DNA from: an uncultured Acidobacteriota bacterium
Lineage (GTDB): Bacteria; Acidobacteriota; Vicinamibacteria; Vicinamibacterales; 2-12-FULL-66-21
Direction: 5' to 3'
Assembly: GCA_963820905.1 (NCBI GenBank)
Contig: CAWGBU010000002.1
Location: forward strand, 366,144-430,143
DNA length: 64,000 bases
This document shows, one piece after another, positions 1 to 64,000 of the stretch. A program made the translations under genes and the position numbers. The notes below the pieces were generated by a model. That model did no database searches, was not told where the DNA came from, and saw only the letters and a list, made by a program, of their open reading frames with translations. Numbering within the stretch: position 1 is the first letter of the stretch; each line of letters begins with the position of its first letter.

Positions 1-289
1 CGACGCCGCGACGGCAAGCCACGTGGACATCGGGCGCGGACGGATCTCCTCGACGGCCGGCGCGGGCGCTCCGAGGGCGGCGTTCAGCACCCGGGCGCGG
101 AGGCCCGCGGGCGGATCGACCTGCGGCACCGCGTGCGCCAGACCGATCGCGACGCGCGACAGCTCCCGCACTTCGACCGAGCACTCCGCGCACGTGAGGA
201 GATGCGCCTCGAGCGCGCGCCGCTCGTCCTCGCCGAGCACGCCAAGCGCATAACCGCCGGTGAGCTCCCGCAGCTCGTCGTGCGTCATG
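1..289 (-). CDS. Anti-sigma factor with zinc-finger motif (HxxxCxxC), partial; the C-terminus runs off the window start
   Basis: Manual minus-strand translation from the ATG (reverse complement at 287-289): MTHDELRELTGGYALGVLGEDERRALEAHLLTCAECSVEVRELSRVAIGLAHAVP... There is no stop before coordinate 1. It lies immediately downstream of the ECF sigma stop and overlaps it, the classic sigma/anti-sigma arrangement. Confidence 0.6.
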
Positions 290-292
290 CCG

Positions 293-889
293 TCACTCCC
301 CCGCCATCGCTTCCCTCAGCTTCAGCAGCCCCGATCGTATCCGCGTCTTCACCGTTCCGAGCGGCTGCTGCAGCCGCTCCGCGATGTCACTCTGCGACAG
401 GCCCTCGTAGTATGCGAGCTCGATCGCCGCCCGCTGGCTCTCGGGCAGGCTGCCGAGCGCGCCGCGCAAGCGGTCTGCCTGCTCCGCCGTGATGGCCAGC
501 GATTCCTGGCTTGCGTCTGGATCGCGCGGATGCGGAGTGCTCGCATCGAGCTCGGTGGCGACGATGCGGGATCGGCGGCGGCGGAGGCGGTCGAGCGAAC
601 GCGCCCTCGTGATAATCATCAGCCATGCCACGACCGGCGCGCGCGCGGCGTCGTAGCGTGCCGCCTGGCGCCAGGCCTGCGTGAACACGTCCTGGACGAC
701 GTCCTCCGCCTCCGCGGCGTCGGCGAGCATGCGGACGGCCAGCGAGTAGATCGCGCGCGCGTGGCGATCGTACAGATCGCTCAGCGCGGAGCTGTCACCC
801 CTTGCCATGCGATCGACCGTGGCCCGGTCAGCGTCGAAGGTCGCGATATGCGCGGCCGGCACGTGTTCAATCTTCCCGGTTCGAAACAA
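293..889 (-). CDS. ECF-type RNA polymerase sigma-70 factor
   Basis: The 198-aa ORF shows sigma-70 region 2 (DLYDRHARAIYSLAVRMLADAAEAEDVVQDVFTQAW) and region 4 (LAYYEGLSQSDIAERLQQPLGTVKTRIRSGLLKLR). The true start may be the internal M at residue 28. Confidence 0.85.
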   Translation of the reverse strand: MFRTGKIEHVPAAHIATFDADRATVDRMARGDSSALSDLYDRHARAIYSLAVRMLADAAEAEDVVQDVFTQAWRQAARYDAARAPVVAWLMIITRARSLDRLRRRRSRIVATELDASTPHPRDPDASQESLAITAEQADRLRGALGSLPESQRAAIELAYYEGLSQSDIAERLQQPLGTVKTRIRSGLLKLREAMAGE

Positions 890-952
890 CTAGGACCCCG
901 GGGGTCATATATCTCTACGCCCGGACGGGCGGGGCGGATTTACCTGAAGTTT

Positions 953-1040
953 TCAGCTTCCAGCTTCCAGCTTCCAGCTCCCAGTTGGGAAAAGCTGGAA
1001 GCTCGTAGCTGGCAGCTGGAAGCTGGCAGCTGGAAGCTTT
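953..1040. repeat. Imperfect palindromic tandem hexamer array, (CAGCTT)n on the left and (AAGCTG/CAGCTG)n on the right, in a divergent promoter region
   Basis: Read directly: cagcttccagcttccagcttccagctcccagttgggaaaagctggaagctcgtagctggcagctggaagctggcagctggaagctt. It lies between the sigma start (889, minus) and the PHP gene start (1059, plus). Confidence 0.8.
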
Positions 1041-1058
1041 TAACCTACACTGCCAGCT

Positions 1059-1748
1059 GTGCTGAAGACAGAGCTTCACGCGCATACCGACGCGGACCCG
1101 GCCGACCTCATCGACCACAGCATCCGCGACCTCGTCGACCATGCCGTATCGCTGGGCTATCAGGCGCTGGCGGTGACGCTGCACGATCGGTACTTCGATC
1201 CGGGCCCGCACGCGGCGTATGCGAGCGAGCGGGGGCTCGTGCTGATTGCCGGCATCGAGCGCACGATTCAGCGGCGCCACGTGCTGCTCGTCAATTTTCC
1301 GGCGTCGAGCGCGGACGTCGGGAGCTTCGAGGATGTCGCGCTGTTGAAGCGGCAGTACCCGGACGGGCTGATCGTGGCGCCGCATCCGTTCTATCCGATC
1401 CCGAGCGCGCTCGGCCGTCTTGCCGAACGCCACGCCGCGCTCTTCGACGCCGTCGAGGTCAACGCGATGTATACGCGGTATCTCGATTTCAACCGCCGGG
1501 CGATCGCGTGGGCGCGCGCGAACGGCAAGCCGCTCGTCGGCAACACGGACCTGCACCTGCTGCCGCAGATGGGCACCACGTACTCGCTCGTCGACGCCGC
1601 ACCGAACGCCGATTCGGTCTGCAAGGCGATTCGCGATGGACGTGTGACCGTGCAGTCCGAACCGCTCTCGACAATCAATGCCGTGCGGTTGTTCTCGAAG
1701 ATGTGCTGGGGCGGGCTCAAAGGCCGTCTCGGCCGTCGTCTTCGTTGA
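1059..1748 (+). CDS. PHP-domain metal-dependent phosphoesterase
   Basis: The 229-aa ORF has the N-terminal ELHAHTD motif and histidine/aspartate pattern typical of PHP (polymerase/histidinol-phosphatase) domains. Confidence 0.65.
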   Translation: MLKTELHAHTDADPADLIDHSIRDLVDHAVSLGYQALAVTLHDRYFDPGPHAAYASERGLVLIAGIERTIQRRHVLLVNFPASSADVGSFEDVALLKRQYPDGLIVAPHPFYPIPSALGRLAERHAALFDAVEVNAMYTRYLDFNRRAIAWARANGKPLVGNTDLHLLPQMGTTYSLVDAAPNADSVCKAIRDGRVTVQSEPLSTINAVRLFSKMCWGGLKGRLGRRLR

Positions 1749-1791
1749 CTCCCCTTCTTCGCTCGCTTACAGTGCGGGAAGGGGGAGCCGT

Positions 1792-4700
1792 ATGACGTTC
1801 AGGTCGTATTCGGGAAGGCGTCTGCTCGCATCCGTGATCGGCGCCTGCTTCGCCGTCTGCGCATACACCGCGCCGGCGCGCGCGCAGAGCGCGACGGGAT
1901 CGATCGAAGGCACGATCGTCGATCAGACGGGCGCGCTGATGCCGGGCGTTACGGTGACCGCCACGCAGTCCGCCACCCGGGCGTCCCGCACGGTCGTGAC
2001 CGACGAGAACGGCATCTTCCGCATCCCGCTGCTGCCGGTCGGCGTCTACGACCTCACGGCCGAGCTCGCCGGCTTCTCAGTCCCGGAAGCTGCCGGAGAT
2101 CACGCTGACGATCGGGCAGACGGTCACGCTGAACGTGCAGATGGCGGTCACGGGCGTCGCCGAAACCGTCAACGTCCCGGGCGGCACGCCGATCATCGAG
2201 ACGAGCCGCACGCAGGTCAGCTCGACGGTCGACGGAAGCGTCCGTGCAGAACCTGCCGGTCAACGGCCGCAACTTCATCGATTTCGCGCTGCTGACGCCG
2301 GGCGTGACGCGCGACGTCCGCACCGGCGACATCAGCTTCGCCGGGCAGCGCGGCACGCTCAACAGCCTCGTCGTCGACGGCGCCGACAACAACAACACGT
2401 TCTTCGGACAGACGCCCGGCCGGACCGGCTCGGCGCGCGCGCCGTATCAGTTCAGCCAGGACGCGGTGAAGGAGTTCCAGGTCAACTCGAACTCCTTCTC
2501 GGCCGAGTATCGGCCGCGCCGGCGGCGCGCGTCATCAACGTCGTCACCAAGTCGGGCACGAACGAGCTGCACGGCTCGGCCTTCGAGTTCTATCGCGACA
2601 AGGCGCTGAACGCGAACAACGCGATCAACGAGCTGAACAACCGGCCGAAGTCGCCGTACCACTACAACCAGTTCGGCGGCACGCTCGGCGGGCCCGATCC
2701 GGCGCAACCGGGACTTCTACTTCTTCAACTACGACGGCCAGCGCAACACGCAGCCGAACGTCGTCTTCCTGAACCTGCCGGCCAACACGCCGAACGACGC
2801 CGGCGACGCCGGCCGGGATCGCGCGGCTCGCAGCCGCTCGCCGACAGCTGGAACCGCAGGCTCGATCAGGACGTGTTCCTCGTCAAGACGGATCACGAGC
2901 TGAACGACGGCGAACCGGCTCACGCTGCGCTACAACCATCAGAACTTCACCGGCGAGGGATTCGAGAGCGGCGGCGCCCAGAACGCGTTCGAGCACACCG
3001 GCGCGTCGATCGTGAAGACGCGGACGTTCAACGCGAGCTGGACGAGCGTCGTCGGCGCGACGCTCTTCAACGAGCTCAGGTTCCAGTATGCGCGCGGACA
3101 AGGAGCCGGGGAGGCCAACACCGACGAACCCCGAGGCCGTCGTCCAGCAGAGCGGGACGACGGTGCTGACGATCGGCCGCAACAACTTCAGCCCGCGCGA
3201 GACGACGATCAAGCGCTGGCAGATCGCCGACACGGCGACCTGGCTGCGCAGGGCAGCACAAGCTGAAGGGCGGATTCGATTTCCAGTTCGACGACATCCT
3301 CAACCGCTTCCCCGGCTTCTTCAGCGGCTCGTACACGTTCCGCAGCCTCGCGTCGTTCGCCGGCGGCCGGCCGAACGCCGCGAACGAATCCTATCAGCAG
3401 AACTTCGCCGGGACCGGACACGACCGGGCGCCGAGACGCGACCCGGACCTCCGCGAGTACTCGTTGTTCGTCGCAGGACGAATGGAGGCTGACGCGCGAC
3501 CTCACGGTCAACCTGCGGGCTGCGCTACGACCTGATGAAGACCGAGGCGCCGCCGGTGCGCAATCCCGATCCGCAGCTCGCCGCGGCCGACATCGACACG
3601 AGCCGGCTCGACGCCGACACCAACAACTTCGGGCCGCGCCTCGGGCTCGCGTGGAGCCCGCGGGACGCGCGCTACGTGGTGCGCGGCGGGTGGGGACTCT
3701 TCTACGGCCGCACGCCGTCGATCATGCTCGGCACTGCCCACTCGAACAACGGCGATCAACATCGTGTCGCTGACGTTCACCGGCGACGCGGTTCCGACCT
3801 ATCCGCAGAACTTCTCGAGCATTCCCAGCACCGGGAGTCGCGGCGCGGCCGAACATCTTCTACATCGACCAGGACTTCGCCAACGCGCGGCTGATGCAGG
3901 CGAACGCCGCGGTCGAGTGGCAGATCCAGCGCAACACGAGCCTGACCGTCACGTATCTCTTCGTCGACGGCATCCAATCTTCCGCGATCGATCGATCGCA
4001 ACCTCGGCACGCTCGGCTCGCGCACGTTCACGGTCGCCGGGACGGGCAAGACGTTCCCGTATCACTTCTTCGGACGCCGATCGGCCATTCGCGAACTTCC
4101 AGCGCGTGATCGCGTTCGAGTCGACCGCCGAGTCGCGCTACAACGGCCTCACGCTCGAGCTGAATCGGCGCTTCGCGAATCATCTGCAGTTCCGCGTCGC
4201 CTACACGCTCGGCAAGGTCGACGACACCGTCCCGGACGCGACCGCGGTCGTGCCCGGCAACGCCGGCGACGACGTGAAGTACGCGTCGAACCCGAACGAT
4301 TTCGACGCCGATCGCACCGTCGGCAACAACGACCAGCGGCATCGCTTCGTGCTGAGCGGCGATCTACAACACCAACGGGCTCGCGAGGGGCCTCGACGGG
4401 ATTCACCGGCACGCTCCTCCGGACTGGTCGTTCAGCGCCATCTTGACCGCGCAGTCGGGGCAGCCCTACACGGCGCGCGTCGGCGCCGTCGATCTGAACG
4501 ACGACGGCAACACCCGCAACGACATCGCGCCCGGCACCGACGCGCAACCAGTTCCGGCTGCCGTCGGTCGTGACGTTCGATCCGCGGATCGCCCGCGACA
4601 TGCCGCTCGGGCCGCGACGCGCGTGCAGCTGATCTGGGAAGCGTTCAACCTGTTCAACCGCGACAACATCACCGGCGTCGACACGACGTACTACAGCGTG

Positions 4701-4796
4701 GCCGGCACGACGCTGACGCGCGGCACGACGTTCGGACGTCCCACGGTGAGCGCCGGCGAGCGGATCATGCAGCTGGCGGTGAAGATGACGTTCTGA
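1792..4796 (+). pseudogene. TonB-dependent receptor with a carboxypeptidase-regulatory-like N-terminal domain, disrupted by many frameshifts
   Basis: ATG at 1792 follows a GGGAAGGGGGA ribosome-binding site. It is followed by a signal peptide and the CarboxypepD_reg motif (SIEGTIVDQTGALMPGVTVTATQ...GIFRIPLLPVGVYDLTAELAGF). The reading frame then has to be switched repeatedly to follow the receptor, for example at about 2085, 2235, 2515, 2700 and many more sites, giving at least 8 switches. It ends with the canonical C-terminal ...IMQLAVKMTF-stop at 4794-4796. Confidence 0.8.
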
Positions 4797-5539
4797 TTCA
4801 AGAGCGGCCTTAGGCTTTGGGCTCTAGGCTTTAGCGCTTTTCAAACGCTGTAGGGTCCACCTTCAGGTCAATGCCCTTCGGAAATTTGCACTGTGTGCCG
4901 GCTCATAGGAGCCGGCCCGTTGGACATAGAGCCCATCTCACCAGCCGGCAGTCTCTTCCACCGGTGGGAAACATTCCAGCGTACCGATCAGCCGCGGTGG
5001 GCTGGCCGGCTCGGACCGCCGGCTTCGACAGCGCGGAAAAAATGGCCCCTCCGCCGGTCCTGACGTTGGCTGGCGACGGCTTGGGGTGATCCGCGCGCCG
5101 GTAAAGCATCGGTTCGGCAACGAGGTCGCTCGACCGCTTGGGACGAATCCGCGCCGCCGCCAGGTGGGATGCTCCGGGACCATTTTTAGAGGCTTCGCTG
5201 ATCGCGCTGCTCAACGTCGGCCCGAGCCGACCAGCCCACCACGGCGTGGAGGGCCAACCCGAGCGGTCGGGCGGTGCGCGTGGCGGCCGGCGGCCCTCGG
5301 AGCGCGCCGACGCGCGGCGTCAGCCGGAACGCGCGCGGAGCGATTCCGCGCGGCGCCTTCCGGCCCCGTGATCTTCCAGGTCACGAAGGACCACTGGCGG
5401 CCCGCGGCGCCTGACGCCGGATGCCAGAGCCAGCTCGTAGGCGGCGCGGCGGCGCCAGGGCGTACAGCCGGAGCGCGCGTTCCCGGCGCGCGGAGCGGGC
5501 CGCGGGCCGCCACGCGCACCGCACGATCGATCGACAATC

Positions 5540-5627
5540 GTCCGGCTAAAGCCGGACACTACAGGTACCAATCTCCGAAAGGCCTTCACCTTCAGGAGGA
5601 TCTGTTCCGGTCCAGCTAAAGTCGGGC
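5540..5627. repeat. Two copies of a REP-like hairpin element (GTCCGGCTAAAGCCGGACACTACAG and a degenerate copy) inside a noncoding stretch of about 1 kb
   Basis: Matches the consensus CTGTAGTGTCCGGCTKMAGCCGGAC (inverted orientation here). No credible ORF was found across 4800-5795. Confidence 0.7.
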
Positions 5628-5799
5628 ACTACAGCGTTCTGGAGAACGCTGCAGGCGTTCTACTCCGAATGCTCTTGCCAGAGCCGAGAGCCTAAAGCCC
5701 AAAGCCCTTTCCTCCCATCGTCTATCGATGGAGCTTGACATCGCCCGCCGCACCGATCCATCCTTCCCATCGTTAGACGATGGGAATGGGAGGAGATGG

Positions 5800-6138
5800 A
5801 TGGGGAGAACGAATGTGCCGCCGGACTTGCTGCCGGGCACGCTCGACATGCTGATTCTCAGGACGCTCGCGACCGGGCCCAGGCACGGGTACGGCATCGC
5901 CGAACGGTTGAAACAGGTGTCGCAGGACGTGCTGCAGGTCGGCGAGAGCTCGCTGTACCCCGCCCTGCAGCGGCTGCTCCTCAACGGCTGGGTGAAGGCG
6001 GAATGGGGCGCCTCGGACAACAACCGCCGCGCGCGGTACTACACGGTGACCGCCGCGGGACGCAAGCAGCTCGGCGCCGAGCGGCAGGAGTTCGAACGGC
6101 TCGTCACCGCGATTCAAAGGGTTTTGCAGACCGGCTAG
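5800..6138 (+). CDS. PadR-family transcriptional regulator
   Basis: ATG at 5800 is preceded by GGAGGAG. Winged-helix PadR signature: [23 protein letters not shown]...[15 protein letters not shown]...[13 protein letters not shown]. Confidence 0.85.
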
Positions 6139-6142
6139 GCCA

Positions 6143-6202
6143 GATTCAAGGTTCAGGGTTCAAGGTTCAAGGTTCAGGGTTCAGGTTCAAGGTTCAGGTT
6201 CT
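6143..6202. repeat. Tandem hexamer array (GGTTCA)n between the PadR and permease genes
   Basis: attcaaggttcagggttcaaggttcaaggttcagggttcaggttcaaggttcaggttc. Confidence 0.85.
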
Positions 6203-6204
6203 TC

Positions 6205-8874
6205 ATGCGCACCCTACTCCGGCGCATCGGATACTGGCTCCGGCACCGCCGGCACGAGGCGGACCTGTCGGAGGAGATCGAAAGCCATCGCGCGATGATG
6301 CAGGCGCGGCTCGAGGCGTCGGGGCTCTCGAGCGACGCGGCGCGCGACGAGAGCCGGCGGTCGCTTGGCAACATCACGCTCGCGCGCGAGGACGCGCGGT
6401 CGGTGTGGCTGTGGCCGTGGCTCGACGCGGTCCGGCAGGATACGTCGTACGCGCTGCGGGCGCTCCGGCGCAATCCCGGGTTCGCCTGCGCGGTGATCCT
6501 CGTGACGTCGCTCGGCATCGGCGCGACGACGAGCGTGTTCGGGATGCTCGACGCGCTGGTGCTCAGGCCGCTGCCGGTGCGCGAGCCTCACAGGCTCGTG
6601 TACTTCGAAAGCCCCTCGTTCTCCTACCCCGTGTTCATGGAAGTCCGGAAGCACGGAACGGAGATCTTCAGCGGCGTGTCCGCGTGGTCGCTCGAATCGG
6701 CCCATGTCGACTGGAACGGTGAGCTAGAGCCGGTGGAGATCCTCACGGCGTCCGGCGACTTCTACGAGACGCTCGGCATCGGCGCCGCGATCGGCCGGAC
6801 GTTCACGCCGGCCGACGATCGGGTCGGCGGCGGGCCGGACGGCGCCGTCGCGGTTCTGAGCCATGCGGCGTGGCAGCGACGGTTCGGCGGGGATCCGTCG
6901 ATCGTCGGGCGCACGGTCCGCATCGATCGGCGGCCCTTCACCATCATCGGCGTGTCGCCGCGCGGCTTCTTCGGCGTCGCGGCCGGACTCGCGCCGGACC
7001 TCACGATCCCGATCACCGCGCTCCAGAGCGAGAAGGCGCTCGAACAGACGACCTCGGCGTGGATGCACTTCATCTGCCGGCTGCGCGACGGCCTCGGCCA
7101 CGACCAGGCGAACGCGATGCTGGTGCGGGTGTGGCCCCGGATCCTCGAGGTCACGACGAACCCGGGCATGCCGGCGGATCGACGCGCGCACTACCTGGGA
7201 CGGCAGACGTCTCTCGTTCCCGGCTACGCGGGCTTCTCGCGCGTGCGGAACCAGTTCGCCGATCCGCTGTGGATGCTGCTCGGCCTCACGGGGCTCCTCT
7301 TCACGATCGCCTGCGCGAGCGCCGCGAACCTGCTGCTCGCGCGCGGCGTCGAGCGCCAGCGCGAGATCGCCGTGCGCCTCGCGATCGGCGCCAGCCGCGG
7401 ACGCCTGGTCCGCCAGTTCATCACCGAATCCGTCGTCTGGACCGTGCTCGGCGCGGCCGCCGGCCTGGTCTTCGCGTCGTGGACCGGCAACCTGCTGGTC
7501 GCGATGCTCAGGAACCGCGACAACCCGATCGATCTGGATCTGGGCCCGAACTGGCGCATCACGCTTTTCGTGCTCGGCCTGACGTTCGTCACGGTAGGCG
7601 TCTGCTCGATCCTCCCCGCTCTTCGGGCAACGCGCCTTGCGCCAGCGCCGGCGCTCAGGTCGACGGCCGGCGGGGCGTCTTCGCACTTCCGACGGTGGTC
7701 GGTAGGAAAGACGCTCGTCGCCGCGCAAGTCGCGCTGACGCTCGTCCTGCTCGTCGGCGGCGCGCTCTTCGTGCGGAGCCTGTCGCGCGTGCTGAACCAG
7801 CATGCCGGCTTCGATCGCCACAACCTGCTCGTCGTCTCCACTGACGCGGAAGCGGTTGGATACGAAGGCGATCGCATGGTCGAGTTCTATCGTACGCTGC
7901 ACGGCGCGCTGGCGTCGATCCCCGGCGTCGCCTCGGCGAGCCTGTCGATGTATCCCCCGATCAGCAACGAGGACGGGGCGTGGACGCAGAGCATTGCCGT
8001 GGACGGGACCGCGCTGACGCCGGAGAACACCCGATACGTCTACTTCAACGCGGTGTCGCCGGGCTACTTCGCCACCGTGGGCACTCGCCTCATCCAGGGA
8101 CGCGACTTCACGGCGACTGACGACGAATCGAGCACGAAGGTCGTGATCGTCAACGAGTCCCTCGCGCGGAGATTCTTCCAGGACGCCAACCCGATCGGCC
8201 GGCGGGTCAGCATCGGCCGCGACGCCCGGCGGAGGGATCTCGAGATTGTCGGCATTGCCGGCGATTCGAAGTACCAGCACCTGCAGGAACCGTCGCGATC
8301 GATCGCGTATCTCCCGCTGGCGCAGCAACCCGGCCGCGACAACCTCTTCGTGGAAGTTCGTTCCGCGGTGGCGGCGGCCGCGATCGTCGAACCCGTCCGC
8401 CGCGGAGTGCGCGCCATCGATCGCGCGGTGCCGCTGAGAATCGAACCGATGACCGATCGCATCCGCGAATCCCTGGTGCGCGAACGGGTCCTGGCGATTC
8501 TCGCGACGACTCTCGGATGCGTCGCGCTCGTGCTCGCGTCAGCGGGGTTGTACGGGATCCTCGCCTACGCGGTCTCGCGGCGGACGAAGGAGATCGGGCT
8601 CAGGCTGGCGCTCGGCGCCGGCCGGACGGCCATGATCGCGAGCGTGATGCGGGACTGCCTCCTGCTGACGCTCATCGGCATCGCGATCGGCCTCGCGGGA
8701 TCGCTCGCGCTCGGCCGCTTCGCGCGGTCGCTGCTCTATCAGATCAGCGCGACGGACGCCGGCTCGATCGCGTCCGCCATCCTCCTCATGCTGATCGTCG
8801 CGACCGCCGCTGGTTTCATTCCTGCCCGCCGCGCGTCGCGCGTCGATCCCGTGACCGCGCTGAAGATCGACTGA
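6205..8874 (+). CDS. ADOP-family permease (MacB-like periplasmic domain plus duplicated FtsX domain)
   Basis: Intact 889-aa ORF. The N-terminus (LRHRRHEADLSEEIESH...WLDAVRQDTSYALRALRRNPGFACAVILVTSLGIGATTSVFGMLDALVLRPLP) and two FtsX-type 4-TM blocks are typical of Acidobacterial duplicated orphan permeases, which usually sit next to a PadR regulator. Confidence 0.85.
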   Translation: MRTLLRRIGYWLRHRRHEADLSEEIESHRAMMQARLEASGLSSDAARDESRRSLGNITLAREDARSVWLWPWLDAVRQDTSYALRALRRNPGFACAVILVTSLGIGATTSVFGMLDALVLRPLPVREPHRLVYFESPSFSYPVFMEVRKHGTEIFSGVSAWSLESAHVDWNGELEPVEILTASGDFYETLGIGAAIGRTFTPADDRVGGGPDGAVAVLSHAAWQRRFGGDPSIVGRTVRIDRRPFTIIGVSPRGFFGVAAGLAPDLTIPITALQSEKALEQTTSAWMHFICRLRDGLGHDQANAMLVRVWPRILEVTTNPGMPADRRAHYLGRQTSLVPGYAGFSRVRNQFADPLWMLLGLTGLLFTIACASAANLLLARGVERQREIAVRLAIGASRGRLVRQFITESVVWTVLGAAAGLVFASWTGNLLVAMLRNRDNPIDLDLGPNWRITLFVLGLTFVTVGVCSILPALRATRLAPAPALRSTAGGASSHFRRWSVGKTLVAAQVALTLVLLVGGALFVRSLSRVLNQHAGFDRHNLLVVSTDAEAVGYEGDRMVEFYRTLHGALASIPGVASASLSMYPPISNEDGAWTQSIAVDGTALTPENTRYVYFNAVSPGYFATVGTRLIQGRDFTATDDESSTKVVIVNESLARRFFQDANPIGRRVSIGRDARRRDLEIVGIAGDSKYQHLQEPSRSIAYLPLAQQPGRDNLFVEVRSAVAAAAIVEPVRRGVRAIDRAVPLRIEPMTDRIRESLVRERVLAILATTLGCVALVLASAGLYGILAYAVSRRTKEIGLRLALGAGRTAMIASVMRDCLLLTLIGIAIGLAGSLALGRFARSLLYQISATDAGSIASAILLMLIVATAAGFIPARRASRVDPVTALKID

Positions 8875-8911
8875 GCCTGCGGCGGACTCGCGGACTCGGT
8901 ATCATGTCGTC

Positions 8912-9751
8912 ATGAAATCATTCGCAGGCGTATGCCTTGCCGCGCTGTGGGCGGCGCTCCTCCCGGCACAGGGACCATCCTCCGTCAAGCCGTTCAGGAT
9001 CGTCGGCAACATCTATTACGTCGGCACATCCGATCCGACGGCGTTTCTGATCACGACTCCATCCGGACACATCCTGCTGGACACGACCTACGAGCAGTCC
9101 GCGCCGCTCGTGATGAACAGTATCTCGGCGCTCGGCTTCAAGCTCGAGGACGTCGAGATCATCCTGTCGAGCCACGCGCACCTGGATCACGTCGGCGGCC
9201 ACGCGGCCGTCAAGCGCGCGACGGGCGCGAAGGTCGTGGCGATCGCGGAGGACGCGGTGAACCTCGAGAGCGGAGGAAAGAGAGCGTTCCACCAGATCGG
9301 CTCGTTCGAACCGGTGTCAGTCGACCGCAGGCTGAAGGACGGCGACACGGTCGAGCTCGGCGGCGTGACGCTGACCGCCCATCGCACGCCCGGGCATACC
9401 GAAGGCAACACGGCATGGACGACGACCGTGCTCGACGGCAGCCGGCGCCTCTCCGTCGTCTTCGCGCCGAGCATGTCGATCAACCCGGGGGTGCGCATGG
9501 CGAAGTATCCGCCGTGGCCCACGATCGCCGACGCCTATGCGGCCTCGTTCAAGTTCCTGCGCGGGCTCACGCCCGATGTCTTCCTCGCGCCGCACGCCTC
9601 GTTCTTCGACCTCGAACGGAAGCTGCAGCAGCCGAAGGCCTCGGAGGGTTCCAACCCGTTCATCGATCCGGACGGCTACCGCAGGTTCCTCGACGATCTG
9701 GAAGGCAAGTACCGCGAGCAGCTTCGAAAGGACAGCGCCGGCCTCATGTAG
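8912..9751 (+). CDS. Subclass B3 metallo-beta-lactamase-fold hydrolase, secreted
   Basis: Signal peptide, HAHLDH (the HxHxDH zinc motif) and a downstream GHTEG histidine, about 280 aa. Confidence 0.75.
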   Translation: MKSFAGVCLAALWAALLPAQGPSSVKPFRIVGNIYYVGTSDPTAFLITTPSGHILLDTTYEQSAPLVMNSISALGFKLEDVEIILSSHAHLDHVGGHAAVKRATGAKVVAIAEDAVNLESGGKRAFHQIGSFEPVSVDRRLKDGDTVELGGVTLTAHRTPGHTEGNTAWTTTVLDGSRRLSVVFAPSMSINPGVRMAKYPPWPTIADAYAASFKFLRGLTPDVFLAPHASFFDLERKLQQPKASEGSNPFIDPDGYRRFLDDLEGKYREQLRKDSAGLM

Positions 9752-9836
9752 TGTCCGGCTTGAGCCGGACCACCCCTGGTCCGCCTGAAGGCGGACGCTA
9801 CAGGAATGCAGCTGTAGTGTCCGGCTTCAGCCGGAC
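9748..9836. repeat. Three tandem copies of the REP-like hairpin element between convergent genes
   Basis: tgtagtgtccggcttgagccggac / gtccgcctgaaggcggacgctacag / ctgtagtgtccggcttcagccggac. Confidence 0.8.
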
Positions 9837-9837
9837 C

Positions 9838-10551
9838 TCACTGCTGCGCTGGCTTCGCTGCCCCCGAAGCAGGCGCGGCACCGCCGCGCTGCCGTCCCGA
9901 AACGATCATGACGACGATCGCAATCACCACCAGGATCCCTCCGGCGGCCACGACGCGCCCGGGGATCAACTCGAAGATGCGCGCGGCGAAGTACGCCTGC
10001 AGGTAGCAGAGCGGCGCCATGCCGACGAGCGTGCCGGCCGCGACCTTCCACGCGGGCACGCCCGCGATTCCTGCGGCGTACGACACCAGGTCGGAGGACG
10101 TCAGGGGATTGGCGCGCAGCAGCAGGACGACCCACAACCCGCGGGCCTGAAGCCGTTCGCGATAGCGGCCGATCTCACCAGCGCTCGCGGCGCCAAACAG
10201 GCGCTCGCCGATCGCTCCGCCGAGCAGGCAGCTGATCGCGGCGCCGATCACGTTGCCGATGAGCGACAGCGTCCCGCCGAGAAAGCCGCCGAAGATCGCG
10301 CCGCCGGGCGCATACAGCAGCGTGCCGGGGATCGGCGCGACGACGACTTCGACGACAACGATGGCGGTGTAGACGACGGGCGCGAACGGGCCCCAGGACG
10401 CGACGGCGGCGCGCAGACGATCCAGCCACGGGCCCTGATCCGGCGTGCCGGTGACCAGCACGTAGACGAGGCCTTCCGTCGCATACGACAGGACGGCCCA
10501 TCCGATCAGGACGACGAGGACGATGAGGAGGGCGAGCGAGCCACGGCGCAC
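9838..10551 (-). CDS. TVP38/TMEM64 (DedA-related) family membrane protein
   Basis: 237-aa polytopic membrane protein with the glycine-rich conserved core of the TVP38/SNARE-associated family. Confidence 0.6.
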   Translation of the reverse strand: MRRGSLALLIVLVVLIGWAVLSYATEGLVYVLVTGTPDQGPWLDRLRAAVASWGPFAPVVYTAIVVVEVVVAPIPGTLLYAPGGAIFGGFLGGTLSLIGNVIGAAISCLLGGAIGERLFGAASAGEIGRYRERLQARGLWVVLLLRANPLTSSDLVSYAAGIAGVPAWKVAAGTLVGMAPLCYLQAYFAARIFELIPGRVVAAGGILVVIAIVVMIVSGRQRGGAAPASGAAKPAQQ

Positions 10552-10563
10552 GGTGGTCCGGCG

Positions 10564-11505
10564 TCAGGCCGCGGGTCTGAGCGGCGGGAGTACGGCTTCG
10601 ATGCGGCTCCGCGCGGGCTCGAGCCATGGCGGCAGCACGAGCGACTCGCCCAGGTGCTCGCGATCCTCGTCGACCGCGAAACCGGGGCCGTCCGTCGCCA
10701 GCTCGAAGAGCACGCCGCCCGGCTCCTTGAAGTAGACCGACTTGAACCAGAATCGATCGATGACGGGCGTCGCCTGCGCCCCGCCGGACTCGACCTGCGC
10801 GCGCACCGCGAGCTGATGCAGGTCGTCGTCCACGCGCCACGCGAGATGATGAACGCTGCCGACGCCCCACGCGCCGCGGCGTTCCTCGGCCGCCTCGCGG
10901 ACGTCCACGACCCCGGCGCCGTCGGCGAAACCGTAGCGCGTCCATCCGTTCTCTTCGGCGATGCGCTCGAAGCCGAGCACCGCCGTCAGGAACTCGGTGG
11001 TCGGCGCCAGGCTCCGTTCCCAGATCTGCGCGCCGTACAGTCCTCGCACCTGACGTTCGGGCTCGACGGTGCTGTGCTGCCACGGCGAGAATTTCTGCCG
11101 CTTCGAACGCGATGGTTCCACGAGCGCGAGCCGCAGCCCGTGCGGATCGACGAGCGGCAGCACGCGATCGCCGAAGCGCGTTTCGGCCGCACTGACGCGG
11201 GCCTCGTACTTCTGGAGCCGCTGTCCCCAGAAGTCGAGGCTGCCGGCCGGCACTTCGAGCGCGACTTCCACCGCCAGCCCGTGTCCGATGCGGGGCGGCG
11301 CCATCTGCGCCCACGGGAAGAACGTGAGGTCGGTGCCGGGCGATCCTTCCGCGTCCGCGTAGAACAGGTGATAGGTGCCGGGATCGTCCTGGTTGACGCT
11401 TTTCTTGACGAGCCGCATGCCGAGCACGCCGCTGTAGAAGTCGAGGTTCTCCTGCGCGGGACCGGAGATCGCCGTGATGTGGTGCAGCCCGTTGACGCTC
11501 CGCAT
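10564..11505 (-). CDS. Ring-cleaving dioxygenase of the VOC/glyoxalase superfamily, with two VOC domains
   Basis: The 313-aa ORF begins MRSVNGLHHITAISGPAQENLDFYSGVLGMRLVKK... and carries a second VOC module. This is the MhqO/YfiE-like architecture. Confidence 0.75.
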   Translation of the reverse strand: MRSVNGLHHITAISGPAQENLDFYSGVLGMRLVKKSVNQDDPGTYHLFYADAEGSPGTDLTFFPWAQMAPPRIGHGLAVEVALEVPAGSLDFWGQRLQKYEARVSAAETRFGDRVLPLVDPHGLRLALVEPSRSKRQKFSPWQHSTVEPERQVRGLYGAQIWERSLAPTTEFLTAVLGFERIAEENGWTRYGFADGAGVVDVREAAEERRGAWGVGSVHHLAWRVDDDLHQLAVRAQVESGGAQATPVIDRFWFKSVYFKEPGGVLFELATDGPGFAVDEDREHLGESLVLPPWLEPARSRIEAVLPPLRPAA

Positions 11506-11534
11506 GAGGGGATCTTAGATCGGCTTTCAGAACT

Positions 11535-11559
11535 GCTGTAGTGTCCGGCTTCAGCCGGA
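11535..11559. repeat. REP-like hairpin element
   Basis: ctgtagtgtccggcttcagccggac. Confidence 0.8.
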
Positions 11560-13098
11560 CCTCACCCACCGGGCTTTTTGATCAGCCTGTCCAGGAAGCC
11601 CTTCAGTTCGTCCTTCGCCCTGTTGCGAAACGCGCGGCCGAGCGCGGCCTGCACGTCGATGAATACCGTAGGGCGACCCGACGGTCCCGTTGATCGTCGC
11701 CGGGAGCACGATGCGCTCCCCTTCGCGCGCGAGCCTGTACAGGTCGCGTCCGGCCTGCGCGCTGAGCTCCTTCGAGAGGACGACGTCCGTGCGAAAGGCG
11801 ATTGCCTTCGAGGCGAGCGAGAGGTTGCCCCGGCCGGTCATGTCGAGATCCCGCGATTCGAACACCAGGTCGCTCGTGGAGAGCCGCGGCCCGTCGATCG
11901 CGAGCGTCGCGGCGATCCGGTTGAACGCTTCGCCGGATCCTGCGGGGCGCTCGCCAGTCGACCTGCCGAAGGCGAGCACGACGCTCCGGACGATTTCGAG
12001 GCCGGGGATGCGGCCGTCCGTGGCCCTGACGCGCGCCGAGCCGCGCGCGTCGCGAATGGCCTCGGCGGGATCGGTACCTGGCGCGCCGAGGCTGATCGTG
12101 CCCGCGAGCCGTCCGGTGATCGAGCCGGGTGCTCCAGCGAACTCGGTCAGCTTCGGCACGTCGACGTTGTCGAAGCTGCCCTTCCACTCGTAGCGGCCGG
12201 CGTTGAGCGCGCCGCGGAAGGCCGCCGATCCCGTGTAGTTCCCGCCGAAGACGCCCATTCGCAGATCGTCGAGCAGCACGTCGCTGCCCCGCGCGCGAGC
12301 GGTGGCGCTCATGTCGGTGAGCCCGACGCCGAGCGCCCTGCCCTGCCGCGCGCGAATCCGTATCTCGACGTCGAGCGGCACGCGGACCGGAGGCGCCGCG
12401 CTCGCGGCAGACGGACGCGCCGCGCCGGCGGGCGTCGCCGCCGCGAGAAACGCCATCACCCCGTCGAGATCCAGCGTCTGCGCATCGACCGTGAACGTTC
12501 CGGTCCGCTTCGCGACGCTGGCGAGCTCGCCCGACGCCGTGAACGTCGAGGCATCCGACGCGCCGCGCATCTCGCGGATCACGAGGCGGTCGCCGCCGGT
12601 GAACGACCCGTCCAGGTTCACCAGCAGGGCGCGGTCGCCGGCCATCAGCGTCACGTCGCGCAGCGCGATCGTGCGAACGGAATCAACCGTGAGCGCGTAC
12701 GACGACGGCGCAGCCGGCGGTTTCGCTCCCGGCGCTTCGCCTGCCATGGCCGCCATGAGCGCGAGCGCCCAGCGCACGTCGATCCGGCTCTCCTCGACCG
12801 AGACGTCCGCCTCCTCGACGCGGCGCCGCACGAGCGCGCGGAGGCCCGTCGCGAGCCGGACGCGTTCGATCCGGACCTCGCGCGAGGAACCGATGGCGAT
12901 GCCGTCGAGGTCGAGGCTGACGCGGGGGAAGAACCGCGGGCTCGCGGTCCGAATCGTCACGGGCTGCCCGAGCGCAATCGTCGCCTGCGATTCGATCGCC
13001 GCCTTGATGCGATCGCCGCCGAGCGCGATGCGCACCGCGATCGCGAGCAGCGCCGCGAGAACGGCAATCACCCCGAGAAGGATCAGGAGACGCTTCAT
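11551..13098 (-). CDS. AsmA-family outer-membrane assembly protein
   Basis: The start MKRLLILLGVIAVLAALLAIAVRIA (ATG reverse complement at 13096-13098) overlaps the stop of the upstream deacetylase. An N-terminal TM helix is followed by an AsmA-like beta-rich domain. Confidence 0.6.
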   Translation of the reverse strand: MKRLLILLGVIAVLAALLAIAVRIALGGDRIKAAIESQATIALGQPVTIRTASPRFFPRVSLDLDGIAIGSSREVRIERVRLATGLRALVRRRVEEADVSVEESRIDVRWALALMAAMAGEAPGAKPPAAPSSYALTVDSVRTIALRDVTLMAGDRALLVNLDGSFTGGDRLVIREMRGASDASTFTASGELASVAKRTGTFTVDAQTLDLDGVMAFLAAATPAGAARPSAASAAPPVRVPLDVEIRIRARQGRALGVGLTDMSATARARGSDVLLDDLRMGVFGGNYTGSAAFRGALNAGRYEWKGSFDNVDVPKLTEFAGAPGSITGRLAGTISLGAPGTDPAEAIRDARGSARVRATDGRIPGLEIVRSVVLAFGRSTGERPAGSGEAFNRIAATLAIDGPRLSTSDLVFESRDLDMTGRGNLSLASKAIAFRTDVVLSKELSAQAGRDLYRLAREGERIVLPATINGTVGSPYGIHRRAGRARPRVSQQGEGRTEGLPGQADQKARWVRSG

Positions 13099-13844
13099 GA
13101 CGTCGAGAAATGGGACGACTGGAGTGACGGATCGCAGAGACGCCCGAACGAGAAACCCTGCGATCGAAGCGCCGGCGCCAGGAGCCGCACGGTCTCCGCC
13201 GCATGGCGGCGATCGGCGCGCGGGTTGGCGTGGTGCCCGTCGTGGATGACGACGATGTCGCCGGCGGAGGCCTTGCGGGCGAGCCGGCTGGCGGTGCGGT
13301 CGCCGCGAGGCGTCCGCCACCAGCTCCAGTCCCACATGCCCCAGCTCCAGCCGGCGAGGCGGTAGCCGATGCGATCGAGGCCCTCGTACATCGACGCGCT
13401 GCGCCATCCGCCGTGCGGGCGGAACAACCTGCACGGCTCGACGCCCGCGATCGACGTGATGCGATCGGCGGCGTTCCGCAGGCGCGCCGCGAGCGCGTCG
13501 GGCGGCATGATCATCAGCTGCCGCGTGCCGCTGTGCAGCCCGATGGCATGGCCCTCGTCCGCTATCCGCTTGACGATCGGCGCGGTCTCCGCCGTGATGT
13601 GCTCGTCTATCAGAAAGAACGTCGCCGCGATCTTCTCCTGCTGCAGCGCGTCCAGGAGCGCCGGCGTCCACTCCGGGTTCGGCCCATCGTCGAACGTCAG
13701 GTAGATCCGCGGCGGCGTTCCGGCCGGAGCGGCAATCCGCCAGACCGACTTCGACGGCCGGAACGCTTCCAGCAGGAACGGCGCGGGCGCCGTGTGCGAG
13801 AGCACCGCGGCGCCGGCGATGACGAGCACGAGGAGGACGATCAC
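13095..13844 (-). CDS. Polysaccharide deacetylase (NodB/CE4 family)
   Basis: YLTFDDGP motif and other CE4 histidine motifs; 249 aa. Confidence 0.8.
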   Translation of the reverse strand: MIVLLVLVIAGAAVLSHTAPAPFLLEAFRPSKSVWRIAAPAGTPPRIYLTFDDGPNPEWTPALLDALQQEKIAATFFLIDEHITAETAPIVKRIADEGHAIGLHSGTRQLMIMPPDALAARLRNAADRITSIAGVEPCRLFRPHGGWRSASMYEGLDRIGYRLAGWSWGMWDWSWWRTPRGDRTASRLARKASAGDIVVIHDGHHANPRADRRHAAETVRLLAPALRSQGFSFGRLCDPSLQSSHFSTS

Positions 13845-13845
13845 A

Positions 13846-14205
13846 TCAGGCAGTCGCTTTCGTGCGCCCGTACCGCTGCGTCGCGTACCCGACGATCAGG
13901 CCGACCACGCATCCCGGCAGCATGATCTGCCACCAGTAATGCGTGCCGTCCGGCTGCGGCATCGCCGCGACCAGGAACGCGAAGAACCCGCTGATGGCGA
14001 TGCCCGCAAGGATGCAGGCCTGAAGCGATCGCACGCGCGTGGCGACCCACCCGATCAGCGCGCCCGCGACAACGCCCTTGAACGTCGATCCGATCACGAT
14101 GCCGAGAATTCCAGGCGCAACCTCCGGCGCCGACAAAAGCGCGCTGAGACCGTCGAAGATGCCGAGCACGCCGCCAAGGACAAGACCCAACACTGGTTTG
14201 CTCAT
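13846..14205 (-). CDS. Small integral membrane protein, function unknown
   Basis: 119-aa ORF with 3-4 predicted TM helices. It heads the deacetylase/AsmA operon. Confidence 0.4.
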   Translation of the reverse strand: MSKPVLGLVLGGVLGIFDGLSALLSAPEVAPGILGIVIGSTFKGVVAGALIGWVATRVRSLQACILAGIAISGFFAFLVAAMPQPDGTHYWWQIMLPGCVVGLIVGYATQRYGRTKATA

Positions 14206-14263
14206 CTCGATCCCTCCAACGTGCTATTACCCGCCGGTCGCGGAATCTATCGTCTGTCGCCGG

Positions 14264-14322
14264 GTCCGGCTGAAGCCGGACACTACAGCGGTCTCGGGTC
14301 CTGCTGAAGCCGGACGCTACAG
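14264..14322. repeat. Two copies of the REP-like hairpin element 3' of the kinase gene
   Basis: gtccggctgaagccggacactacag and gtcctgctgaagccggacgctacag. Confidence 0.75.
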
Positions 14323-14331
14323 GGGCCGCGT

Positions 14332-15389
14332 TCACCAACCGGCGAACACTGCCACGGCCGTCCGCATGACGATATAGGCCAGCACGAGCAGGATGGGCGT
14401 GCGGTACGCCCGCGCGATGCGGACGCCGCGCTCGATCGCGGTCTCCCTGTACGCACCCACCGCGCCGCCGGCACGATACCGCGCGATGTCCTCGCCGAGC
14501 GCCGCCACGCTCTGATAGCGCGCGCCGGGATCGCCCGCGATCGCCTTGACGCAGATCGCCGCCAAGCGGCCGCGGCACGTGATGCTCACGGAGAACGCCA
14601 CCCGGCTCGCCGGCCGGCGGGAGCTGATCGGTGAGCAGCAAAAACAAGATCACCCCCAACCCATACACATCCGCGCGAACGTCTATCTCCGCGGCGCCAC
14701 TGGCCTGCTCCGGCGCCATGAACCCACGGGTACCGATCACCATCCCGTCCGCAGTCTGAGATCGACCGTCGACTGTGACTGCCGACTGTGACCGTCGACT
14801 GCCGACTGTCGACCGGGACGTCGACCGTCGACTGTGACTGCCGACTGAGACTCTCGACTCCCGACTGTCGACCGTCGACTGTCTTTGCGGCCCCCCAGTC
14901 CATCACCATCACTTCGCCGAACGCACCGACCATCACGTTGTCGGGCTTCAGGTCCCTGTGGATCACGCCATGCGCGTGCGCGAACGCCACCGGATCGCAG
15001 ATCCGCTCGAACACGCGCAGCCGCGCGGCGAGGTCCGACACCTCCGTCAGGTAGTCGCGAAGCGTCCGCCCTTCGACGCGCTTCATGACGTAGAAGAGCC
15101 GGCCGTCCGCCAGCCGGCCGGCATCGTGAATCGGCACGATCCCCGGGTGCTCGAGCCGCGCCAGCGCGCGCGCCTCGAGCTGCAGCCGGCGATCCAGCGC
15201 TTCGCCGTCGAGGCTGTTGGGAATCTTGATTGCCACGTCGCGCCCGAGGACTTCGTCGCGCGCGAGGAAGACCGTCCCCATTCCGCCGCGTCCGATCTCC
15301 TCCACCACCGAGTAGCGGCCCGACTCGAACTCGGGCCAGTTCCCGATGCTGCGAAGCCGGCCGATCGCCCGATCGGAGAGGCCGCTCAC
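14332..15389 (-). pseudogene. Ser/Thr protein kinase (Hanks-type), disrupted by a hexamer-repeat insertion in the activation loop plus two frame changes
   Basis: The GTG start overlaps the sigma stop. The N-lobe reads (EEIGRGGMGTVFLARDEV...VAIKI), then HRDLKPDNVMV and DWGAAK. The 125-bp (CGACTG)n array then interrupts. GTRGFMAPEQ and the following C-lobe are in a second frame, and the C-terminal DPGARYQSVAALGEDIARY is in a third. The codon phases run 2, 1, 0. Confidence 0.7.
14756..14880. repeat. Tandem hexamer array (CGACTG/TGACTG)n inside the kinase coding region
   Basis: cgaccgtcgactgtgactgccgactgtgaccgtcgactgccgactgtcgac...cgactgagactctcgactcccgactgtcgaccgtcgactgtc. Confidence 0.85.
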
Positions 15390-16123
15390 TCGACCTCCAG
15401 GCCGAACAGCTCGCGCGCTTCGCGGCGGAACTCTTCGTTGCTGCCGCACAACCCGCGGAGGCTGGCCAGCGCACGGTCGCGAAACCGGCGGCGGACCTGT
15501 GCCAGCGTATTGGTCACCTGCGCTGTCGTCAGGCCGAATTCCGCGGCAAGCTGCGCGTAGCTCACGCCCTCGGCGGGATCGAGATCGTAACGCTCGAAGA
15601 GCGTGAAGTGCGTCGGGCGCCCGCTGTCCTCGTACTCGGCGCGGAGCTGACGGACGGCGCTGTCGAACAGCGCGCGCACGAACTCCTGGTGGAAGAACGC
15701 CTCGGGCTCGGGCTGCGTCGTGAGCTGGGCGGCGACCTCGCGCTCGGCGCCTTCGAAATCGAGCGGCACGGTGCGGGCGCCGCCGCCGCGTTTGAGGCGG
15801 GAGGCGGACTGCCGCATGTTCATCACGAAACGATCGGCGCACACGCGCACGAACGTGCGGAACTTCGCCTTCGCCGGCTCGTACTTCTCGAGCCACGATT
15901 TCTGGAACGCGTCCGCGAAGAACGCCTGCGTGAGATCCTGCGCGTCCTCGGACTCGAGGCGCCAGGTGATTCGGAGGTGCTTGTACACCGGCTTCCAGTA
16001 GCCCTCGACCAGGTCGCCGAACGCCTCCCGGCGCGCCTCCGGATCGACGTCGCGCATCCGCTCGATCACGGAGTGCCGCGTCGCGGGAAACCCGCCCGGC
16101 GAATGCGCGTCACCTGCACTCAT
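15386..16123 (-). CDS. Sigma-70 family (ECF-like) sigma factor, translationally coupled to the Ser/Thr kinase
   Basis: The 245-aa ORF has region 2 (DLVEGYWKPVYKHLRITW...DLTQAFFADAF) and region 4 (SYAQLAAEFGLTTAQVTNTLAQVRRRF). Its TGA stop overlaps the GTG start of the kinase. Confidence 0.8.
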   Translation of the reverse strand: MSAGDAHSPGGFPATRHSVIERMRDVDPEARREAFGDLVEGYWKPVYKHLRITWRLESEDAQDLTQAFFADAFQKSWLEKYEPAKAKFRTFVRVCADRFVMNMRQSASRLKRGGGARTVPLDFEGAEREVAAQLTTQPEPEAFFHQEFVRALFDSAVRQLRAEYEDSGRPTHFTLFERYDLDPAEGVSYAQLAAEFGLTTAQVTNTLAQVRRRFRDRALASLRGLCGSNEEFRREARELFGLEVE

Positions 16124-16195
16124 GACTCTGGACTCTGGATTTGAACCTTGAACCCTGAACCTTGAACCCTGAACCTTGAACCCTGAACCGCGCCA
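16124..16195. repeat. Tandem hexamer array (TGAACC)n in a divergent promoter region; inverse of the 6143-6202 array
   Basis: tggatttgaaccttgaaccctgaaccttgaaccctgaaccttgaaccctgaacc. Confidence 0.85.
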
Positions 16196-16233
16196 TCTGG
16201 ACCGCGATCATAACCCCGCTGTATGCTGCGGCA

Positions 16234-17163
16234 ATGGCGACCGGTCAGCTCGACGCGAAGATCGATGAGCTCTATCAGGGGCCGCCCGAGGCATTCACCG
16301 AGGCGCGCAACGCGCTGGCGAAGGAGTACGGGAAGGACGGGGCGGAGATCCGGCGCCTGCAGAAGCCTCCCGCGGCGGCGTGGGCGATCAACATGGTGTA
16401 CTGGCAGCGGCGCGCCGCGTACGACGCGCTGATGGCGGCAGCATCCTCACTGCGAGCGGCGCACACCGCCGTGCTCGCCGGGAAGCGCGCCGACCTGCGC
16501 GCCGCAGGAAAGGCCCACGAGGACGCGTTCGAGGCGTTCCTCAAGACCGCGCTCGCGCTGCTCGCAGCCGCGGGGCAGCCCGCCAGCGACGGGACGAAGC
16601 AGGCGATCGCGAATACGCTGCGCGCGCTGCCCTCGTCGAGCGAACGTCCGGGACGGCTCTCGCAGACGCTCCAGCCTGGAGGCTTCGAGCTCCTGGCCGG
16701 CCTTCCTGCGGGCGGCGCGGTTCAGCGTCCGCCCAAACCGTCTCCGTCTCCTCGACCCGCTCCCGCGTCGCGCGCAACACCGGCAGCAGAGTCGCGCGCT
16801 GAACAGGCGGAGCACGCCAAGGCGATCGCCAGGGCGAAGGACGCGGCCGCCGAAGCAGCGCGAGCCGAGAAGGCCGCGGATCAGAACGCGCGCCGCGAAG
16901 AGTTCGAGGCCGCGCGCGCCGCGCGCGACTCGGAGCGCGCCGAACGGTCCCTCGCGGAAGCGCGCGCCGCGCTCGACGCGGCGCAGCTGGCTGTCGACGA
17001 TGCCCAGGAAGCGGCGACTGCGGCGCTGAGAAAGAAAGAGGCCGCGGGCCGCCGGGTCCGCGAGAGCGCCGACGCACTTGCGCGTGCGCGCGTGAAGACG
17101 CAGACCGCGCAGGCCGAGCTCGCGCGCGTCGACGGTACCTCCGCGCGGAGACGAGGCCGATAA
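16234..17163 (+). CDS. Hypothetical Ala/Arg/Glu-rich protein with a probable coiled-coil C-terminus
   Basis: Uninterrupted 309-aa ORF with consistent codon usage. No recognisable domain. Confidence 0.4.
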   Translation: MATGQLDAKIDELYQGPPEAFTEARNALAKEYGKDGAEIRRLQKPPAAAWAINMVYWQRRAAYDALMAAASSLRAAHTAVLAGKRADLRAAGKAHEDAFEAFLKTALALLAAAGQPASDGTKQAIANTLRALPSSSERPGRLSQTLQPGGFELLAGLPAGGAVQRPPKPSPSPRPAPASRATPAAESRAEQAEHAKAIARAKDAAAEAARAEKAADQNARREEFEAARAARDSERAERSLAEARAALDAAQLAVDDAQEAATAALRKKEAAGRRVRESADALARARVKTQTAQAELARVDGTSARRRGR

Positions 17164-17168
17164 GATCC

Positions 17169-17492
17169 TCAGCCCGCGATCTTCTTCTCCAGCCTGCACA
17201 CGAAGAACACGTACATCGCAGGGATCAGCAGGCCGATGTGGACCGCGTTGAGTGAAACCGCGGAAACCATCCGCCCCCACACGAGCAGCACGGCCCCCGC
17301 GATCACCGACGCGACCCAGACGTTCCACTTGTCGGTCGATGCCAGCGCCACGGCCGGCGCCGCGATCCCCAGCGCGACGAGAGCCTGCGCCTGACGTCCG
17401 GCCTGCAGCAGACCGGAATCGAGCGCCTGCAGTCCGCCAACCACCACCGTCAACATCGCCCAGAGCAGTCTGTTGGTCATCATGCGAACCAC
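17169..17492 (-). CDS. Small membrane protein, unknown function
   Basis: 107 aa with 3 predicted TM helices. Confidence 0.35.
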   Translation of the reverse strand: MVRMMTNRLLWAMLTVVVGGLQALDSGLLQAGRQAQALVALGIAAPAVALASTDKWNVWVASVIAGAVLLVWGRMVSAVSLNAVHIGLLIPAMYVFFVCRLEKKIAG

Positions 17493-17567
17493 TCTGGCAG
17501 AGCGTGGACGGCGCGATCGGCGCCGGACGATGAGCGGTCAAATTGGCTGATGAATGGCGGAAAAGGC

Positions 17568-18335
17568 TCAGCCGAGCGCCTGCCGTACGTCTGCCGCGCG
17601 CCGCCGGCTCACGTGCACGCTGACGCCTCCGGCGAGCGTCAGCGTCGCCGATCCGTCGCCGTTGCTGACGATGCCCTGCACGTGCTCGAGATTGACGAGA
17701 TCCGAACGGCTCACGCGCACGAACGTCGCGCCCAGCCGCTCCTCCAGCTCTCCAAGCGTGTAGTCCGCGACTGGCTGCTCGGTGCGCGTGTGCGCGTGCG
17801 TGAGGCCGTCCGCTGACGTGAACCTGATCACGTCGCGCACCGCGAGCAGCCGGTGCCCCGCGCCATGGCGAACGAGGATCCGCGCCGGACGCACGCGCTC
17901 GTGCGCGAGCGCGGATCCCATCTTCTCGAGCGGCGCGCCGTGCCAGAGCCCCGCGCGCTCGAGCGTCGCGAGCCGGATCCGTGCGCGCTCGAGGGCCTGC
18001 GACAGGCGCTCCCTGCTGACCGGCTTCACCACGTAGTCGAGGGCCTGGTGTTCGAACGCCTGCAGCGCGTACTCGTGATACGCCGTCTGGAAGATGACGA
18101 GCGGCCGCGGATCGGGCAGATGGCGCACGACGTCGAGCCCGTCGACTTCGGGCATCGCGATGTCGAGAAGGATCACGTCGGGCTGCCGTTCCTTCACGAG
18201 CTCCAGCGCGGTCATGCCATCGGGCGCTTCGCCGACGATCTCCACGCGCGATTCCTCGTGCGCGCCGATCTCCTCCAGCATCGACGCCAGGCGCCGCCTC
18301 GCGTGCGCCTCGTCGTCCACGATGAGGACCTTCAT
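17568..18335 (-). CDS. LytR/AlgR-family response regulator (REC plus LytTR DNA-binding domain)
   Basis: MKVLIVDDE...ILLDIAMPEVDGLDVV is the REC domain. A C-terminal LytTR region follows. The start overlaps the kinase stop. Confidence 0.85.
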   Translation of the reverse strand: MKVLIVDDEAHARRRLASMLEEIGAHEESRVEIVGEAPDGMTALELVKERQPDVILLDIAMPEVDGLDVVRHLPDPRPLVIFQTAYHEYALQAFEHQALDYVVKPVSRERLSQALERARIRLATLERAGLWHGAPLEKMGSALAHERVRPARILVRHGAGHRLLAVRDVIRFTSADGLTHAHTRTEQPVADYTLGELEERLGATFVRVSRSDLVNLEHVQGIVSNGDGSATLTLAGGVSVHVSRRRAADVRQALG

Positions 18336-19423
18336 GGCGTCGCCGACGGAATCGTCAGCGTGACGTGCGCGCCGTCTGCGCCGGATGCGATCTCGAGGCT
18401 CGCCCGCTCTCCATACAACGCGTGAAGGCGTTCCCGCAGGTTTCCCAGGCCCGTTCCTTCGGACCACTTCACCGGGAAGCCCGCGCCGTCGTCGTCGACG
18501 CGCACGGTGAGCATCGCTCCGCTCTTGACGGTGATTCGAATGGTTCCACCCTCGAGGCGCGCGCCGAGGCCATGGCGAAGCGCGTTCTCGACCAGAGGCT
18601 GGAGCACGAGCGGAGGCAGCGCGTACGGGATCGCTCGCGAATCGACGTCCCAGATCACGTGAAGGCGATCTCCCAGGCGCTCCTGTTCGAGGCTCAGGTA
18701 GGCGCGGACATATTCGATCTCGTCGCCGACGGTGCCGCCGCTCCCGGCGGATCGCTGCAGCGTCCGCCGCAGGACGTCCGAGAGATTCTCGACGACGCGC
18801 TCGGCGGCCGACGGGTTCGAGCGGACGACCGCGGCGACCGTGTTGAGGGCGTTGAAGAGGAAGTGCGGATTCATGCGGGCCTGCAGCGCCGCAAGCTGAG
18901 CCGCGGACGCACGGCTCCGCGCGTCCGCCGCGAGCGCCGCCTGCTCGGTCGCATGCTGGTAGAGCGTGCGCGCCGAGCCCGTGACGGTCCTGGCGGCAAA
19001 GAGGAGCATGGCCGTGTAGGCAAGCAGCGCCACGACGGCGAGAAACAGCTCCGCGCCGAGCATCGCGCGGACGACCACGAGCGCAGCGGCGGCGGCGAGC
19101 GCCACGCCGGACGCAAAGCCAAGCGCGGGCAGCGCGATCAGCACCTGCTCGAGCGCCACGGCGTCTTCTGCAGTACGGCGCGGGTGCCGATTCGCGCTGT
19201 CGCCAATGGTCCGCTGCAGGGTATGCGCGGTGCCAAGCAGCGCCACGCCCGACACGCCAAAGAACGTACTCAGGAATTCCGCGACGCCGCCCGCCCCGGC
19301 GGCATTCCTGCTGTCCCACAGCTGGAGGATGACCATGCATGCCCAGAATGCAGCCATCCATCGGATTTGACGACGGATATCCGGGCTTGCGTACGTAACC
19401 GCGTCACGAACGATTGGCCACAT
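18332..19423 (-). CDS. LytS/YehU-type sensor histidine kinase
   Basis: A multi-TM N-terminus is followed by the His_kinase box NPHFLFNALNTV and HATPase_c motifs (GTGLGNLRERL). The start was chosen at MWPIV (ATG reverse complement at 19421-19423). Confidence 0.8.
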   Translation of the reverse strand: MWPIVRDAVTYASPDIRRQIRWMAAFWACMVILQLWDSRNAAGAGGVAEFLSTFFGVSGVALLGTAHTLQRTIGDSANRHPRRTAEDAVALEQVLIALPALGFASGVALAAAAALVVVRAMLGAELFLAVVALLAYTAMLLFAARTVTGSARTLYQHATEQAALAADARSRASAAQLAALQARMNPHFLFNALNTVAAVVRSNPSAAERVVENLSDVLRRTLQRSAGSGGTVGDEIEYVRAYLSLEQERLGDRLHVIWDVDSRAIPYALPPLVLQPLVENALRHGLGARLEGGTIRITVKSGAMLTVRVDDDGAGFPVKWSEGTGLGNLRERLHALYGERASLEIASGADGAHVTLTIPSATP

Positions 19424-19573
19424 CGCCGACAAGATACGGTAAAAACGGGCCAACCATAGCAAAAACCACAGGAAACACGCGAATTCCGTGGTTGGACGGC
19501 TGTGCAGGGGCCCGGCCGGGAAGTCGGCACAAGGCTTGAAACAGAGTCTTAGAAGACCTCGGCCATAGCGCAA

Positions 19574-20503
19574 ATGCCCCAGAAAACTGGAGTCACGATA
19601 CTCAACTCGAACATGCCTCGGACTCTAGACGAGCTGCGCGACTGGATCAGGGCCAATCTCAATATCGATCTGCAGGTGGAGCTCGATCTGCTGTCGGCCG
19701 TCGACTCGGTGCTCAGCCGGCAGCGGCAGCTCGTCGAGGAGTCGAAGCGCGACGCGATCCAGGCGCTCTCGGAGGGGTTCACGACCAAACTCGACAAGCT
19801 CCAGAGCCAGCTCACGGAGAAGGAGGCGACCGTCAGCAACATCGCGCGGTATTTCGAGGAGGTCGTCGCGGAGCTGACCGAGAAATCGCATCGCGATCCG
19901 AAGACCAAGCTCCTGAACTTCAACTGGTTCATGGAGCGGGTCGAGTCGTACCTCGCCGTCGAGCAGCGCGCCCGCTGGTGCAGCGTGGGCGTCGTGGACA
20001 TCACGAGCTTCAAGCGCTACAACGACACGCTCGGTCATGCCGTCGGCGATCTGATCATCGAGCGCGTCGCGCAGATCCTGTCGGACCAGATCCGCTCGGC
20101 CGACTTCCTCGCCGTGGAGCGCACGAACGACGCGCGCGACCTGCACGCCCGCTTCGGCGGCGACGAGTTCTGCTTCCTGATCCCGCAGCTGCCCGGCTGC
20201 GTGGAGGCGAAGGAGATCGCCGAGCGCTTCAAGCAGGCCGTCGAGCGTCACGACTGGGCGAACGAGGACGAACGGCTCACCGATCACCCCGTCAAGGTCG
20301 ACGTCGGCGTCGTCTGCCTCCGGCTCGGGCCGATCGCCGAGCGCCGCGGCGCCGCGCGGCAGCTCGCGGCGGACCTCATTCAGAGCGCGGACATGCTGAT
20401 GTACCAGGCGAAGAGCCGGCAGTCGGAGTCGGTCTACGCCACCGCCGTCGCCGTCCGCGACGGGAAACTCGTCGACATAACCGGCACGGGCATCAGGGGT
20501 TAG
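19574..20503 (+). CDS. Diguanylate cyclase (GGDEF domain) with an N-terminal coiled coil
   Basis: RFGGDEFCFL active-site motif. The start may instead be M14 (19613). Confidence 0.8.
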   Translation: MPQKTGVTILNSNMPRTLDELRDWIRANLNIDLQVELDLLSAVDSVLSRQRQLVEESKRDAIQALSEGFTTKLDKLQSQLTEKEATVSNIARYFEEVVAELTEKSHRDPKTKLLNFNWFMERVESYLAVEQRARWCSVGVVDITSFKRYNDTLGHAVGDLIIERVAQILSDQIRSADFLAVERTNDARDLHARFGGDEFCFLIPQLPGCVEAKEIAERFKQAVERHDWANEDERLTDHPVKVDVGVVCLRLGPIAERRGAARQLAADLIQSADMLMYQAKSRQSESVYATAVAVRDGKLVDITGTGIRG

Positions 20504-20617
20504 ATTCCCGCCATTTGCCCGCGTTCCTGAGCGGGTGCTAGAATTCCCATTTGGCCGATCGGCGTCGGAGGTGAGGGAGGCGACTCCCTTGTCTTCGAGC
20601 TGTGTTCCTTCCTCAGT

Positions 20618-20693
20618 GGTGGGTGTAGCTCAGTGGTAGAGCGCCTGACTGTGGCTCAGGAAGTCGCGGGTTCAATTCCCGTCATCCACCCCA
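20618..20693 (+). tRNA. tRNA-His (anticodon GTG)
   Basis: GGTGGGTGTAGCTCAGTGGTAGAGCGCCTGACTGTGGCTCAGGAAGTCGCGGGTTCAATTCCCGTCATCCACCCCA. It has the extra 5' G(-1) typical of tRNA-His, a CTGTGGC anticodon loop and an encoded CCA. Confidence 0.9.
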
Positions 20694-20756
20694 ATTCACA
20701 AAACCCCAACAATTCGCTGGCGGTACGACGTGGAACCGACGTCACCTGTCCGGCCA

Positions 20757-21587
20757 CTACGCGGTCACCTGCTGCCGGCGCCGCAGCACCTCGTCGAGCA
20801 CGCTCGGGCGTGACTGATGAGCGTGATGTTCGAGAAAATCGATCACGTGCCGACGGCAGCGGTGGTACTCGGGATGTGCCAGCACCGCTGAGCGGCGGCG
20901 CGGGCGCGGGAAGGGCACCACCAGCGACTCGCCGACGGTCGCTTCGGGGCCATCCGTCATGAGCAAGAGGCGATCGGCCAGGTAGAGTGCCTCGTCCACA
21001 TCGTGGGTGACCATCACCACGGTCTTGTCCGACTCCTCCCACACCCGAAGCAGGATGTCCTGCAGCTCGAACCGGGTCAGCGAGTCGAGCTGAGAAAACG
21101 GCTCGTCTAGGAGGAGGAACCGCGGCTCGAGCGACAGCGCCCGCGCCAGCGACACGCACTGCTGCGTCCCGAGGGAGACGTGCGCAGGCAGCTCGCCCGA
21201 CACATCGTCCACCCCGGCCATCGCGAGATAGCGATCCGCGGCGTCGCGCTGCTCGCGCGCGCCGATGTCGCGTCGCTGCGCGGCTGCGAGCAGCACGTTG
21301 TCGCGCACAGTCAGCCACGGCAGCAGGCAGGGCGATTGAAAGACCATGGCGCGCTCGGCGCCAGGTCCGATCACTTGTGTCCCGTCGATCACGACGCCGC
21401 CGTAGGTGGCGCGCTCGAGCCCGGCAATCATCGAGAGGACGGTCGACTTGCCGCAGCCGGAGTGGCCGAGCATTGCGACGAATTCTCCAGCGCGAACCTC
21501 GGCGTTGATGTCGCGCACGGCGACGAACGGACCCGACGGCGTGTCGAAGACCTTGGTCAGTCCGGTCAGCTCGAGCGGCGCCCTCAT
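20757..21587 (-). CDS. ABC transporter ATP-binding protein (NitT/TauT family, NrtD/CmpD-like)
   Basis: Walker A GHSGCGKST, the signature, and Walker B LLLDEPFSQLD. Confidence 0.85.
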   Translation of the reverse strand: MRAPLELTGLTKVFDTPSGPFVAVRDINAEVRAGEFVAMLGHSGCGKSTVLSMIAGLERATYGGVVIDGTQVIGPGAERAMVFQSPCLLPWLTVRDNVLLAAAQRRDIGAREQRDAADRYLAMAGVDDVSGELPAHVSLGTQQCVSLARALSLEPRFLLLDEPFSQLDSLTRFELQDILLRVWEESDKTVVMVTHDVDEALYLADRLLLMTDGPEATVGESLVVPFPRPRRRSAVLAHPEYHRCRRHVIDFLEHHAHQSRPSVLDEVLRRRQQVTA

Positions 21588-22441
21588 CGCGACTCCTCCG
21601 TCGCCAGCTCGATCGACGTCACGGCGTCCGCGTCCTGTCGCGGCTGACCGCGTCGAATGCGGCCGCCAATCGCCGCGGTCAGCGTCGCGATCACGTGCGC
21701 CCGCACGTGCGTCGCATCCTCTTCGTAGGCGAGCTGCGACAGGCTGCGCGGCCGCGACAACCGGACGCGAATCGGCGCGCCGAGCGTGGCCGGTGGTCCG
21801 GGCAGCATCGGAACGATCCAGTCGGACAACAGAATGGCCTCCTCGACGCTGTTGGTGATCATCACCGTCGTGACGGGGCGCTCGGCTGATGAACAGAGCC
21901 GCACCAGATCCTGCTGCAGGGTCTCGCGGGTCAGAGCGTCGAGGGCGCCAAACGGCTCATCCAGGAACAGCAACTCGGGGTTCGTGGCAAACGCGCGAGC
22001 GATCGCGACGCGCTGCCGCATGCCGCCGGAAAGCTGCCCCGGCCGACGGTGCATGGCGTTGCCAAGACCAACCTGTTCGAGCGCGCGCCGCGACTGCTCG
22101 AGCTGCGCCTCGCGATTGAGCAGCGGACACGCCGCGCGCACTGCCAGTCGAACGTTCTCGAGCGCGGTGAACCACGGCAACAGCGAGTAGTTCTGAAACA
22201 CGACGCCGGCGTCCTGCCGCACGTCGCGCACCGGCTCCCCGCCAATCACCACCGAGCCGCTATCCGGGGTGGTCAGGCCGGCGAGAATGCTGAGCAGCGT
22301 CGTCTTGCCGCTCCCCATCGCGCCGACGATGGAGGTGAACTCGCCACGCTCGACCGCGAAGGACACGTCGCGCAGCACCGGCCTGACGCCGGCGGCCGTC
22401 GCGAACGACTTCGAGACGCCGGAGACTTCGATGAACGCCAT
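21584..22441 (-). CDS. ABC transporter ATP-binding protein (NitT/TauT family), second ATPase
   Basis: The start was chosen at MAFIEVSGVSKSF (ATG reverse complement at 22439-22441), 6 nt after the permease stop. Walker A GAMGSGKTT, LSGGMRQRVAIARA, LLFLDEPFGALD. Confidence 0.8.
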   Translation of the reverse strand: MAFIEVSGVSKSFATAAGVRPVLRDVSFAVERGEFTSIVGAMGSGKTTLLSILAGLTTPDSGSVVIGGEPVRDVRQDAGVVFQNYSLLPWFTALENVRLAVRAACPLLNREAQLEQSRRALEQVGLGNAMHRRPGQLSGGMRQRVAIARAFATNPELLFLDEPFGALDALTRETLQQDLVRLCSSAERPVTTVMITNSVEEAILLSDWIVPMLPGPPATLGAPIRVRLSRPRSLSQLAYEEDATHVRAHVIATLTAAIGGRIRRGQPRQDADAVTSIELATEESR

Positions 22442-22446
22442 CGCGC

Positions 22447-23208
22447 CTATGCCGCCCGCAGCCTGGCTTCGGCAAGCCCCATCAACCGGTCGAGCACGAA
22501 GCCGATGACGCCGATGGTGATGATGGCCAGCAGGATGTGCGCGTAAATCAGGCTGTTGTATTCCTGCCAGAGGAAGCCGCCGACGCCCGGTGTGCCGGTC
22601 AGCATCTCGCTGGCGACGATCACGAGCCACGCAATGCCGAGGCTCAAACGGTAGCCGGTGAACATGTAGGGTAACGTCGCCGGCACGATGATCTTGAGGA
22701 ACGTCGTCGTGCGGGAGAGCCGGAGGACTTTGGCCACGTTCCAGTAGTCCTGCGGGATCGCGCGGACACCCATCATGGTGTTGATGATGGTCGGCCACAT
22801 CGAGCACACGGCGATGGCAAAGAGCGCCGCGGGTTCGGACTTCTGGAACAGGACGAGCCCCAGCGGCAGCCACGCCAGCGGCGAGATGGGCCGCAACACC
22901 TGCATGAGGGGATCGAACATCCGTGTCAGGAGCGGCGACACGCCGAACAGAAAGCCAACCGGCGTGCCGATGACGGCGCCGAGCAGGAATCCCTGCGCGA
23001 CGCGCACCAGGCTGTAGTACGCCAGCAGCGCGATGCCCTGGTCCGTCTCACCGCGCTTGACGAACGGCTCCAGAACGTAGACCTTGCTCTCCTCCCACGT
23101 CCGCGCCGGGGATGGCAAATCGGGAACCTGGACGCTCGCCGCCCACCAGACGAGTACCGCTAACACGACGCCCACCATGGGCACTAGCAGGTGCAGGACA
23201 CGTTTCAT
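22447..23208 (-). CDS. ABC transporter permease (NrtB/SsuC-like, BPD_transp_1)
   Basis: The start was chosen at MKRVLHLLVPMVGVV. Six predicted TM helices with the EAA-like loop. Confidence 0.8.
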   Translation of the reverse strand: MKRVLHLLVPMVGVVLAVLVWWAASVQVPDLPSPARTWEESKVYVLEPFVKRGETDQGIALLAYYSLVRVAQGFLLGAVIGTPVGFLFGVSPLLTRMFDPLMQVLRPISPLAWLPLGLVLFQKSEPAALFAIAVCSMWPTIINTMMGVRAIPQDYWNVAKVLRLSRTTTFLKIIVPATLPYMFTGYRLSLGIAWLVIVASEMLTGTPGVGGFLWQEYNSLIYAHILLAIITIGVIGFVLDRLMGLAEARLRAA

Positions 23209-23222
23209 TCGTTGACCCTCGA

Positions 23223-24497
23223 CTAAGTCAGGCTGTGAACCGCGAACGACTTGGCGTACGCCTCCGGGTCTTTCCCGTCGAACGCGCCGTCGAACAACGT
23301 GATCTTCTGCTCTTCGGCGACTTTGGACGCGACGCCGAGCTCCTTCATGGCCTCGAGATACAGGTCCGATCGCATCACGCGCTTGCTGACGCCGGCGTAG
23401 TCCGGCGCCGCCTTCGCCATGCCCCAGCGACGGAACTGCGTGAGCCACCACTTCGCATAGATCTGGTGCGGGTAGTTGCAGCTGCGGTTCGAGAAGATCA
23501 TGTAGGACGGGTCCTGCTCCACCCTGCCGTCGCCGTACCTGTACTTCCCCATCAGGCGTTCGAGGATCGTCGAGGGCGGACAGTTGATGTACGAGGGACG
23601 GGCGATGACCTCGGCGAACTTCGCGCGATTCTCCATCTTGTCGAGATCAACGCTCGCCAGGTGCAGGGCCTTCAGGATGGCCTTGACGGTCTTCGGATTC
23701 TTGAGCGCGAACTCCTCCGTGAACGCGCACACCTTTTCCGGGTGGTCCTTCCACAACTGCTGCGTGGTGACTGCGGTAAAGCCAATGCCGTCCTCGATTG
23801 CGCGGTTGTTCCACGGCTCACCGACGCAGAAGCCGTCCATCTTGTCCACTCGCATGTTGGCGACCATCTGCGGTGGCGGAATGGTGATGAGGTTGACGTC
23901 CTTATCCGGATTGATGCCGCCGGATGCGAGCCAGTAGCGCAGCCACATCGCGTGCGTCCCGGGCGGAAACGTCATCGCGAACGTCAGCGGGTCCCCGGCC
24001 GCCTTCGCCTTCTCGGCCAACGGCTTGATCTGGGACGGAGTCCTGGCTCCGGCAGCCTTCAGCTTGTTGTTCAGGGTGATCGCCTGTCCGTTCCGGTTGA
24101 GCAGCCAGGGGATGACCATCGGCTTGACCGGCGACCCGGCAAGCCCCATGGTCGAAGCCAGCGGCATGCCGAGCAGCATGTGCGTCGCGTGGTTCTCGCC
24201 GAGCGTGAGCTTGTCGCGGATGACCGCCCACGAGGCTTCCTTTGAAACGATGGAATTGATGCCGAACTTCTTGAAGTAGCCGAGCTCGTGCGCCATCACG
24301 ATCGCCGCGCAGTCCGTCAGGGCAATGATGCCGAAGCGGACGTCGGGGTGTTCCGGCGCATCGGTCGCATACGCGGCACCGGCCCATCCTGCCGGCACAC
24401 TCGACATGAGCACTGCCGCAGTCGACGTGCTCGCCGATTTGAGGAACGTGCGTCTGGTCAGTCTCTTCGAGTTGTTTCGCATCTCACTCACTTTCAT
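23223..24497 (-). CDS. NrtA/CmpA-like periplasmic substrate-binding protein (nitrate/bicarbonate/cyanate type) with a Tat signal
   Basis: RRTFLKSASTSTAAVL twin-arginine signal; NMT1/NrtA-like fold, about 424 aa. The ATG overlaps the stop of the upstream porin gene. Confidence 0.8.
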   Translation of the reverse strand: MKVSEMRNNSKRLTRRTFLKSASTSTAAVLMSSVPAGWAGAAYATDAPEHPDVRFGIIALTDCAAIVMAHELGYFKKFGINSIVSKEASWAVIRDKLTLGENHATHMLLGMPLASTMGLAGSPVKPMVIPWLLNRNGQAITLNNKLKAAGARTPSQIKPLAEKAKAAGDPLTFAMTFPPGTHAMWLRYWLASGGINPDKDVNLITIPPPQMVANMRVDKMDGFCVGEPWNNRAIEDGIGFTAVTTQQLWKDHPEKVCAFTEEFALKNPKTVKAILKALHLASVDLDKMENRAKFAEVIARPSYINCPPSTILERLMGKYRYGDGRVEQDPSYMIFSNRSCNYPHQIYAKWWLTQFRRWGMAKAAPDYAGVSKRVMRSDLYLEAMKELGVASKVAEEQKITLFDGAFDGKDPEAYAKSFAVHSLT

Positions 24498-25891
24498 TTA
24501 TCCGCAAGGAACACATAGGTCACCATCACGAACGGACCGGTGTACGACTTGCCGGGCGTCGCCTCTTTGAGAAAGGGACCAGCGAACAGGTGCGCGTAGC
24601 CCGCTGCCAATCCGAGGTACGGCGTCAAGGGCCGCGAGACCTGCACATCGATCTCCTGCCCGACTCGTGTGCTTGCGGCACCAGCGGGCACGCGGGCCAG
24701 CGGCGCGCCGCTGGCCGCATACAGCGCATCCCGAGCCTCGGCGAGCCAGTACGAGTGATAGCCAACGGTGATCGGTGTGGCCTTGATCGGCGTGATGTCG
24801 AAGCCGATGCGGAGGTCGTGGATGTTGCGCCAGCCGACCTGATCCGCCAGGCCGTACTTGTCGTGCGCGGTTGGATACAGCTGATCGAACGTGCCGCGGA
24901 TGCCGTCGGCCGGGTCGGCATCGCCCGACGCATAGTTGTACTCCGCGGAGACACGCGGCGCCCACGCGCCGGTCAGCGTCTCGCGTATCTGCCAGTGGCC
25001 GGCCCAGGCGCGAATCGAGTCTGGCCCAAGCGAGCCGCGCTGGAAGGCCGATTCCACGTTGTAATCGAGACGGGCTGGAAGGCGACCCGCGAGGCGAGCG
25101 CCGGTCGTCACCTGCTGCAGCGAGTCGAGAGCGCCGGACTCCGCGCGCTGATTGACGTCTCGCCGCCAGAACAGGTACGGCTCGGTGGTGGCGCGCGGGA
25201 CGACGCGCGGCGTGCTGACATAGGCGCCGGCGAAGCGGTTACCGTTGCCGCTCTTGTCGAACTCGTCCTCCAGGATCCGGACGACGGAGGCGGCGAACAG
25301 ATCGATTTGCGCCGGCTTGGTCTTGAGCGTCAGCCGCGCGGCGTCGAAGGAGCGCCCGGCGTTGAGCCAATTGGCGTGGCCGACCAGGCGCTGATCGCCG
25401 AAGGCGATCTCCTGCCTGCCCAGCCGCGCGGTCAGCGGCGCCTTCGCGCTGCCCAGATCCACGAACGCCTGGCGAAGATCGAACGCTGCTTTGAAGGGCG
25501 CCGCAGTGGCGCCAACGCTCTTGTCGCCGACGCGGGCATCCTGGACCTGCACGGTTGCGCCAATCGACGTGCCGGTCAGCGTCGCATTGAAGCGAAGCCG
25601 CGAGAGGTAGTAGGTGTCGTCGCGGGCCTCGACGAAGCCGGAGTTGGCAAAGCCCTCGACGCGCTCGCGGAACTCGGCTCGCACGCGCAGCCAGGCCGGC
25701 ATCACTTCGTTCGCACGATTGGGGAACGGCGGCCGCCGAACCGGAACGGTCGGCGCAGCCTGAGCGGCGGGGGCCGGCGATTGTGGCGATTGTTCGGTCG
25801 CAGGCGCCGGCGGTGATGCCGGCGGCAGTTGAGCGAACAGCGGGTCGGGCCACGCCAACGAAGCCCCCAGGCATACGGCCCAGCAGACCAC
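24494..25891 (-). CDS. Outer-membrane porin of the alginate-export (AlgE-like) family; start uncertain
   Basis: Signal-peptide-like VVCWAVCLGASLAWPDPLFAQ follows the candidate GTG at 25891, but the ORF is open up to 26107. The beta-rich C-terminus ends ...VTYVFLADK and resembles the Alginate_exp domain. It is translationally coupled to nrtA-like. Confidence 0.5.
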   Translation of the reverse strand: MVCWAVCLGASLAWPDPLFAQLPPASPPAPATEQSPQSPAPAAQAAPTVPVRRPPFPNRANEVMPAWLRVRAEFRERVEGFANSGFVEARDDTYYLSRLRFNATLTGTSIGATVQVQDARVGDKSVGATAAPFKAAFDLRQAFVDLGSAKAPLTARLGRQEIAFGDQRLVGHANWLNAGRSFDAARLTLKTKPAQIDLFAASVVRILEDEFDKSGNGNRFAGAYVSTPRVVPRATTEPYLFWRRDVNQRAESGALDSLQQVTTGARLAGRLPARLDYNVESAFQRGSLGPDSIRAWAGHWQIRETLTGAWAPRVSAEYNYASGDADPADGIRGTFDQLYPTAHDKYGLADQVGWRNIHDLRIGFDITPIKATPITVGYHSYWLAEARDALYAASGAPLARVPAGAASTRVGQEIDVQVSRPLTPYLGLAAGYAHLFAGPFLKEATPGKSYTGPFVMVTYVFLADK

Positions 25892-26575
25892 GCGCGAAAC
25901 AGTGTTAGACGGACAACGCACGCGAACGCTCCCTGATGTCGGAATCGATCGCCGGCCGTGGCGCGGACCGGGTCGGTCCGCGGAGACGCGCCGTCTCGAT
26001 CGGATTGGTGTCGTGATGCCGGCAGGGGCGAGCGCGGCGTCTGGGCCGCTGCCTCGACCGCCAGCAAAGCCCATTCCTGCGGCCGCGTGCACCGGCAGCG
26101 AACGCAAAGACGCCTGATACGGGCGCGTTTCCCGCGCGAATCACATTCCGGCGTCGTGAGCGCCCAGCCAACAAAAGTGTTCCCGAAAAACATTCGCGAA
26201 CAAACGTGTTCAGGTCCGGGGTGTCCACGGCGCGCGGCAGCGGCGGCGGAGTCGTCGGCGCGCCGCGACCGTGCGGCCGGTTCACCGGTACCCGCTGTCA
26301 CTCCTACACAATTGTCATGTTTTGTTTTTGTGCCGACATTAACGTTGGCCCCAGTCCCTTGTCGATCGCTTCGATCTTGTGTATCTTCAAACCCGCGGTT
26401 CTTCCAGGCGTGCCGCCGGCTCCTTGTCGCAGCCGGCTTCGACAGCGCGCCGCTTCAAGAATCTGCACGCGCTCCCCGTCGAGCAACGTCGAACAACGTA
26501 GACGCTGCGCCGCGCAGAACATCCGCTTCACAGACTCGTGGCGGCTGGTTTGCGTCTTGCGTACGGGAGCATGCG

Positions 26576-27609
26576 GTGTCGCTGCCTCTTGTAAAACGAG
26601 CTGCCGAGGACGGCGTGACGTCGGTGCCGACGCCGTCGCCGGAGACGACTACGGTCGAGGATCGTGTTCGTGCGATCTGGCAGGAGCGCTCCAGCAGGCC
26701 CGGCCGCGGCGCGCCGACTGCGAACTTCGACGGCAGGCGCGTGCTGACGCTCGAGAGCCGGCGCGCGCCGGAGCTTGCGCTGCTGGTGATGAACTACGGC
26801 GGCTGGCCCGTGGTGGCACCGTCGGTTCGCGAAGTGCCGCTCGCGGCGAACCAGCAGGCACTGACGTTTGCCAACGACGTCATCCGCGGACGCTTCGGCA
26901 TCGTCATTCTGATGACTGGTGTCGGCGTGAGACTGCTGATGAGAGTCATCGAGCCGGAGCTCGGCCGCGAGCGATTCCTCGAGGCGCTGACGCGCACGAA
27001 AATCGTCGCCCGTGGACCCAAGACCGTGGCCGCCCTGCGCGAGCTTGGCCTGACGGCGTGGGCAACGGTGCCAACCCCGAACACGTGGCGTGAGTTGCTG
27101 GCCACGATCGACGGCCGCGCCGACGAGGCGCCGCTCGATCGTCAGCAGGTGGCGCTCCAGGAATACGGGCTGCCAATCCGGACCTCCTGCAGGCGCTGTC
27201 TGCCCGTGGTGCGCACGTCACGTCGGTGCCGGTGTATCGATGGGCAATGCCGGCAGATGTCGAGCCGCTGCGCGACGCCGTGCGCGCCATCGTCCGAAAC
27301 GAGATTGACGTCGTCATCCTGACCGCGAGCATTCAGCTCGTCCACTTGCTGCAGGTGGCCCGCGACATGGGCCTGGAAGCCGCGATGCGCGGCGGGCTGG
27401 AACGAGTGGTCCTCGCGTCGATCGGCCCGATGACATCCGAGGAACTTCGTCATCACGGGCTGCCTATCGACTACGAGCCGTCCCACCCCAAGATGGGCTT
27501 CCTCGTCAAAGAGCTCGCCGAGAACTGCCGGACCTTGCTCGACGCGAAGCGACGTCCCGAAACCACGCCATCCACGGAAGCGGAGCGATGCACAGAAGCG
27601 ACGACCTAG
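26576..27609 (+). pseudogene. Uroporphyrinogen-III synthase (HemD/HEM4)-like domain protein, frameshifted near 27170
   Basis: From the GTG at 26576: ...RVLTLESRRAPELALLVMNYGGWPVVAPSV...LQEYGLP. The frame then changes by +1 at about 27170 and continues NPDLLQALSARGAHVTSVPVYRWAMPADVEPLRDAV...ASIGPMTSEELRHHGLPIDYEP. The two-half HemD-like pattern is recognisable, but the family assignment is moderate. Confidence 0.5.
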
Positions 27610-28334
27610 CGATCAGCGGCAGCGCAAATGCGAACGAGGTCATCGGCCGCGAATCGATCGGCTTTCTGCATGAGATCGGTAGCCGTTTTGCGGCCGCCGA
27701 TTCCCTCCAGACTGTCCTGAGCCGGGTCGTCAACTTCGTCTCGACCGTGGTCCGCTGCGACTCGTGTTTCATCTACGTCCTGGAGGACGATGCGCTGGTG
27801 CTGCGGGCGTCCAAGGATCCTCACACCGATATCGTCGATCGGCTCAAGCTGCGCGTTGGCCAGGGCATCACCGGTTGGGTTGCCGAGCATCGTCAACCGG
27901 TCGCTGTCGGTTGTCACGCCTTCGAAGATCCGCGCTTTCAAGTCTTCAACGATTTGCCGGAGGACAAGTACGAGGCGTTCCTGTCGGTGCCAGTGCTGTG
28001 CCGCGGACGTCTCGTCGCCGTCATCAACCTGCAGCATCGGTTTCCACACGAGCACAGCTGGGCCGAGATCCAGCTCGTCGCCACCATTGGGTTTCTCGTC
28101 GGCGCCGAGATCGCGCTGGCACGGCTCGAGTCTGAGAACAGCCAGTTGTCGGAGCGGCTCGAAACGCGTAAGGTCCTGGACCGCGCGAAGGGGATCCTGC
28201 AACGGGATCTCGGCATCAGCGAGGAAGAGGCCTACCTCACCATTCAGCGCCAAAGCCGGCAGCGGCGGCGATTGAAGCGCGAGATTGCGGAAGCGATCCT
28301 GCTGGCCGACGACCTGCGTCGCGGTCAGCGTTAG
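27588..28334 (+). CDS. GAF-ANTAR RNA-binding antiterminator regulator
   Basis: N-terminal GAF domain. C-terminal ANTAR motif: RKVLDRAKGILQRDLGISEEEAYLTIQRQSRQRRRLKREIAEAIL. Confidence 0.8.
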   Translation: MHRSDDLAISGSANANEVIGRESIGFLHEIGSRFAAADSLQTVLSRVVNFVSTVVRCDSCFIYVLEDDALVLRASKDPHTDIVDRLKLRVGQGITGWVAEHRQPVAVGCHAFEDPRFQVFNDLPEDKYEAFLSVPVLCRGRLVAVINLQHRFPHEHSWAEIQLVATIGFLVGAEIALARLESENSQLSERLETRKVLDRAKGILQRDLGISEEEAYLTIQRQSRQRRRLKREIAEAILLADDLRRGQR

Positions 28335-28474
28335 CTCGAGCAGGCGCGGACGGCCGCGCGCGCCGCGCTCATCACTGCATGAACAGCAAACCAAAAGCTA
28401 GCCAACTCGATGGGAGACTGCTCACGGGACTATCGCGACTACTCGTCGGCAAACAAAACGAACGCTCGGTGCAC

Positions 28475-28490
28475 GTGAGCGTACGCTCAC
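28475..28490. promoter_or_regulatory. Perfect 16-bp palindrome GTGAGCGTACGCTCAC in a lower-GC intergenic region
   Basis: Read directly. Its function is unknown; it is a candidate operator. Confidence 0.3.
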
Positions 28491-28508
28491 AGGTAGTCAG
28501 CCGCATAG

Positions 28509-28538
28509 GGAAGGGCGGTCAGCCTGGACCGCCCTTCC
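28509..28538. terminator. Perfect 12-bp-stem hairpin (GGAAGGGCGGTC-agcctg-GACCGCCCTTCC) about 175 nt after the ANTAR gene
   Basis: Seen directly. There is no U-tract, so its terminator function is inferred only. Confidence 0.35.
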
Positions 28539-28777
28539 GCGGCACTGAGGCCCACATGCCCGCCCGAACCCCGTCATCCACCGCAACACACTGAACTCTC
28601 CACGCGCCGGGAACCATCTGATTCGGAGCTGTATACTTTCGAGCTCCAACGAGGAGCCTGCAAGTACGCGTAGACTTCAGGTAAGTCAGGCGCCGCGTTC
28701 CGACTAATCTCTGTATTCCCGAGGGACATTGCTTCAGCATCCCGTCTCCACCCGCCGCGCGTTCATGTGAGGCATTC

Positions 28778-29296
28778 ATGGCAAGAGGCCGCCCGCTAGA
28801 AATGGAACAGGAGCTCATCGAGGCATTCCGCCGCAGCGGCCTGGCGAGCGAATACCTGGTCAGCATTCTGCCAATCGCCATGTGGCGACTCCCGCCTCCG
28901 ACCGGACGCGGCCGCACGATTGCCGCCATCGTCGCGCACATGCAGAGCGTCCGGCGCACGTTTGCCCGCATGGGGGGCGCCCGTCCGGGCCCGCCTGCGC
29001 TCGACAGGCAGCGCGTGACCCGGGACGAAGCCTGCCGCGCAGTCCGGCAGTCAACCGATGATCTCGCGGGCCTGTTCGAGTCCGCGCTGGCTGAACGGCA
29101 AGCCCGCGTGAAGGGGATGCCTCGCCGGGCGATCGACATGCTGACGTATCTGCTGCAGCACGATGCCCATCACCGCGGTCAGATCTGCATGCTCGCGCGC
29201 GGCTTCGGGCACGAGTTCCGGGGCGGGGACATGACGCGTCTGTGGGGCTGGAGAGCGATTGAGGCGCGTCCCGGCGGGCGACCTGCTCGTCACTAG
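28778..29296 (+). CDS. DinB/YfiT-like (DinB_2 superfamily) putative metal-dependent hydrolase
   Basis: 172 aa with conserved histidines (IVAHMQ..., HDAHHRGQI) typical of the four-helix DinB fold. Confidence 0.5.
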   Translation: MARGRPLEMEQELIEAFRRSGLASEYLVSILPIAMWRLPPPTGRGRTIAAIVAHMQSVRRTFARMGGARPGPPALDRQRVTRDEACRAVRQSTDDLAGLFESALAERQARVKGMPRRAIDMLTYLLQHDAHHRGQICMLARGFGHEFRGGDMTRLWGWRAIEARPGGRPARH

Positions 29297-29368
29297 CCCC
29301 CATCGAATGCGCGCAGTTGGCCTCAGCTTTGCTCACGGTCCGGCCGCGAGCTGAACGGGAGGCCATTT

Positions 29369-29581
29369 ATGGAGGACGAACGTACTGAGCTGGAGGACGC
29401 GCTCACACAGTGTGAAAAAGAAAACGAACACCTGAAGGAAGAGAACGATCACCTTCGCAAGTCCGCCGAATCGTTCGGCGATCTGGCGGAGCGCCTCAAC
29501 GCACGGAACCGCCAGAAAAGGGATCTCGATCGGGGAAAAGCGCCAGTCGAGGTGTCGGGTAGTCTGCCGCGCGGCGGATAA
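29369..29581 (+). CDS. Small acidic coiled-coil protein, hypothetical
   Basis: 70-aa ORF in a lower-GC stretch (MEDERTELEDALTQCEKENEHLKEENDHLRK...). No homology recognised. Confidence 0.3.
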   Translation: MEDERTELEDALTQCEKENEHLKEENDHLRKSAESFGDLAERLNARNRQKRDLDRGKAPVEVSGSLPRGG

Positions 29582-29758
29582 CGTCGGTCGCCGGCGCTGC
29601 CAGGGGGACGACTATCTCGTCTGACGCCCGAGTGAAGCGTGTTACTATTGAGCTTCCCCACAACGTCGCCACGGCTCCGTTAGTCAGCTCCTGGGAATGC
29701 TCGCCGGTCGCGAGACCCGGAGCGTGACGCTTGTGATCGCTACAGACGGAAACGGGCC

Positions 29759-30685
29759 ATGAAGACATCTCTCCTTCAGTACGTCGCTGTAATTGCCCTC
29801 TCGAGCGCCGCGGGAATGACGTCGGTCGTGGCGCAGGCACCGACTCCAGCGTTCCAGAGCTCGGTTGACGTCGTCAGCATCCAAGCCTCCGTGCGCGACA
29901 AGCGCGGGCGACCGATCTCGAGTCTGACGACTGCTGATTTCGAAGTCCGCGACAACGGTCAAGCCAGACCGATCCTTTCGTTTCGGTCCGATCGACAGTC
30001 TCCTGTCAGTCTTGCGATTCTGACCGACATGAGCGGAAGCATGGCCGTAGCCTCGAAAATGGCGATGGCGCGGCAGGCGTTCGCCACGCTCCTGTCGCTG
30101 TTGCGCGACGGGCATGACGAAGTCGCGCTGTTTACGTTCGATTCCGCTCTCCATGAACGGCAGCCGTTTACAAGCGACATCACGCGCCTCAAAGGCGCCC
30201 TGGACGGTTTCGAGCCGTTCGGATCGACATCGCTCTACGATGCGACAGCCGCCACGGCGCGACGACTCGCCGATCGCTCGGCGACACACAAAGCGATCAT
30301 CATCCTCACTGACGGGACTGACACCAGCAGCACGCTGACTGCGCCGGAAGTATCCGGGCTGGCGAGTTCGATCGATGTGCCCGTCTACATCGTGGCGACG
30401 GTCCCATCAATCGACGAGGCCACGATGATGGAAGCGGCGGAACGTGCCCTGCCGTCAGGCAGCGCCGACTTGCGTGACCTCGCTGAATGGACTGGGGGTC
30501 AGTTGGTCTTTTCGCGCAACTTCGTCGAGACCACTGTGGTCGCCACACGCCTTCTCGACGAGCTGCGCCAACGATATGTCCTCGCCATCGAGGCCGCTCG
30601 GCTCAATGAGTGGCGCCGGCTCGAGGTTCGGGTCAAACACCCATCGGCTGTCGTCAAGGCGAGAAGCGGCTACTTCGGCGGGTAG
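29759..30685 (+). CDS. Secreted VWA (von Willebrand factor A) domain protein
   Basis: Signal peptide. MIDAS motif ILTDMSGSM. 308 aa. Confidence 0.75.
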   Translation: MKTSLLQYVAVIALSSAAGMTSVVAQAPTPAFQSSVDVVSIQASVRDKRGRPISSLTTADFEVRDNGQARPILSFRSDRQSPVSLAILTDMSGSMAVASKMAMARQAFATLLSLLRDGHDEVALFTFDSALHERQPFTSDITRLKGALDGFEPFGSTSLYDATAATARRLADRSATHKAIIILTDGTDTSSTLTAPEVSGLASSIDVPVYIVATVPSIDEATMMEAAERALPSGSADLRDLAEWTGGQLVFSRNFVETTVVATRLLDELRQRYVLAIEAARLNEWRRLEVRVKHPSAVVKARSGYFGG

Positions 30686-31012
30686 TGTCGCCGGCGCATT
30701 TCTGGCGCCTTCGGGCATAGGCGCCACGCCGAGGCCTGTAGCCTGAAGGCACAATGCGTCACTGTGCCACCCAGGCCTGGCCCGAACCGCGTCCTCCACC
30801 CCAAATTTTCAGCACCACAGCGTTCCGTGGCATCGATGGAAGCGCGTGACCGTACCGTCCCGGGCATCATCTCGATTCTCGTGTGCCCGACGGGAACGTG
30901 ACCGGTCCTCAACAGCTGACGCACGAGGAAAGGACACCGAGGACTCAAACCTCGCCGCTGACGCCGGGTGATAGACTCTTGCCGACGTCAAGACGTCGCA
31001 AGGAGCTGACCG

Positions 31013-32989
31013 GTGATATTCGACGCTGGACCATCCTCTCTCTTGATTGCAGCGGCAGTGGTCTCGGTCATGCTTCTGCACTCAATCTACAGCATCGGTC
31101 CCGCGCAGGTCGGACTGGTCCGGAAGCGATTCGGAGCCAAGCTCCCAGGCGACAATCCACTGGCGTTTCGCGGGGAAGCCGGGTACCAAGCGCAATTGCT
31201 CATGCCCGGCCTCCGTTTCAAATTCGGCCTGGTGTTCTCCGTGACGAAGCATCCCTGGGTGCAGGTCCCTGCGGGTCAAATCGGCGTGGTGATTGCCCAG
31301 GTTGGACAGCCGCTGCCCATCGGCGCAAAGTCGGCGGTGTACAAACCAGAGTTTGGCAATTTCAGCGACCTGAACACGTTCATCGAACAAGGCGGTCAAA
31401 AGGGCGTGCAGAGACCGGTGCTGTCTCCTGGCACGCTGGCCCCGATTCATCCCGTCGCCTTCCTGGTGATTACCAAGCCGGAAGTCTTCGGCCAACCGAT
31501 TTCTACCGACCTCAGCGCGTTGGCTCAGAAGAAGGGCGCGCTGACATACGCGGAGTTCGGGCTCGAAGAACGGCAGCTCGAAGTCACACGGATTTCACCG
31601 TATCCAACCGAGGCTGGACGAGTCCTCGACATGGTTGGTGTCGTCACCACCTTGGAAGGCGAGCCACTGCCTGCAGGTGATATTGCGAGCCGTCTGGGCG
31701 GATTCAGGGATATCGAAGCGTTGGAGGCGGACCCCGGCGCGAGCTCCGCTACGGATGCGCGACTCATCGAGACCATTCTGGGCAACCAGAACGACCGGCA
31801 CAGCGCCTACCAGGACTTTCAGAAATTCCTGCAATTGGGCGGCAAGATCGGACTGCAGCACGATCCGCTGCTGTATGGCGCCTACAACCTCAACCCGTTC
31901 CTGGTCCGCGTGGAAGAAGTGCCCATGCTCGTCGTCGAGCAGGGTCAGGTCGCCGTCATGAAGGCGTACGTCGGTCTGCCGACGCAGGATACGTCCGGTG
32001 TTGAGTTCAAGTTCGGCAGCCTCGTGCGGCCCGGTCATCGCGGCATCTGGCAGGAGCCGCTGCGAACCGGAAAATACCCGATCAATCCTCGCTGTTACCA
32101 GGCCGTCATCGTGCCAACGTTCATCATCACGCTGAACTGGGCCGATGTGGTATCGCAGGCTCACAATCTCGATGCGCAACTGAAGCAGATTGAGGCGAAG
32201 AGCAGTGAAGGGTTTCACTTTGCCATCGATCTGCAGGTGCAGATTCACATTCCAGACACCCAGGCTCCGTATGTCATCTCGATGGTCGGGAGCGTGGCGA
32301 ACCTCGTCAACGAGGTGCTGCAGGCTGCGGTCGGCAATCATTTCCGGAACAAGCTGCAAAGCATGCCCGCGGTCAGCTTCATCGCCACCAGGGAAGCGGT
32401 CCAGCAAGGGGCATTCGAGTACGTCAAAGAGGAACTGGCGAAGTATCGGGTCGAAACGCGCGGCGTGTACATCCAGGCAGTGGTGCTGCCAGAGCAGCTG
32501 GTTGGCGTGTTGACGGAGCGGGAAATCGCCAATCAGCAAATCGCCACCTACAAGATGCAGCAATCGGCGCAGGACCAGCGGACGGAAACCGAAAAGGCCA
32601 AAGGCACCGCGGATATGCAGGCGGACCTGGCGAAATCCCAGGTGGGTGTGGACATCCAGACCAACCGGACCGCGGCCCGGAAAATGGAGGCCCAGGGAGA
32701 GGCGGCCTTTATCGAGCAGACCGGCGCAGCCCAGGGCGCGCAGGTCAAATCGATCGGCCTGGCCCGGGCCGAAGCCTACGAGCGACAGGTTGCCGCGCTC
32801 GGAGCGAACGCGACAGCACTCGTGAACGCCGTCGAAGCTCTCTCGAAGAGCAATGTGCCGTTCATGCCGAACACCCTCGTCATGGGTGGCAGTGATGGGA
32901 GCGGCACGCTCGGAGGAGTGATGGCGCTCTTGATGCGCCAGATCGACGCCGGGCTGGCCCGGAGGCCAGCGCCGCCGCCGCTGCCCTAG
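31013..32989 (+). CDS. SPFH/band-7 (flotillin-like) membrane protein
   Basis: The GTG start is preceded by AAGGAG. An N-terminal TM helix leads into the SPFH core (IGPAQVGLVRKRFG...) and a long C-terminal coiled coil with flotillin-like EA repeats. 658 aa. Confidence 0.75.
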   Translation: MIFDAGPSSLLIAAAVVSVMLLHSIYSIGPAQVGLVRKRFGAKLPGDNPLAFRGEAGYQAQLLMPGLRFKFGLVFSVTKHPWVQVPAGQIGVVIAQVGQPLPIGAKSAVYKPEFGNFSDLNTFIEQGGQKGVQRPVLSPGTLAPIHPVAFLVITKPEVFGQPISTDLSALAQKKGALTYAEFGLEERQLEVTRISPYPTEAGRVLDMVGVVTTLEGEPLPAGDIASRLGGFRDIEALEADPGASSATDARLIETILGNQNDRHSAYQDFQKFLQLGGKIGLQHDPLLYGAYNLNPFLVRVEEVPMLVVEQGQVAVMKAYVGLPTQDTSGVEFKFGSLVRPGHRGIWQEPLRTGKYPINPRCYQAVIVPTFIITLNWADVVSQAHNLDAQLKQIEAKSSEGFHFAIDLQVQIHIPDTQAPYVISMVGSVANLVNEVLQAAVGNHFRNKLQSMPAVSFIATREAVQQGAFEYVKEELAKYRVETRGVYIQAVVLPEQLVGVLTEREIANQQIATYKMQQSAQDQRTETEKAKGTADMQADLAKSQVGVDIQTNRTAARKMEAQGEAAFIEQTGAAQGAQVKSIGLARAEAYERQVAALGANATALVNAVEALSKSNVPFMPNTLVMGGSDGSGTLGGVMALLMRQIDAGLARRPAPPPLP

Positions 32990-33076
32990 CACTCGAGTCG
33001 TCGCTGCGCAAGAAAGTCATAAAGAGTCAGTAAAAACTCCAGCTACGCGCGCGCATCGCTCTCAGCCGATGCCAGA

Positions 33077-34606
33077 ATGGCGGTAGAGCCAACCATGGAC
33101 CGCCACGCCACAACCCGGGATGCGATCGCGCTCCTCCTCAGCATCGGCGTGCTTGGTCTGGCAGTAGCCCTTCTCAGGATGCTGCCCGATGTCAGCGCGA
33201 CGACCGTCGCGCTGGCGCTGCTGCTGGTTGTCCTCGGCACCGCAACCAACGCACGCCTGGCCGTCGCGATCGTCGTATCCGTTGTGGCAATGCTGGCGTT
33301 CAATTTCTTCTTTCTTCCTCCCATTGGAACGTTGACCATTGCGAACCCGCAGAACTGGGTGGCGTTGTTCGCGTTTCTGACCGTGTCCGTCATCGCCAGC
33401 AATCTCTCGGCCGCTGCCAGGGACCGGGAGCGTGAGGCCATCGCTCGCGGCAACGAAGTCACGCGCTTGTTCGACCTGACACGAGATGTCCTGCTGACCA
33501 CGGAGACCGCCACGGCCATGGACATCATCGCTCGCCAGGTCGCGCGCCGTTTCGAGCTGACCACGGTGGCGATCGCCCTTCCCGCCGACCATGGATGGCG
33601 CGTGTATCAGGGGGGGAGCAGCGACGTGGCCATCGACGAGGCCGTCCTGAATACTGCGCTCGCGAAGGCGCGAGGGACGCTGGAGTTCGACGCGCACCAG
33701 CGCGCCTATGGCGGACACGTGCAGATCGGCGACGCCCAGACCGGCCTGAAAATCGTGCCGCTGCGCCACGGTGTGAAGGCCATGGGCCTGCTCGCGGCGG
33801 GCGCGTCGGATCTCGATATCGGCACGCTGGATGCGCTTGGCGGCGTCGTCGCGATTGCCATCGAGCGCACGCAGTTTCTCGGCGAGCGTGACGCCGCGGA
33901 GCGCGTTCGGCAGAAGGCGGATCTTGCAGCGACGCTTCTGGCGTCCTTGAGCCACGACCTCAGGACGCCGCTGACGGCGGCCCGGGTCGCCGTCGAGAAC
34001 CTTCGCGGCGAGCTGACGGCTGACGAACGCAAGGCGCAGACCGACCTCGCGGCTGCGGAGCTCGGCCGCCTGTCGCGTCTCTTCCAGGACATCCTGGACA
34101 TGGCGCGAGTGGATGCCTCCGCGATCCTGATCGAGCGGCAGTGGGTCACGCCGGCGGAAGTCATCGATGCCGCCATGGCCCACGTGCGTCACACGCTCAC
34201 CGGGCGAACGGTCAACGTGGATGCCGATGGCGAGATGGTCGTTGAAATCGATCCCCGGCTGGCGTCCGGGGCGCTCTCCCACCTGCTCGAGAACGCCGCG
34301 CAATATTCGCCGGCCGACCGCAGCATCGACGTCGTCGGCCGCGCCGAGCCCGACGGGCTGCGCGTGTCAGTCGTCGACCAAGGACCGGGGTTGGATCCAG
34401 GCGAGCTCGATCACCTCTTCGAGCGGTTCTATCGCGGTCGGGCTGCGCGGCAACTGTCGCCAGGAACGGGAATGGGACTCGCGATCAGTCGTGGGCTGCT
34501 GGCCGCCGCCGGGGGCCGGGTCTGGGCCGAGAACGTGCCTGGCGCGGGCGCCAGGTTCTCGATGGTCGTGCCCGGGGCCATCCGCCGCGTCGTGGAGGAG
34601 CGCTGA
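33077..34606 (+). CDS. kdpD: Sensor histidine kinase matching the C-terminal half of KdpD (4-TM, GAF-like, HisKA, HATPase_c); the N-terminal KdpD/Usp domains are absent
   Basis: KdpD-type TM region (AFNFFFLPPIGTLTIANPQNW), H-box LSHDLRTPLTA, and N/G boxes (LLENAAQYSP, GTGMGLAISRGL). Confidence 0.85.
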   Translation: MAVEPTMDRHATTRDAIALLLSIGVLGLAVALLRMLPDVSATTVALALLLVVLGTATNARLAVAIVVSVVAMLAFNFFFLPPIGTLTIANPQNWVALFAFLTVSVIASNLSAAARDREREAIARGNEVTRLFDLTRDVLLTTETATAMDIIARQVARRFELTTVAIALPADHGWRVYQGGSSDVAIDEAVLNTALAKARGTLEFDAHQRAYGGHVQIGDAQTGLKIVPLRHGVKAMGLLAAGASDLDIGTLDALGGVVAIAIERTQFLGERDAAERVRQKADLAATLLASLSHDLRTPLTAARVAVENLRGELTADERKAQTDLAAAELGRLSRLFQDILDMARVDASAILIERQWVTPAEVIDAAMAHVRHTLTGRTVNVDADGEMVVEIDPRLASGALSHLLENAAQYSPADRSIDVVGRAEPDGLRVSVVDQGPGLDPGELDHLFERFYRGRAARQLSPGTGMGLAISRGLLAAAGGRVWAENVPGAGARFSMVVPGAIRRVVEER

Positions 34607-35287
34607 GTGGCCGACCGCATCCTCGTCGTCGACGACGAGCCGAACATCCTGGCGACCATCACGCCGCTGCTCTGCGGCCGCGGGTACGACGTGCTGACCG
34701 CGATGACCGGACACGCGGCACTCGAAGCCGTGCACCGGGACGCGCCGGACCTCGTTATCCTGGACCTCGGACTGCCGGACCTCGACGGGGTCGAGGTCTG
34801 CACTCGGATTCGCGAGAGCCGCACCACCCCGATCGTCGTGTTGTCGGCGCGCGGCGGCGAGAACGACAAGGTACGGGCGCTCGATGCCGGCGCCGACGAC
34901 TACGTCACCAAGCCGTTCGGAACGGAGGAGCTCCTCGCGCGCGTGCGCGTGGCGCTGAGACGGATCGACACGGCACAGTCGAACGAGCCGATCGTGCGCG
35001 GCAAGCTGGTGATCGACCGGGAGCGCTTCCGGGTGCTCACCGACGGCAAGGAGGTCAGGCTCACGCCGAAGGAATTCGAGCTGCTGACCTATCTGGCGCA
35101 GCGGCCGGGGCGTGTCGTCACCCATCGCGCGATTCTGCGGGCCATCTGGGGGCCACAAGCGCTGAACCAGCCAGAACACCTGCGGGTCCTCGTCGGGTCG
35201 CTTCGACGGAAGATCGAACCCAATCCCTCTGCGCCGCAGTACATCCTCACGGAGCCATGGGTTGGCTATCGATTCATGGACGCGTGA
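34607..35287 (+). CDS. kdpE: OmpR-family response regulator KdpE
   Basis: The GTG start comes immediately after the kinase stop. REC (ILVVDDEPNIL...LDLGLPDLDG) plus the winged-helix Trans_reg_C (LTPKEFELLTYLAQRPGRVVTHRAIL...VGYRF). Confidence 0.85.
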   Translation: MADRILVVDDEPNILATITPLLCGRGYDVLTAMTGHAALEAVHRDAPDLVILDLGLPDLDGVEVCTRIRESRTTPIVVLSARGGENDKVRALDAGADDYVTKPFGTEELLARVRVALRRIDTAQSNEPIVRGKLVIDRERFRVLTDGKEVRLTPKEFELLTYLAQRPGRVVTHRAILRAIWGPQALNQPEHLRVLVGSLRRKIEPNPSAPQYILTEPWVGYRFMDA

Positions 35288-35328
35288 CCGTGCCGGGGCG
35301 CGTGGCGAGACTTATCGCGCTGCCTGCG

Positions 35329-36477
35329 TCACGCGCCCGGCTCACCAAGCGGCACGACTTGCACGGCAGCGTCTCGAACCTCTTCCAGAAATCGGTTCAA
35401 GGTCGATCCCTTCAACAGAATCTCCCATCGCGTACGAGCGCTCTGCCCGAAGATGACATGGGTAATGCCTTCGCGCTTGGCAAAGGCGATCAGACCGTCA
35501 GCGGGCTTGTCGGCTTTCACGCGCACGATCGTGGCTCCGAGATCCTTCGCCAGGGCGATGTTACGCTCCAACGCCTGCTGATCCGTGCGCTTGATGTGGC
35601 CGGGTGCCTCTCGCGGTGTTTCGACGTAAACCGCGTACCAGTGCGCGCCCAGCCGGCCGGCGATGCGCGCCCCGGCGCGAAGCACCCGCGGAGCATCGGC
35701 GCTCGAGCTCACGCACACCATCACTCGTTCAGGAATCAGCGCCGGCTCGAGACCCTCGCGCTGGCGATGCGACGCCGCTTTCTCGCCGATCTCGTCGGCA
35801 ACCGCACGCAAGGCCAGCTCGCGCAGCGTCGAGAGATTCGTCTCCCTGAAGAAATTCGTCAGCGCCTGCTCGACCTTTTCCGGCTTGTACACCTTTCCCT
35901 GTCGTAACCGGGTCTGGAGCTCCTGCACGGTCACGTCCACGTTGACGACTTCGTCGGCGCGATCGAGAAACGTGTCGGGCACGGTCTCGCGCACGCGGAC
36001 GCCGGTCACACGGCTCACCGCGTCGTTCAGCGTCTCCAGGTGCTGAATGTTGACGGCTGTCAGGACACCGATGCCGGCGTCGAGCAGGTCGAGCACGTCC
36101 TGATATCGCTTCTCGTGTCGTCCGCCCGGCGCGTTCGTGTGCGCCAGCTCGTCGACCACGGTGAGCTGCGGCTTCCTGGCAAGGATCGCCTCCAGATCCA
36201 TCTCTTCGAGGATCACGCCCCGGTACTCGACGCGCCGCCTCGGGATGATCGGCAGATCCTGCAGCCGCGCTTCCGTATCGGCGCGGCCGTGCGTCTCGAC
36301 GAAGCCGACCACGACATCGACGCCCTCCAGACGGAAGGCATGGGCGTCTTCGATCATTGAATAGGTCTTGCCAACGCCGGGGGCAGCACCGATGTAGATG
36401 CGGAGGCGCGCACGCTCTGCGGTCTGCAGCTTCGCCAATGCCTGCTCGCCCGTGATGCGGGTGGGATCCGACACCAA
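35329..36477 (-). CDS. Stand-alone KdpD N-terminal sensor domain protein (KdpD domain with P-loop, plus a Usp domain)
   Basis: RIYIGAAPGVGKTYSMIEDAHAFRLEGVDVVVGFVETHGRADTEA...VDELAHTN matches the KdpD N-terminal domain. A Usp-like C-terminus follows. There are no TM or kinase domains. Confidence 0.8.
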   Translation of the reverse strand: MVSDPTRITGEQALAKLQTAERARLRIYIGAAPGVGKTYSMIEDAHAFRLEGVDVVVGFVETHGRADTEARLQDLPIIPRRRVEYRGVILEEMDLEAILARKPQLTVVDELAHTNAPGGRHEKRYQDVLDLLDAGIGVLTAVNIQHLETLNDAVSRVTGVRVRETVPDTFLDRADEVVNVDVTVQELQTRLRQGKVYKPEKVEQALTNFFRETNLSTLRELALRAVADEIGEKAASHRQREGLEPALIPERVMVCVSSSADAPRVLRAGARIAGRLGAHWYAVYVETPREAPGHIKRTDQQALERNIALAKDLGATIVRVKADKPADGLIAFAKREGITHVIFGQSARTRWEILLKGSTLNRFLEEVRDAAVQVVPLGEPGA

Positions 36478-36500
36478 GGCATCGTAGCGCGAGCGTAGCG

Positions 36501-36586
36501 GCGAGCTGCGGCTCTTTATGAACTCTTTACGACTTTTCGAGACGGTCCTTACGCCTTTATGAATTCTTTAGCGACTCTTGATGCTC
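36501..36586. promoter_or_regulatory. Seven to eight direct TTTA-containing repeats at 11-bp periodicity in the divergent kdp promoter region; candidate KdpE operator
   Basis: ctctttatgaa ctctttacgac ttttcgagacg gtccttacgcc tttatgaattc tttagcgactc ttgatgctctt cttacgg. It is a locally AT-rich island. Confidence 0.4.
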
Positions 36587-36633
36587 TTCTTACGGCCAGG
36601 CGCCCTATGCTCGAGACGAAAGGCAGGTTCCCG

Positions 36634-36723
36634 TGCTGGATGTTGTCTTCGTCGCTGTGTCCCTGGTGTTCTTTGCCGTCGCCGTAGGCTACGTGTCGCT
36701 GTGCGACCGGCTGATGAAGTGAG
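36634..36723 (+). CDS. Small hydrophobic peptide (29 aa) immediately upstream of kdpF; second KdpF-like peptide or leader peptide
   Basis: GTG-start ORF VLDVVFVAVSLVFFAVAVGYVSLCDRLMK-stop; a single TM helix. Confidence 0.3.
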
Positions 36724-36729
36724 CGCGCT

Positions 36730-36819
36730 ATGAGTCTCGATTACCTCGTCGGATTGGTCGTGAGCCTGGCCCTGCTGGCGTACCTCGTGCTCGCCATGAT
36801 GAAGCCGGAGAAGTTCTGA
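36730..36819 (+). CDS. kdpF: K+-transporting ATPase subunit F (KdpF)
   Basis: MSLDYLVGLVVSLALLAYLVLAMMKPEKF-stop. 29 aa, single TM, ending 1 nt before the kdpA ATG. Confidence 0.6.
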   Translation: MSLDYLVGLVVSLALLAYLVLAMMKPEKF

Positions 36820-36820
36820 C

Positions 36821-38602
36821 ATGACTGCGAATGGCTGGTTGCAAATCGTCGTGTTTCTTCTGGCTGTCCTTGCCGTGACACCGCTGCTGGGCGGTTTCAT
36901 GGCGCGGGTGTTCTCGCGCCAGAAGACGTTCCTCGACTCGGTCGTGCGGCCCATCGAACGCCTGGTCTACAAGCTGACCGGCGTGGACGAGACGCGCGAG
37001 ATGCGGTGGACGGAGTACGCGGTGGCGGTGCTGATGTTCAGCGTGGTGTCGCTGCTGGTGCTGTACGTCATGCAGCGTATTCAGCACGTCCTGCCGCTCA
37101 ACCCGCAGGGCTTTGGTCCGGTGGCGCCGGACCTGGCGTTCAACACCGCTGTGTCGTTCACCACGAACACGAACTGGCAGGCGTACGGCGGCGAGACGAC
37201 GATGAGCTATTTCACGCAGATGGCCGGGCTCGCCTACCACAACTTCGTCTCGGCCGCGGTCGGCATCGCCGTCGCGATTGCGTTCATCCGCGGCATCGCC
37301 CAGCGCGAAAAGGACACGCTCGGGAACTTCTGGGTCGACATGGTTCGGGCGACGCTGTGGGTGCTGCTGCCGATCTCGATCGTCGGCGCGCTCTTCCTCG
37401 TCTCGCAGGGCGTCGTGCAGAACCTCAAGCCGTACGACAAGGTCGCCGTCGTCGATCCGCAGACCATCAGCTCGACCGGCGCCGACGGCAAGGCGCAGAC
37501 GACGGTCGTCAGCGAACAGACGATCGCGCAGGGACCGGTGGCGTCGCAGGAGATCATCAAGCAGTTCGGGACCAATGGCGGCGGCTTCTTCAATGCCAAC
37601 AGCTCGCATCCATTCGAGAATCCGACACCGCTGACCAATTTCCTCGCGATGTTCGCGATCTTCGCGATCTCGGCCGGTCTCACCTACACACTCGGGTCGA
37701 TGACGGGATCGCGCCGCCACGGCTGGGCAGTCTGGAGCGCGATGGCGTTCCTCTTCGTCGCCGGCGTCTCGGTGGCGTACTGGGCCGAAGCCCGCGGCAA
37801 CCCGATGTTGACCGCCGCCGGCGCCGACCAGGTGGTCTCCGATCAGTCCTCGGGCGGGAACATGGAGGGCAAGGAGGTGCGATTCGGCATCGCCAATACC
37901 GCCCTCTTCGCCACCGTCACCACCGACGCCAGTTGCGGCGCCATCAACGGCTGGCACGACTCGTTCACGCCGCTCGGCGGCCTGGTGCCGCTCGCCAACA
38001 TGCAATTGAGCGAGGTGGTGTTCGGCGGCGTCGGCGCGGGCATGTATGGAATCCTCGTCTACATCATCCTCGCGGTCTTCATCGCCGGCCTGATGGTCGG
38101 GCGGACGCCGGAATACCTGGGTAAGAAGATTCAGGCGTTCGAGGTGCAGATGGCGATGCTGACGGTGCTGATCTTCTCGTTCCTCATCCTGACGTTCACC
38201 GCCATCTCGTCGGTGTCGCCGGACTTCGGCACATCGAGCATCTTCAATCCCGGGCCGCACGGGCTGTCGGAGATGCTCTACGCCTACTCGTCCGCCGGCG
38301 CCAACAACGGCTCGGCCTTCGGCGGCATCAGCGTGAACACCAAGTGGTACAACACGACGCTCGGGCTCACGATGCTCTTCGGGCGCTTCTTCATGATCAT
38401 CCCGCCGCTCGCGATCGCCGGGAGCCTGAGCCGGAAGAAGATCGTGCCCGCGTCGCTCGGCACGTTCCCTGTGACCACACCGCTGTTCACCGCGCTGCTG
38501 GTGGGCGTGATCGTGATCGTCGGAGCGCTCACATTCTTTCCGGTCCTCAGTCTTGGACCCATCGTCGAGCATTTCATCATGCAGGCAGGGCAGGTGTTCT
38601 GA
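36821..38602 (+). CDS. kdpA: K+-transporting ATPase subunit A
   Basis: 593-aa polytopic protein with typical KdpA motifs ([13 protein letters not shown]..., [31 protein letters not shown]). Confidence 0.9.
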
Positions 38603-40692
38603 TGGCGACACAAACCCGTTCACTCTGGGATCCGCAGATCGTGCAGCGCGCCGTAGGGGACGCGTTCCGAAAGCTCCACCCGCGCACGATGGCTCGAAAC
38701 CCGGTGATGTTCGTCGTGCTGGTCGGAAGCGTGCTGACGACGCTGCGCATGGCTCAGACCGTCGTCACCGGCAGCGGCAACATCCTCTTCGAGCTGCAGA
38801 TCACGTTCTGGCTGTGGCTGACGGTGCTGTTCGCCAACTTCGCGGAGGCGATGGCCGAGGGACGCGGCAAAGCGCAAGCCGACACGCTCCGGCGCGCCAG
38901 GACCGAAACGATGGCCAGGCGTGAGCGCGCCGGTGGCACGATTGAGACCGTTCCCGCACCGTCGCTGCGCAAGGGCGACATCGTTCGGGTCGACGCGGGC
39001 GAGGTCATCCCGGCCGACGGCGACGTCATCGAAGGCGTCGCCTCGGTGGACGAGAGCGCCATCACCGGCGAGTCGGCGCCCGTGATCCGCGAATCCGGCG
39101 GCGATCGCTCCGCGGTCACGGGCGGCACGAAAGTGCTGTCGGACTGGATCCGCGTCAAGGTGACGGTGAACCCGGGCGAAACCTTCCTGGATCGCATGAT
39201 CGCGCTGGTCGAGGGTGCCGAGCGGCAGAAAACGCCGAACGAGATCGCCCTCAACATCCTGCTCGCAGGGCTGACGATCGTCTTCCTGATCGCCGTCGTC
39301 ACGCTGCAGCCGTTTGCGATCTACTCGGGCGCTCCGCAATCGCTCTTCGTGCTGGTCTCGCTGCTCGTCTGCCTCATTCCCACGACGATCGGCGGCCTGC
39401 TGTCGGCGATCGGCATCGCGGGGATGGACCGGCTGGTGCAGCACAACGTGCTCGCCATGTCGGGACGAGCGGTCGAAGCCGCCGGAGACGTGCACACCCT
39501 GCTCCTCGACAAGACCGGCACGATCACGCTCGGGAATCGCCAGGCGACGGAGTTCATTCCCCTGTCCGGCGTTGGCGCAGAGACGCTGGCCGACGCGGCG
39601 CAGCTTGCCTCCTTGCCGGATGAGACGCCCGAGGGCCGGTCGATCGTAGTGTTGGCGAAGGAGAAGTACGGCCTCCGAGGCCGCGAGTTCTCACCGCAGC
39701 AGGCGATGTTCGTGCCCTTCACCGCGCAGACGCGAATGTCCGGGATCGATCTCGTGATCCAGCGCAGCGCCGTCGCCGCCGGTGGCGGCCGGTCCTACGG
39801 AGATTCGGATGTACGGGAGATCCGGAAGGGTGCCGCAGAGGCCATCGAGGCGTGGATCCTCTCGAAGGGCGGCAGTGTATCGGAGGAATTGACGGCCGTC
39901 GTGCAGCGTGTCGCTCGCGCCGGAGGAACGCCGCTGGTTGTGGCTGAAGGGCGTCGCGCGCTCGGCGTCATTCATCTCAAGGACATCGTCAAGGGCGGCA
40001 TCCGCGAGCGCTTCGCGCACCTGCGGGCGATGGGGATCAAGACCGTGATGATCACCGGCGACAACCCGCTGACCGCCGCCGCCATCGCGTCCGAGGCCGG
40101 GGTCGACGACTATCTCGCGCAGGCGACCCCGGAAGACAAGATGGCGCTGATCCGGCGTGAGCAGGCGGACGGAAAGCTGGTCGCCATGACCGGCGACGGC
40201 ACCAACGACGCGCCCGCTCTCGCTCAGGCAGATGTCGGCGTGGCGATGAACACCGGCACGCAGGCGGCCAAGGAAGCGGGCAACATGGTCGATCTCGACT
40301 CGAACCCGACCAAGCTGATCGAGGTCGTGGAGATCGGCAAACAGCTGCTCATCACGCGCGGTGCGTTGACGACGTTTTCGATCGCCAACGACGTCGCGAA
40401 GTACTTCGCGATCATTCCCGCGATGTTCCTGGCGACGTTTCCCATGCTGGGTGCGCTGAACATCATGGGGTTGCGGACGCCGGAATCGGCCATCCTGTCG
40501 GCCGTGATCTTCAACGCGCTCGTCATCGTCGCACTCGTGCCCCTCGCATTGCGCGGCATCTCGTACCGCCCCGAGGGAGCCGGTGCACTGCTGCGGCGCA
40601 ACCTCCTCATCTACGGCGTCGGTGGAATCATCGTCCCGTTCATCGGGATCAAGATCATCGACGTGGTCATCACCACGCTTCGACTCGCGTGA
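38602..40692 (+). CDS. kdpB: K+-transporting P-type ATPase subunit B
   Basis: ATG overlaps the kdpA stop. The DKTGTIT phosphorylation motif, TGDN and [11 protein letters not shown]-type ATPase motifs are present. Confidence 0.9.
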
Positions 40693-40723
40693 GGGCGGCC
40701 CGCGGCTTCAACTGGAGAACACC

Positions 40724-41314
40724 ATGAACGTCATGCGCAATATCGTCACCGCCGCACTGATGACCGTCGTCACCACGCTGCTGCTCGGGATCATCTACCC
40801 GCTCGCCATCACGGGAATCGCGCAGGTGCTGTTCCCGGACAAGGCGAACGGGCAACTGGTGGAGCACAACGGAAAAGTCGTCGCCTCCCGGATCATCGGA
40901 CAGGCGTTCTCCTCGCCCGGGTACTTCCGGTCGAGGCCATCGGCCGCAGGCACTGGCTACGACGCGGCGAACTCGGCGGGCACGCAGCTTGGTCCGACCA
41001 ACAAGAAGCTGGTCGACAACGTCAAGGCGAACGTCGAAACGGCGCGCACGGAGAATGCGACCGCACCGGTCCCCATCGACCTGGTCACCACTTCGGCGTC
41101 GGGGCTCGATCCTCACCTCTCCCCCGCGGCCGCGGACTTCCAGGTCGGACGCGTTGCCCGCGAGCGCGGGGTGTCGGAGTCGGATGTTCGCGCGCTCGTC
41201 GCGTCGCACACCGAAGGACGTCAGCTCGGCTTCCTCGGCGAACCGCGCGTCAAGGTGCTCGAGCTCAACCTCGCGCTCGACGCCGCCCATCCCATGAAGG
41301 CGCCGGGGAAGTAA
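40724..41314 (+). CDS. kdpC: K+-transporting ATPase subunit C
   Basis: MNVMRNIVTAALMTVVTTLLLGIIYPLAITGIAQVLFPDKANGQ... is the canonical KdpC N-terminus. 196 aa. Confidence 0.85.
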   Translation: MNVMRNIVTAALMTVVTTLLLGIIYPLAITGIAQVLFPDKANGQLVEHNGKVVASRIIGQAFSSPGYFRSRPSAAGTGYDAANSAGTQLGPTNKKLVDNVKANVETARTENATAPVPIDLVTTSASGLDPHLSPAAADFQVGRVARERGVSESDVRALVASHTEGRQLGFLGEPRVKVLELNLALDAAHPMKAPGK

Positions 41315-41353
41315 CCGGGTGGACCTATGTGTTCAATTTCTCCGACGATCGTG

Positions 41354-42247
41354 ATGCGGACACGGCATCGTGCTGCACGACGCCTGCCGCGCAGCCTGGT
41401 GGTCGTGGCCATCTCCGCCGCCGTGGTTTCGGCCTGCAATCGCCCGGCACAGCTCACCCAACTGGTCGAAGCACGGCGCGTGGCGTCTGCGCTTCACGTC
41501 CAATTCACGTACGCCGCGGATGCTGCGAACCGGGCGGTCATGGCCGATACCGACGATGCCTCGACGGCCGCGGCCAACGAGGCCCGGCAGGCTAGGCAAG
41601 CTGTCGAACGCCACGTCGAGACGCTTCGGCCCATGCTCGCGTCGCTTGGCTTCAACGACGACCTGAAGCACCTGGACGGGTTCACGTCGCGATTCGACGA
41701 GTACCGGAAGCTCGACGACGAGATCCTGTCATTGGCAGTCCAGAACACCAACCTCAAGGCGCAGCGCTTGTCGTTCGGTCCCGCGCAAGAGGCAGCGGTC
41801 GCCTTTCGCTCGTCGGTCGATGCGGCAGTCAGGAGCAGCACGGCCAAAGATCGCTGCGACGCGTTGACGATCGCGGCGCGAGCGAGTACCGCGCTCCTCG
41901 AAATGCAAGTAATGCAGGCGCCGCATATCGCTGAACCTGATGACGCGGTGATGACGCGTCTCGAAGGCCAGATGACCGCGGCGGCAGCGGTCGCCGGCAA
42001 GTCAGTCGACGAGCTGGGCCGTACCCTTCCGCCGGCCGCGCGCCCTCAGCTCGACGCGGCGCGCGCCGCGCTCTCGCGCTTCATGGCGATCCACGGCGAG
42101 ATCATCACGCTGTCCCGCCGCAACACCAACGTCCGTTCGCTCGCATTGTCGCTCGGCCGAAAACGGGTGCTGACGGCGGCATGTGAGGAGCTGTTGCAAA
42201 CCTTTGAAACCGCGCTCGCGGGGCATGCGTTCAACGCCACGCGCTAG
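41354..42247 (+). CDS. Hypothetical lipoprotein, mostly helical
   Basis: Lipobox-like AAVVSAC after a positively charged N-terminus. It lies 40 nt downstream of kdpC in the same orientation. No domain recognised. Confidence 0.4.
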   Translation: MRTRHRAARRLPRSLVVVAISAAVVSACNRPAQLTQLVEARRVASALHVQFTYAADAANRAVMADTDDASTAAANEARQARQAVERHVETLRPMLASLGFNDDLKHLDGFTSRFDEYRKLDDEILSLAVQNTNLKAQRLSFGPAQEAAVAFRSSVDAAVRSSTAKDRCDALTIAARASTALLEMQVMQAPHIAEPDDAVMTRLEGQMTAAAAVAGKSVDELGRTLPPAARPQLDAARAALSRFMAIHGEIITLSRRNTNVRSLALSLGRKRVLTAACEELLQTFETALAGHAFNATR

Positions 42248-42280
42248 TGGTCCTTCTTCAACGTGGACGGGCCACTAGGC

Positions 42281-43147
42281 CTACCACGGGGGCAGCGTCC
42301 GGAACAGGAACTCCTTGAGGAAGGCGTCTTCGGCTGCGAGAAGATCCGACGCGTTGCCGTGGAACTGGATCCGGCCCTCGTGCAGGACCATGAACTCGAC
42401 GTTCGGCGTTTCGCCCTTGTCGGCCTTCGCGATCCGGATCTTGCCGTCCGCGCGGATCGCGTTGTGCTCGGCGATGTAGTAGGCGTCTCGAATCTGGTGC
42501 GTCACGACGATCGACGTCGCACGCTGCAGGTCCCGCAGCTTGACGATCTCGTCGTCCACGCTCGTCGCGATGATCGGGTCGAGCCCCGTCGTCGGATCGT
42601 CGAACAGCAGGAGGCTCGGGTTCGATGCCACCGCGCGGGCGATGGCGACGCGCCGGCGCTGACCGCCCGACAGCGTCGACGGCATGCGGTCGATGAAGTC
42701 GGAGAGACCCACGAAGCCGAGGACCTCCTCCACTCGCGCGCGCACGTCGTCCATCGGCGTGTCGGTCTCCTCGTACAACCGGTACCCGACGTTCTCCGCG
42801 ACGGTCAGCGAGTCGAACAGCGCATTCTCCTGGAACATCATGCCGATGTCGGCGCGCACGCGGAGGAGATCCTGCTCGGGCATGTCGTCGATCCGCTGGC
42901 CGTTGACAACGATTTTTCCGGCATCAGGTCTCAACAGACCAAGAATCAGCTTGAGCACGAGGGATTTCCCGGCACCGCTCGGACCCAGGAACACCCGCAT
43001 CGCGCCCTTGGGCACGCTGAAGCTCAGGTCGCGGAGCACGACATGGTCGTCGAAGGCCAGCGATACGCCTTCGAAGACCACGGCGTCCGATGCAGCAGGT
43101 GTTTTTGGGCCCTCGATCTTCGCCGCGGACGGCGTCCGTTCCATCAC
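42281..43147 (-). CDS. ABC transporter ATP-binding protein, MlaF/Ttg2A-like
   Basis: Walker A GPSGAGKS, the signature LSGGQRRRVAIARA, and LLLFDDPTTGLD. Confidence 0.75.
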   Translation of the reverse strand: MMERTPSAAKIEGPKTPAASDAVVFEGVSLAFDDHVVLRDLSFSVPKGAMRVFLGPSGAGKSLVLKLILGLLRPDAGKIVVNGQRIDDMPEQDLLRVRADIGMMFQENALFDSLTVAENVGYRLYEETDTPMDDVRARVEEVLGFVGLSDFIDRMPSTLSGGQRRRVAIARAVASNPSLLLFDDPTTGLDPIIATSVDDEIVKLRDLQRATSIVVTHQIRDAYYIAEHNAIRADGKIRIAKADKGETPNVEFMVLHEGRIQFHGNASDLLAAEDAFLKEFLFRTLPPW

Positions 43148-43224
43148 ATCCTTGTATCACGCCCGGGGGCGGCGGATTACGCCGCATTCCCAGATCCGCC
43201 GAGAGCGGCTACGATTGACACAAC

Positions 43225-43728
43225 ATGGACGCCTCCATCTGCCCGCTCTGCGGGGAGCCGAACGGCTGCGCGATTGTCGAGGGCAAGTCGGAGTGCTGGT
43301 GCTTCACCGCCACCGTGCCGGAGGCCGTCGTCGCACGGGTTCCCGACGACGATCGCAATCGTCGATGCATCTGTCAGCGTTGTGCCGCGTCAGCGCCGAC
43401 GGCTGCCGATCGCACGGACGAGCAGACCGATCTTCCGATCGCCTGCGCGTTGACTCCGGATGACCTCCGCAGTCGACGCGAAGGCCTGCTGGCAGACCTG
43501 CTGCGCCAGGCCGAGAGTCAGGAGCGGCTGCCTGAGGGGATTCGCCTGCGGTTTGCCGCGTCGGCGGAGGTGCTCGCACTCATCGCGCGCGCCGTCGAAG
43601 CCGAGCGTCAGTGCTGCCGCTTCCTTCGCTTCGGGATCGTCGTCGAGCCCGCAGGCGGACCGATGTTCCTTGAAGTCAGCGGCGGGCCGGGCACCGGGGA
43701 TTTTCTGGACGCCCTCGTACAGCTGTAG
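43225..43728 (+). CDS. Cysteine-rich protein with an N-terminal CPxCG...CWC motif
   Basis: ICPLCGEPNGCAIVEGKSECWCF plus further cysteines (CICQRC, QCC). 167 aa. Confidence 0.45.
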   Translation: MDASICPLCGEPNGCAIVEGKSECWCFTATVPEAVVARVPDDDRNRRCICQRCAASAPTAADRTDEQTDLPIACALTPDDLRSRREGLLADLLRQAESQERLPEGIRLRFAASAEVLALIARAVEAERQCCRFLRFGIVVEPAGGPMFLEVSGGPGTGDFLDALVQL

Positions 43729-43774
43729 TGTCCGCCTTAGGCGGACTCAGTGTAGTCCGGGCCAAAACGGGCTG
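43723..43774. repeat. REP-like hairpin element (variant GTCCGCCTTAGGCGGAC) plus a second degenerate hairpin, between convergent genes
   Basis: ctgtagtgtccgccttaggcggac ... gtagtccgggccaaaacgggctg. Confidence 0.7.
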
Positions 43775-43809
43775 CTGAAAATCTCCCTGTGATGAAGGAA
43801 CGAAACGCG

Positions 43810-46524
43810 TCAGAACCGCGCGCCGGCGGCCGATGTCGCGGTCACTGCTGGCGGACCGTTGAACAGCGCGTTGAAGACCAGCTTGAACGTGCCGTGCGTC
43901 TGGTCGCGGTGCTGCGGACGGAAGCCGATCACGACCACTCGTCCCTCGCCGTGCGCGACCGAGACGGCGGCGGCCTTCTTCGCGATCACGCTTTCACCGA
44001 GCAACCATCCGCTCTGCAGAATCTCCCGCTCGGCGAAGGTCGCGAAGATCTCGACGTTGGGGCTCGACGTCGTGACCTCGTACGCCTGACTGCCGTCGAG
44101 GAAGAGCGCGTAGCCTTCGCGCGGCATGCCGAACGCGATCGGATGGCGGTTGTCGTACCGCACGCGCAGCGTCGAGCCGGGCGACCAGAACTGCGTGGAC
44201 GGGAGACCCGCGACGACGTTGCGGAGCGGAAGGCCGAAGCGCTGAATCGGGAGCTCGGCCGACTGGCCGAACGTGACGAGGGTACCGCCCTTCTGGACGA
44301 ATGCCTGCAGCACCTTGACGCCGTCGGCGCCGAACCCGCTGCGGTATTCCGGCGGCGTGCCGCCGCCCTGCCGCCCGCCCGCGCCCGCCGGCGCCTCGCC
44401 ACCGCCGCCGCCACGGCCACCACCGCGCCCGCCGCGGCCGCCGCCCGCGCCCTCGGCGACAGGCTCGCCCGTCATCGCGTTCATCGAGTCAGCCGGAAGG
44501 ATGATCACGTCGAACGTGCTGTTCAGATCGCCCTTGCCAATCTCGGCGTCCATCAGCGGCTTCACGGGAATGTTGAACTGCTCGAACATCAGGCGCGACC
44601 AGCCTTCGTCCATGTTGCCGCCGCCGTATCGCTGATACATCGCGATGCGCGGCTTGCGCAGCGCGTACGCGGCCGCGGGCACCGCTGACGGCGCCGCGTT
44701 GAAGTCGACGCCGGTCTGCTTCGCCACGTCGTTCACGGCCGCGCCGGAAGCGGCGGCTACGACGAAGTCGCCCGGCGTGAAGCCGTCTCCCGACGGCACG
44801 CGGCGCACGGCGACCCCCTTCTCGAGCAGGAGTGTGACCGCGCGGAACGCGTCGTTCTGCTTCGTGCTGATCACGTAGCCGTTCGGCGCGTTCGCCGCCA
44901 CGGCTCCCGGCGGCCACGTCGTCGTCGTCACCTTCGCCAGTCCCTGGGTGACGGGCTCCCCCAGCGGATCGCACCGGACGCCCATGAACTCGGCGAACGT
45001 GTCGGTCGCCATGTCGTACGGGCGGATCGGATTGCCCTGCCGGTCGCGCGTGTACGTGTTGTCGGGATAGAAAGTGCGGCCGAGCATCCACCGCACGAGG
45101 CCGGACTTCGGCTGCGCCATCGTGACGACGTAGGAGCCGGGCGCGTAGACGCGGCCGTCGATCGTCATCTGGGCGGTGACCTGCTGCACCTCGACGCCCG
45201 AGTTGAGGAGCATGTTGACGAGCTTGCGCGCCGTCAGCGGATCGTGCTGCGGCATCGCGATCGCGTACGCCTTGACGTCGCCCTTCCCGCCGCGCTCGGT
45301 CTGGCGCGTTCCCTTGAGATACATGTTCCAGAGGACCACCTCGCGGTTGCGCGCCGCGAGATCGACCGTCGCCCACGCGGCGATCTTCTGCTGCTCGACG
45401 ATGTCGCGGACGCGCCACCAGCCGCCGGGCCACAGGCTCGGCATGTTGGTCTGCGTCTCGTACTCCGGGAGGTTCCGCGGGCCGCCGCGCAGGGAATCGG
45501 GATGGATGTACAACGGGGTCGCGAGCCGCGCGCTCGCCGATTCGGTCAGCATTCCCGCGATGTTGTGGAACGGCGTGATCCAGTGGAAGCCCATGTGGCC
45601 CCAGCCGGAGTAGATCGCGTTGCCGATGACGCCCGTCTTGCCGGCAGCCTCCAGCTTGGTCCCCATGTGCGCGCCCCACCACGCCATCTCGCGCCAGACC
45701 AGCGGATCGCCGTCGGGGCGGATCGGCTCGGCGTACGGCGGGATGTAGAGGCGGGCGTTGCCGCTACCCATCTGGTGATGGTCGACGTACGCCTGCGGCA
45801 TCCAATCCCGGTACATGAGCTTCGCGAGGTTCTGCGACTCCGGCAGATTCAGCGCGAACCCGTCGCGGTTGTTGTCGTGCCCGGAGTACTTCTGGTACAG
45901 CCACGGGAGCCCCGCGGCTTCGTACGGCGTGCCGACGTACTTCATGTACCAGTCGGCGATCATCTGCGTCCCGTCGGGGTTGATCGACGGCACCACGATG
46001 CTGATCACGTTGTCGAGCATCCGCTGCGACTCTTCGTCCGTGCGCGAGACGCTGTCGTAGACGTACTCGGCGGCCGTCTGCGACGCGGCCACCTCGCTCG
46101 AGTGCAGGGCGAAGCTCTGGATGACGACCGCGCGCGCTTCGGCGACGATCTTCTGCGCCTCGGCCTCGGACAGGCCGCGGGGATCGGCGAGCCGCGCGTT
46201 CAGCTGGCGCAGCCGATCGAGCTTCGCGAGGTTCGCCGGCGACGAGATGAAGAGCGCGATGTAGGGCTTGCCCTCGCTCGACTTGCCGAGCTCGACGAGC
46301 CGCAGGTTCTTCGCCGTCTTCGCGAGCGCCTGGTAGTACTCGACGAGCTTGTCCCAGTTGGCGAGCTTGCGATCCTCGCCCATTCGATAGCCGAAGAACT
46401 GCTCCGGCGACGGCAGATCGGACGTGCGCGCCGTCTGCGCTCGGGTGCTCAGCGGGCTGGCCGAGCTGATCAGGAGCAGCACGAGCAGCGCCCGTGCCAC
46501 GCGCGACGAGGTCCGGGCGATCAT
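43810..46524 (-). CDS. Secreted M14-family zinc carboxypeptidase-like protein with an internal Gly/Arg-rich linker
   Basis: Signal peptide. HSSE (the HxxE zinc ligand), NPDG, HDNNRD. A long GGGRGGRGGGRGGGGG low-complexity segment. 904 aa. Its ATG overlaps the ku stop (ATGA). Confidence 0.75.
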   Translation of the reverse strand: MIARTSSRVARALLVLLLISSASPLSTRAQTARTSDLPSPEQFFGYRMGEDRKLANWDKLVEYYQALAKTAKNLRLVELGKSSEGKPYIALFISSPANLAKLDRLRQLNARLADPRGLSEAEAQKIVAEARAVVIQSFALHSSEVAASQTAAEYVYDSVSRTDEESQRMLDNVISIVVPSINPDGTQMIADWYMKYVGTPYEAAGLPWLYQKYSGHDNNRDGFALNLPESQNLAKLMYRDWMPQAYVDHHQMGSGNARLYIPPYAEPIRPDGDPLVWREMAWWGAHMGTKLEAAGKTGVIGNAIYSGWGHMGFHWITPFHNIAGMLTESASARLATPLYIHPDSLRGGPRNLPEYETQTNMPSLWPGGWWRVRDIVEQQKIAAWATVDLAARNREVVLWNMYLKGTRQTERGGKGDVKAYAIAMPQHDPLTARKLVNMLLNSGVEVQQVTAQMTIDGRVYAPGSYVVTMAQPKSGLVRWMLGRTFYPDNTYTRDRQGNPIRPYDMATDTFAEFMGVRCDPLGEPVTQGLAKVTTTTWPPGAVAANAPNGYVISTKQNDAFRAVTLLLEKGVAVRRVPSGDGFTPGDFVVAAASGAAVNDVAKQTGVDFNAAPSAVPAAAYALRKPRIAMYQRYGGGNMDEGWSRLMFEQFNIPVKPLMDAEIGKGDLNSTFDVIILPADSMNAMTGEPVAEGAGGGRGGRGGGRGGGGGEAPAGAGGRQGGGTPPEYRSGFGADGVKVLQAFVQKGGTLVTFGQSAELPIQRFGLPLRNVVAGLPSTQFWSPGSTLRVRYDNRHPIAFGMPREGYALFLDGSQAYEVTTSSPNVEIFATFAEREILQSGWLLGESVIAKKAAAVSVAHGEGRVVVIGFRPQHRDQTHGTFKLVFNALFNGPPAVTATSAAGARF

Positions 46525-47378
46525 CGCGCCGCCCGCCGCCGCGCGGCCGGTGCCGCCTTCGCTGGTTTCTCGATGACCGCTTTCGCTGCCTTCTTCTTCC
46601 CGGTGCTGACGCGATCGAGACTCTGCCTCAGCGCGTCCATGAGGTTGACGACCTTCGGCGGCGCCTCTTCCTCGGTCGCGACCACTTCTTCACCAGCGAC
46701 CTTCGCGTCGATGATCCGCTGCAGCTCTTCCTGGTACTTGTCGATGTAGTCCTCGAGGTTGAGCGCCGACTCGAAGTTGCCGATCACCTGCTTCGCCAGC
46801 TTGATCTCATCGGGCTTGACCTTCGACGGCACTTCCTCGAGCTCCTCGATGTTGTCCATGCTGCGGACTTCCTTGGCGTGCCGCATGGTGTACATGACGA
46901 GGCCCTTCTCGCGCGCCTGCACGGCCACGAGGTACTCGCGTCCGTAGAGCGCGAGCTTGCCGATGCCGGCCTTGCCCTTCATCCCCTCGCGCATGACCGC
47001 GAACGCCTCGCGCGCCATCGCGCCATCCGGGGCGAGGTAGTACGGCTTCTCGACGTAGATCGGATCGATCGCGGCGGCGTCGGTGAACTGGACGAGATCG
47101 ATCACGCGCGTCGACTCAGGACGCACCTTGGCCATGTCGTCGTCAGTCATGACGACGTAGCGGCCCTTCTCGAACTCGTAGCCTTTCGCGATCTCGGAGA
47201 TCGGAATCTCACGCTCGCACTTCGGGCACCAGCGCTTCTGCTGGATGCGTGTCTGACACTCGGCGTGCAGCTGGTTGAAGCTGATGGTGGCCGCGGCGTC
47301 CGTCGCTGGAAACACGCGTACGGGAATATTCACCAGGCTGATCTTGAGAAAACCCTTCCACGTCGGACGAGCCGGCAT
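46521..47378 (-). CDS. ku: Ku protein (NHEJ DNA end-binding)
   Basis: MPARPTWKGFLKISLVNIPVRVFPAT... is the canonical bacterial Ku N-terminus. A Lys/Ala-rich C-terminal tail follows. The start was chosen at M19 of the listed ORF. Confidence 0.85.
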   Translation of the reverse strand: MPARPTWKGFLKISLVNIPVRVFPATDAAATISFNQLHAECQTRIQQKRWCPKCEREIPISEIAKGYEFEKGRYVVMTDDDMAKVRPESTRVIDLVQFTDAAAIDPIYVEKPYYLAPDGAMAREAFAVMREGMKGKAGIGKLALYGREYLVAVQAREKGLVMYTMRHAKEVRSMDNIEELEEVPSKVKPDEIKLAKQVIGNFESALNLEDYIDKYQEELQRIIDAKVAGEEVVATEEEAPPKVVNLMDALRQSLDRVSTGKKKAAKAVIEKPAKAAPAARRRAAR

Positions 47379-47736
47379 CGGTGCGCTCCTGTCTGGGCTG
47401 AATTTTGCCCCATGATTATCGACGTTTTCCACCGGGTCCGTATCGCTGCACGAAACTGCACGGGCCGCCCTGCGAAGCTGAGCCGGTAGCCCTTACGTCC
47501 CGCGATCCGATTGAAAACAGTGCCCTTCCGTCACGATTATGACGCCGGGCAGACTCTGACGTATTCCGAAAGGGAGTTGATTAATGCGGCCACTTGGTTG
47601 AAGATGGACGCAGTCGATTGCCGAGTATTCGGAGATTGGGTCAGATGTGGAATCAGGGCACCCTCCTCCCGCCCTGCCCGCGGTCGTCAGTCTCCGAATA
47701 CTCGGCAACCGACCCTTCCTTTTCCTCTTCCTCTGA

Positions 47737-49743
47737 ATGATCTGGCGCGAGAAGCCAGGCGCCGCGCGGCCCATGCTGGCCACGCTCGCCGATCCACCGC
47801 TCACCGGCAGGAACCTCGTGTACGAGCCGAAGTACGACGGCATCCGCGCGATCGCGGAGCTGACGCCGTCGCGCGGCCGCGTCGCCGTGCACTTGTGGTC
47901 GCGGCTCGGCAACGAGAAGACGTCGCAGTTTCCCTCGATCGTATCGGCGCTCGAACACTTCGGCGCCGCGGCCAGGCGGCCGCTCGTCGTCGACGGCGAG
48001 ATCGTCGCGCTCGATCGCGAGGGCCGGCCGATGGGCTTCCAGCGGCTGCAGGGACGCATCCACCTCTCCGGCGCGAAGGACGTGCAACGCATCGATCGCG
48101 AGCAGCCGGTGGCGTACATCGCGTTCGACCTGCTGCGCGACGGCGACGAGGATCTCCGTGGCCTGCCGCTCACCGAACGCCGCGAGCGGCTCGATGAACT
48201 GTTCCAGCTGAAACACCCGGAGACTCTGCGCACCAGCGAACAGGCTATCAACGACGGCCGCGCGCTGCACTCGCGCGCCAGCCGCGAAGGGTGGGAGGGC
48301 CTCATCGTCAAGGATGCGAGCGCGCCCTATCAGTCGGGCCGGCGCAGCCCCGCCTGGCGCAAGCTCAAGCTCGTCCAGCAGCAGGAGTTCGTCGTCGGCG
48401 GCTGGACGGAGCCGCGGCAGACGCGTCAGCACTTCGGCGCGCTGCTGCTGGGCGTGCACGACGACGGGAAAAAGGGCCTGACGTACGTCGGGCATACGGG
48501 CACCGGGTTCGACGAGCGCGAGCTCGCCCGCGTCTCGAAGCTATTGAGGCCGCGGGAGACGCGCACGTCGCCGTTCAACGCGCCCATCAAGACGAACGAG
48601 CCCGCGCACTGGGTGAAGCCGGAGCTCGTCGCGCAGGTGCGCTTCACCGAATGGACCGACGATCGCAAGCTGCGTCATCCGGTCTACCTGGGGCTGCGGG
48701 ACGACAAGATGGCCAAACAGGTCGTACGGGAAGAACCGCCGGCGCCGCGCCGCGCGACATCGAAAACGCTCGACACATCGCACGTCGTCGAGCAGCTCCG
48801 CGCGCTCGAGGACGCGCGCAAGGACGGCACGATCGCGCTGCCCGACGGCACGCGCATCGGCGTCACCAACCTTGCGAAGCTCTTCTGGCCGAAGCTGAAG
48901 ATCACCAAGGGCGACCTGCTCCGGTACTACGCGACCGTCGCGCCGCTCATCCTGCCGGTCGTCGCCGATCGCCCGCTCGTCATGAAGCGGTTTCCGCACG
49001 GCGTCGACGGTGCGGCGTTCTATCAGCAGAAGAAGCAGAAGGAGCAGCCGCCGGAGGGGGTACGCGTCGAGGTACTGCCCGACGATCTCGATCCGATGTC
49101 GGAGCCGGGGGCGCAGCGCCTGATCGGGGGCAACCTCATCACGCTGCTGTACATGACGCAGCTCGCGGCGATCTCGCAGGACCCCTGGTTCTCGCGCGTT
49201 CAGTCGCCGCTCGACGCCGACTACGTCGCGCTCGACCTCGATCCCGACGACCACGCGCCGTTCTCGCGCGTGCTCGACGTGGCGCGATGGGTGCGCGACG
49301 AGCTGGAGTCGTTGAAGGTCACCGCCGTGCCGAAGACGTCGGGATCGAGCGGGCTCCACGTGTACGTGCCGCTGCCGCCGGGCACGTCGTACGAGTCGGG
49401 CCAGCTCTTCTGCCAGATCATCGCGACGGTCGTCGCGGCAAAGCATCCGAAGGCCGCGACCGTGGAGCGCAAGGTGAAGGCGCGTCCGCGCGGGACCGTC
49501 TACGTCGACTTCCTCCAGAACATCCTCGGCAAGACGCTCGCGACGGCGTACAGCGCGCGCGCCAGCGACTACGCCGGCGTCGCGACGCCGCTCGCGTGGA
49601 AGGAGATCGACGAGGGCATCGATCCGCGCGACTTCACGATCCTGACGGCGCCCGCGCGCTTTCGCGAGGTCGGCGATCTCTGGGCGCGTCTCCGCACGGG
49701 AAAGCCAGCCAATCTCGAGGCCGTCTTCAAGAAGTACTCGTGA
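47737..49743 (+). CDS. ligD: ATP-dependent DNA ligase LigD (ligase domain plus polymerase/primase domain; no phosphoesterase domain)
   Basis: Ligase motif [10 protein letters not shown] and an OB domain. The C-terminal LigD-Pol region ([14 protein letters not shown]...[12 protein letters not shown]). 668 aa. Confidence 0.85.
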
Positions 49744-49769
49744 GGGGGCTGCGGTATGATCGCGAGGAG

Positions 49770-50159
49770 ATGGGCAAGAAGTTCAAGGAACCCGAAGATG
49801 CGGCGGAGGCGTTCGGCGTCGGCAAGCTCACCCGCCATCTCTTCCTCTGCCTCGGTCCCGACTGCTGCGATCGCGACGACGGCGAGCGGACGTGGGACTA
49901 CCTGAAGAAGCGCATGAAGGAGCTGAACATCACGGGCGGCGACGGTCCCTTCTACCGCACGAAGGTCGGGTGCTTCCGCATCTGCACCGACGGTCCCATC
50001 TGCGTCGTGTATCCCGAAGGGGCCTGGTACCGCGACGTCACACCTCAGAACGCGGAGCGGATCATCCAGGAACACTTGATCGGCGGACGGGTGGTGGAGG
50101 ATCTGTGCTTCGCTCGCAACGAGCTGCGAACGCGATCAGTCGGTAGTCGGCTACTTTGA
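49770..50159 (+). CDS. Thioredoxin-like [2Fe-2S] ferredoxin
   Basis: ATG after GGAGA. The cysteine pattern LCLGPDCCD ... [12 protein letters not shown] matches Trx-like 2Fe-2S ferredoxins (NuoE-like). Confidence 0.65.
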
Positions 50160-50606
50160 GTATCGGATTGTGTATGGATTCTGGATTGCCCCGGTAGCTT
50201 CGATCGTCTGTCTCACCTGGATGACGAGGGTGGCCCCCTCGAGGCGCATGACAGTCGTAAGCACGTACGGCGCAGCGGCGTCCCGTACAGGCGTGCGCGT
50301 CACCAACGACTCCCCGTCCCAGACCGTGGTCGAAACCTGAACGTATTCCGGAGCGTTCGCCGGCTTGATGACGTTCCTGCTTTCGGACCCGTCGAGCTTT
50401 TGGACCCAGCGAATCACGCCAGACGGAGACTGAGTCTCAACTACGAGCGTGTCGGGGGTCTGCGAGATGGTCGTGGTCTCGACCGCTTCACCGGGTGACG
50501 TGGGGATCTTTTTCCACTTGCCGGAGAAGTCAGGTTTCGTCTGCTCCAGTCCGGCCGTGAGCGCCAGACTCAGAAGGAGCCGCGCGACAACCAGCATCAT
50601 GGGCAC
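50151..50606 (-). CDS. Secreted hypothetical protein (small beta-rich, lipocalin-like)
   Basis: Signal peptide [22 protein letters not shown]. 151 aa. Confidence 0.4.
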
Positions 50607-50669
50607 CTCGCTGCTTCATTTCACGCCGCTTCTTTGACTCCTCTAGGTCAGCGCACGGCGGCACCCGAC

Positions 50670-52670
50670 TTACTTCGGCACGTCCAGCGCAGGGTTGCGC
50701 GAGAAGAACCCGGCCGGGATCATCTTGAAGCCTACGTGCGTGACCGGCATCACCGGCCACTCCTCCGGCCGCGGCATGTGCGTGACCCCCATCGTGTACC
50801 AGACGACGACGTCCTGATTGGCCAGCGGCTCGTTGTTGGCGGCCCACGTCGGCAGACCCGGCGCCGCCGAGGCTCTGGTTCGGATACGCGCCGCCGGCGT
50901 ACATCTCGTCCGCGTTGTAGCGCGTGGCCCAGAAGTGATGGTTGATGAAGCCCGCGCGCTGCCGCACCTGTGAGGCCGGCCCCACATACGGGATCGAGTT
51001 CACGCCGGGCACGATGATGTAGCTGGTGTGAGAGCCGAGCGCGTTCTGCGCCGACGGATTGACGACGGCCCAGGTGCGCGCCGACGCCATGCTCATGTGC
51101 GCGCTGCGCGGCGGCCTCGGTCCCGAGCACGGTCTCCTTCATGATCATCCCGTTCAGCGCACGGATTGCCCGGCCCGGCCGGGAGCGCGCTGGTGTTCAT
51201 CTCGTGCACGGAGTTGCTCTGGCCGTCCACGTCGAAGTCGAGCCTGAAGTTGAAGAAGTGCTGGTGGTGCGGCGCGACGACGTTGGCGGCGACGAGGTGG
51301 CCGGACTGACGCCGGCGCCGTGCCGCCGGCCTTCGCGTCGCTCACGCCCTTCGGCAGCATGATGCCGGTCAGCGCGCCGTCCAGCTCCAGCACGCCGTCC
51401 TGGTGGAAGATCCAGTTGAGGGCGTAGTCGTAGTTGCCGATCGTGGCGATGAAGAAGATCACGAGCTGGCGGGCGCGGCGCGACTCGTTCGTCTTCGGAG
51501 TAGACCTCGTAGTGCTTCCACAGCATGCCGCCGTCGCGCTCGTAGATGCCGACCGCCCGCGGCAGCACGTACGGCTTGCCGTCGTCGCCCGCATAAGGTC
51601 GACGTCGAGCAGCGTCGCGTTCGGCGGCGCGTCGGTGTTCGGCTCGATCGAGCTGGCCAGCCGGCCCATGCCGTATTCGCCGACGTCGAAGGCGCTGCGC
51701 CAGCGCCAGTTCTTGTCCGTGTCGCCGTACGGCACCGCCATCTCGGAGAGCGACGGCGCGATAGAGGATCGGCCGCAGGCGCCCTTCGTCCTCGTAGCCG
51801 ACCGTGTGCAGCACGAGACCTTCGCGCGGGTGCATGGTGTAGCGGAAGCGCCACTTCTGCCAGCGTATCTCCTGGCCGGTGATGGTGAAGCTGGCGCCGT
51901 CGGGCTGGCTGATATCGAGCGCTTGGGCGCCTCACGCGCGCCGGTGGACTTCTCGTCCAGCTCCTGACTGGGCGGCGGCAGCGGGACGGACGCCGCTGTC
52001 GATGAACTCGACGACCTTCTCCGCGTTCATGTCGACGAGCGCGACGACCCCTTCGATCGGCCGGCCGTAGAAGTTGGTCTGCGTCGCCTTTGAAATAGGA
52101 CAGCGCGCGCAGCAGCCGCTTGCCCTGAAACTGCGGCGCGACCTGGCCGACGGCCCAGTTGTCGATCTGGACCTTGCTGAAATCCTCGATGCCGCGCTTC
52201 CGCATCGCCGCCTGCCAGCGCGGATCCTTCTTGACGATGTCGACCAGCACGTCGTATTCGTCCTCGAGCACGACCGGCTGCACGCCCTTTGATTTCGGTC
52301 CACGACACGACGCGCGGCGACTTCACGTCCACGACCGCTTCGAACGTGCGATTCCCCTTGCGATCCAGGATCACGGCGAACGCCCGCCGGGCGATCGGGG
52401 CGCCGGCCGTGAAGCTGAGCACGTCGCTCTTGGCGGGCTCCTTCAGCACGATCGTCGCGAACCGGGCCCCCTCCGGAAACTGCGGCACCGCGGCGAGCAG
52501 CTTGGCCGCCGTCTCGATCTCGGCGGCGCTCAAGGGATCGAGAGGATGCTGGGCTGCGGTTGCAGCCTGGGAGGGACCGGCGCGGCGGCGGTCTGGGCCG
52601 CCCGGACGGGCACGACGACGAGGGGGGAACAAGCCAGCAGGATGACGGCGGCGCGGCGGAAGAAGGTCAT
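50670..52670 (-). pseudogene. Copper amine oxidase (TPQ-containing), disrupted by multiple frameshifts
   Basis: Signal peptide MTFFRRAAVILLACSPLVVVPVRAAQ at 52670. The N2/N3 domains, the catalytic core with the TPQ consensus NYDY (LVIFFIATIGNYDYALNWIFHQDGVLELDGALTG) and the C-terminal DVVVWYTMGVTHMPRPEEWPVMP can be followed only by switching frame at least 5 times. One junction is consistent with a 1-nt indel (YPNQ|S). Confidence 0.75.
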
Positions 52671-53202
52671 GCGCGGATTATCGCCGAATTGGCTGAGCCG
52701 GCACTCGCGCCTGCCCAGAGTCAGCGGAATCGCGCCGGCGTTCGCGGGGTCACATCAGCCCCGCGGCGCCTCGGCCTACGCGCGGAAAACCGCACCTCCG
52801 GCGGCTCACGATCCCCGCGTCGGCTTGGGTTGCTCGAGGGCCGGTGAGCCATCAGCTTGCGGTACCGGGGAATTCCGGGCGGCGGTGACGAATCAGCGCC
52901 GACGCGGATCGGGACGCCTGCGGCGCGGTTTTCGATCTGACGCAGCGCGCTGGCCGCATCGCGCCGCGGGGCTGATATGACGGCGCCGACTGCTGACACC
53001 TAACGCTGACCGTGTATTCTCGCGCTGTCCCCGGTCAGCGTATCGCGATGGTGTCCATCCTTTCAGTGTGGTCGTGACAGGGTGCCACTTGCTATCCTGC
53101 AGGCGCGCGGCAGGGGCGTTACACAAGTAGGGACATTGATAGTTAAGCGCTGATGCTGGACCCTGTCTCAGGTCAGGCACCTCTAGGATCAGCGAGGCGG
53201 AT

Positions 53203-53270
53203 GGTGCGCCCGGGGGCGCGCTCGAAAGGTCGCCCGATTCCCTTCCGGGGCGTAGCCGCTTGATCCTGGC
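53203..53270. repeat. Copy 1 of a conserved 55-68-nt element (core CGCRCTCGAAAGGTYGCMC, variable hairpin, GCCGCTTGATC)
   Basis: ggtgcgcccgggggcgcgctcgaaaggtcgcccgattcccttccggggcgtagccgcttgatcctggc; 43 nt 3' of the lipocalin-like gene. Confidence 0.7.
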
Positions 53271-53312
53271 ATCGGCGTGCTTCGCAAAGGCCGCAGGAAC
53301 TGCACCGGCTTC

Positions 53313-53855
53313 TCATTGCTTTTCAAAGACCGAGACATCATTGATTGTCTGACCCTTGGCGTTGATCCCTTCGGTTGTGATGGTCATGACTTTCCCGTCC
53401 CTCGAGATCACGCGCGTGCCAGTGATGACAACCCGGCCAGCTCTCTTCTGTGTAAAGTCTGCAGTGAAGGCGTCGATTCGCTTCAACGCAAGCGTATCGA
53501 TGTCTGGATCACCGGTCACCGGACGCTCCTTCCCATCGTAGACAATCGTCCATTCCCGAGTCGTGGTCTTCCCTTCGACGTCCACGACCGTGGAGGTCGC
53601 TTTGATTTCCTGGCGCACCGTCATGTACGTCATCGGTTTGCTTGCGCCTTTGGATGTCACCTTGGTCGCCTGGCCTTCCATGACGTACGTGCACGAGTCA
53701 CTCTGGGGAGCGGGGCCTGGGCTGAACTTCGATTTCGCGACATTCAGCACCCACGTGCCGATGATCGGGTCGGCATCCTGAGTCGCCAGAGGCCTTCCGA
53801 ACGGCATGAGGATGATTCCGAGGACCGTGAGGCATCGAAGCATGCGCCTGTTCAT
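53313..53855 (-). CDS. Secreted lipocalin-like hypothetical protein
   Basis: Signal peptide; GTWVLNVAKSKF... beta-rich. 180 aa. Locally lower GC. Confidence 0.45.
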   Translation of the reverse strand: MNRRMLRCLTVLGIILMPFGRPLATQDADPIIGTWVLNVAKSKFSPGPAPQSDSCTYVMEGQATKVTSKGASKPMTYMTVRQEIKATSTVVDVEGKTTTREWTIVYDGKERPVTGDPDIDTLALKRIDAFTADFTQKRAGRVVITGTRVISRDGKVMTITTEGINAKGQTINDVSVFEKQ

Positions 53856-54057
53856 TGGCGCCTTCCCTTCACGTTTTGCACGCGTTTGAGTATGCCAGCA
53901 TCGGACGGAGTCCGCCGTGGTTCTTAGCGGAGGCGGAAGCGGGCCAGCGCGGCGGCGAGCGCGTCGGGGAGTTCGAGGGGCGAAGCCCCTCGATTGAAAA
54001 TGAAGCGCGCCCGGCCCGCCTTCGCGCTCGGCGCTACGGCGCGCTCGGCCTGGGGTA

Positions 54058-54120
54058 TCGCGCCCGGCACTCGAAAGGTTGCACGATCCGTTTTCAGGGG
54101 ATCGCCGCTTGATCTTATGA
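54058..54120. repeat. Copy 2 of the conserved element
   Basis: tcgcgcccggcactcgaaaggttgcacgatccgttttcaggggatcgccgcttgatcttatga. Confidence 0.7.
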
Positions 54121-54196
54121 GCCTGACTTACGGCTCACCTCGTGGGGGTGCGGATTGACGGCGTCGGAGACGCCAACAACCACATCCCAGAAGCAT

Positions 54197-54307
54197 CTAC
54201 CAGACATAGGCTGAGCCGAAGTTCCAGACTAGAACGATGCCCACCACCGTGAGCCCTATCCATAACAGTCGCTTGTCAGAGCTATCCGTTTTGACGTGGA
54301 TCTCCAT
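54197..54307 (-). CDS. Tiny hydrophobic ORF (36 aa), candidate small membrane peptide
   Basis: MEIHVKTDSSDKRLLWIGLTVVGIVLVWNFGSAYVW-stop, with a strong RBS GGAGGTGAGG 5 nt upstream of the ATG. Manual translation only. Confidence 0.3.
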   Translation of the reverse strand: MEIHVKTDSSDKRLLWIGLTVVGIVLVWNFGSAYVW

Positions 54308-54355
54308 AGGACCTCACCTCCGTACTGACCCTTAGACACCGCCGCGCGTCACCTG

Positions 54356-54410
54356 CTCGCGCGCTCGAAAGGTTGCACCCCCCTTCCGAGGGATTGCCGC
54401 TTGATCGTAC
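54356..54410. repeat. Copy 3 of the conserved element
   Basis: ctcgcgcgctcgaaaggttgcaccccccttccgagggattgccgcttgatcgtacc. Confidence 0.7.
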
Positions 54411-54475
54411 CTCGACCGGGTGATCTGCGGGCCCACGCGCTTGGGTTCATTGGTCGGGAGAGCGATTCGCCATCG

Positions 54476-54604
54476 TCAGAACGGATTCATGATCATGCCG
54501 ATCACTACGAGGATGAGGCCCACCAACATCACGAAAACGAAGAACGCCACGGCGATACCGATCCACTTTAGAATAAGCAAGATCCACTCTATTAGAACCG
54601 TCAA
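54476..54604 (-). CDS. Tiny hydrophobic ORF (42 aa, TTG start), candidate small membrane peptide
   Basis: (L/M)TVLIEWILLILKWIGIAVAFFVFVMLVGLILVVIGMIMNPF-stop, with GGGAGG 6 nt upstream of the TTG. It shares an LxWIGxxV motif with the 36-aa ORF. Manual translation only. Confidence 0.3.
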   Translation of the reverse strand: MTVLIEWILLILKWIGIAVAFFVFVMLVGLILVVIGMIMNPF

Positions 54605-54877
54605 GGGCTGCCTCCCACCGTTTCTGTTTGCTCACGCAAGCCATACCTCCCCTTAGCGACTAGAATCCCGACCGGCGCAGGGCGATGGCTACGCCTCGGG
54701 CCGGGCTCGACGAACCAGATGGTGTCAGGCAGCGAACGAGATGGTATCAGGCAGTGAATCGTGAATCGCCGGGTGGCGCATCGCGTTCACGATTCACTGC
54801 CTGACACCCGCTCACGGGGGAGTTGACCGTCGAGCGGCTGCTCGTCGGCTAGAATGGCCTACCAACTAAACTAATTG

Positions 54878-54945
54878 TGGTGCGCCCGGGGGCGCACTCG
54901 AAAGGTTGCACTACCAAGTTTGCAGGCATTGCGGCCTGATCGGAG
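54878..54945. repeat. Copy 4 of the conserved element
   Basis: gtggtgcgcccgggggcgcactcgaaaggttgcactaccaagtttgcaggcattgcggcctgatcgg. Confidence 0.65.
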
Positions 54946-54969
54946 ATCGGTCGGCAACCCTCTCTCGCG

Positions 54970-55119
54970 TCAAGCAAACAGATACAGCAGAATGACTACA
55001 ACGTTCAGGGCCGCGAGAACGAAACATACACTACGCCCGAGTTTGTCCTCGGTTCTCAGGGCCAGCATGAACATTCCGACGGCACCGCACACATTTCCGA
55101 CCAGTCCGAGCGTGTTCAT
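54970..55119 (-). CDS. Tiny hydrophobic ORF (49 aa), candidate small membrane peptide
   Basis: MNTLGLVGNVCGAVGMFMLALRTEDKLGRSVCFVLAALNVVVILLYLFA-stop. No clear RBS. Confidence 0.25.
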   Translation of the reverse strand: MNTLGLVGNVCGAVGMFMLALRTEDKLGRSVCFVLAALNVVVILLYLFA

Positions 55120-55165
55120 GGGGGCGTATTCTACGGAACCGCCTCGTTTCGGGCGAGCAAGAGTC

Positions 55166-55612
55166 TCAAGACCGTTCGCGACGAGCGACGCGCCGGCCCC
55201 GAGCCGCTCGGTGCCGACGCTGTAACTCCTTCAGTTGGCGAATGGCCTCCTGATCCACGACGCGCTCCATCCGTTTCGTGTCGCCTCGCTTGGGGAGCAG
55301 TGGTATGAGCCGCTGGAAGCCTGTCTGGTCGTCGAGTACGCCGGCCCAGACGACCGGCGTGCTCGAGCGATCGAGGAAGTACCGAATGCCTTCGAGAGCC
55401 GTCGTGAGCGCCTGGAACGCATCGATTCCGCGGCCGTATTCAACCCGGCTCATTCCTGCTCCGCTGATGCGGAAGGGGCACTCCCACTCGTCGGCGCGTT
55501 TCGTCTTTCGCGGCTTGCCGAGCGAGACGACGATGGTCCGTCGTGTCGCTCCGCTTTGCTGAAGACGCCGCTCGGCTATCACGGTCCCAAAAGGGCTGTC
55601 ACTACGGCTCAT
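55166..55612 (-). CDS. Hypothetical protein (148 aa) next to tRNA-Arg
   Basis: MSRSDSPFGTVIAERRLQQSGATRRTIVVSLGKPRK...; uninterrupted ORF starting 44 nt from the tRNA 3' end. No homology recognised. Confidence 0.35.
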   Translation of the reverse strand: MSRSDSPFGTVIAERRLQQSGATRRTIVVSLGKPRKTKRADEWECPFRISGAGMSRVEYGRGIDAFQALTTALEGIRYFLDRSSTPVVWAGVLDDQTGFQRLIPLLPKRGDTKRMERVVDQEAIRQLKELQRRHRAARGRRVARRERS

Positions 55613-55655
55613 CAGTCGCCCCGTGCCGGATTCCTGCGTATTTCTGGGAATTGTT

Positions 55656-55732
55656 TGGTGCGCCCGGCAGGGCTCGAACCTGCAACCTTCGGCTCCGGAG
55701 GCCGACGCTCTATCCAATTGAGCTACGGGCGC
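55656..55732 (-). tRNA. tRNA-Arg (anticodon CCG)
   Basis: Reverse complement GCGCCCGTAGCTCAATTGGATAGAGCGTCGGCCTCCGGAGCCGAAGGTTGCAGGTTCGAGCCCTGCCGGGCGCACCA. Cloverleaf with anticodon loop CTCCGGA, encoded CCA. Confidence 0.9.
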
Positions 55733-55830
55733 AGACAGTCGACAGTCGGGAGTCGTCAGTCGGGAGTCGTCAGTCGGTAGTCTCAGTCGACAGTCAGAGT
55801 CGACAGTCGATAGCTCGAGACAACTTGACC
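55733..55830. repeat. Tandem hexamer array (CAGTCG)n immediately 5' of tRNA-Arg(CCG)
   Basis: cagacagtcgacagtcgggagtcgtcagtcgggagtcgtcagtcggtagtctcagtcgacagtcagagtcgacagtcgatag. Confidence 0.85.
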
Positions 55831-55935
55831 GTCCGCAAACCCCAATCGTAGCACAGCGGAAAGCGCTCCATCCCGGGGCGCCTTGAACGCGCGTCAGCCG
55901 ATGCATTGTGAGCGACGAGAATCCGCGACTCGGGA

Positions 55936-58900
55936 TCACGCGATCTCGATGAGCTCGCCTGAACGTACGAGGCACACAGAAGAACTGACAGGCCGGTGGA
56001 GAACGGCGGAGAGCGTGGCGGCATAACCGCTCAACTGCTCCGAACGCTTCTTCAATGCCTCCGGCGCCAGCACTGTGTCGGTCTTGAAGTCCACGAGACG
56101 CCAGCCGTTGTCAGTCTCGAACAACAGATCGACCTTCGCCTGCATCCTTCCTTCAGGCGCGTTTCCGGCCACGGGCACGTCGCGGAACACGCGTCTGGCG
56201 CGCTTGACCTCCGCGATCGGCGACAGGTTCAAGGTCCGGCGCACGATTTCGATCGCGCTCGCCACTTCCGGCTCGGAGTGGCCGTACGGTCTGGCCAGCG
56301 TGCGGCCGATCCGTTCGAGATCCTTTCCGCTGAAATCAACGGCCGACAGGATCTCGTGCAAGTACTGAGCGAACGACGATCGTTCCAGTCCACCAGCATC
56401 TTCGGGCGCTGGCGCTGTCGACGACAGTTCATGCGGCTCACCTTCGGACTCGATTCCGTAGAGCCGCTGCGCGCCAGTGGACGCCGCGCGCCATGACGCG
56501 GGCGCTTCAGGCTCGTTCGATGGCGTCAGCAAAACAATCCCTCGTGCGCGGGCGCGCTCGCGATCGCTTCGCCGCGCCTCAATCCACGACTCCTGCGCCG
56601 CGCGCGCGCGACGGCCATCCTGAATGGCGCCATCGAGCGCGCCGGTCCCGCGAGGCACTGGAGCCGCGTCCACGTCGAACGCGAGCCGGCGCGAATCGAA
56701 CCACGAGACGCCGCCGCGCCGCTGGCCGAAAGGAATGTCCTCTGCCTCGCACACCAGCGGATTCGCCAGCGGCCCCAGCCAGCTCTCGACCGTCTGGCCA
56801 GGCAGGCAGGGGATCACCAGGTGATCGCGGGCGCGGGTCGCCGCTACATAGAGGAGACGCCTCCCTTCGGCGTCCTGCTCGAGATCCTCGTTCTGCGCCT
56901 GCTGCTCCCAACCGTCAGGCTTGAACTTGCCGATCTTCAGCCATCCTCGACGGCCAGCATGGTCGATGATGCAATCGCCGGACGGCACCCGGCTGGTGAA
57001 CAGGTCGGCGACGATGACGATCGGGTACTCGAGACCTTTGGCCTTGTGCACCGTGACAATCTCGACGCTCGCCCCGATCGGCTCTCCGACCGGCGAGTCG
57101 CCTTCCGCCTGGCTGCTCGCTTCCTCGTCCTGGAGAAACCGCACGAACGCACGCAACGTCGCCGGAGCGGCTGCCTCGTACGCCCGCGCGGTTTCGAGCA
57201 CCTTCCACAAGTTGGCCACGGCCTGCGCGCCGGAAGGTCTCGCCAGGAACGCCGGCAGCGCCCGCGTCCGCGAGAACAACTCCTCGATGATGACGGACGG
57301 CGACTCGATGCGGCGCAAGCGATGCAGCCGCGTCAGCATCTTGAAAATCGGTGCGAAGATCTCCAGCCCCTGCACCGACTCGTCCTGCGGCGCATTGATG
57401 TTGAGGATTCCGCCGGTCGACGTGAACAGGAACAGATCGGCGTCGCTCACGGCAAAGAACGGCGAGCGCAGCGCCTGGACGAGCGACAGCCTGTCCGCCG
57501 GGTTGTCGATCGCACGCAGTACCGATGCGAGCGCCCTGACCTCGTCGCGCGCGAAATACTCCTTGCCGCCGACGAGCCGGTAGCTGACCTCTCGAACGCG
57601 GAGCTGCTCTTCGAAGGGAGCAATGAACTCCGGCGTCATCTTGCGCACGAGGATCGCGACGTCGCCAGGCCGCGCCGCTCGCGACTTCTTCAGCTCGGGG
57701 TCGTACACACTCCAGGGCCTGGTGTCGGTGATCTCGCTGACGAACGCGGCGATGGTTTCGGCGACCGCGGCGCGTCGGACCGCGATGCTCGTCTCCTGGG
57801 GCACGCGATCGACGGGAAGAGTCAGCGCCACCGTGCGCGCGCCCTTGTCGTCCAGTTCGGCACGGTACGGTTGCAGATCGATCGGCGCTGGGTCTCCGGG
57901 CTCGGTAAAAATCGCGCGGAAGCGCTCGTTGATGAACGTAATCACCGACGGCACGGTCCGGAAGTTGGCGGTCAACGGAAGTACGTCCCCGCCGCACCGC
58001 TGCACCAGCGCTTTGACTTCCTCGTAGATCTTCAGGTCGGCGCGGCGGAATCTATAGATGGACTGCTTCGGGTCGCCGACAACGAACAGCTTGCCCGGAA
58101 GCAACGAGACACGATGCCAGTCTGTCGCCGGCGGCGTGGCCGGGTCCTCCGCAAGAAACGCGACCAGCTCGGCCTGCAGTGGATCGGTATCCTGGAACTC
58201 GTCGACGAGGATGCGGTCGAACCTCGCCTGGAAGTACCGGCGCACGGGTATCGAGCGCACGATGACGTCGCGCGCACGTATCAGCAAATCCTGGAAGTCG
58301 GCGAGGGCGCTCTCCGATTTTCTCTGCTGGTACCGTTGCAACAGATCCAGCAGCCGGCCGCGCAGCGCCGCGTTCAGGTCTGCGTCTGCTTCTTCAACCC
58401 ACGCCTCGACTCGTTCCTTCACACGCTTGAGCTCGGCTTTGACGTCGGCGCACACGGACTTCGGATTCCAGTTGCCTTGCGTGCCTTTGTGCGCGGTGAT
58501 TTTCAGCCGGCGGAAGAAGAGCTCGAGCGCCGTCCCCGACAGCCGCTTCGCCTGCCGCGCGCGCTCGTCCAGTTCCTGGATCATCTGGAACGCGGCGTCG
58601 GCTTCGTTGACGCAGTGAGCCTGTTGTTTCTTCAAGCCTTCGATCGCCTCGAAGATCTCGGCGAGGAATGCCGGCGGATCGATCGGGTCGTGCTCGACCG
58701 GCAGACCCAGCACGTCGCGCTCGCCGGCGGCAATCCGCGCCGCGCGCTGCAGGTCCCCTATGGCCAATCCAATGTTCACCGCCCGCATCAGGACAGGGTC
58801 CCCCGCCGCCAGCCGATCCTCGATCCACTCGCTCCACGTGTCGTCGAACGTTCGTCTGCCCGCGACGTCGGCGATCACCTCGAAGCCAGGATCGACGCCC

Positions 58901-59256
58901 GCCTCGAACGGCCGCTCGCGAAGCAACGCGGACGCGAACGCGTGGATGGTGGAGACGTGCGCGCGCTCGAGGTCGACGAGCGCGCGCGACAGCCTGGGCG
59001 CCTGCTCGGGTGCCGATGACGGGATAGCGCTTTCGAGCGCATCGCGGAGCCGCAGCTTGAGCTCGCCGGCGGCCGCCTCGGTAAAGGTTATCGCCACGAC
59101 TCGATCGAGCGTCGTCGTTCCCGTCACAACCAGGTTCACCAGTCGATCGACGAGCACGGTCGTCTTGCCGGTGCCCGCCCCGGCTTCCAGGACGATCGTG
59201 GTGGCGAAGTCGGTGCGGACGCGATCGCGGATTGCCTGATCCGGAGCGGGTTTCAC
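55936..59256 (-). CDS. AddA-like ATP-dependent helicase/nuclease (UvrD-family helicase plus C-terminal PD-(D/E)XK nuclease)
   Basis: Intact 1106-aa ORF. Walker A GAGTGKT, UvrD helicase motifs, and a C-terminal nuclease region. Confidence 0.8.
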   Translation of the reverse strand: MKPAPDQAIRDRVRTDFATTIVLEAGAGTGKTTVLVDRLVNLVVTGTTTLDRVVAITFTEAAAGELKLRLRDALESAIPSSAPEQAPRLSRALVDLERAHVSTIHAFASALLRERPFEAGVDPGFEVIADVAGRRTFDDTWSEWIEDRLAAGDPVLMRAVNIGLAIGDLQRAARIAAGERDVLGLPVEHDPIDPPAFLAEIFEAIEGLKKQQAHCVNEADAAFQMIQELDERARQAKRLSGTALELFFRRLKITAHKGTQGNWNPKSVCADVKAELKRVKERVEAWVEEADADLNAALRGRLLDLLQRYQQRKSESALADFQDLLIRARDVIVRSIPVRRYFQARFDRILVDEFQDTDPLQAELVAFLAEDPATPPATDWHRVSLLPGKLFVVGDPKQSIYRFRRADLKIYEEVKALVQRCGGDVLPLTANFRTVPSVITFINERFRAIFTEPGDPAPIDLQPYRAELDDKGARTVALTLPVDRVPQETSIAVRRAAVAETIAAFVSEITDTRPWSVYDPELKKSRAARPGDVAILVRKMTPEFIAPFEEQLRVREVSYRLVGGKEYFARDEVRALASVLRAIDNPADRLSLVQALRSPFFAVSDADLFLFTSTGGILNINAPQDESVQGLEIFAPIFKMLTRLHRLRRIESPSVIIEELFSRTRALPAFLARPSGAQAVANLWKVLETARAYEAAAPATLRAFVRFLQDEEASSQAEGDSPVGEPIGASVEIVTVHKAKGLEYPIVIVADLFTSRVPSGDCIIDHAGRRGWLKIGKFKPDGWEQQAQNEDLEQDAEGRRLLYVAATRARDHLVIPCLPGQTVESWLGPLANPLVCEAEDIPFGQRRGGVSWFDSRRLAFDVDAAPVPRGTGALDGAIQDGRRARAAQESWIEARRSDRERARARGIVLLTPSNEPEAPASWRAASTGAQRLYGIESEGEPHELSSTAPAPEDAGGLERSSFAQYLHEILSAVDFSGKDLERIGRTLARPYGHSEPEVASAIEIVRRTLNLSPIAEVKRARRVFRDVPVAGNAPEGRMQAKVDLLFETDNGWRLVDFKTDTVLAPEALKKRSEQLSGYAATLSAVLHRPVSSSVCLVRSGELIEIA

Positions 59257-62200
59257 TTGACCTCCCGCATCCGGTAGAACGCCGCGAGGCGCGGGTCACC
59301 TTTCTTCCGCGCCGCTCGCATCTCCTTCTGTGGACCGCAGATGTCGAGGTAGTCGCAGTATTCACAGTCGTCCGCGATCGGCGCGAATACCCCGGCGCGC
59401 ACCGTGTCATCGAGCGTAACGAGAATGTGCTTGAGCGTCTCGCGCGCGGTGTCGGTGCCTTCGATGCGCTTCGTCTTGAACCGGCCGTAGGCCGTGCAGT
59501 GGTAGTAGCGCGATTCCGTCACGACATGCTTCGGATACGCCGACGCCGCGGCGAGAATGTAGATCGCGAGCTGAACGTTCCGGCCGCCCTTGAACTCGTC
59601 CTCGTCCTGCCACTTGTACTTGCCGCTCTTGTAGTCGGTCACGCGGACACGCTTCGGCTGTTGCGCGACGTCCACGCGATCCATGAAGCCGCTGAAGCTG
59701 AGGCTTCGGCCGCGCGCGAACTCGAACGCGACGTCATCGAACTCCAGCTCGAACTTGTCGGGCACGAACTCGGCTCCGTCTTTCGCTTCACGCTCGAGCA
59801 GATCGTCGAGATCCGCTCCCATCTGATCGCGCACCGCGCTCACGAGACCGGGATGAACGATCGTGCCGGCACGCATCAGTGCGGCAAACTCTTCGTCGAG
59901 AAGCTCCTGGCCGCGTCGCGCGATCGATTCCAGCGCTTCGGGCTTCAGGGGAAGCGCCTTCTGACGCTTGAGCTCAGAGAACAGCTGCTCGAGCACATCG
60001 TGCATGATGTTGCCGGCATCACGCCGGTCCAGCGCATACGTGCGCTCCGGCTCTTCCCAGGGGCGCAGCTTGAGGCCGAAGCGCAGGAAATGGCGGTACG
60101 GACAGGTCGCAAGCGTCTCGACTTCGGTCGCGGACACCTGACGTCCCTTGAGGGAGAGCTCCTTCAGCGCGTCCTTGCATGTATCGACGTCGACCAGCCC
60201 GTCCCACGGCGTCAGCGAGCGGCGCCACGATGCGCGCTCGGCATCGCGAGACCGCCGGACATTCGGTGCCTCGTCCACGAGATGCCGGGCCGCGCCCTTC
60301 TCGCCGTAGGCAGCGAGCGCCAGGTCGCGCTCGAACACGTCGACGGCGCGATCGGCCTTTTTCGGATACGGACGCCCGAGCGTCGTCTCTCCACCAGACG
60401 CCAGCGCCGCGAGCTGCTCCGCAGACACGCGCGTGCCGATGGCAGCCCTTGCTGCGCGCAGTAGAAACGAAGACGGCACGCGGTCCCGTCCGGACTGCCC
60501 GTCGACGCGAGGGTACGAGAGGACGAGCCTCTCGCCCGCTGCGGCGCAGGCGTCGACGAATTCGAGGCGTTCTGCTTCCTGTTCGTCTGCGCTCGTCCGG
60601 AGTTCCGCCGAGAGCGCCGAGCGCTCCTCGTCGAGCAGCAGAGGGTCTGGGCGCGCAACCGACGGAAAACGCCGCTCCACGAGGCCTGGCACGAACACGA
60701 CGCGGAAGCGAAGGCCCGCGGCAACGCTCGTCGGTCCGACGAACACCCGTCCGTCGGCAAGCGATCCTTCGCGATACACCTGTGAAGCGATCAGCTCGCG
60801 TACACGGGCGAGGAACTGCGCCTGCGTCGGAGTCGGGCCGAATCGATCGAGCGGGCCGATCAGACGTTCGAGGCGCTCCTTCGTCAGCTGACCGCGGTCA
60901 ATCCAGCCGGATAGAAGCGCAAGCGTGGCGTCCAGGAACTCGCGCCACGCACCCTCTTGCGGAAAGCCTGTCAGGTCTCGATGGAGCCGCTCGACGATGG
61001 CTTCGAGCGAGTCGATGAGCGCGACTTCATCCTCGAACTCGCGCTCCTCGGCGTTTTCCCTGGCAGCCCGCAACCCGGTGCGCCATTGGTCGATGCCTGA
61101 GACGATACCCGCCCGCGCCGAGATTCGGTCCCATCGTGCCGGGCTGATGCGGGCGTCTTCACCGAGAATTTTCTGATACGGGATGCGTGCCGTCGTCAGG
61201 AACTCGGCGACCTGGGCACGATCGAGGTCGGCGCCGGCGAGATCGAGCAGCAGTCCGAGCGCGCGGGCCGCCGGGTCGACGCGTGGCACACCGTCGAGGA
61301 AGAACGCGCTGATGCCTGCACGGTCGAACGCCGACGCAAGGTGAGAAGCGTATGTCGAGGGCGTTCGCAGGAGCACGGCCATCTCCTGAAACCTCACCCC
61401 TCGTGCCGCTTCGTCCAGGATGAGGCGAGCGATTTCGACCGCCTCGAGCGACTCGCCCGGTGCGGACAAGAACTGCACCGACCAATCGGCTCCGCGCGCT
61501 TTCGTGTGGCCGTCCTCTGCGAACACCGAGCGCTGCACGCGCGCCAGCGCGCTCTCCTTCTTCGGTGTGGCAACGCACGGCACACAAGCCACGCCCATGC
61601 GCGACGTCGCCCGTGTGGCCGCTGCCTCGCGCCGCGGCGCGGTTCCTGCGGTCCGATTCGAGCCCACCCACGCGAACGGATGCACGCGCGCCGCCGTCCC
61701 GAGGAGCGCCTCGAAACCAGCGGACTCGAGGGCGTCTCCGACGAGGACGATGCCAGCGGCTTCGAGCGGCAACCGCTTCCGCCGCGCGGCGATAAACGGA
61801 CTCGCGATCCAGCAGGCCCGCCGCTTTCAAACGCGCGAAATACGTCCGCGCCAGGCGTGCGAGGAGTCGAGCCTTCTCGGGATCCGGCACCGTCGCCGCG
61901 AGCTGTTCGAGGCTCTCGGCTGCGACGCCAGCCGCGGACAGATCGCGCAGCGTGCGCAGCGCCGTTGGCGCGAACCCCGACATCTCAACCGCGTTCTTCA
62001 GATAATCGGGCGTCGCCTTCGCTACCGACGCTGCCGCCGCGGCGAGCACGATGGCGACGTCCACGTCTTCAGGAGTCGCCAGGAGTCCTTCGACGAGAGC
62101 CCGATGCCCGGCGATGCGCCACGCGAACTCATGCGGCATCTCGACGTGCACCGCCAGGCAGGCGCTGTCGTTGAAGAGCGCGCGCTCGAGAAGAGTGGCG

Positions 62201-62334
62201 AGCGCGTGATTCGGGACGATGACGTGGATGGGAAGGAGCGTCTCGGTCGAGCGCTGTTCCCGAATCGCCGCCTCGACCTGCGCCACGAGTTCAGGTGAGA
62301 CCGGCCAGGGCAACGAAGGCTTCGTGGCAGGCAT
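59253..62334 (-). CDS. AddB-like helicase-nuclease partner (PD-(D/E)XK nuclease with a Cys cluster), carrying one frameshift near 61770
   Basis: The N-terminus (MPATKPSLPWPVSPELVAQVEAAIREQ...) is in one frame up to ...YRRAAEAVA. The remainder (PLEAAGIVLVGDALES... through the C-terminal CPYRHF...CEYCDYLDIC Fe-S/nuclease motifs) is in a +1-shifted frame. The junction gaagcggttg|ccgctc is consistent with a 1-nt indel. Confidence 0.7.
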
Positions 62335-62395
62335 GGCAGTAGCTGGTCGCGAACACTATGTCGAGCGGTCCGCGCGGGAATAGACCGAAGGGGTT

Positions 62396-62472
<77 letters not shown>

Positions 62473-62690
62473 AAATCAGTCGACAGCCACACAGTCGTCA
62501 GTCGGCAGTCGACGGTCGTCAGTCCTAGTCGACAGTCACAGTCGACAGTCGACGGTCGCAGGTGATCGTCATCGTAGCACAACGACTACCGACTGCCGAC
62601 TGTGACTGTCGACTGAGACTGCCGACTGCACGACTGCCGACTGTCGACTGTCACAGTCACTGTCATCTCTTCTTGGCCGCTCAATTTCGT
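62473..62690. repeat. Palindromic tandem hexamer array, (CAGTCG)n then a central spacer then (CGACTG)n, 5' of tRNA-Arg(TCG); it overlaps the 3' end of the methyltransferase ORF
   Basis: aaatcagtcgacagccacacagtcgtcagtcggcagtcgacggtcgtcagtcctagtcgacagtcacagtcgacagtcgacggtcgcaggtgatcgtcatcgtagcacaacgactaccgactgccgactgtgactgtcgactgagactgccgactgcacgactgccgactgtcgactgtcacagtcactgtc. Confidence 0.85.
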
Positions 62691-63494
62691 TTTCGTGCCA
62701 CCCTTGGTGACCGTGCCTTCCATCACGTTGCCCTTCACGCGTCCCTCGTATTCCGCGCCGTCGGCGGTGAACCGAATCTGATCGCCGCGCAGCCGGCCGT
62801 TGCTGACCGAGGCCGCGGTGCCGCCGGACGTCAGCGTGCCGGACACCATCTGGAACTCCTGCGTCAGCGCGAGCTCGCCGGCGGGCAACACCCACGTGCC
62901 CTGCACCCTGGCCGGCACGATCCACAGCAGCGACGTGCACCAGTTCGTGCAGTCCTGTTCGAGCTGCTGTCGCTCGTCCGGCGTCCAGCCGGTCATGCCG
63001 AACGTGTTCGCGACGATGCGCGTGCCCGGTTTCATCTCGAGGAACTTCGGCGTGAGCCGGTCGAGGTTCTCCGTCAGGAGAAACAACGCCAGGACCGTTG
63101 CTTTCGAGATGTCCGCGGCGTACATGTCGCCCTGCACGAACGACGCTTTGTCGGCGACGCCTTCCTTCGCCGCCTCGCGATTCGAGAAAGTGACCAGATC
63201 CGGGTTGTACTCGACGCCCACGCCGCGGGCGCCGCGCTTCGCCGCCGCAATCACGTTGCGGCCGTCGCCGGATCCGAGATCCATCACGAAGTCAGACGAG
63301 GTGACCTTCGCCATGTCGAGCATCTTCTCGACGAGCGCGGGCGAGGTCGGCACCCACACCGCGTCCTTGCCCGGCTGGCCGACCTGCGGCTTGTACTGAT
63401 CGGGCGCGGTCTGCGCCAGCACGGGCGCCGCGGCCGTGAGCACGGCGCCCACCATCGCACCGAGGATCATCGTGAAACGCGAACTGCGAACCAT
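62586..63494 (-). CDS. Secreted class I SAM-dependent methyltransferase
   Basis: Signal peptide. SAM-binding motif I VMDLGSGDGRNVIAAAKRG. The last 30 or so codons (VTVTVDSRQSCSRQSQSTVTVGSR) are encoded by the hexamer array, so the true stop is uncertain. Confidence 0.65.
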   Translation of the reverse strand: MVRSSRFTMILGAMVGAVLTAAAPVLAQTAPDQYKPQVGQPGKDAVWVPTSPALVEKMLDMAKVTSSDFVMDLGSGDGRNVIAAAKRGARGVGVEYNPDLVTFSNREAAKEGVADKASFVQGDMYAADISKATVLALFLLTENLDRLTPKFLEMKPGTRIVANTFGMTGWTPDERQQLEQDCTNWCTSLLWIVPARVQGTWVLPAGELALTQEFQMVSGTLTSGGTAASVSNGRLRGDQIRFTADGAEYEGRVKGNVMEGTVTKGGTKTKLSGQEEMTVTVTVDSRQSCSRQSQSTVTVGSR

Positions 63495-63507
63495 CGTCGG
63501 AACTCCT

Positions 63508-64000
63508 TTATTCGGTAGTGGCGTGCTTCGGCAGGAAGTAGACCTCTTCCTTCAGCGCCTCTTTCTTCCAGCCGCGGCGGCGCAGGATGGCTTTGCCGTG
63601 CTCGACCATCTCCGGGTGGCCGCAGAGATACGCGGTCGTCGTGCTCGTGTCGAGCCCCCACTGGTCGGCGTACTTGCGAATCAGATCGTCCACGCGTCCG
63701 GTCTCGCCCGTCCACTCGGGATCGTCCCACGGCCGGCTGACCGTCGGCACGTACGTCAGCCACGGGACCTCGGCGGCAATGCGCTCCATTTCGTCGCGGT
63801 ACCCGAACTCGCGCGACAGGCTGGCGCCGTGGACGACGTAGAGCCTGTGCTCGCCCTTGAAGCGTCCCTCCTTCCAGTCGGTCAGGAGCCCGCGCGCGAA
63901 GCTGACGAACGGCGCGATGCCCGTCACGGTGCACAGCAGGAGATGATGCGTCCGGCCGGTCGTCGTGTCGAGCGTGAACCGGCCCTTCGCGACCTTGCGC
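63508..64000 (-). CDS. Ferredoxin-NADP reductase-like oxidoreductase (FAD/NAD(P)-binding domain), partial; N-terminus beyond window end
   Basis: The C-terminal NAD-binding region RLYVVHGASLSRE...TAYLCGHPEMVEHGKAIL matches the FNR-family YLCGPP motif. No start within the window. Confidence 0.55.
   Translation of the reverse strand, partial: RKVAKGRFTLDTTTGRTHHLLLCTVTGIAPFVSFARGLLTDWKEGRFKGEHRLYVVHGASLSREFGYRDEMERIAAEVPWLTYVPTVSRPWDDPEWTGETGRVDDLIRKYADQWGLDTSTTTAYLCGHPEMVEHGKAILRRRGWKKEALKEEVYFLPKHATTE

Follow-up and report, generated by a model that had tools for sequence, protein, structure and literature searches.

Clustered frameshifts in an acidobacterial copper amine oxidase gene are probably consensus errors of a strain-mixed long-read metagenome assembly

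Background

The deposited DNA of one uncultured acidobacterium contains a copper amine oxidase gene that is broken by repeated changes of reading frame and is flanked by intact genes. The question raised by this locus is whether the gene is decaying in the organism or was damaged during sequence reconstruction. It lies in a stretch of 64,000 nucleotides (hereafter named the window), of which a preliminary description had been made from the sequence alone. In that description, the concentration of the frame changes in two genes was taken as an argument against uniformly distributed sequencing error.

Results

Identity of the oxidase

The identification of the gene product as a TPQ copper amine oxidase carrying every hallmark (leader, IGNYDYA, HHQHFF and VVWYTMGVTH) was confirmed, and the stitched protein was covered by Pfam domains from end to end. 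Cu_amine_oxidN2, N3 and Cu_amine_oxid (PF02727/PF21994/PF02728/PF01179) were matched over their full length, with PF02727 at residues 41-124 and PF02728 at residues 131-227, in order before PF01179, which spans residues 251-657 (model positions 2-407 of 407, E = 3e-137). The N-terminus is a hydrophobic leader, MTFFRRAAVILLACSPLVVVPVRA, visible in the sequence as a putative export signal.

The oxidase (residues 40-658) was aligned to residues 93-721 of Escherichia coli TynA (PDB 1D6U, 1OAC; alignment to 1D6U, E = 9e-124), and its residues 41-660 were aligned to the phenylethylamine oxidase AGAO of Arthrobacter globiformis (PDB 1AV4, E = 2e-122). The motif with the TPQ precursor tyrosine, IGNYDYALNW, which can be read directly at ~51440-51420, corresponds to VGNYDYIFDW of TynA. 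The copper-ligand and base regions of the two proteins also correspond (HHQHFFNFRLD and THQHIYNFRLD; MGVTHMPRPEEWP and TGTTHVARAEEWP; FDVGEYGMG and LDSGDYGMG). Hence, NYDY, HxH plus a distal His, the Asp in FDxGE/DYG and the N2, N3 and catalytic domains of TynA and AGAO are all kept; we take the ligand histidines (HxH and the distal His) and the catalytic Asp base to be those known from the structures of these two enzymes. The oxidase has no counterpart of the additional N-terminal domain of TynA (residues 1-92 of the chain) and is therefore AGAO-like in architecture. Primary-amine oxidases convert primary amines into aldehyde, ammonia and hydrogen peroxide. Close homologues number in the thousands, are annotated as 'primary-amine oxidase' and occur in soil metagenomes and Pyrinomonadaceae MAGs. 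Judged from its sequence, the gene most likely encodes an ordinary, predicted periplasmic copper/TPQ primary-amine oxidase of a soil acidobacterium with Vicinamibacterales relatives.

Restoration of the reading frame

The hallmarks are indeed scattered over different frames. They had been assigned to at least five reading frames, a number that one strand cannot provide; translation of 52670..50670 placed the pieces in all three minus-strand frames, with at least 12 switches between them. Nucleotide alignment with intact orthologues resolved the disruptions into 14 one-base indels, 10 extra bases and 4 missing ones (Table 1). When these 14 positions were edited, an open reading frame of 664 aa without internal stops was obtained. 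The corrected ORF is 89.3% identical to the closest intact orthologue (P0001), likewise of 664 aa, and between successive frame shifts the encoded protein is perfectly conserved. The deposited coding sequence is thus interrupted, and continuous only once the 14 indels are corrected, unlike the TynA and AGAO genes. Two further length differences in the upstream spacer, of 4 bases at 52709 and 1 base at 52759, were seen against the same-species sister contig alone and may be natural variation.

Table 1. Coordinates of the features discussed, as positions of the window
Feature	Position	Strand	Remarks
TonB-dependent-receptor-like outer-membrane protein (CarboxypepD_reg + OMP_b-brl_4)	1792-4796	plus	frame-broken
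Receptor error block	2079-5564	strand-neutral	extends beyond the stop codon (4796)
AsmA-like gene	11541..13098	minus	private extra base at 11669-11674, near the 3' end
Ser/Thr kinase gene	~14341-15389	minus	three frames; shifts in and beside a repeat-rich insert (14564-14820)
HemD-like gene	26615-27567	plus	A lost at 27175 (AAA to AA)
LigD (ligase + primase-polymerase)	47737-49743	plus	intact ORF
Thioredoxin-like ferredoxin	49740-50126		intact ORF
151-aa gene	50151-50606	minus	64 bp downstream of the oxidase, same strand; intact; no Pfam family
TPQ copper primary-amine oxidase gene	50670..52670	minus	from hallmarks, Pfam and stitched translation
Oxidase-region error block	50856..52759	strand-neutral	14 indels and two upstream-spacer length differences
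Oxidase, extra bases	52287, 52083, 51989, 51753, 51599, 51598, 51493, 51158, 51099, 50856		orthologue alignment
Oxidase, missing bases	52573, 51924, 51325, 51308		orthologue alignment
180-aa gene	53313-53855	minus	upstream of the oxidase; intact; no Pfam family
AddB-like gene, C-terminal PD-(D/E)XK nuclease domain	59253..62334	minus	private extra C at 61773

Neighbouring and other genes

The neighbours were found intact, as described before: LigD, the ferredoxin and the two small flanking genes are all open ORFs. Both small genes had been called lipocalin-like. This holds for the downstream 151-aa protein in the broad (calycin-type) sense, since its model is an all-beta barrel (pLDDT 83.9) resembling the FABP/CRBP barrels (Foldseek against PDB, E = 3e-5, TM 0.5-0.57). 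The 180-aa protein is conserved at 90% identity or more across many contigs (cluster of 18 members), and its single-sequence structure prediction reached a pLDDT of only 31, too low to read a fold from it. Direct comparison of the two flanking proteins revealed no sequence similarity between them.

All five genes listed as disrupted (oxidase, TonB receptor, kinase, HemD-like and AddB-like) proved to be so; the total has to be raised, an AsmA-like gene being the sixth. The orthologues of the latter in assemblies L010 and L015 are intact (511 aa). In the HemD-like gene the Pfam HEM4 domain runs unbroken across the missing base, and the HEM4 gene of the sister contig is intact (331 aa). The frame changes of the kinase were seen in translation, and stitching recovered both Pkinase halves. 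The AddA-like gene is clean here, as stated earlier, forming a single intact ORF of 1106 aa (55936-59256), and kdpA/B are likewise clean in the window.

Comparison with sister assemblies

A comparison with orthologues had been proposed, and it was performed as a five-way alignment of the oxidase that included L013, of the same species (96-98% identity overall, 98.2% in the oxidase segment), and L014 (~92%). Of the 14 indels, 11 were absent from both L013 and L014, being private to the window assembly. As for the others, the insertion at 51989 is identical in L013, the one at 51158 also occurs in L014, and the extra base that L013 has at 51753 is not that of the window. The oxidase gene of L014 contains 11 insertions private to that assembly, and L013 has others.

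Damage of the same kind was found elsewhere in the sister assemblies. Their LigD genes contain 11-20 private one-base insertions each, while LigD of the window is clean. The sister assemblies, which belong to one ENA accession series, show like blocks in other genes (LigD, kdpA/B, AddA). When the whole window was compared with the same-species contig (59.8 kb), single extra bases numbered 71 in the window as against 102 in the sister contig; those of the sister fall mainly in the same receptor block and in LigD, kdpB and AddA, which are intact here. The gene calls of the sister contig are fragmented accordingly, and in related assemblies the same proteins appear truncated. These close relatives were deposited in ENA and bear contig names of the Flye type ('contig_N'). 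A scan of genome contigs based on LigD found only one 86%-identical Vicinamibacterales MAG, in which the 50.1-62.4 kb part of the window is lacking.

Clustering and spectrum of the indels

Frameshifts in the window were called ab initio with a codon model (Viterbi) that included start and stop rules; genes were over-split when these rules were omitted, and with them one spurious shift was called, at 56574 in the intact AddA-like ORF. The model placed 14 of 28 frameshifts in the receptor and 9 in the oxidase. The strong clustering in two genes reported before was therefore upheld, and a uniform rate across the window fails (Pearson X2 = 210, df 61, P = 3e-18).

Relative to orthologues, one-base insertions far exceed deletions (~40 insertions in oxidase and receptor). 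All events in the oxidase involve one base, and the receptor has a few two-base events. Only 8 of 40 insertions (20%) extend a homopolymer, against ~50% expected (P = 2e-4), and 20 of the 24 C/G insertions in the receptor create a CpG (35% expected). Apart from CpG creation, no slippery or other common motif was found at the insertion sites; their contexts are diverse and their positions differ between assemblies. Three missing bases are homopolymer contractions, located at 51325 (GGG to GG), 51308 (AA to A) and 27175 (AAA to AA). A strand-specific spectrum of inserted bases (few T on the plus strand) was suggestive only, and T insertions were later found. The insertions fall on codon junctions 1|2, 2|3 and 3|1 in the proportion 9 : 13 : 18; the depletion at 1|2 is not significant, so codon phase alone gives no support to the idea that inserted bases are tandem alleles. 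Support did come from direct comparison with the sister alleles.

Inserted bases and alternative alleles

In 13 of 17 private insertions of the oxidase alignment, the inserted base is the sisters' alternative allele at the adjacent column (null 0.10, P = 3e-10). Matches in the receptor amounted to 6/14 and 5/12 (P = 0.003 and 0.008). For L014 the match was weak (4/62 in a three-way 20-kb alignment), presumably because its partner haplotype lies outside the sequences compared. Extra bases recur at polymorphic codons: at sites where both same-species assemblies have one, the sequences often differ. SNP divergence and the number of indels per kb are correlated (rho = 0.57, P = 2e-6). GC content was considered as a driver and discarded (rho = -0.03 with the indel count per kb).

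Substitutions specific to the window are distributed 11/5/30 over codon positions 1/2/3 of the oxidase, and those of the intact P0001 lineage 29/16/55. The window lineage of the oxidase is still under purifying selection, and its constraint is not relaxed.

The TonB-type receptor

In the receptor gene, ~33 one-base insertions were counted beside a small number of deletions, and its stitched product is 87% identical to an intact protein of 993 aa (P0121). Six more single extra bases were located at 5068-5564, in the non-coding spacer 3' of the gene; nesting of the error blocks in single genes (chance ~0.002), which had been entertained, was dropped on account of this continuation. Within the block, SNP divergence between the window and its sister contig of the same species is 4-6%, against ~0.5-1.5% in most other 1-kb bins. 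The block at 2079-5564 is probably the same artefact as the oxidase block. Two of its insertions, at 2830 and 4360, occur in identical form in the window and in the sister contig.

Non-synonymous and synonymous changes in the receptor stand at 59:35 in the window lineage versus 22:40 in L010. Such an excess is expected from a mosaic consensus, and also from relaxed selection.

Discussion

The organism very probably possesses an intact, ordinary amine oxidase, the 14 indels being consensus errors of a strain-mixed long-read metagenome. The frameshifts would then not be a real feature of its gene, and real gene decay is not supported by the sequences compared. According to this explanation, same-species strains with alleles diverged in kb-scale segments would occur together, and their reads would have been collapsed into a single consensus. 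At a SNP, this consensus would retain both alleles side by side, which would add one base, and the few classical homopolymer contractions would come on top. Because the collapse would be confined to polymorphic segments, errors would appear in blocks (those of receptor and oxidase here, and those in LigD, kdpA/B and AddA of the sisters) and leave the remainder clean. We infer the strain mixture, with alleles kept in tandem, from observed features of the 14 indels, which involve one base each, are for the most part insertions, lie largely outside homopolymers, are largely peculiar to the window assembly and fall where close relatives are polymorphic; their status as errors was judged by comparison between assemblies.

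The step from non-uniform distribution to the exclusion of sequencing error, implied in the preliminary description, is hence not sustained: the indels are mostly private, have a non-biological spectrum, leave purifying selection untouched and add the other allele. The clustering, the private indels and the blocks in sister assemblies together indicate that the errors themselves are non-uniform. For the insertions at 51989, 2830 and 4360, identical in two same-species assemblies, a real shared mutation is possible.

An unlikely alternative is that the gene is intact and the indels are plain long-read consensus errors of a locally low-coverage or unpolished stretch, with no strain mixture. A block-wise distribution of indels, sister assemblies that are error-rich to a varying degree and three missing bases that are classical homopolymer contractions would all suit it. 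Nanopore consensus needs ~40x coverage, below which frameshift-causing indels are a documented weakness (PMC9262707). Random errors, however, would not match the alternative allele of the adjacent site in 13 of 17 cases, would not avoid homopolymers, would not follow SNP divergence and would not turn up at identical polymorphic codons in assemblies made independently.

The proposed strain-mixed consensus errors resemble those reported for nanopore-only assemblies (PMC9262707), for which tools that correct frameshifts exist, e.g. proovframe (bioRxiv 10.1101/2021.08.23.457338), in that single-base indels break gene calls with varying severity. The errors in that literature are mainly homopolymer indels, whereas those found here are mostly insertions outside homopolymers that repeat the alternative allele of a SNP site, and they are grouped into kb-scale blocks within which strain divergence is raised. 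In the nanopore-error literature, which was not searched specifically for this signature, we met no description of it. Nanopore-only Flye assembly with one Medaka round is the pipeline of one soil project (PMC12313526), which may not be the source of this contig.

That oxidase and receptor are genuine pseudogenes decaying in the window lineage is very improbable. Many disruptions in two genes with intact neighbours, one oxidase and two receptor insertions identical in two same-species assemblies, and the non-synonymous excess of the receptor would speak for decay. A frameshifted ORF beside intact neighbours is also what genuine bacterial pseudogenes present, e.g. those of recently host-restricted pathogens. 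These differ in having inherited disruptions, stop codons, relaxed constraint and a mutational indel spectrum, with indels of various sizes, frequent deletions and slippage in homopolymers, none of which is seen in the oxidase: most of its indels are private to one assembly and so not inherited, it lacks stop codons and its constraint is unrelaxed. Bacterial mutation is generally deletion-biased and slippage-prone, and the spectrum found here is insertion-biased, nearly all of one base and non-homopolymer. Long-read errors are mostly indels, and true prokaryotic mutations mostly substitutions (PMC12424758). A similar 'decay' affects LigD, kdpA/B, AddA and other genes of the sisters and is absent from them here, and the receptor block runs into non-coding DNA.

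Real extra bases bypassed by programmed +1 frameshifting, transcriptional slippage or RNA editing can practically be discounted, as the perfect conservation of the protein between shifts is nothing specific to recoding, the sites share no motif beyond CpG creation, differ between same-species assemblies and also occur in non-coding DNA, and we know of no bacterial system that corrects dozens of such sites.

Conclusions

The gene itself offers no new biology, and the practical point is one of data quality. Apparent pseudogenes occur in blocks in such long-read metagenome contigs, and counts of gene loss would be misled by them; clustering of frameshifts is no evidence that they are real. The tandem-allele signature and the link of the indels to local strain divergence provide a cheap, reference-free warning sign for error blocks.

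Candidate islands of divergence, over a background of ~0.5-1.5%, are the oxidase and receptor genes together with LigD, kdpA/B and AddA. The chances are about even that the error blocks mark kb-scale islands at which coexisting strains of a single Vicinamibacterales species from soil hold alleles diverged by 2-6%. If so, one-base insertions of tandem alleles would be a fingerprint of these islands, helping both to find them and to recognise spurious pseudogenes in catalogues of nanopore-only MAGs.

Reconstruction of the copper amine oxidase gene

A complete copper amine oxidase gene was found in the window, its pieces spread over all three frames. The preliminary description of this gene as riddled with frame changes proved accurate, and 14 one-base indels were mapped in it by nucleotide alignment with orthologue DNA (loci L002 and L001) and then with two sister contigs. 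After 10 bases were deleted and 4 filled, a 664-aa open ORF without internal stops was obtained, 89.3% identical to the homologue P0001. The version stitched by hand (661 aa) matched more than 7,000 homologues, the top ones being P0001 (664 aa, 88%) and P0003 (669 aa, 83%), both unbroken and each with the full N2/N3/catalytic Pfam architecture. Pfam analysis of the stitched protein gave PF02727, PF21994, PF02728 and PF01179 (model 2-407 of 407). Its alignment with E. coli TynA (1D6U) covered residues 40-658 (E = 9e-124), and NYDY, HxH, the distal His and the FDxGE aspartate were each in position. Judged from its sequence, the protein is predicted to be an ordinary primary-amine oxidase.

The genes beside the oxidase, encoding LigD (ligase plus primase-polymerase), a thioredoxin-like ferredoxin and two small proteins (151 and 180 aa), are all open ORFs, as had been described. 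Both small proteins had been called lipocalin-like. Neither matched a Pfam family and no sequence kinship was detected between them. The name suits the 151-aa protein, for which a confident all-beta barrel model (pLDDT 84) was obtained with CRBP/FABP barrels as best PDB matches (E = 3e-5, TM 0.5-0.57); in the wider sense of calycins, its modelled fold can be called lipocalin-like. In L001, the small gene that follows the oxidase was not similar to the 151-aa protein, which gives no evidence of a conserved oxidase partner. The 180-aa gene copy of a related contig (contig_16049; L012) has no oxidase beside it.

Distribution of the frame changes

Frameshifts were counted with a Viterbi model built on codon usage, in which starts, stops and frameshifts are explicit transitions. 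It gave 28 frameshifts in ~54 kb of coding sequence, of which 14 lie in the TonB-type receptor gene and nine in the oxidase, the others occurring singly elsewhere. The per-gene distribution was grossly over-dispersed (X2 = 210, df 61, P = 3e-18), bearing out the claim that the frame changes cluster in two genes. The shifts reported in the HemD-like, AddB-like and kinase genes were also seen, and the list has to be extended to a sixth gene, the AsmA-like one.

Features of the window, with their positions
Feature	Position	Observation
TonB-type receptor gene	1792-4796	Error block reaches 5564, well beyond the stop codon
Codon model	4800-5800	No gene detected
370-bp non-coding segment 3' of receptor	4921-5293	89% identical to L010 238-607, ~10 kb away in that related contig; may be a dispersed repeat or local rearrangement
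Kinase gene		Three frames used in reading
Repeat in kinase insert loop	14771-14820	QSTVD-like units
NMT1_2 (nitrate/nitrite-binding-like) protein, HemD-like gene, GAF-ANTAR-type regulator	23223-24497, 26615-28334	Looks like a nitrate-assimilation regulatory neighbourhood
HemD-like gene		Single shift, confirmed by an unbroken HEM4 match and a 331-aa intact orthologue on the same-species sister contig
kdpA 5' region	36943	One extra C vs sister contig, near kdpA start; Pfam KdpA match starts only at model position 11
Most of 151-aa gene	50326-50663	338 bp lacking in same-species sister (L013/L017); 149-aa orthologue retained in L014
Oxidase gene	52670..50670, minus strand	Frame-broken
tRNA-Arg genes (anticodons CCG and TCG)	55656-55732, 62396-62472	In mutually similar ~160-bp segments bracketing the AddA-like/AddB-like pair
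Spacers adjoining tRNA genes	55736-55933, 62615-62697	Short, rich in tandem repeats (GACTG/CAGTC-type units); 2-48 bp length difference vs same-species contig
AddA-like gene	55936-59256	Single 1106-aa ORF; model-predicted shift at 56574 spurious
AddB-like gene	61773	Private extra C at this position

In L003, a Vicinamibacterales MAG locus syntenic at Ku-LigD, the ferredoxin is joined almost directly to what follows 62398 in the window. This suggests that 50.1-62.4 kb may be a variable stretch, possibly one inserted at a tRNA-Arg. The length differences in repeats look like natural variation, unlike the one-base events.

Comparison with close relatives

Contig_216144 of ERZ25039469 (L013, L015, L016 and L017) covers 59.8 kb of the window and belongs to the same species, because the aligned blocks are 96.3-99.4% identical. 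L014 (ERZ25039591 contig_57206) is ~92% identical. L010 (ENA ERZ25039565 contig_16049), the locus of P0121, a protein 87% identical to the stitched receptor, is syntenic to window 1-15190 (92-94.5% identical). The 'contig_N' names of the relatives and their accessions of the ENA analysis type suggest that they were assembled with metaFlye, and L007, from the genome scan, has a Microflora Danica MAG name.

The relatives' gene calls are broken at many sites: the oxidase is called as 355 aa or 266+96+105 aa and AddA as 174+80+571+187 aa; on the sister contigs kdpA is split into 383+109 aa and kdpB into 320+104+168 aa, and 3-4 pieces were called for each of LigD, Ku, AddA and the receptor. A cluster look-up showed that 90% protein clusters of window proteins include shortened copies that stem from three further long contigs. 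Public gene calls of L013, L014, L015 and L017 are fragmented on a large scale, and clusters from sister contigs are rich in truncated members (e.g. MacB-like permease of 889, 809 and 793 aa). Within 14829-16586 and 16970-17497, L010 (92-94% identical here) carries single extra bases of its own, one in the gene for the MacB-like permease (window 7090) and one in a gene of the metallo-beta-lactamase fold (window 9182); the window is intact at both.

The preliminary description had called for a comparison with orthologues. When this was run as a five-way oxidase alignment, 11 of the 14 indels were missing from both sister assemblies, and private insertions appeared at other sites in L014 (11) and L013 (a few). 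Across the window, 71 single extra bases were counted here, most of them in two stretches (39 in 2-6 kb, 10 in 50-54 kb), versus 102 in the same-species contig, where they are concentrated in the 2-6 kb interval, in kdpB and its neighbours (38-42 kb), in LigD (48-50 kb) and in AddA (58-60 kb). At sites with an extra base in both assemblies the surrounding sequences are often unlike, which favours repeated events at one codon over descent. Three events (51989, 2830 and 4360) are identical in both same-species assemblies and constitute the main residual doubt. These alignments indicate that the oxidase indels are mostly not inherited.

Origin of the frame changes

Site-by-site comparison with the sister sequences revealed that the base inserted usually matches the alternative allele of the adjacent site, as in GGG[T]CTG (relatives TTG or CTG), CGA[C]GCA (relatives G or C), AAGG[C]GG in L013 (relatives G or C) and CCC[G]CCG in L014, the union of GCC and CCG. 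Such tandem alleles accounted for 13 of 17 private insertions in the oxidase alignment (simulated chance 0.10, P = 3e-10), for 6/14 (window, P = 0.003) and 5/12 (sister, P = 0.008) in the receptor, and for 19/95 in a 20-kb three-way alignment (chance 0.045). Between the two same-species contigs, single-base length differences in 1-kb bins correlated with SNP divergence, columns near gaps being left out (rho = 0.57, P = 2e-6), and not with GC (rho = -0.03). SNP divergence reaches 4-6% in the receptor block against a background of ~0.5-1.5%.

It is well supported that the frame changes are an artefact. As to its mechanism, we consider it fairly probable that, in the error segments, reads from coexisting strains whose alleles had diverged were merged, and that the consensus kept both alleles in tandem. 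Nanopore consensus indels are known to break gene calls, ~40x coverage being needed (PMC9262707), and in long reads the errors are for the most part indels, while genuine mutations in prokaryotes are mainly substitutions (PMC12424758). The clustering had been taken to speak against uniformly distributed sequencing error; as an argument against sequencing error in general it fails, since in this window assembly error, too, comes strongly clustered.

Indel spectrum and selection

All oxidase indels are of one base, two-base events are limited to a few in the receptor, and insertions far outnumber deletions. Only 8 of 40 insertions extended a homopolymer (~50% expected, P = 2e-4), and 20 of 24 C/G insertions in the receptor gene created a CpG (35% expected). 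Typical homopolymer contractions occur among the few missing bases (51325, 51308 and 27175). This spectrum is not mutational.

In the receptor gene a non-synonymous excess was observed (59:35 vs 22:40). It is attributed to a mosaic consensus; relaxed constraint would produce it too. For the oxidase, lineage-specific substitutions polarised by outgroup numbered 11/5/30 at codon positions 1/2/3 in the window and 29/16/55 in the intact P0001 lineage (8/5/24 vs 24/11/42 with gap neighbourhoods excluded). This profile indicates that purifying selection on the oxidase is undiminished. Taken as a whole, the analysis does not regard the frame changes as a genuine feature of the gene.

Follow-up and report, generated by a model that had tools for sequence, protein, structure and literature searches.

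Repeated modules, some with a terminal tRNA-Arg 3′-end copy, close small gene units in an acidobacterial array

Gene units and repeats behind tRNA-Arg(CCG)

The window analysed here, a 64,000-nt stretch of DNA from an uncultured Acidobacteriota bacterium, contains an array of short gene units that begins directly 3′ of a tRNA-Arg(CCG) gene and lies with it on the minus strand (Table 1). Each unit is 0.3–0.9 kb long, holds one or two small genes and is closed by a repeated module, from c4 nearest the tRNA to c1 at the distal end, 20–90 nt past the stop codons. The units are lower in GC than their surroundings (57–61% versus 65–70%), as are their genes at third codon positions (GC3 of 0.62–0.73 versus 0.8–0.9 in core genes). 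The sequence after c4 (CAATT) resembles the sequence after the tRNA. A 65-aa ORF that overlaps the 42-aa ORF between c4 and c3 has a GC3 of 0.38, a non-coding value. The 180-aa protein of the last unit has 901 homologues, one of which is named Vicinamibacterales.

Table 1 Features of the tRNA-Arg(CCG) array, in window coordinates
Feature	Position	Strand	Evidence or remark
tRNA-Arg(CCG) gene	55656..55732	-	ARAGORN; Rfam tRNA 71.9 bits
tRNA-Arg 3′ end CCGGGCGCACCA, repeated as the terminal sequence of c4 and c1	55656-55667	-	12-mer search
Unit A, first gene: DUF6968 protein, 147 aa	55166..55609	-	Pfam PF22302 E=1e-13; GC3 0.72 vs 0.8-0.9 in core genes
Unit A, second ORF: hydrophobic, 49 aa	54970..55119	-	ORF list, translation; GC3 0.62; no Pfam match
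Module c4 (copy 4), complete: GATCAGGCCGC, hairpin, GTGCAACCTTTCGAG, TGCGCCCCCGGGCGCACCA	54872..54946	-	R1 78.8 bits; 12-mer exact
tRNA-end copy of c4	54878-54889	-	12-mer search
Transmembrane-like ORF, 42 aa, cargo between c4 and c3, GGGAGG ahead	54476..54604	-	ORF list, sequence reading
Module c3 (copy 3): boxes and hairpin CCCTC-GGAA-GGGGG, without tRNA-end copy, GGTCGAGGTA ahead	54339..54411	-	R1 63.6 bits; fold
Hydrophobic ORF, 36 aa (MEIHVKTDSSDKRLLWIGLTVVGIVLVWNFGSAYVW), ribosome-binding site GGAGGTGA	54197..54307	-	GC3 0.73; conserved in L009 (alignment)
Module c2 (copy 2), hairpin GATCC-CCTGAAAAC-GGATC, ends TGCCGGGCGCG	54050..54119	-	R1 63.8 bits
Shortened tRNA-end copy of c2	54060-54067	-	sequence comparison
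Free-standing tRNA 3′-end remnant and trailer hairpin	53973..54014	-	left boundary of the 180-aa unit
Remnant CCGGGCGCGC	54005-54014	-	window-to-L089 homology starts exactly here
Trailer hairpin GAGGGGCTTCGCCCCTC	53973-53991	-	after the CCGGGCGCGC remnant
180-aa protein with signal peptide, cargo of the last unit	53313..53855	-	ORF; GC3 0.72
Module c1 (copy 1), complete, distal end of the array	53196..53270	-	R1 76.5 bits; 12-mer exact
tRNA-end copy of c1	53202-53213	-	12-mer search

A preliminary description of this DNA had reported four repeat copies with conserved flanks, and inspection of the window bears it out at 53203–53270, 54058–54120, 54356–54410 and 54878–54945. The copies are real: in the 64 kb there are exactly four occurrences of the 13-mer CTCGAAAGGTYGC, each on the plus strand and at a repeat site (five other matches carry two mismatches, which is chance level), and R1, a covariance model derived from 16 members of the family, matches the window at these four places alone (64–79 bits). 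The consensus cores given for them are likewise present, but the strings were slightly idealised: GCCGCTTGATC is exact in copies 1–3 and has two mismatches in copy 4, whose 3′ core is GCGGCCTGATC, copy 1 has GTA ahead of GCCGC, and copy 2 has GGCAC in place of CGCRC. That description had read the non-coding strand, and it missed both the tRNA-Arg gene 700 nt away and the small gene unit closed by each copy. The minus strand is the better one on which to read the element, because it carries all real genes here and the tRNA-Arg(CCG) gene.

Module anatomy and the hairpin

Read on the minus strand, the module runs from a 5′ box, GATCARGCNGC, through a variable hairpin to a 3′ box, GTGCAACCTTTCGAG, and, in copies 1 and 4, on to GCGCCCCCGGGCGCACCA. 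In complete copies the 3′ box is followed by GCGCCCCC and then by CGGGCGC-R-CCA, which reproduces the acceptor 3′ strand of tRNA-Arg together with its discriminator base and CCA; the module end reads ...CCCCCGGGCGC. The last 12 nt of copies 1 and 4 match the 3′ end of tRNA-Arg exactly; apart from the tRNA 3′ end itself, the only sites of this 12-mer, CCGGGCGCACCA, in the 64 kb are the ends of c4 and c1, which makes three exact occurrences, each on the minus strand. The GCGCCCGGGGGCGC palindrome that had been noticed at the 5′ end of two copies does occur in copies 1 and 4 and, because those last 12 nt equal the tRNA 3′ end, is really the tRNA-end copy. Left of CCGGGCGC stands GGTTCGAGCCCTG in the tRNA and CCTTTCGAGYGCGCCC in the modules. 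Some modules are incomplete: c3 and a module at locus L009 (e2) have no tRNA-end copy, and that of c2 is shortened.

The tRNA-derived part of the modules is confined to their last 12–20 nt. Neither ARAGORN nor the Rfam tRNA model recognises the copies as tRNA, and once the acceptor 3′ strand is removed, similarity to tRNA-Arg equals that of shuffles (mean z of about 0; 19–22 copies). We accordingly rejected the idea that the whole element is a pseudo-tRNA, which a first local-alignment test (z of about 4) and a collinear fit by eye had suggested; almost all of that signal came from the last 12 nt, and z is about 0 without them. A promoter reading of the boxes (sigma-54 or ECF) was also dropped, as inspection by eye found no conserved −10 or −12 partner at a fixed spacing, and scanning the array for promoter and terminator consensus sequences gave nothing above chance.

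Between the boxes, the hairpin varies in sequence around an AA that is invariant at its centre in a 16-copy alignment, mostly within a GAA-containing loop. The stems described for copies 1–3 are present, and copy 4 also has one on the minus strand (TGCC/GGTA, with one G-T pair). Hairpin halves match better within copies than between copies: in a half-swap test on about 11 independent lineages, native halves fold at −9.0 kcal/mol versus −6.8 ± 0.6 when swapped among 11 lineages, a native value attained by 0 of 5,000 permutations. A pair count in fixed columns, in which 60% of cells are paired, does not exceed shuffles, and RNAalifold is negative as well; these tests, like covariance-model realignment, are uninformative here because the stems shift register. 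The two boxes appear not to pair with one another. They are not complementary, variants of the 5′ box have no compensation in the 3′ box and only the GC/GC of the boxes pair; a pairing of GATCARG with CCTTTCGA proposed by eye has at most 5 bp with a bulge, and was rejected, as no fold predicts it and covariation does not support it.

The covariation claimed in the preliminary description thus stands for native over swapped halves and fails in fixed columns. Of its two suggestions, a structured RNA or a structure-dependent site, the second fits best, and the fixed-column test lends the first no support. Rfam, scanned with Rfam 15 at gathering thresholds across the window (only three tRNAs found) and at E<=10 over 53100–55100, gives no match on the copies, which agrees with its failure to recognise any known riboswitch or sRNA in the motif; folding of both strands gives a weak sense-strand preference.

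These data bear on the possibility that the module is a cis-acting RNA element on the minus-strand transcript—a processing, 3′-end-stabilising or termination signal, maybe for RNase P or RNase Z, on transcripts that start at the tRNA-Arg promoter and extend across the small ORFs. Its placement past stop codons, co-oriented with the tRNA and most ORFs, would suit such a role, as would the co-varying hairpin halves and a 3′ hairpin, GCGCCC/GGGCGC, that together with RCCA copies the tRNA-Arg acceptor stem. So would conservation. Against the orthologue at locus L008 (70% amino-acid identity; identity of 0.71 at codon position 3), the 5′ box is kept at 11 of 11 positions, the 3′ box at 13 of 15 and the palindrome at 15 of 16, so that the boxes are better conserved than codon positions 1–3 of the adjacent gene and are kept in place beyond synonymous sites. 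Gene or host function, for example at the RNA level, could explain box conservation behind a gene of this identity at least as easily as recombination. The sense strand folds slightly better in 16 copies (−8.2 versus −6.3 kcal/mol), but this asymmetry nearly vanishes with 24. Also counting against an RNA role are the negative Rfam scans and fixed-register test, the lack of any U-tract terminator and a TTCGAG motif that has no surrounding T-stem and thus no tRNA-like elbow. In two arrays, moreover, the neighbouring gene is reversed and the module keeps the tRNA orientation (L038, 1621–1944; L040, 3305–3574), and an RNA role alone leaves the direct repeats and unit boundaries described below unexplained. 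We regard this explanation as unlikely.

Family members and unit boundaries

Beyond the window the family has about 20 further copies, only in Acidobacteriota MAGs and soil metagenomes. A scan of the genome collection gave nine loci, six of them chance matches in coding sequence of unrelated phyla; the metagenomes gave 78 loci, six of them true; and the viral contigs gave one match, due to chance. An early impression of spread across phyla was wrong, the matches in unrelated phyla being chance. Most further copies lie downstream of tRNA-Arg genes in the same orientation; modules do so in five of five loci with enough context at that stage, the window included, where the anticodons are CCG (window, L038), TCG (L009) and TCT (L008, L040). 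At L089 and L093 the modules have no intact tRNA within 10–20 kb, and partial tRNA-Arg ends are present there. The cargo includes DUF6968, small membrane peptides, zf_Tbcl, Imm50, glyoxalase and GNAT; DUF6968 homologues elsewhere show no linkage to modules or tRNAs.

Unit boundaries fall at CCGGGCGC. Direct repeats flanking the first unit always start there and run into locus-specific sequence, as seen in the window, L008, L009, L038 and L040. The repeated stretch measures roughly 18 nt (window), 22 nt (L008), roughly 45 nt (L009) and 60 nt or more (L038). Direct repeats of 45–110 nt are longer than a crossover needs, and local duplication could have produced them. An 811-bp unit with the 180-aa gene occupies different places in the window, L089, L003 and L008; homology of the window with the other three stops right after CGGGCGCRC at c1, and that with L089 begins at CCGGGCGCGC. 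Locus L009 carries a junction homologous to that of c3 with a different hairpin. The search for an orthologous empty site recovered none among the loci, whose tRNA-Arg(CCG) flanks are not syntenic, and an alignment of L089 with L092, sought as a filled and empty pair, showed homology of the gene only, perhaps with a very decayed module.

A recombinase was sought in the window and the fetched arrays with a tyrosine-recombinase motif expression, Pfam searches of 20 mid-size window ORFs and the Pfam matches of L089–L098. None was found, the sole integrase being a truncated one 2.3 kb from a decayed module in L090, and no integrase remnants were found inside the arrays.

Another possibility is that the modules are non-functional relics: att sites or pseudo-tRNA copies in decay, deposited by ordinary integrase-bearing islands or produced when tRNA-Arg loci underwent local duplication, kept similar by gene conversion and paired by template switching within quasi-palindromes. 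Partial tRNA copies that represent integration debris are common near tRNA genes (PMC9897764), and these loci are littered with further tRNA-Arg fragments, including anticodon-loop half tRNAs (L003, L089) and free CCGGGCGC remnants. Decay is evident in some copies (L090, L092, L038:5317), several hairpins are weak (L008, L087, L040a), and identical hairpins occur behind unrelated genes and also twice inside one array, which suggests conversion. Decay alone sits poorly with a 15-nt 3′ box that is not tRNA sequence and yet is invariant or nearly so in about 20 copies from at least 10 assemblies, with boxes that outlast the codons of an adjacent orthologue, with arrays free of integrase remnants and with units that are all tiny and carry intact-looking ORFs. 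On balance we consider it improbable that the modules are mere relics.

A dispersed REP-like or MITE-like selfish repeat inserting by transposition is far less probable still. The module is short, has a hairpin and in L089 stands behind unrelated genes (a 128-aa ORF, the 180-aa gene and a GNAT gene). In the window the copies are not dispersed, however: all four belong to a single co-oriented array, with none in the remaining 61 kb, and no viral or other matches were found outside a narrow Acidobacteriota group. Terminal inverted repeats and target-site duplications are not visible in the alignments, nor was any filled and empty site pair found.

Candidate insertion sites compared with known systems

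The tRNA-end copy in complete modules favours a DNA insertion site over a regulatory RNA; this copy, the adjacent tRNA-Arg gene and the closing of a small gene unit by each repeat all suggest a recombination site. From sequence comparison, we give about even chances that the family consists of attachment-type modules of integrase-less gene units accreting at tRNA-Arg 3′ ends, and that the four window repeats, in particular, might equally well be or not be the conserved terminal modules of small units added one after another at the tRNA-Arg(CCG) 3′ end. Further support comes from direct repeats and unit boundaries at CCGGGCGC, one unit shared among different contexts, low-GC accessory cargo, a module polarity that follows the array even beside reversed genes, constrained boxes and co-varying hairpin halves. 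Counting against it are the negative recombinase searches, the incomplete modules, those at L089 and L093 with no intact tRNA nearby, conservation in place behind a diverged orthologue and the length of the direct repeats; neither a circular form nor strain-level polymorphism was seen. In such a scheme, a recombinase encoded in trans would act on a free unit, probably a circle, and fuse its module end with the CCGGGCGC end of either the tRNA gene or a module already in place. Insertion would spare the tRNA, the module and its tRNA-end copy would land at the distal side of the insert (the equivalent of attR) and older units would be pushed outward. The boxes would form the protein-binding part and the hairpin a structural spacer, possibly acting in single-stranded form like an integron attC site. 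Transcription of the units may start at the tRNA promoter, given that they share the orientation of the tRNA.

Partial tRNA copies are established as att sites that can accumulate in arrays (PMC9897764; bioRxiv 10.1101/2020.12.28.424599). The closest parallels are the attL/attR repeats of integrative elements that accrete in tandem behind a single tRNA gene (Reiter 1989; Williams 2002; Prochlorococcus tycheposon islands; ICE/CIME of streptococci; Dehalococcoides ssrA islands). Both there and here, a copy of the tRNA 3′ end stands as a direct repeat at the far, distal end of the insert, all inserts share one orientation, are compositionally atypical and carry accessory genes, and several are stacked behind one tRNA gene; integrase-less derivatives (CIMEs, satellites) are also known. 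By contrast, integrative elements carry an integrase, usually next to the tRNA, and the arrays examined here have neither an integrase nor a remnant of one in units of only 0.3–0.9 kb with one or two ORFs. The present arrays further differ in a non-tRNA module of about 55 nt that is shared by different genomes and places a co-varying hairpin between two invariant boxes, and in using three tRNA-Arg isoacceptors.

Integron cassette arrays offer a second comparison. Canonical attC sites are defined by R″ (RYYYAAC) and R′ (GTTRRRY) cores with complementary AAC/GTT triplets, and clusters of them without a nearby intI (CALINs) are common (PMC4889954), such that IntI could be encoded elsewhere. The array of ORFs and sites recalls this arrangement in its single-gene units each closed by a 55–75-nt site, its conserved site ends around a variable self-complementary centre, its fixed site polarity with occasional inverted genes, its cargo (GNAT, glyoxalase, immunity proteins and small ORFs) and the lack of an adjacent recombinase. 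We nevertheless rejected canonical attC, which we hold to be extremely unlikely: a regular expression for the R″/R′ cores (RYYYAAC...GTTRRRY) has 0 matches on either strand of the window, and no complementary AAC/GTT 7-mers span any copy. An attC site is also an imperfect palindrome in which its conserved R and L boxes pair, with extrahelical bases and a variable terminal structure; here the variable centre folds and the boxes appear neither to pair nor to vary together. Strand-specific folding would be only a conjecture, and the site ends in a tRNA-Arg 3′ end with a tRNA gene, not attI/intI, as its anchor. Nor is this a complete integron (intI, attI and Pc), as the window and loci have no tyrosine-recombinase motif and the array abuts tRNA-Arg. 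A looser analogy, which we hold doubtful, is an integron-like gene-cassette platform in soil Acidobacteria (Vicinamibacterales-like), in which the tRNA-Arg 3′ end would serve as attI, the tRNA promoter as Pc and the 60–75-nt module, its two invariant boxes enclosing a structure-constrained hairpin ahead of the tRNA-end mimic, as attC, with a dedicated or host recombinase acting in trans.

Two further systems invite comparison. The 178-bp repeats linked to tyrT in Escherichia coli (rtT RNA, RF00391) lie downstream of a tRNA gene whose 3′ end is repeated at the end of each, and are co-transcribed with it. The rtT units duplicate one sequence, whereas the units here differ in their genes and the module has conserved boxes and a hairpin of its own, and Rfam finds no match. 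Small recombinase-less modules with short recombination sites, stacked at one chromosomal site, are also known from pdif/XerCD modules of Acinetobacter plasmids and from IMEX such as CTX phage, which uses a site folded from single-stranded DNA. Here, the target is a tRNA end and no dif-like 11-6-11 site was identified; involvement of Xer would be pure speculation.

If the modules act at the RNA level, tRNA-end mimicry would be used to process or stabilise mRNAs made from a tRNA promoter; if they are relics, they would be ordinary island debris. Should they be active recombination sites, they would give soil Acidobacteria a means of gathering single-gene units behind tRNA genes with no integrase linked to them, and the combination of GTGCAACCTTTCGAG with CCGGGCGC would be a simple handle for mining such units from metagenomes. 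Cassette arrays would then have a second route of assembly, parallel to integrons, in a soil phylum that ranks among the most abundant and the least tractable.

Four modules and the tRNA-Arg 3′ end

All credible genes within 53.2-55.7 kb of the window lie on the minus strand and every repeat sits directly 3′ of a small minus-strand ORF, so that the tRNA is followed by two genes, c4, a single gene, c3, a single gene, c2, a single gene and finally c1 (c1-c4 being the four repeat modules; see the table). The region has a GC content of 57-61%, compared with 65-70% in its surroundings, and its ORFs have a GC3 of 0.62-0.73 compared with 0.8-0.9 in the window's core genes. Inspection of the sequence bears out four copies at the positions first reported. 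The 64-kb window has exactly four occurrences of CTCGAAAGGTYGC, always at the copies and on the plus strand; the other matches to it carry two mismatches each and are as numerous as expected by chance. The second core is exact in c1-c3 and has two mismatches in c4. Apart from slightly idealised consensus strings, the preliminary description is sound. A covariance model trained on 16 family members had no match in the window beyond these four copies.

On the minus strand, each module runs from GATCARGCNGC (5′ box) through a variable hairpin to GTGCAACCTTTCGAG (3′ box), which in c4 and c1 is followed by YGCGCCCCCGGGCGCACCA. The final 12 nt of c4 and c1 are identical to those of the neighbouring tRNA-Arg gene, which comprise the acceptor 3′ strand, the discriminator base and CCA; this 12-mer is found at exactly three sites in the window: the tRNA, c4 and c1. 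The palindrome GCGCCCGGGGGCGC noted earlier is therefore a tRNA-end copy preceded by its own complement. A tRNA origin is demonstrable for the terminal 12-20 nt only. A pseudo-tRNA spanning the whole element was considered, as motifs can be aligned to the D-loop, anticodon arm and T-loop (local alignment z of about 4); without the acceptor strand, the similarity does not exceed that of shuffled sequences, and neither ARAGORN nor the Rfam tRNA model calls the copies as tRNA. Rfam gave no match to the element, and the copy pattern (four in the window, in one cluster, on the same strand) is unlike that of REP or MITE sequences.

Positions of modules, genes and neighbouring features in the window and in other loci
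Feature	Locus	Position	Strand	Basis
c1	window	53203-53270
c2	window	54058-54120
c3	window	54356-54410
c4	window	54878-54945
tRNA-Arg(CCG)	window	55732-55656	-
DUF6968 protein	window	55609-55166	-	Pfam
Hydrophobic peptides (49, 42, 36 aa)	window	within 53.2-55.7 kb	-
180-aa protein, signal peptide	window	53855-53313	-
Overlapping ORFs, differing frames	window	50530-52632 (52027-52632, 51459-52283, 51197-51835, 51154-51741, 50530-51096)	-
Perfect 23-bp inverted repeat	window	54737-54814
tRNA-Arg(TCG)	window	62396-62472
GC-rich trailer	window	53973-53991
GC-rich trailer	L009	4760-4810
GC-rich trailer	L040	2698-2790, 3661-3825, 4206-4400
GC-rich trailer	L091	9756-9900
GC-rich trailer	L093	10636-10710
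GGTCGAGGTA(A/C)G(A/C)TCA	window	54402-54417
GGTCGAGGTA(A/C)G(A/C)TCA	L040	2776-2795, 3808-3830
Reversed genes	L038	1621-1944
Reversed genes	L040	3305-3574
Tandem GTAGCGCGACTTGTCCGCC (three)	L089	4925-4990
tRNA-Arg(TCT) 3′ halves	L003	1690-1740
tRNA-Arg(TCT) 3′ halves	L089	9795-9850
Reverse transcriptase, truncated integrase	L090	10923-13599

The overlapping ORFs look like fragments of a single long gene and may represent a frameshifted gene or a pseudogene at the border of the array. The arms of the inverted repeat, TCAGGCAGTGAATCGTGAA... and the complementary sequence, enclose a loop of about 20 nt. The repeat lies between c4 and the 42-aa ORF and adjoins a direct third half-copy (GGTGTCAGGCAGCGAACGAG); it has only weak, miRNA-like Rfam matches and is found in none of the fetched loci. 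Behind the window's second tRNA-Arg (TCG) there are no modules or small units, a core gene beginning about 60 nt downstream, so tRNA-Arg genes are not all occupied.

Family members and unit boundaries

When genome and metagenome collections were scanned for the pattern, true members were confined to Acidobacteriota MAGs and soil metagenomes (loci L003, L008, L009, L014, L038, L040, L071 and L087); many further matches were chance ones within coding sequence. A scan of viral contigs gave no family member. Contigs with homologues of the 180-aa gene, one labelled Vicinamibacterales, extend the family to L089 (three copies), L093 and L090 (a decayed copy), and a model search added more in L038 and L014. 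In 5/5 loci with sufficient context at that stage, the modules follow a tRNA-Arg gene (anticodon CCG, TCG or TCT) and share its orientation; the modules of L089 and L093 have no intact tRNA close by, and both loci contain partial tRNA-Arg 3′ ends.

All occurrences of CCGGGCGC in the family loci were listed. To its left, tRNA genes have GGTTCGAGYCCTG and modules CCTTTCGAGYGCGCCC; to its right, the stretch behind the local tRNA gene recurs behind a module, over about 18 nt (window), 22 nt (L008), about 45 nt (L009) or at least 60 nt (L038), and in L040 the repeat takes in entire GC-rich trailers, which contain the hairpin GAGGGGCTTCGCCCCTC. The window, L003, L008 and L089 share the unit with the 180-aa gene, each in a different context, its right homology limit falling directly after CGGGCGCRC and its left limit, between the window and L089, at CCGGGCGCGC (window 54014). 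The 36-aa-ORF unit is common to the window and L009, where the module upstream has homologous flanks, a wholly different hairpin and a different preceding ORF. Such boundaries are the signatures expected if units were joined at a tRNA-end core.

The trailer recurs 3′ of tRNA-Arg genes and modules as GAGGGGCTTCGCCCCTC followed by ...ACGCTCTCTCGC...GCGCTCCGTTCGCGTGGCTC..., with several tandem repeats in L040. The motif GGTCGAGGTA(A/C)G(A/C)TCA precedes some modules (c3, and e2 of L009) and also stands at L040 trailer ends, ahead of unit ORFs; an apparent, very decayed module starts with it at L040 3808. The tandem GTAGCGCGACTTGTCCGCC of L089 has a module on one side and a free CCGGGCGC remnant on the other, with an IS481-family transposase gene 0.5 kb upstream of that module.

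Constraint, folding and polarity

In comparison with L008, where the orthologue of the 180-aa gene has 70% amino-acid identity and a third-position identity of 0.71, identical positions number 11/11 in the 5′ box, 13/15 in the 3′ box and 15/16 in the palindrome, so that the boxes are conserved beyond every codon position. The hairpin diverges faster (10/19 against L093; 12/19 for c2 against its L009 counterpart, with flanks about 90% identical). In L090, a close relative, the module has decayed, and the constraint is thus not universal. That the modules are non-functional relics homogenised by gene conversion we consider improbable.

The hairpin folds in most copies. Across 11 lineages, native halves fold at -9.0 kcal/mol compared with -6.8 +/- 0.6 kcal/mol for swapped halves (0/5000 permutations reach native); column-based covariation tests fail, as the stems do not keep to one register. 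In quasi-palindromes, template switching can yield compensatory-looking changes without selection. Folding is slightly better on the sense strand with 16 copies, a difference nearly gone with 24. Of the initial suggestion of a structured RNA or a structure-dependent site, RNA is not demonstrated and the second part is nearer to the evidence.

In-place conservation and a module end that mimics a tRNA acceptor end would suit an element of transcript processing or stability. Two genes are reversed (in L038, with coding-like GC3, and in L040) while their modules keep the tRNA orientation, which argues for DNA polarity at the level of the array rather than a gene-level 3′-UTR element; we regard a transcript-level role as unlikely.

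Proposed accretion of small units at tRNA-Arg genes

A motif search for tyrosine recombinases, together with Pfam analysis of 20 mid-size window ORFs and the Pfam hits of L089-L098, recovered no recombinase gene from the window or the fetched arrays. The sole recombinase seen is a truncated tyrosine recombinase/integrase (Phage_int_SAM_4) in L090, 2.3 kb from the decayed module; it stands beside a group II intron reverse transcriptase (RVT_1 and GIIM), the pair lying 0.3-2.3 kb downstream of that module. In L003 and L089, tRNA-Arg(TCT) 3′ halves starting in the anticodon loop share a preceding arm of about 45 nt (GGCA.TTCTC.CAAC.TGTTGA.AAGCAA...GACACAGGA), and look like the att site of another integrative element with an anticodon-loop crossover.

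The boxes and structure-constrained hairpin resemble the logic of integron attC sites, but the attC sequence is absent and the elements are not canonical attC sites: by the RYYYAAC/GTTRRRY definition (PMC4889954), the window contains neither a RYYYAAC...GTTRRRY pair nor complementary AAC/GTT ends. Partial tRNA copies are well established as att sites that accumulate in island arrays (PMC9897764; bioRxiv 10.1101/2020.12.28.424599). Compared with those, the present arrays are unusual in their tiny units, the lack of an integrase remnant in any array, and their conserved boxes with a structure-constrained hairpin. Cargo elsewhere includes a treble-clef zinc-finger protein, an Imm50 immunity protein, a glyoxalase/bleomycin-resistance protein, a GNAT acetyltransferase and small unknown ORFs. 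We infer recombination, its enzyme and any single-strand folding. On the best-supported reading, held at about even confidence, the repeats would be attachment-type modules delimiting small integrase-less gene units that accrete at tRNA-Arg 3′ ends, where a recombinase acting in trans would join them.
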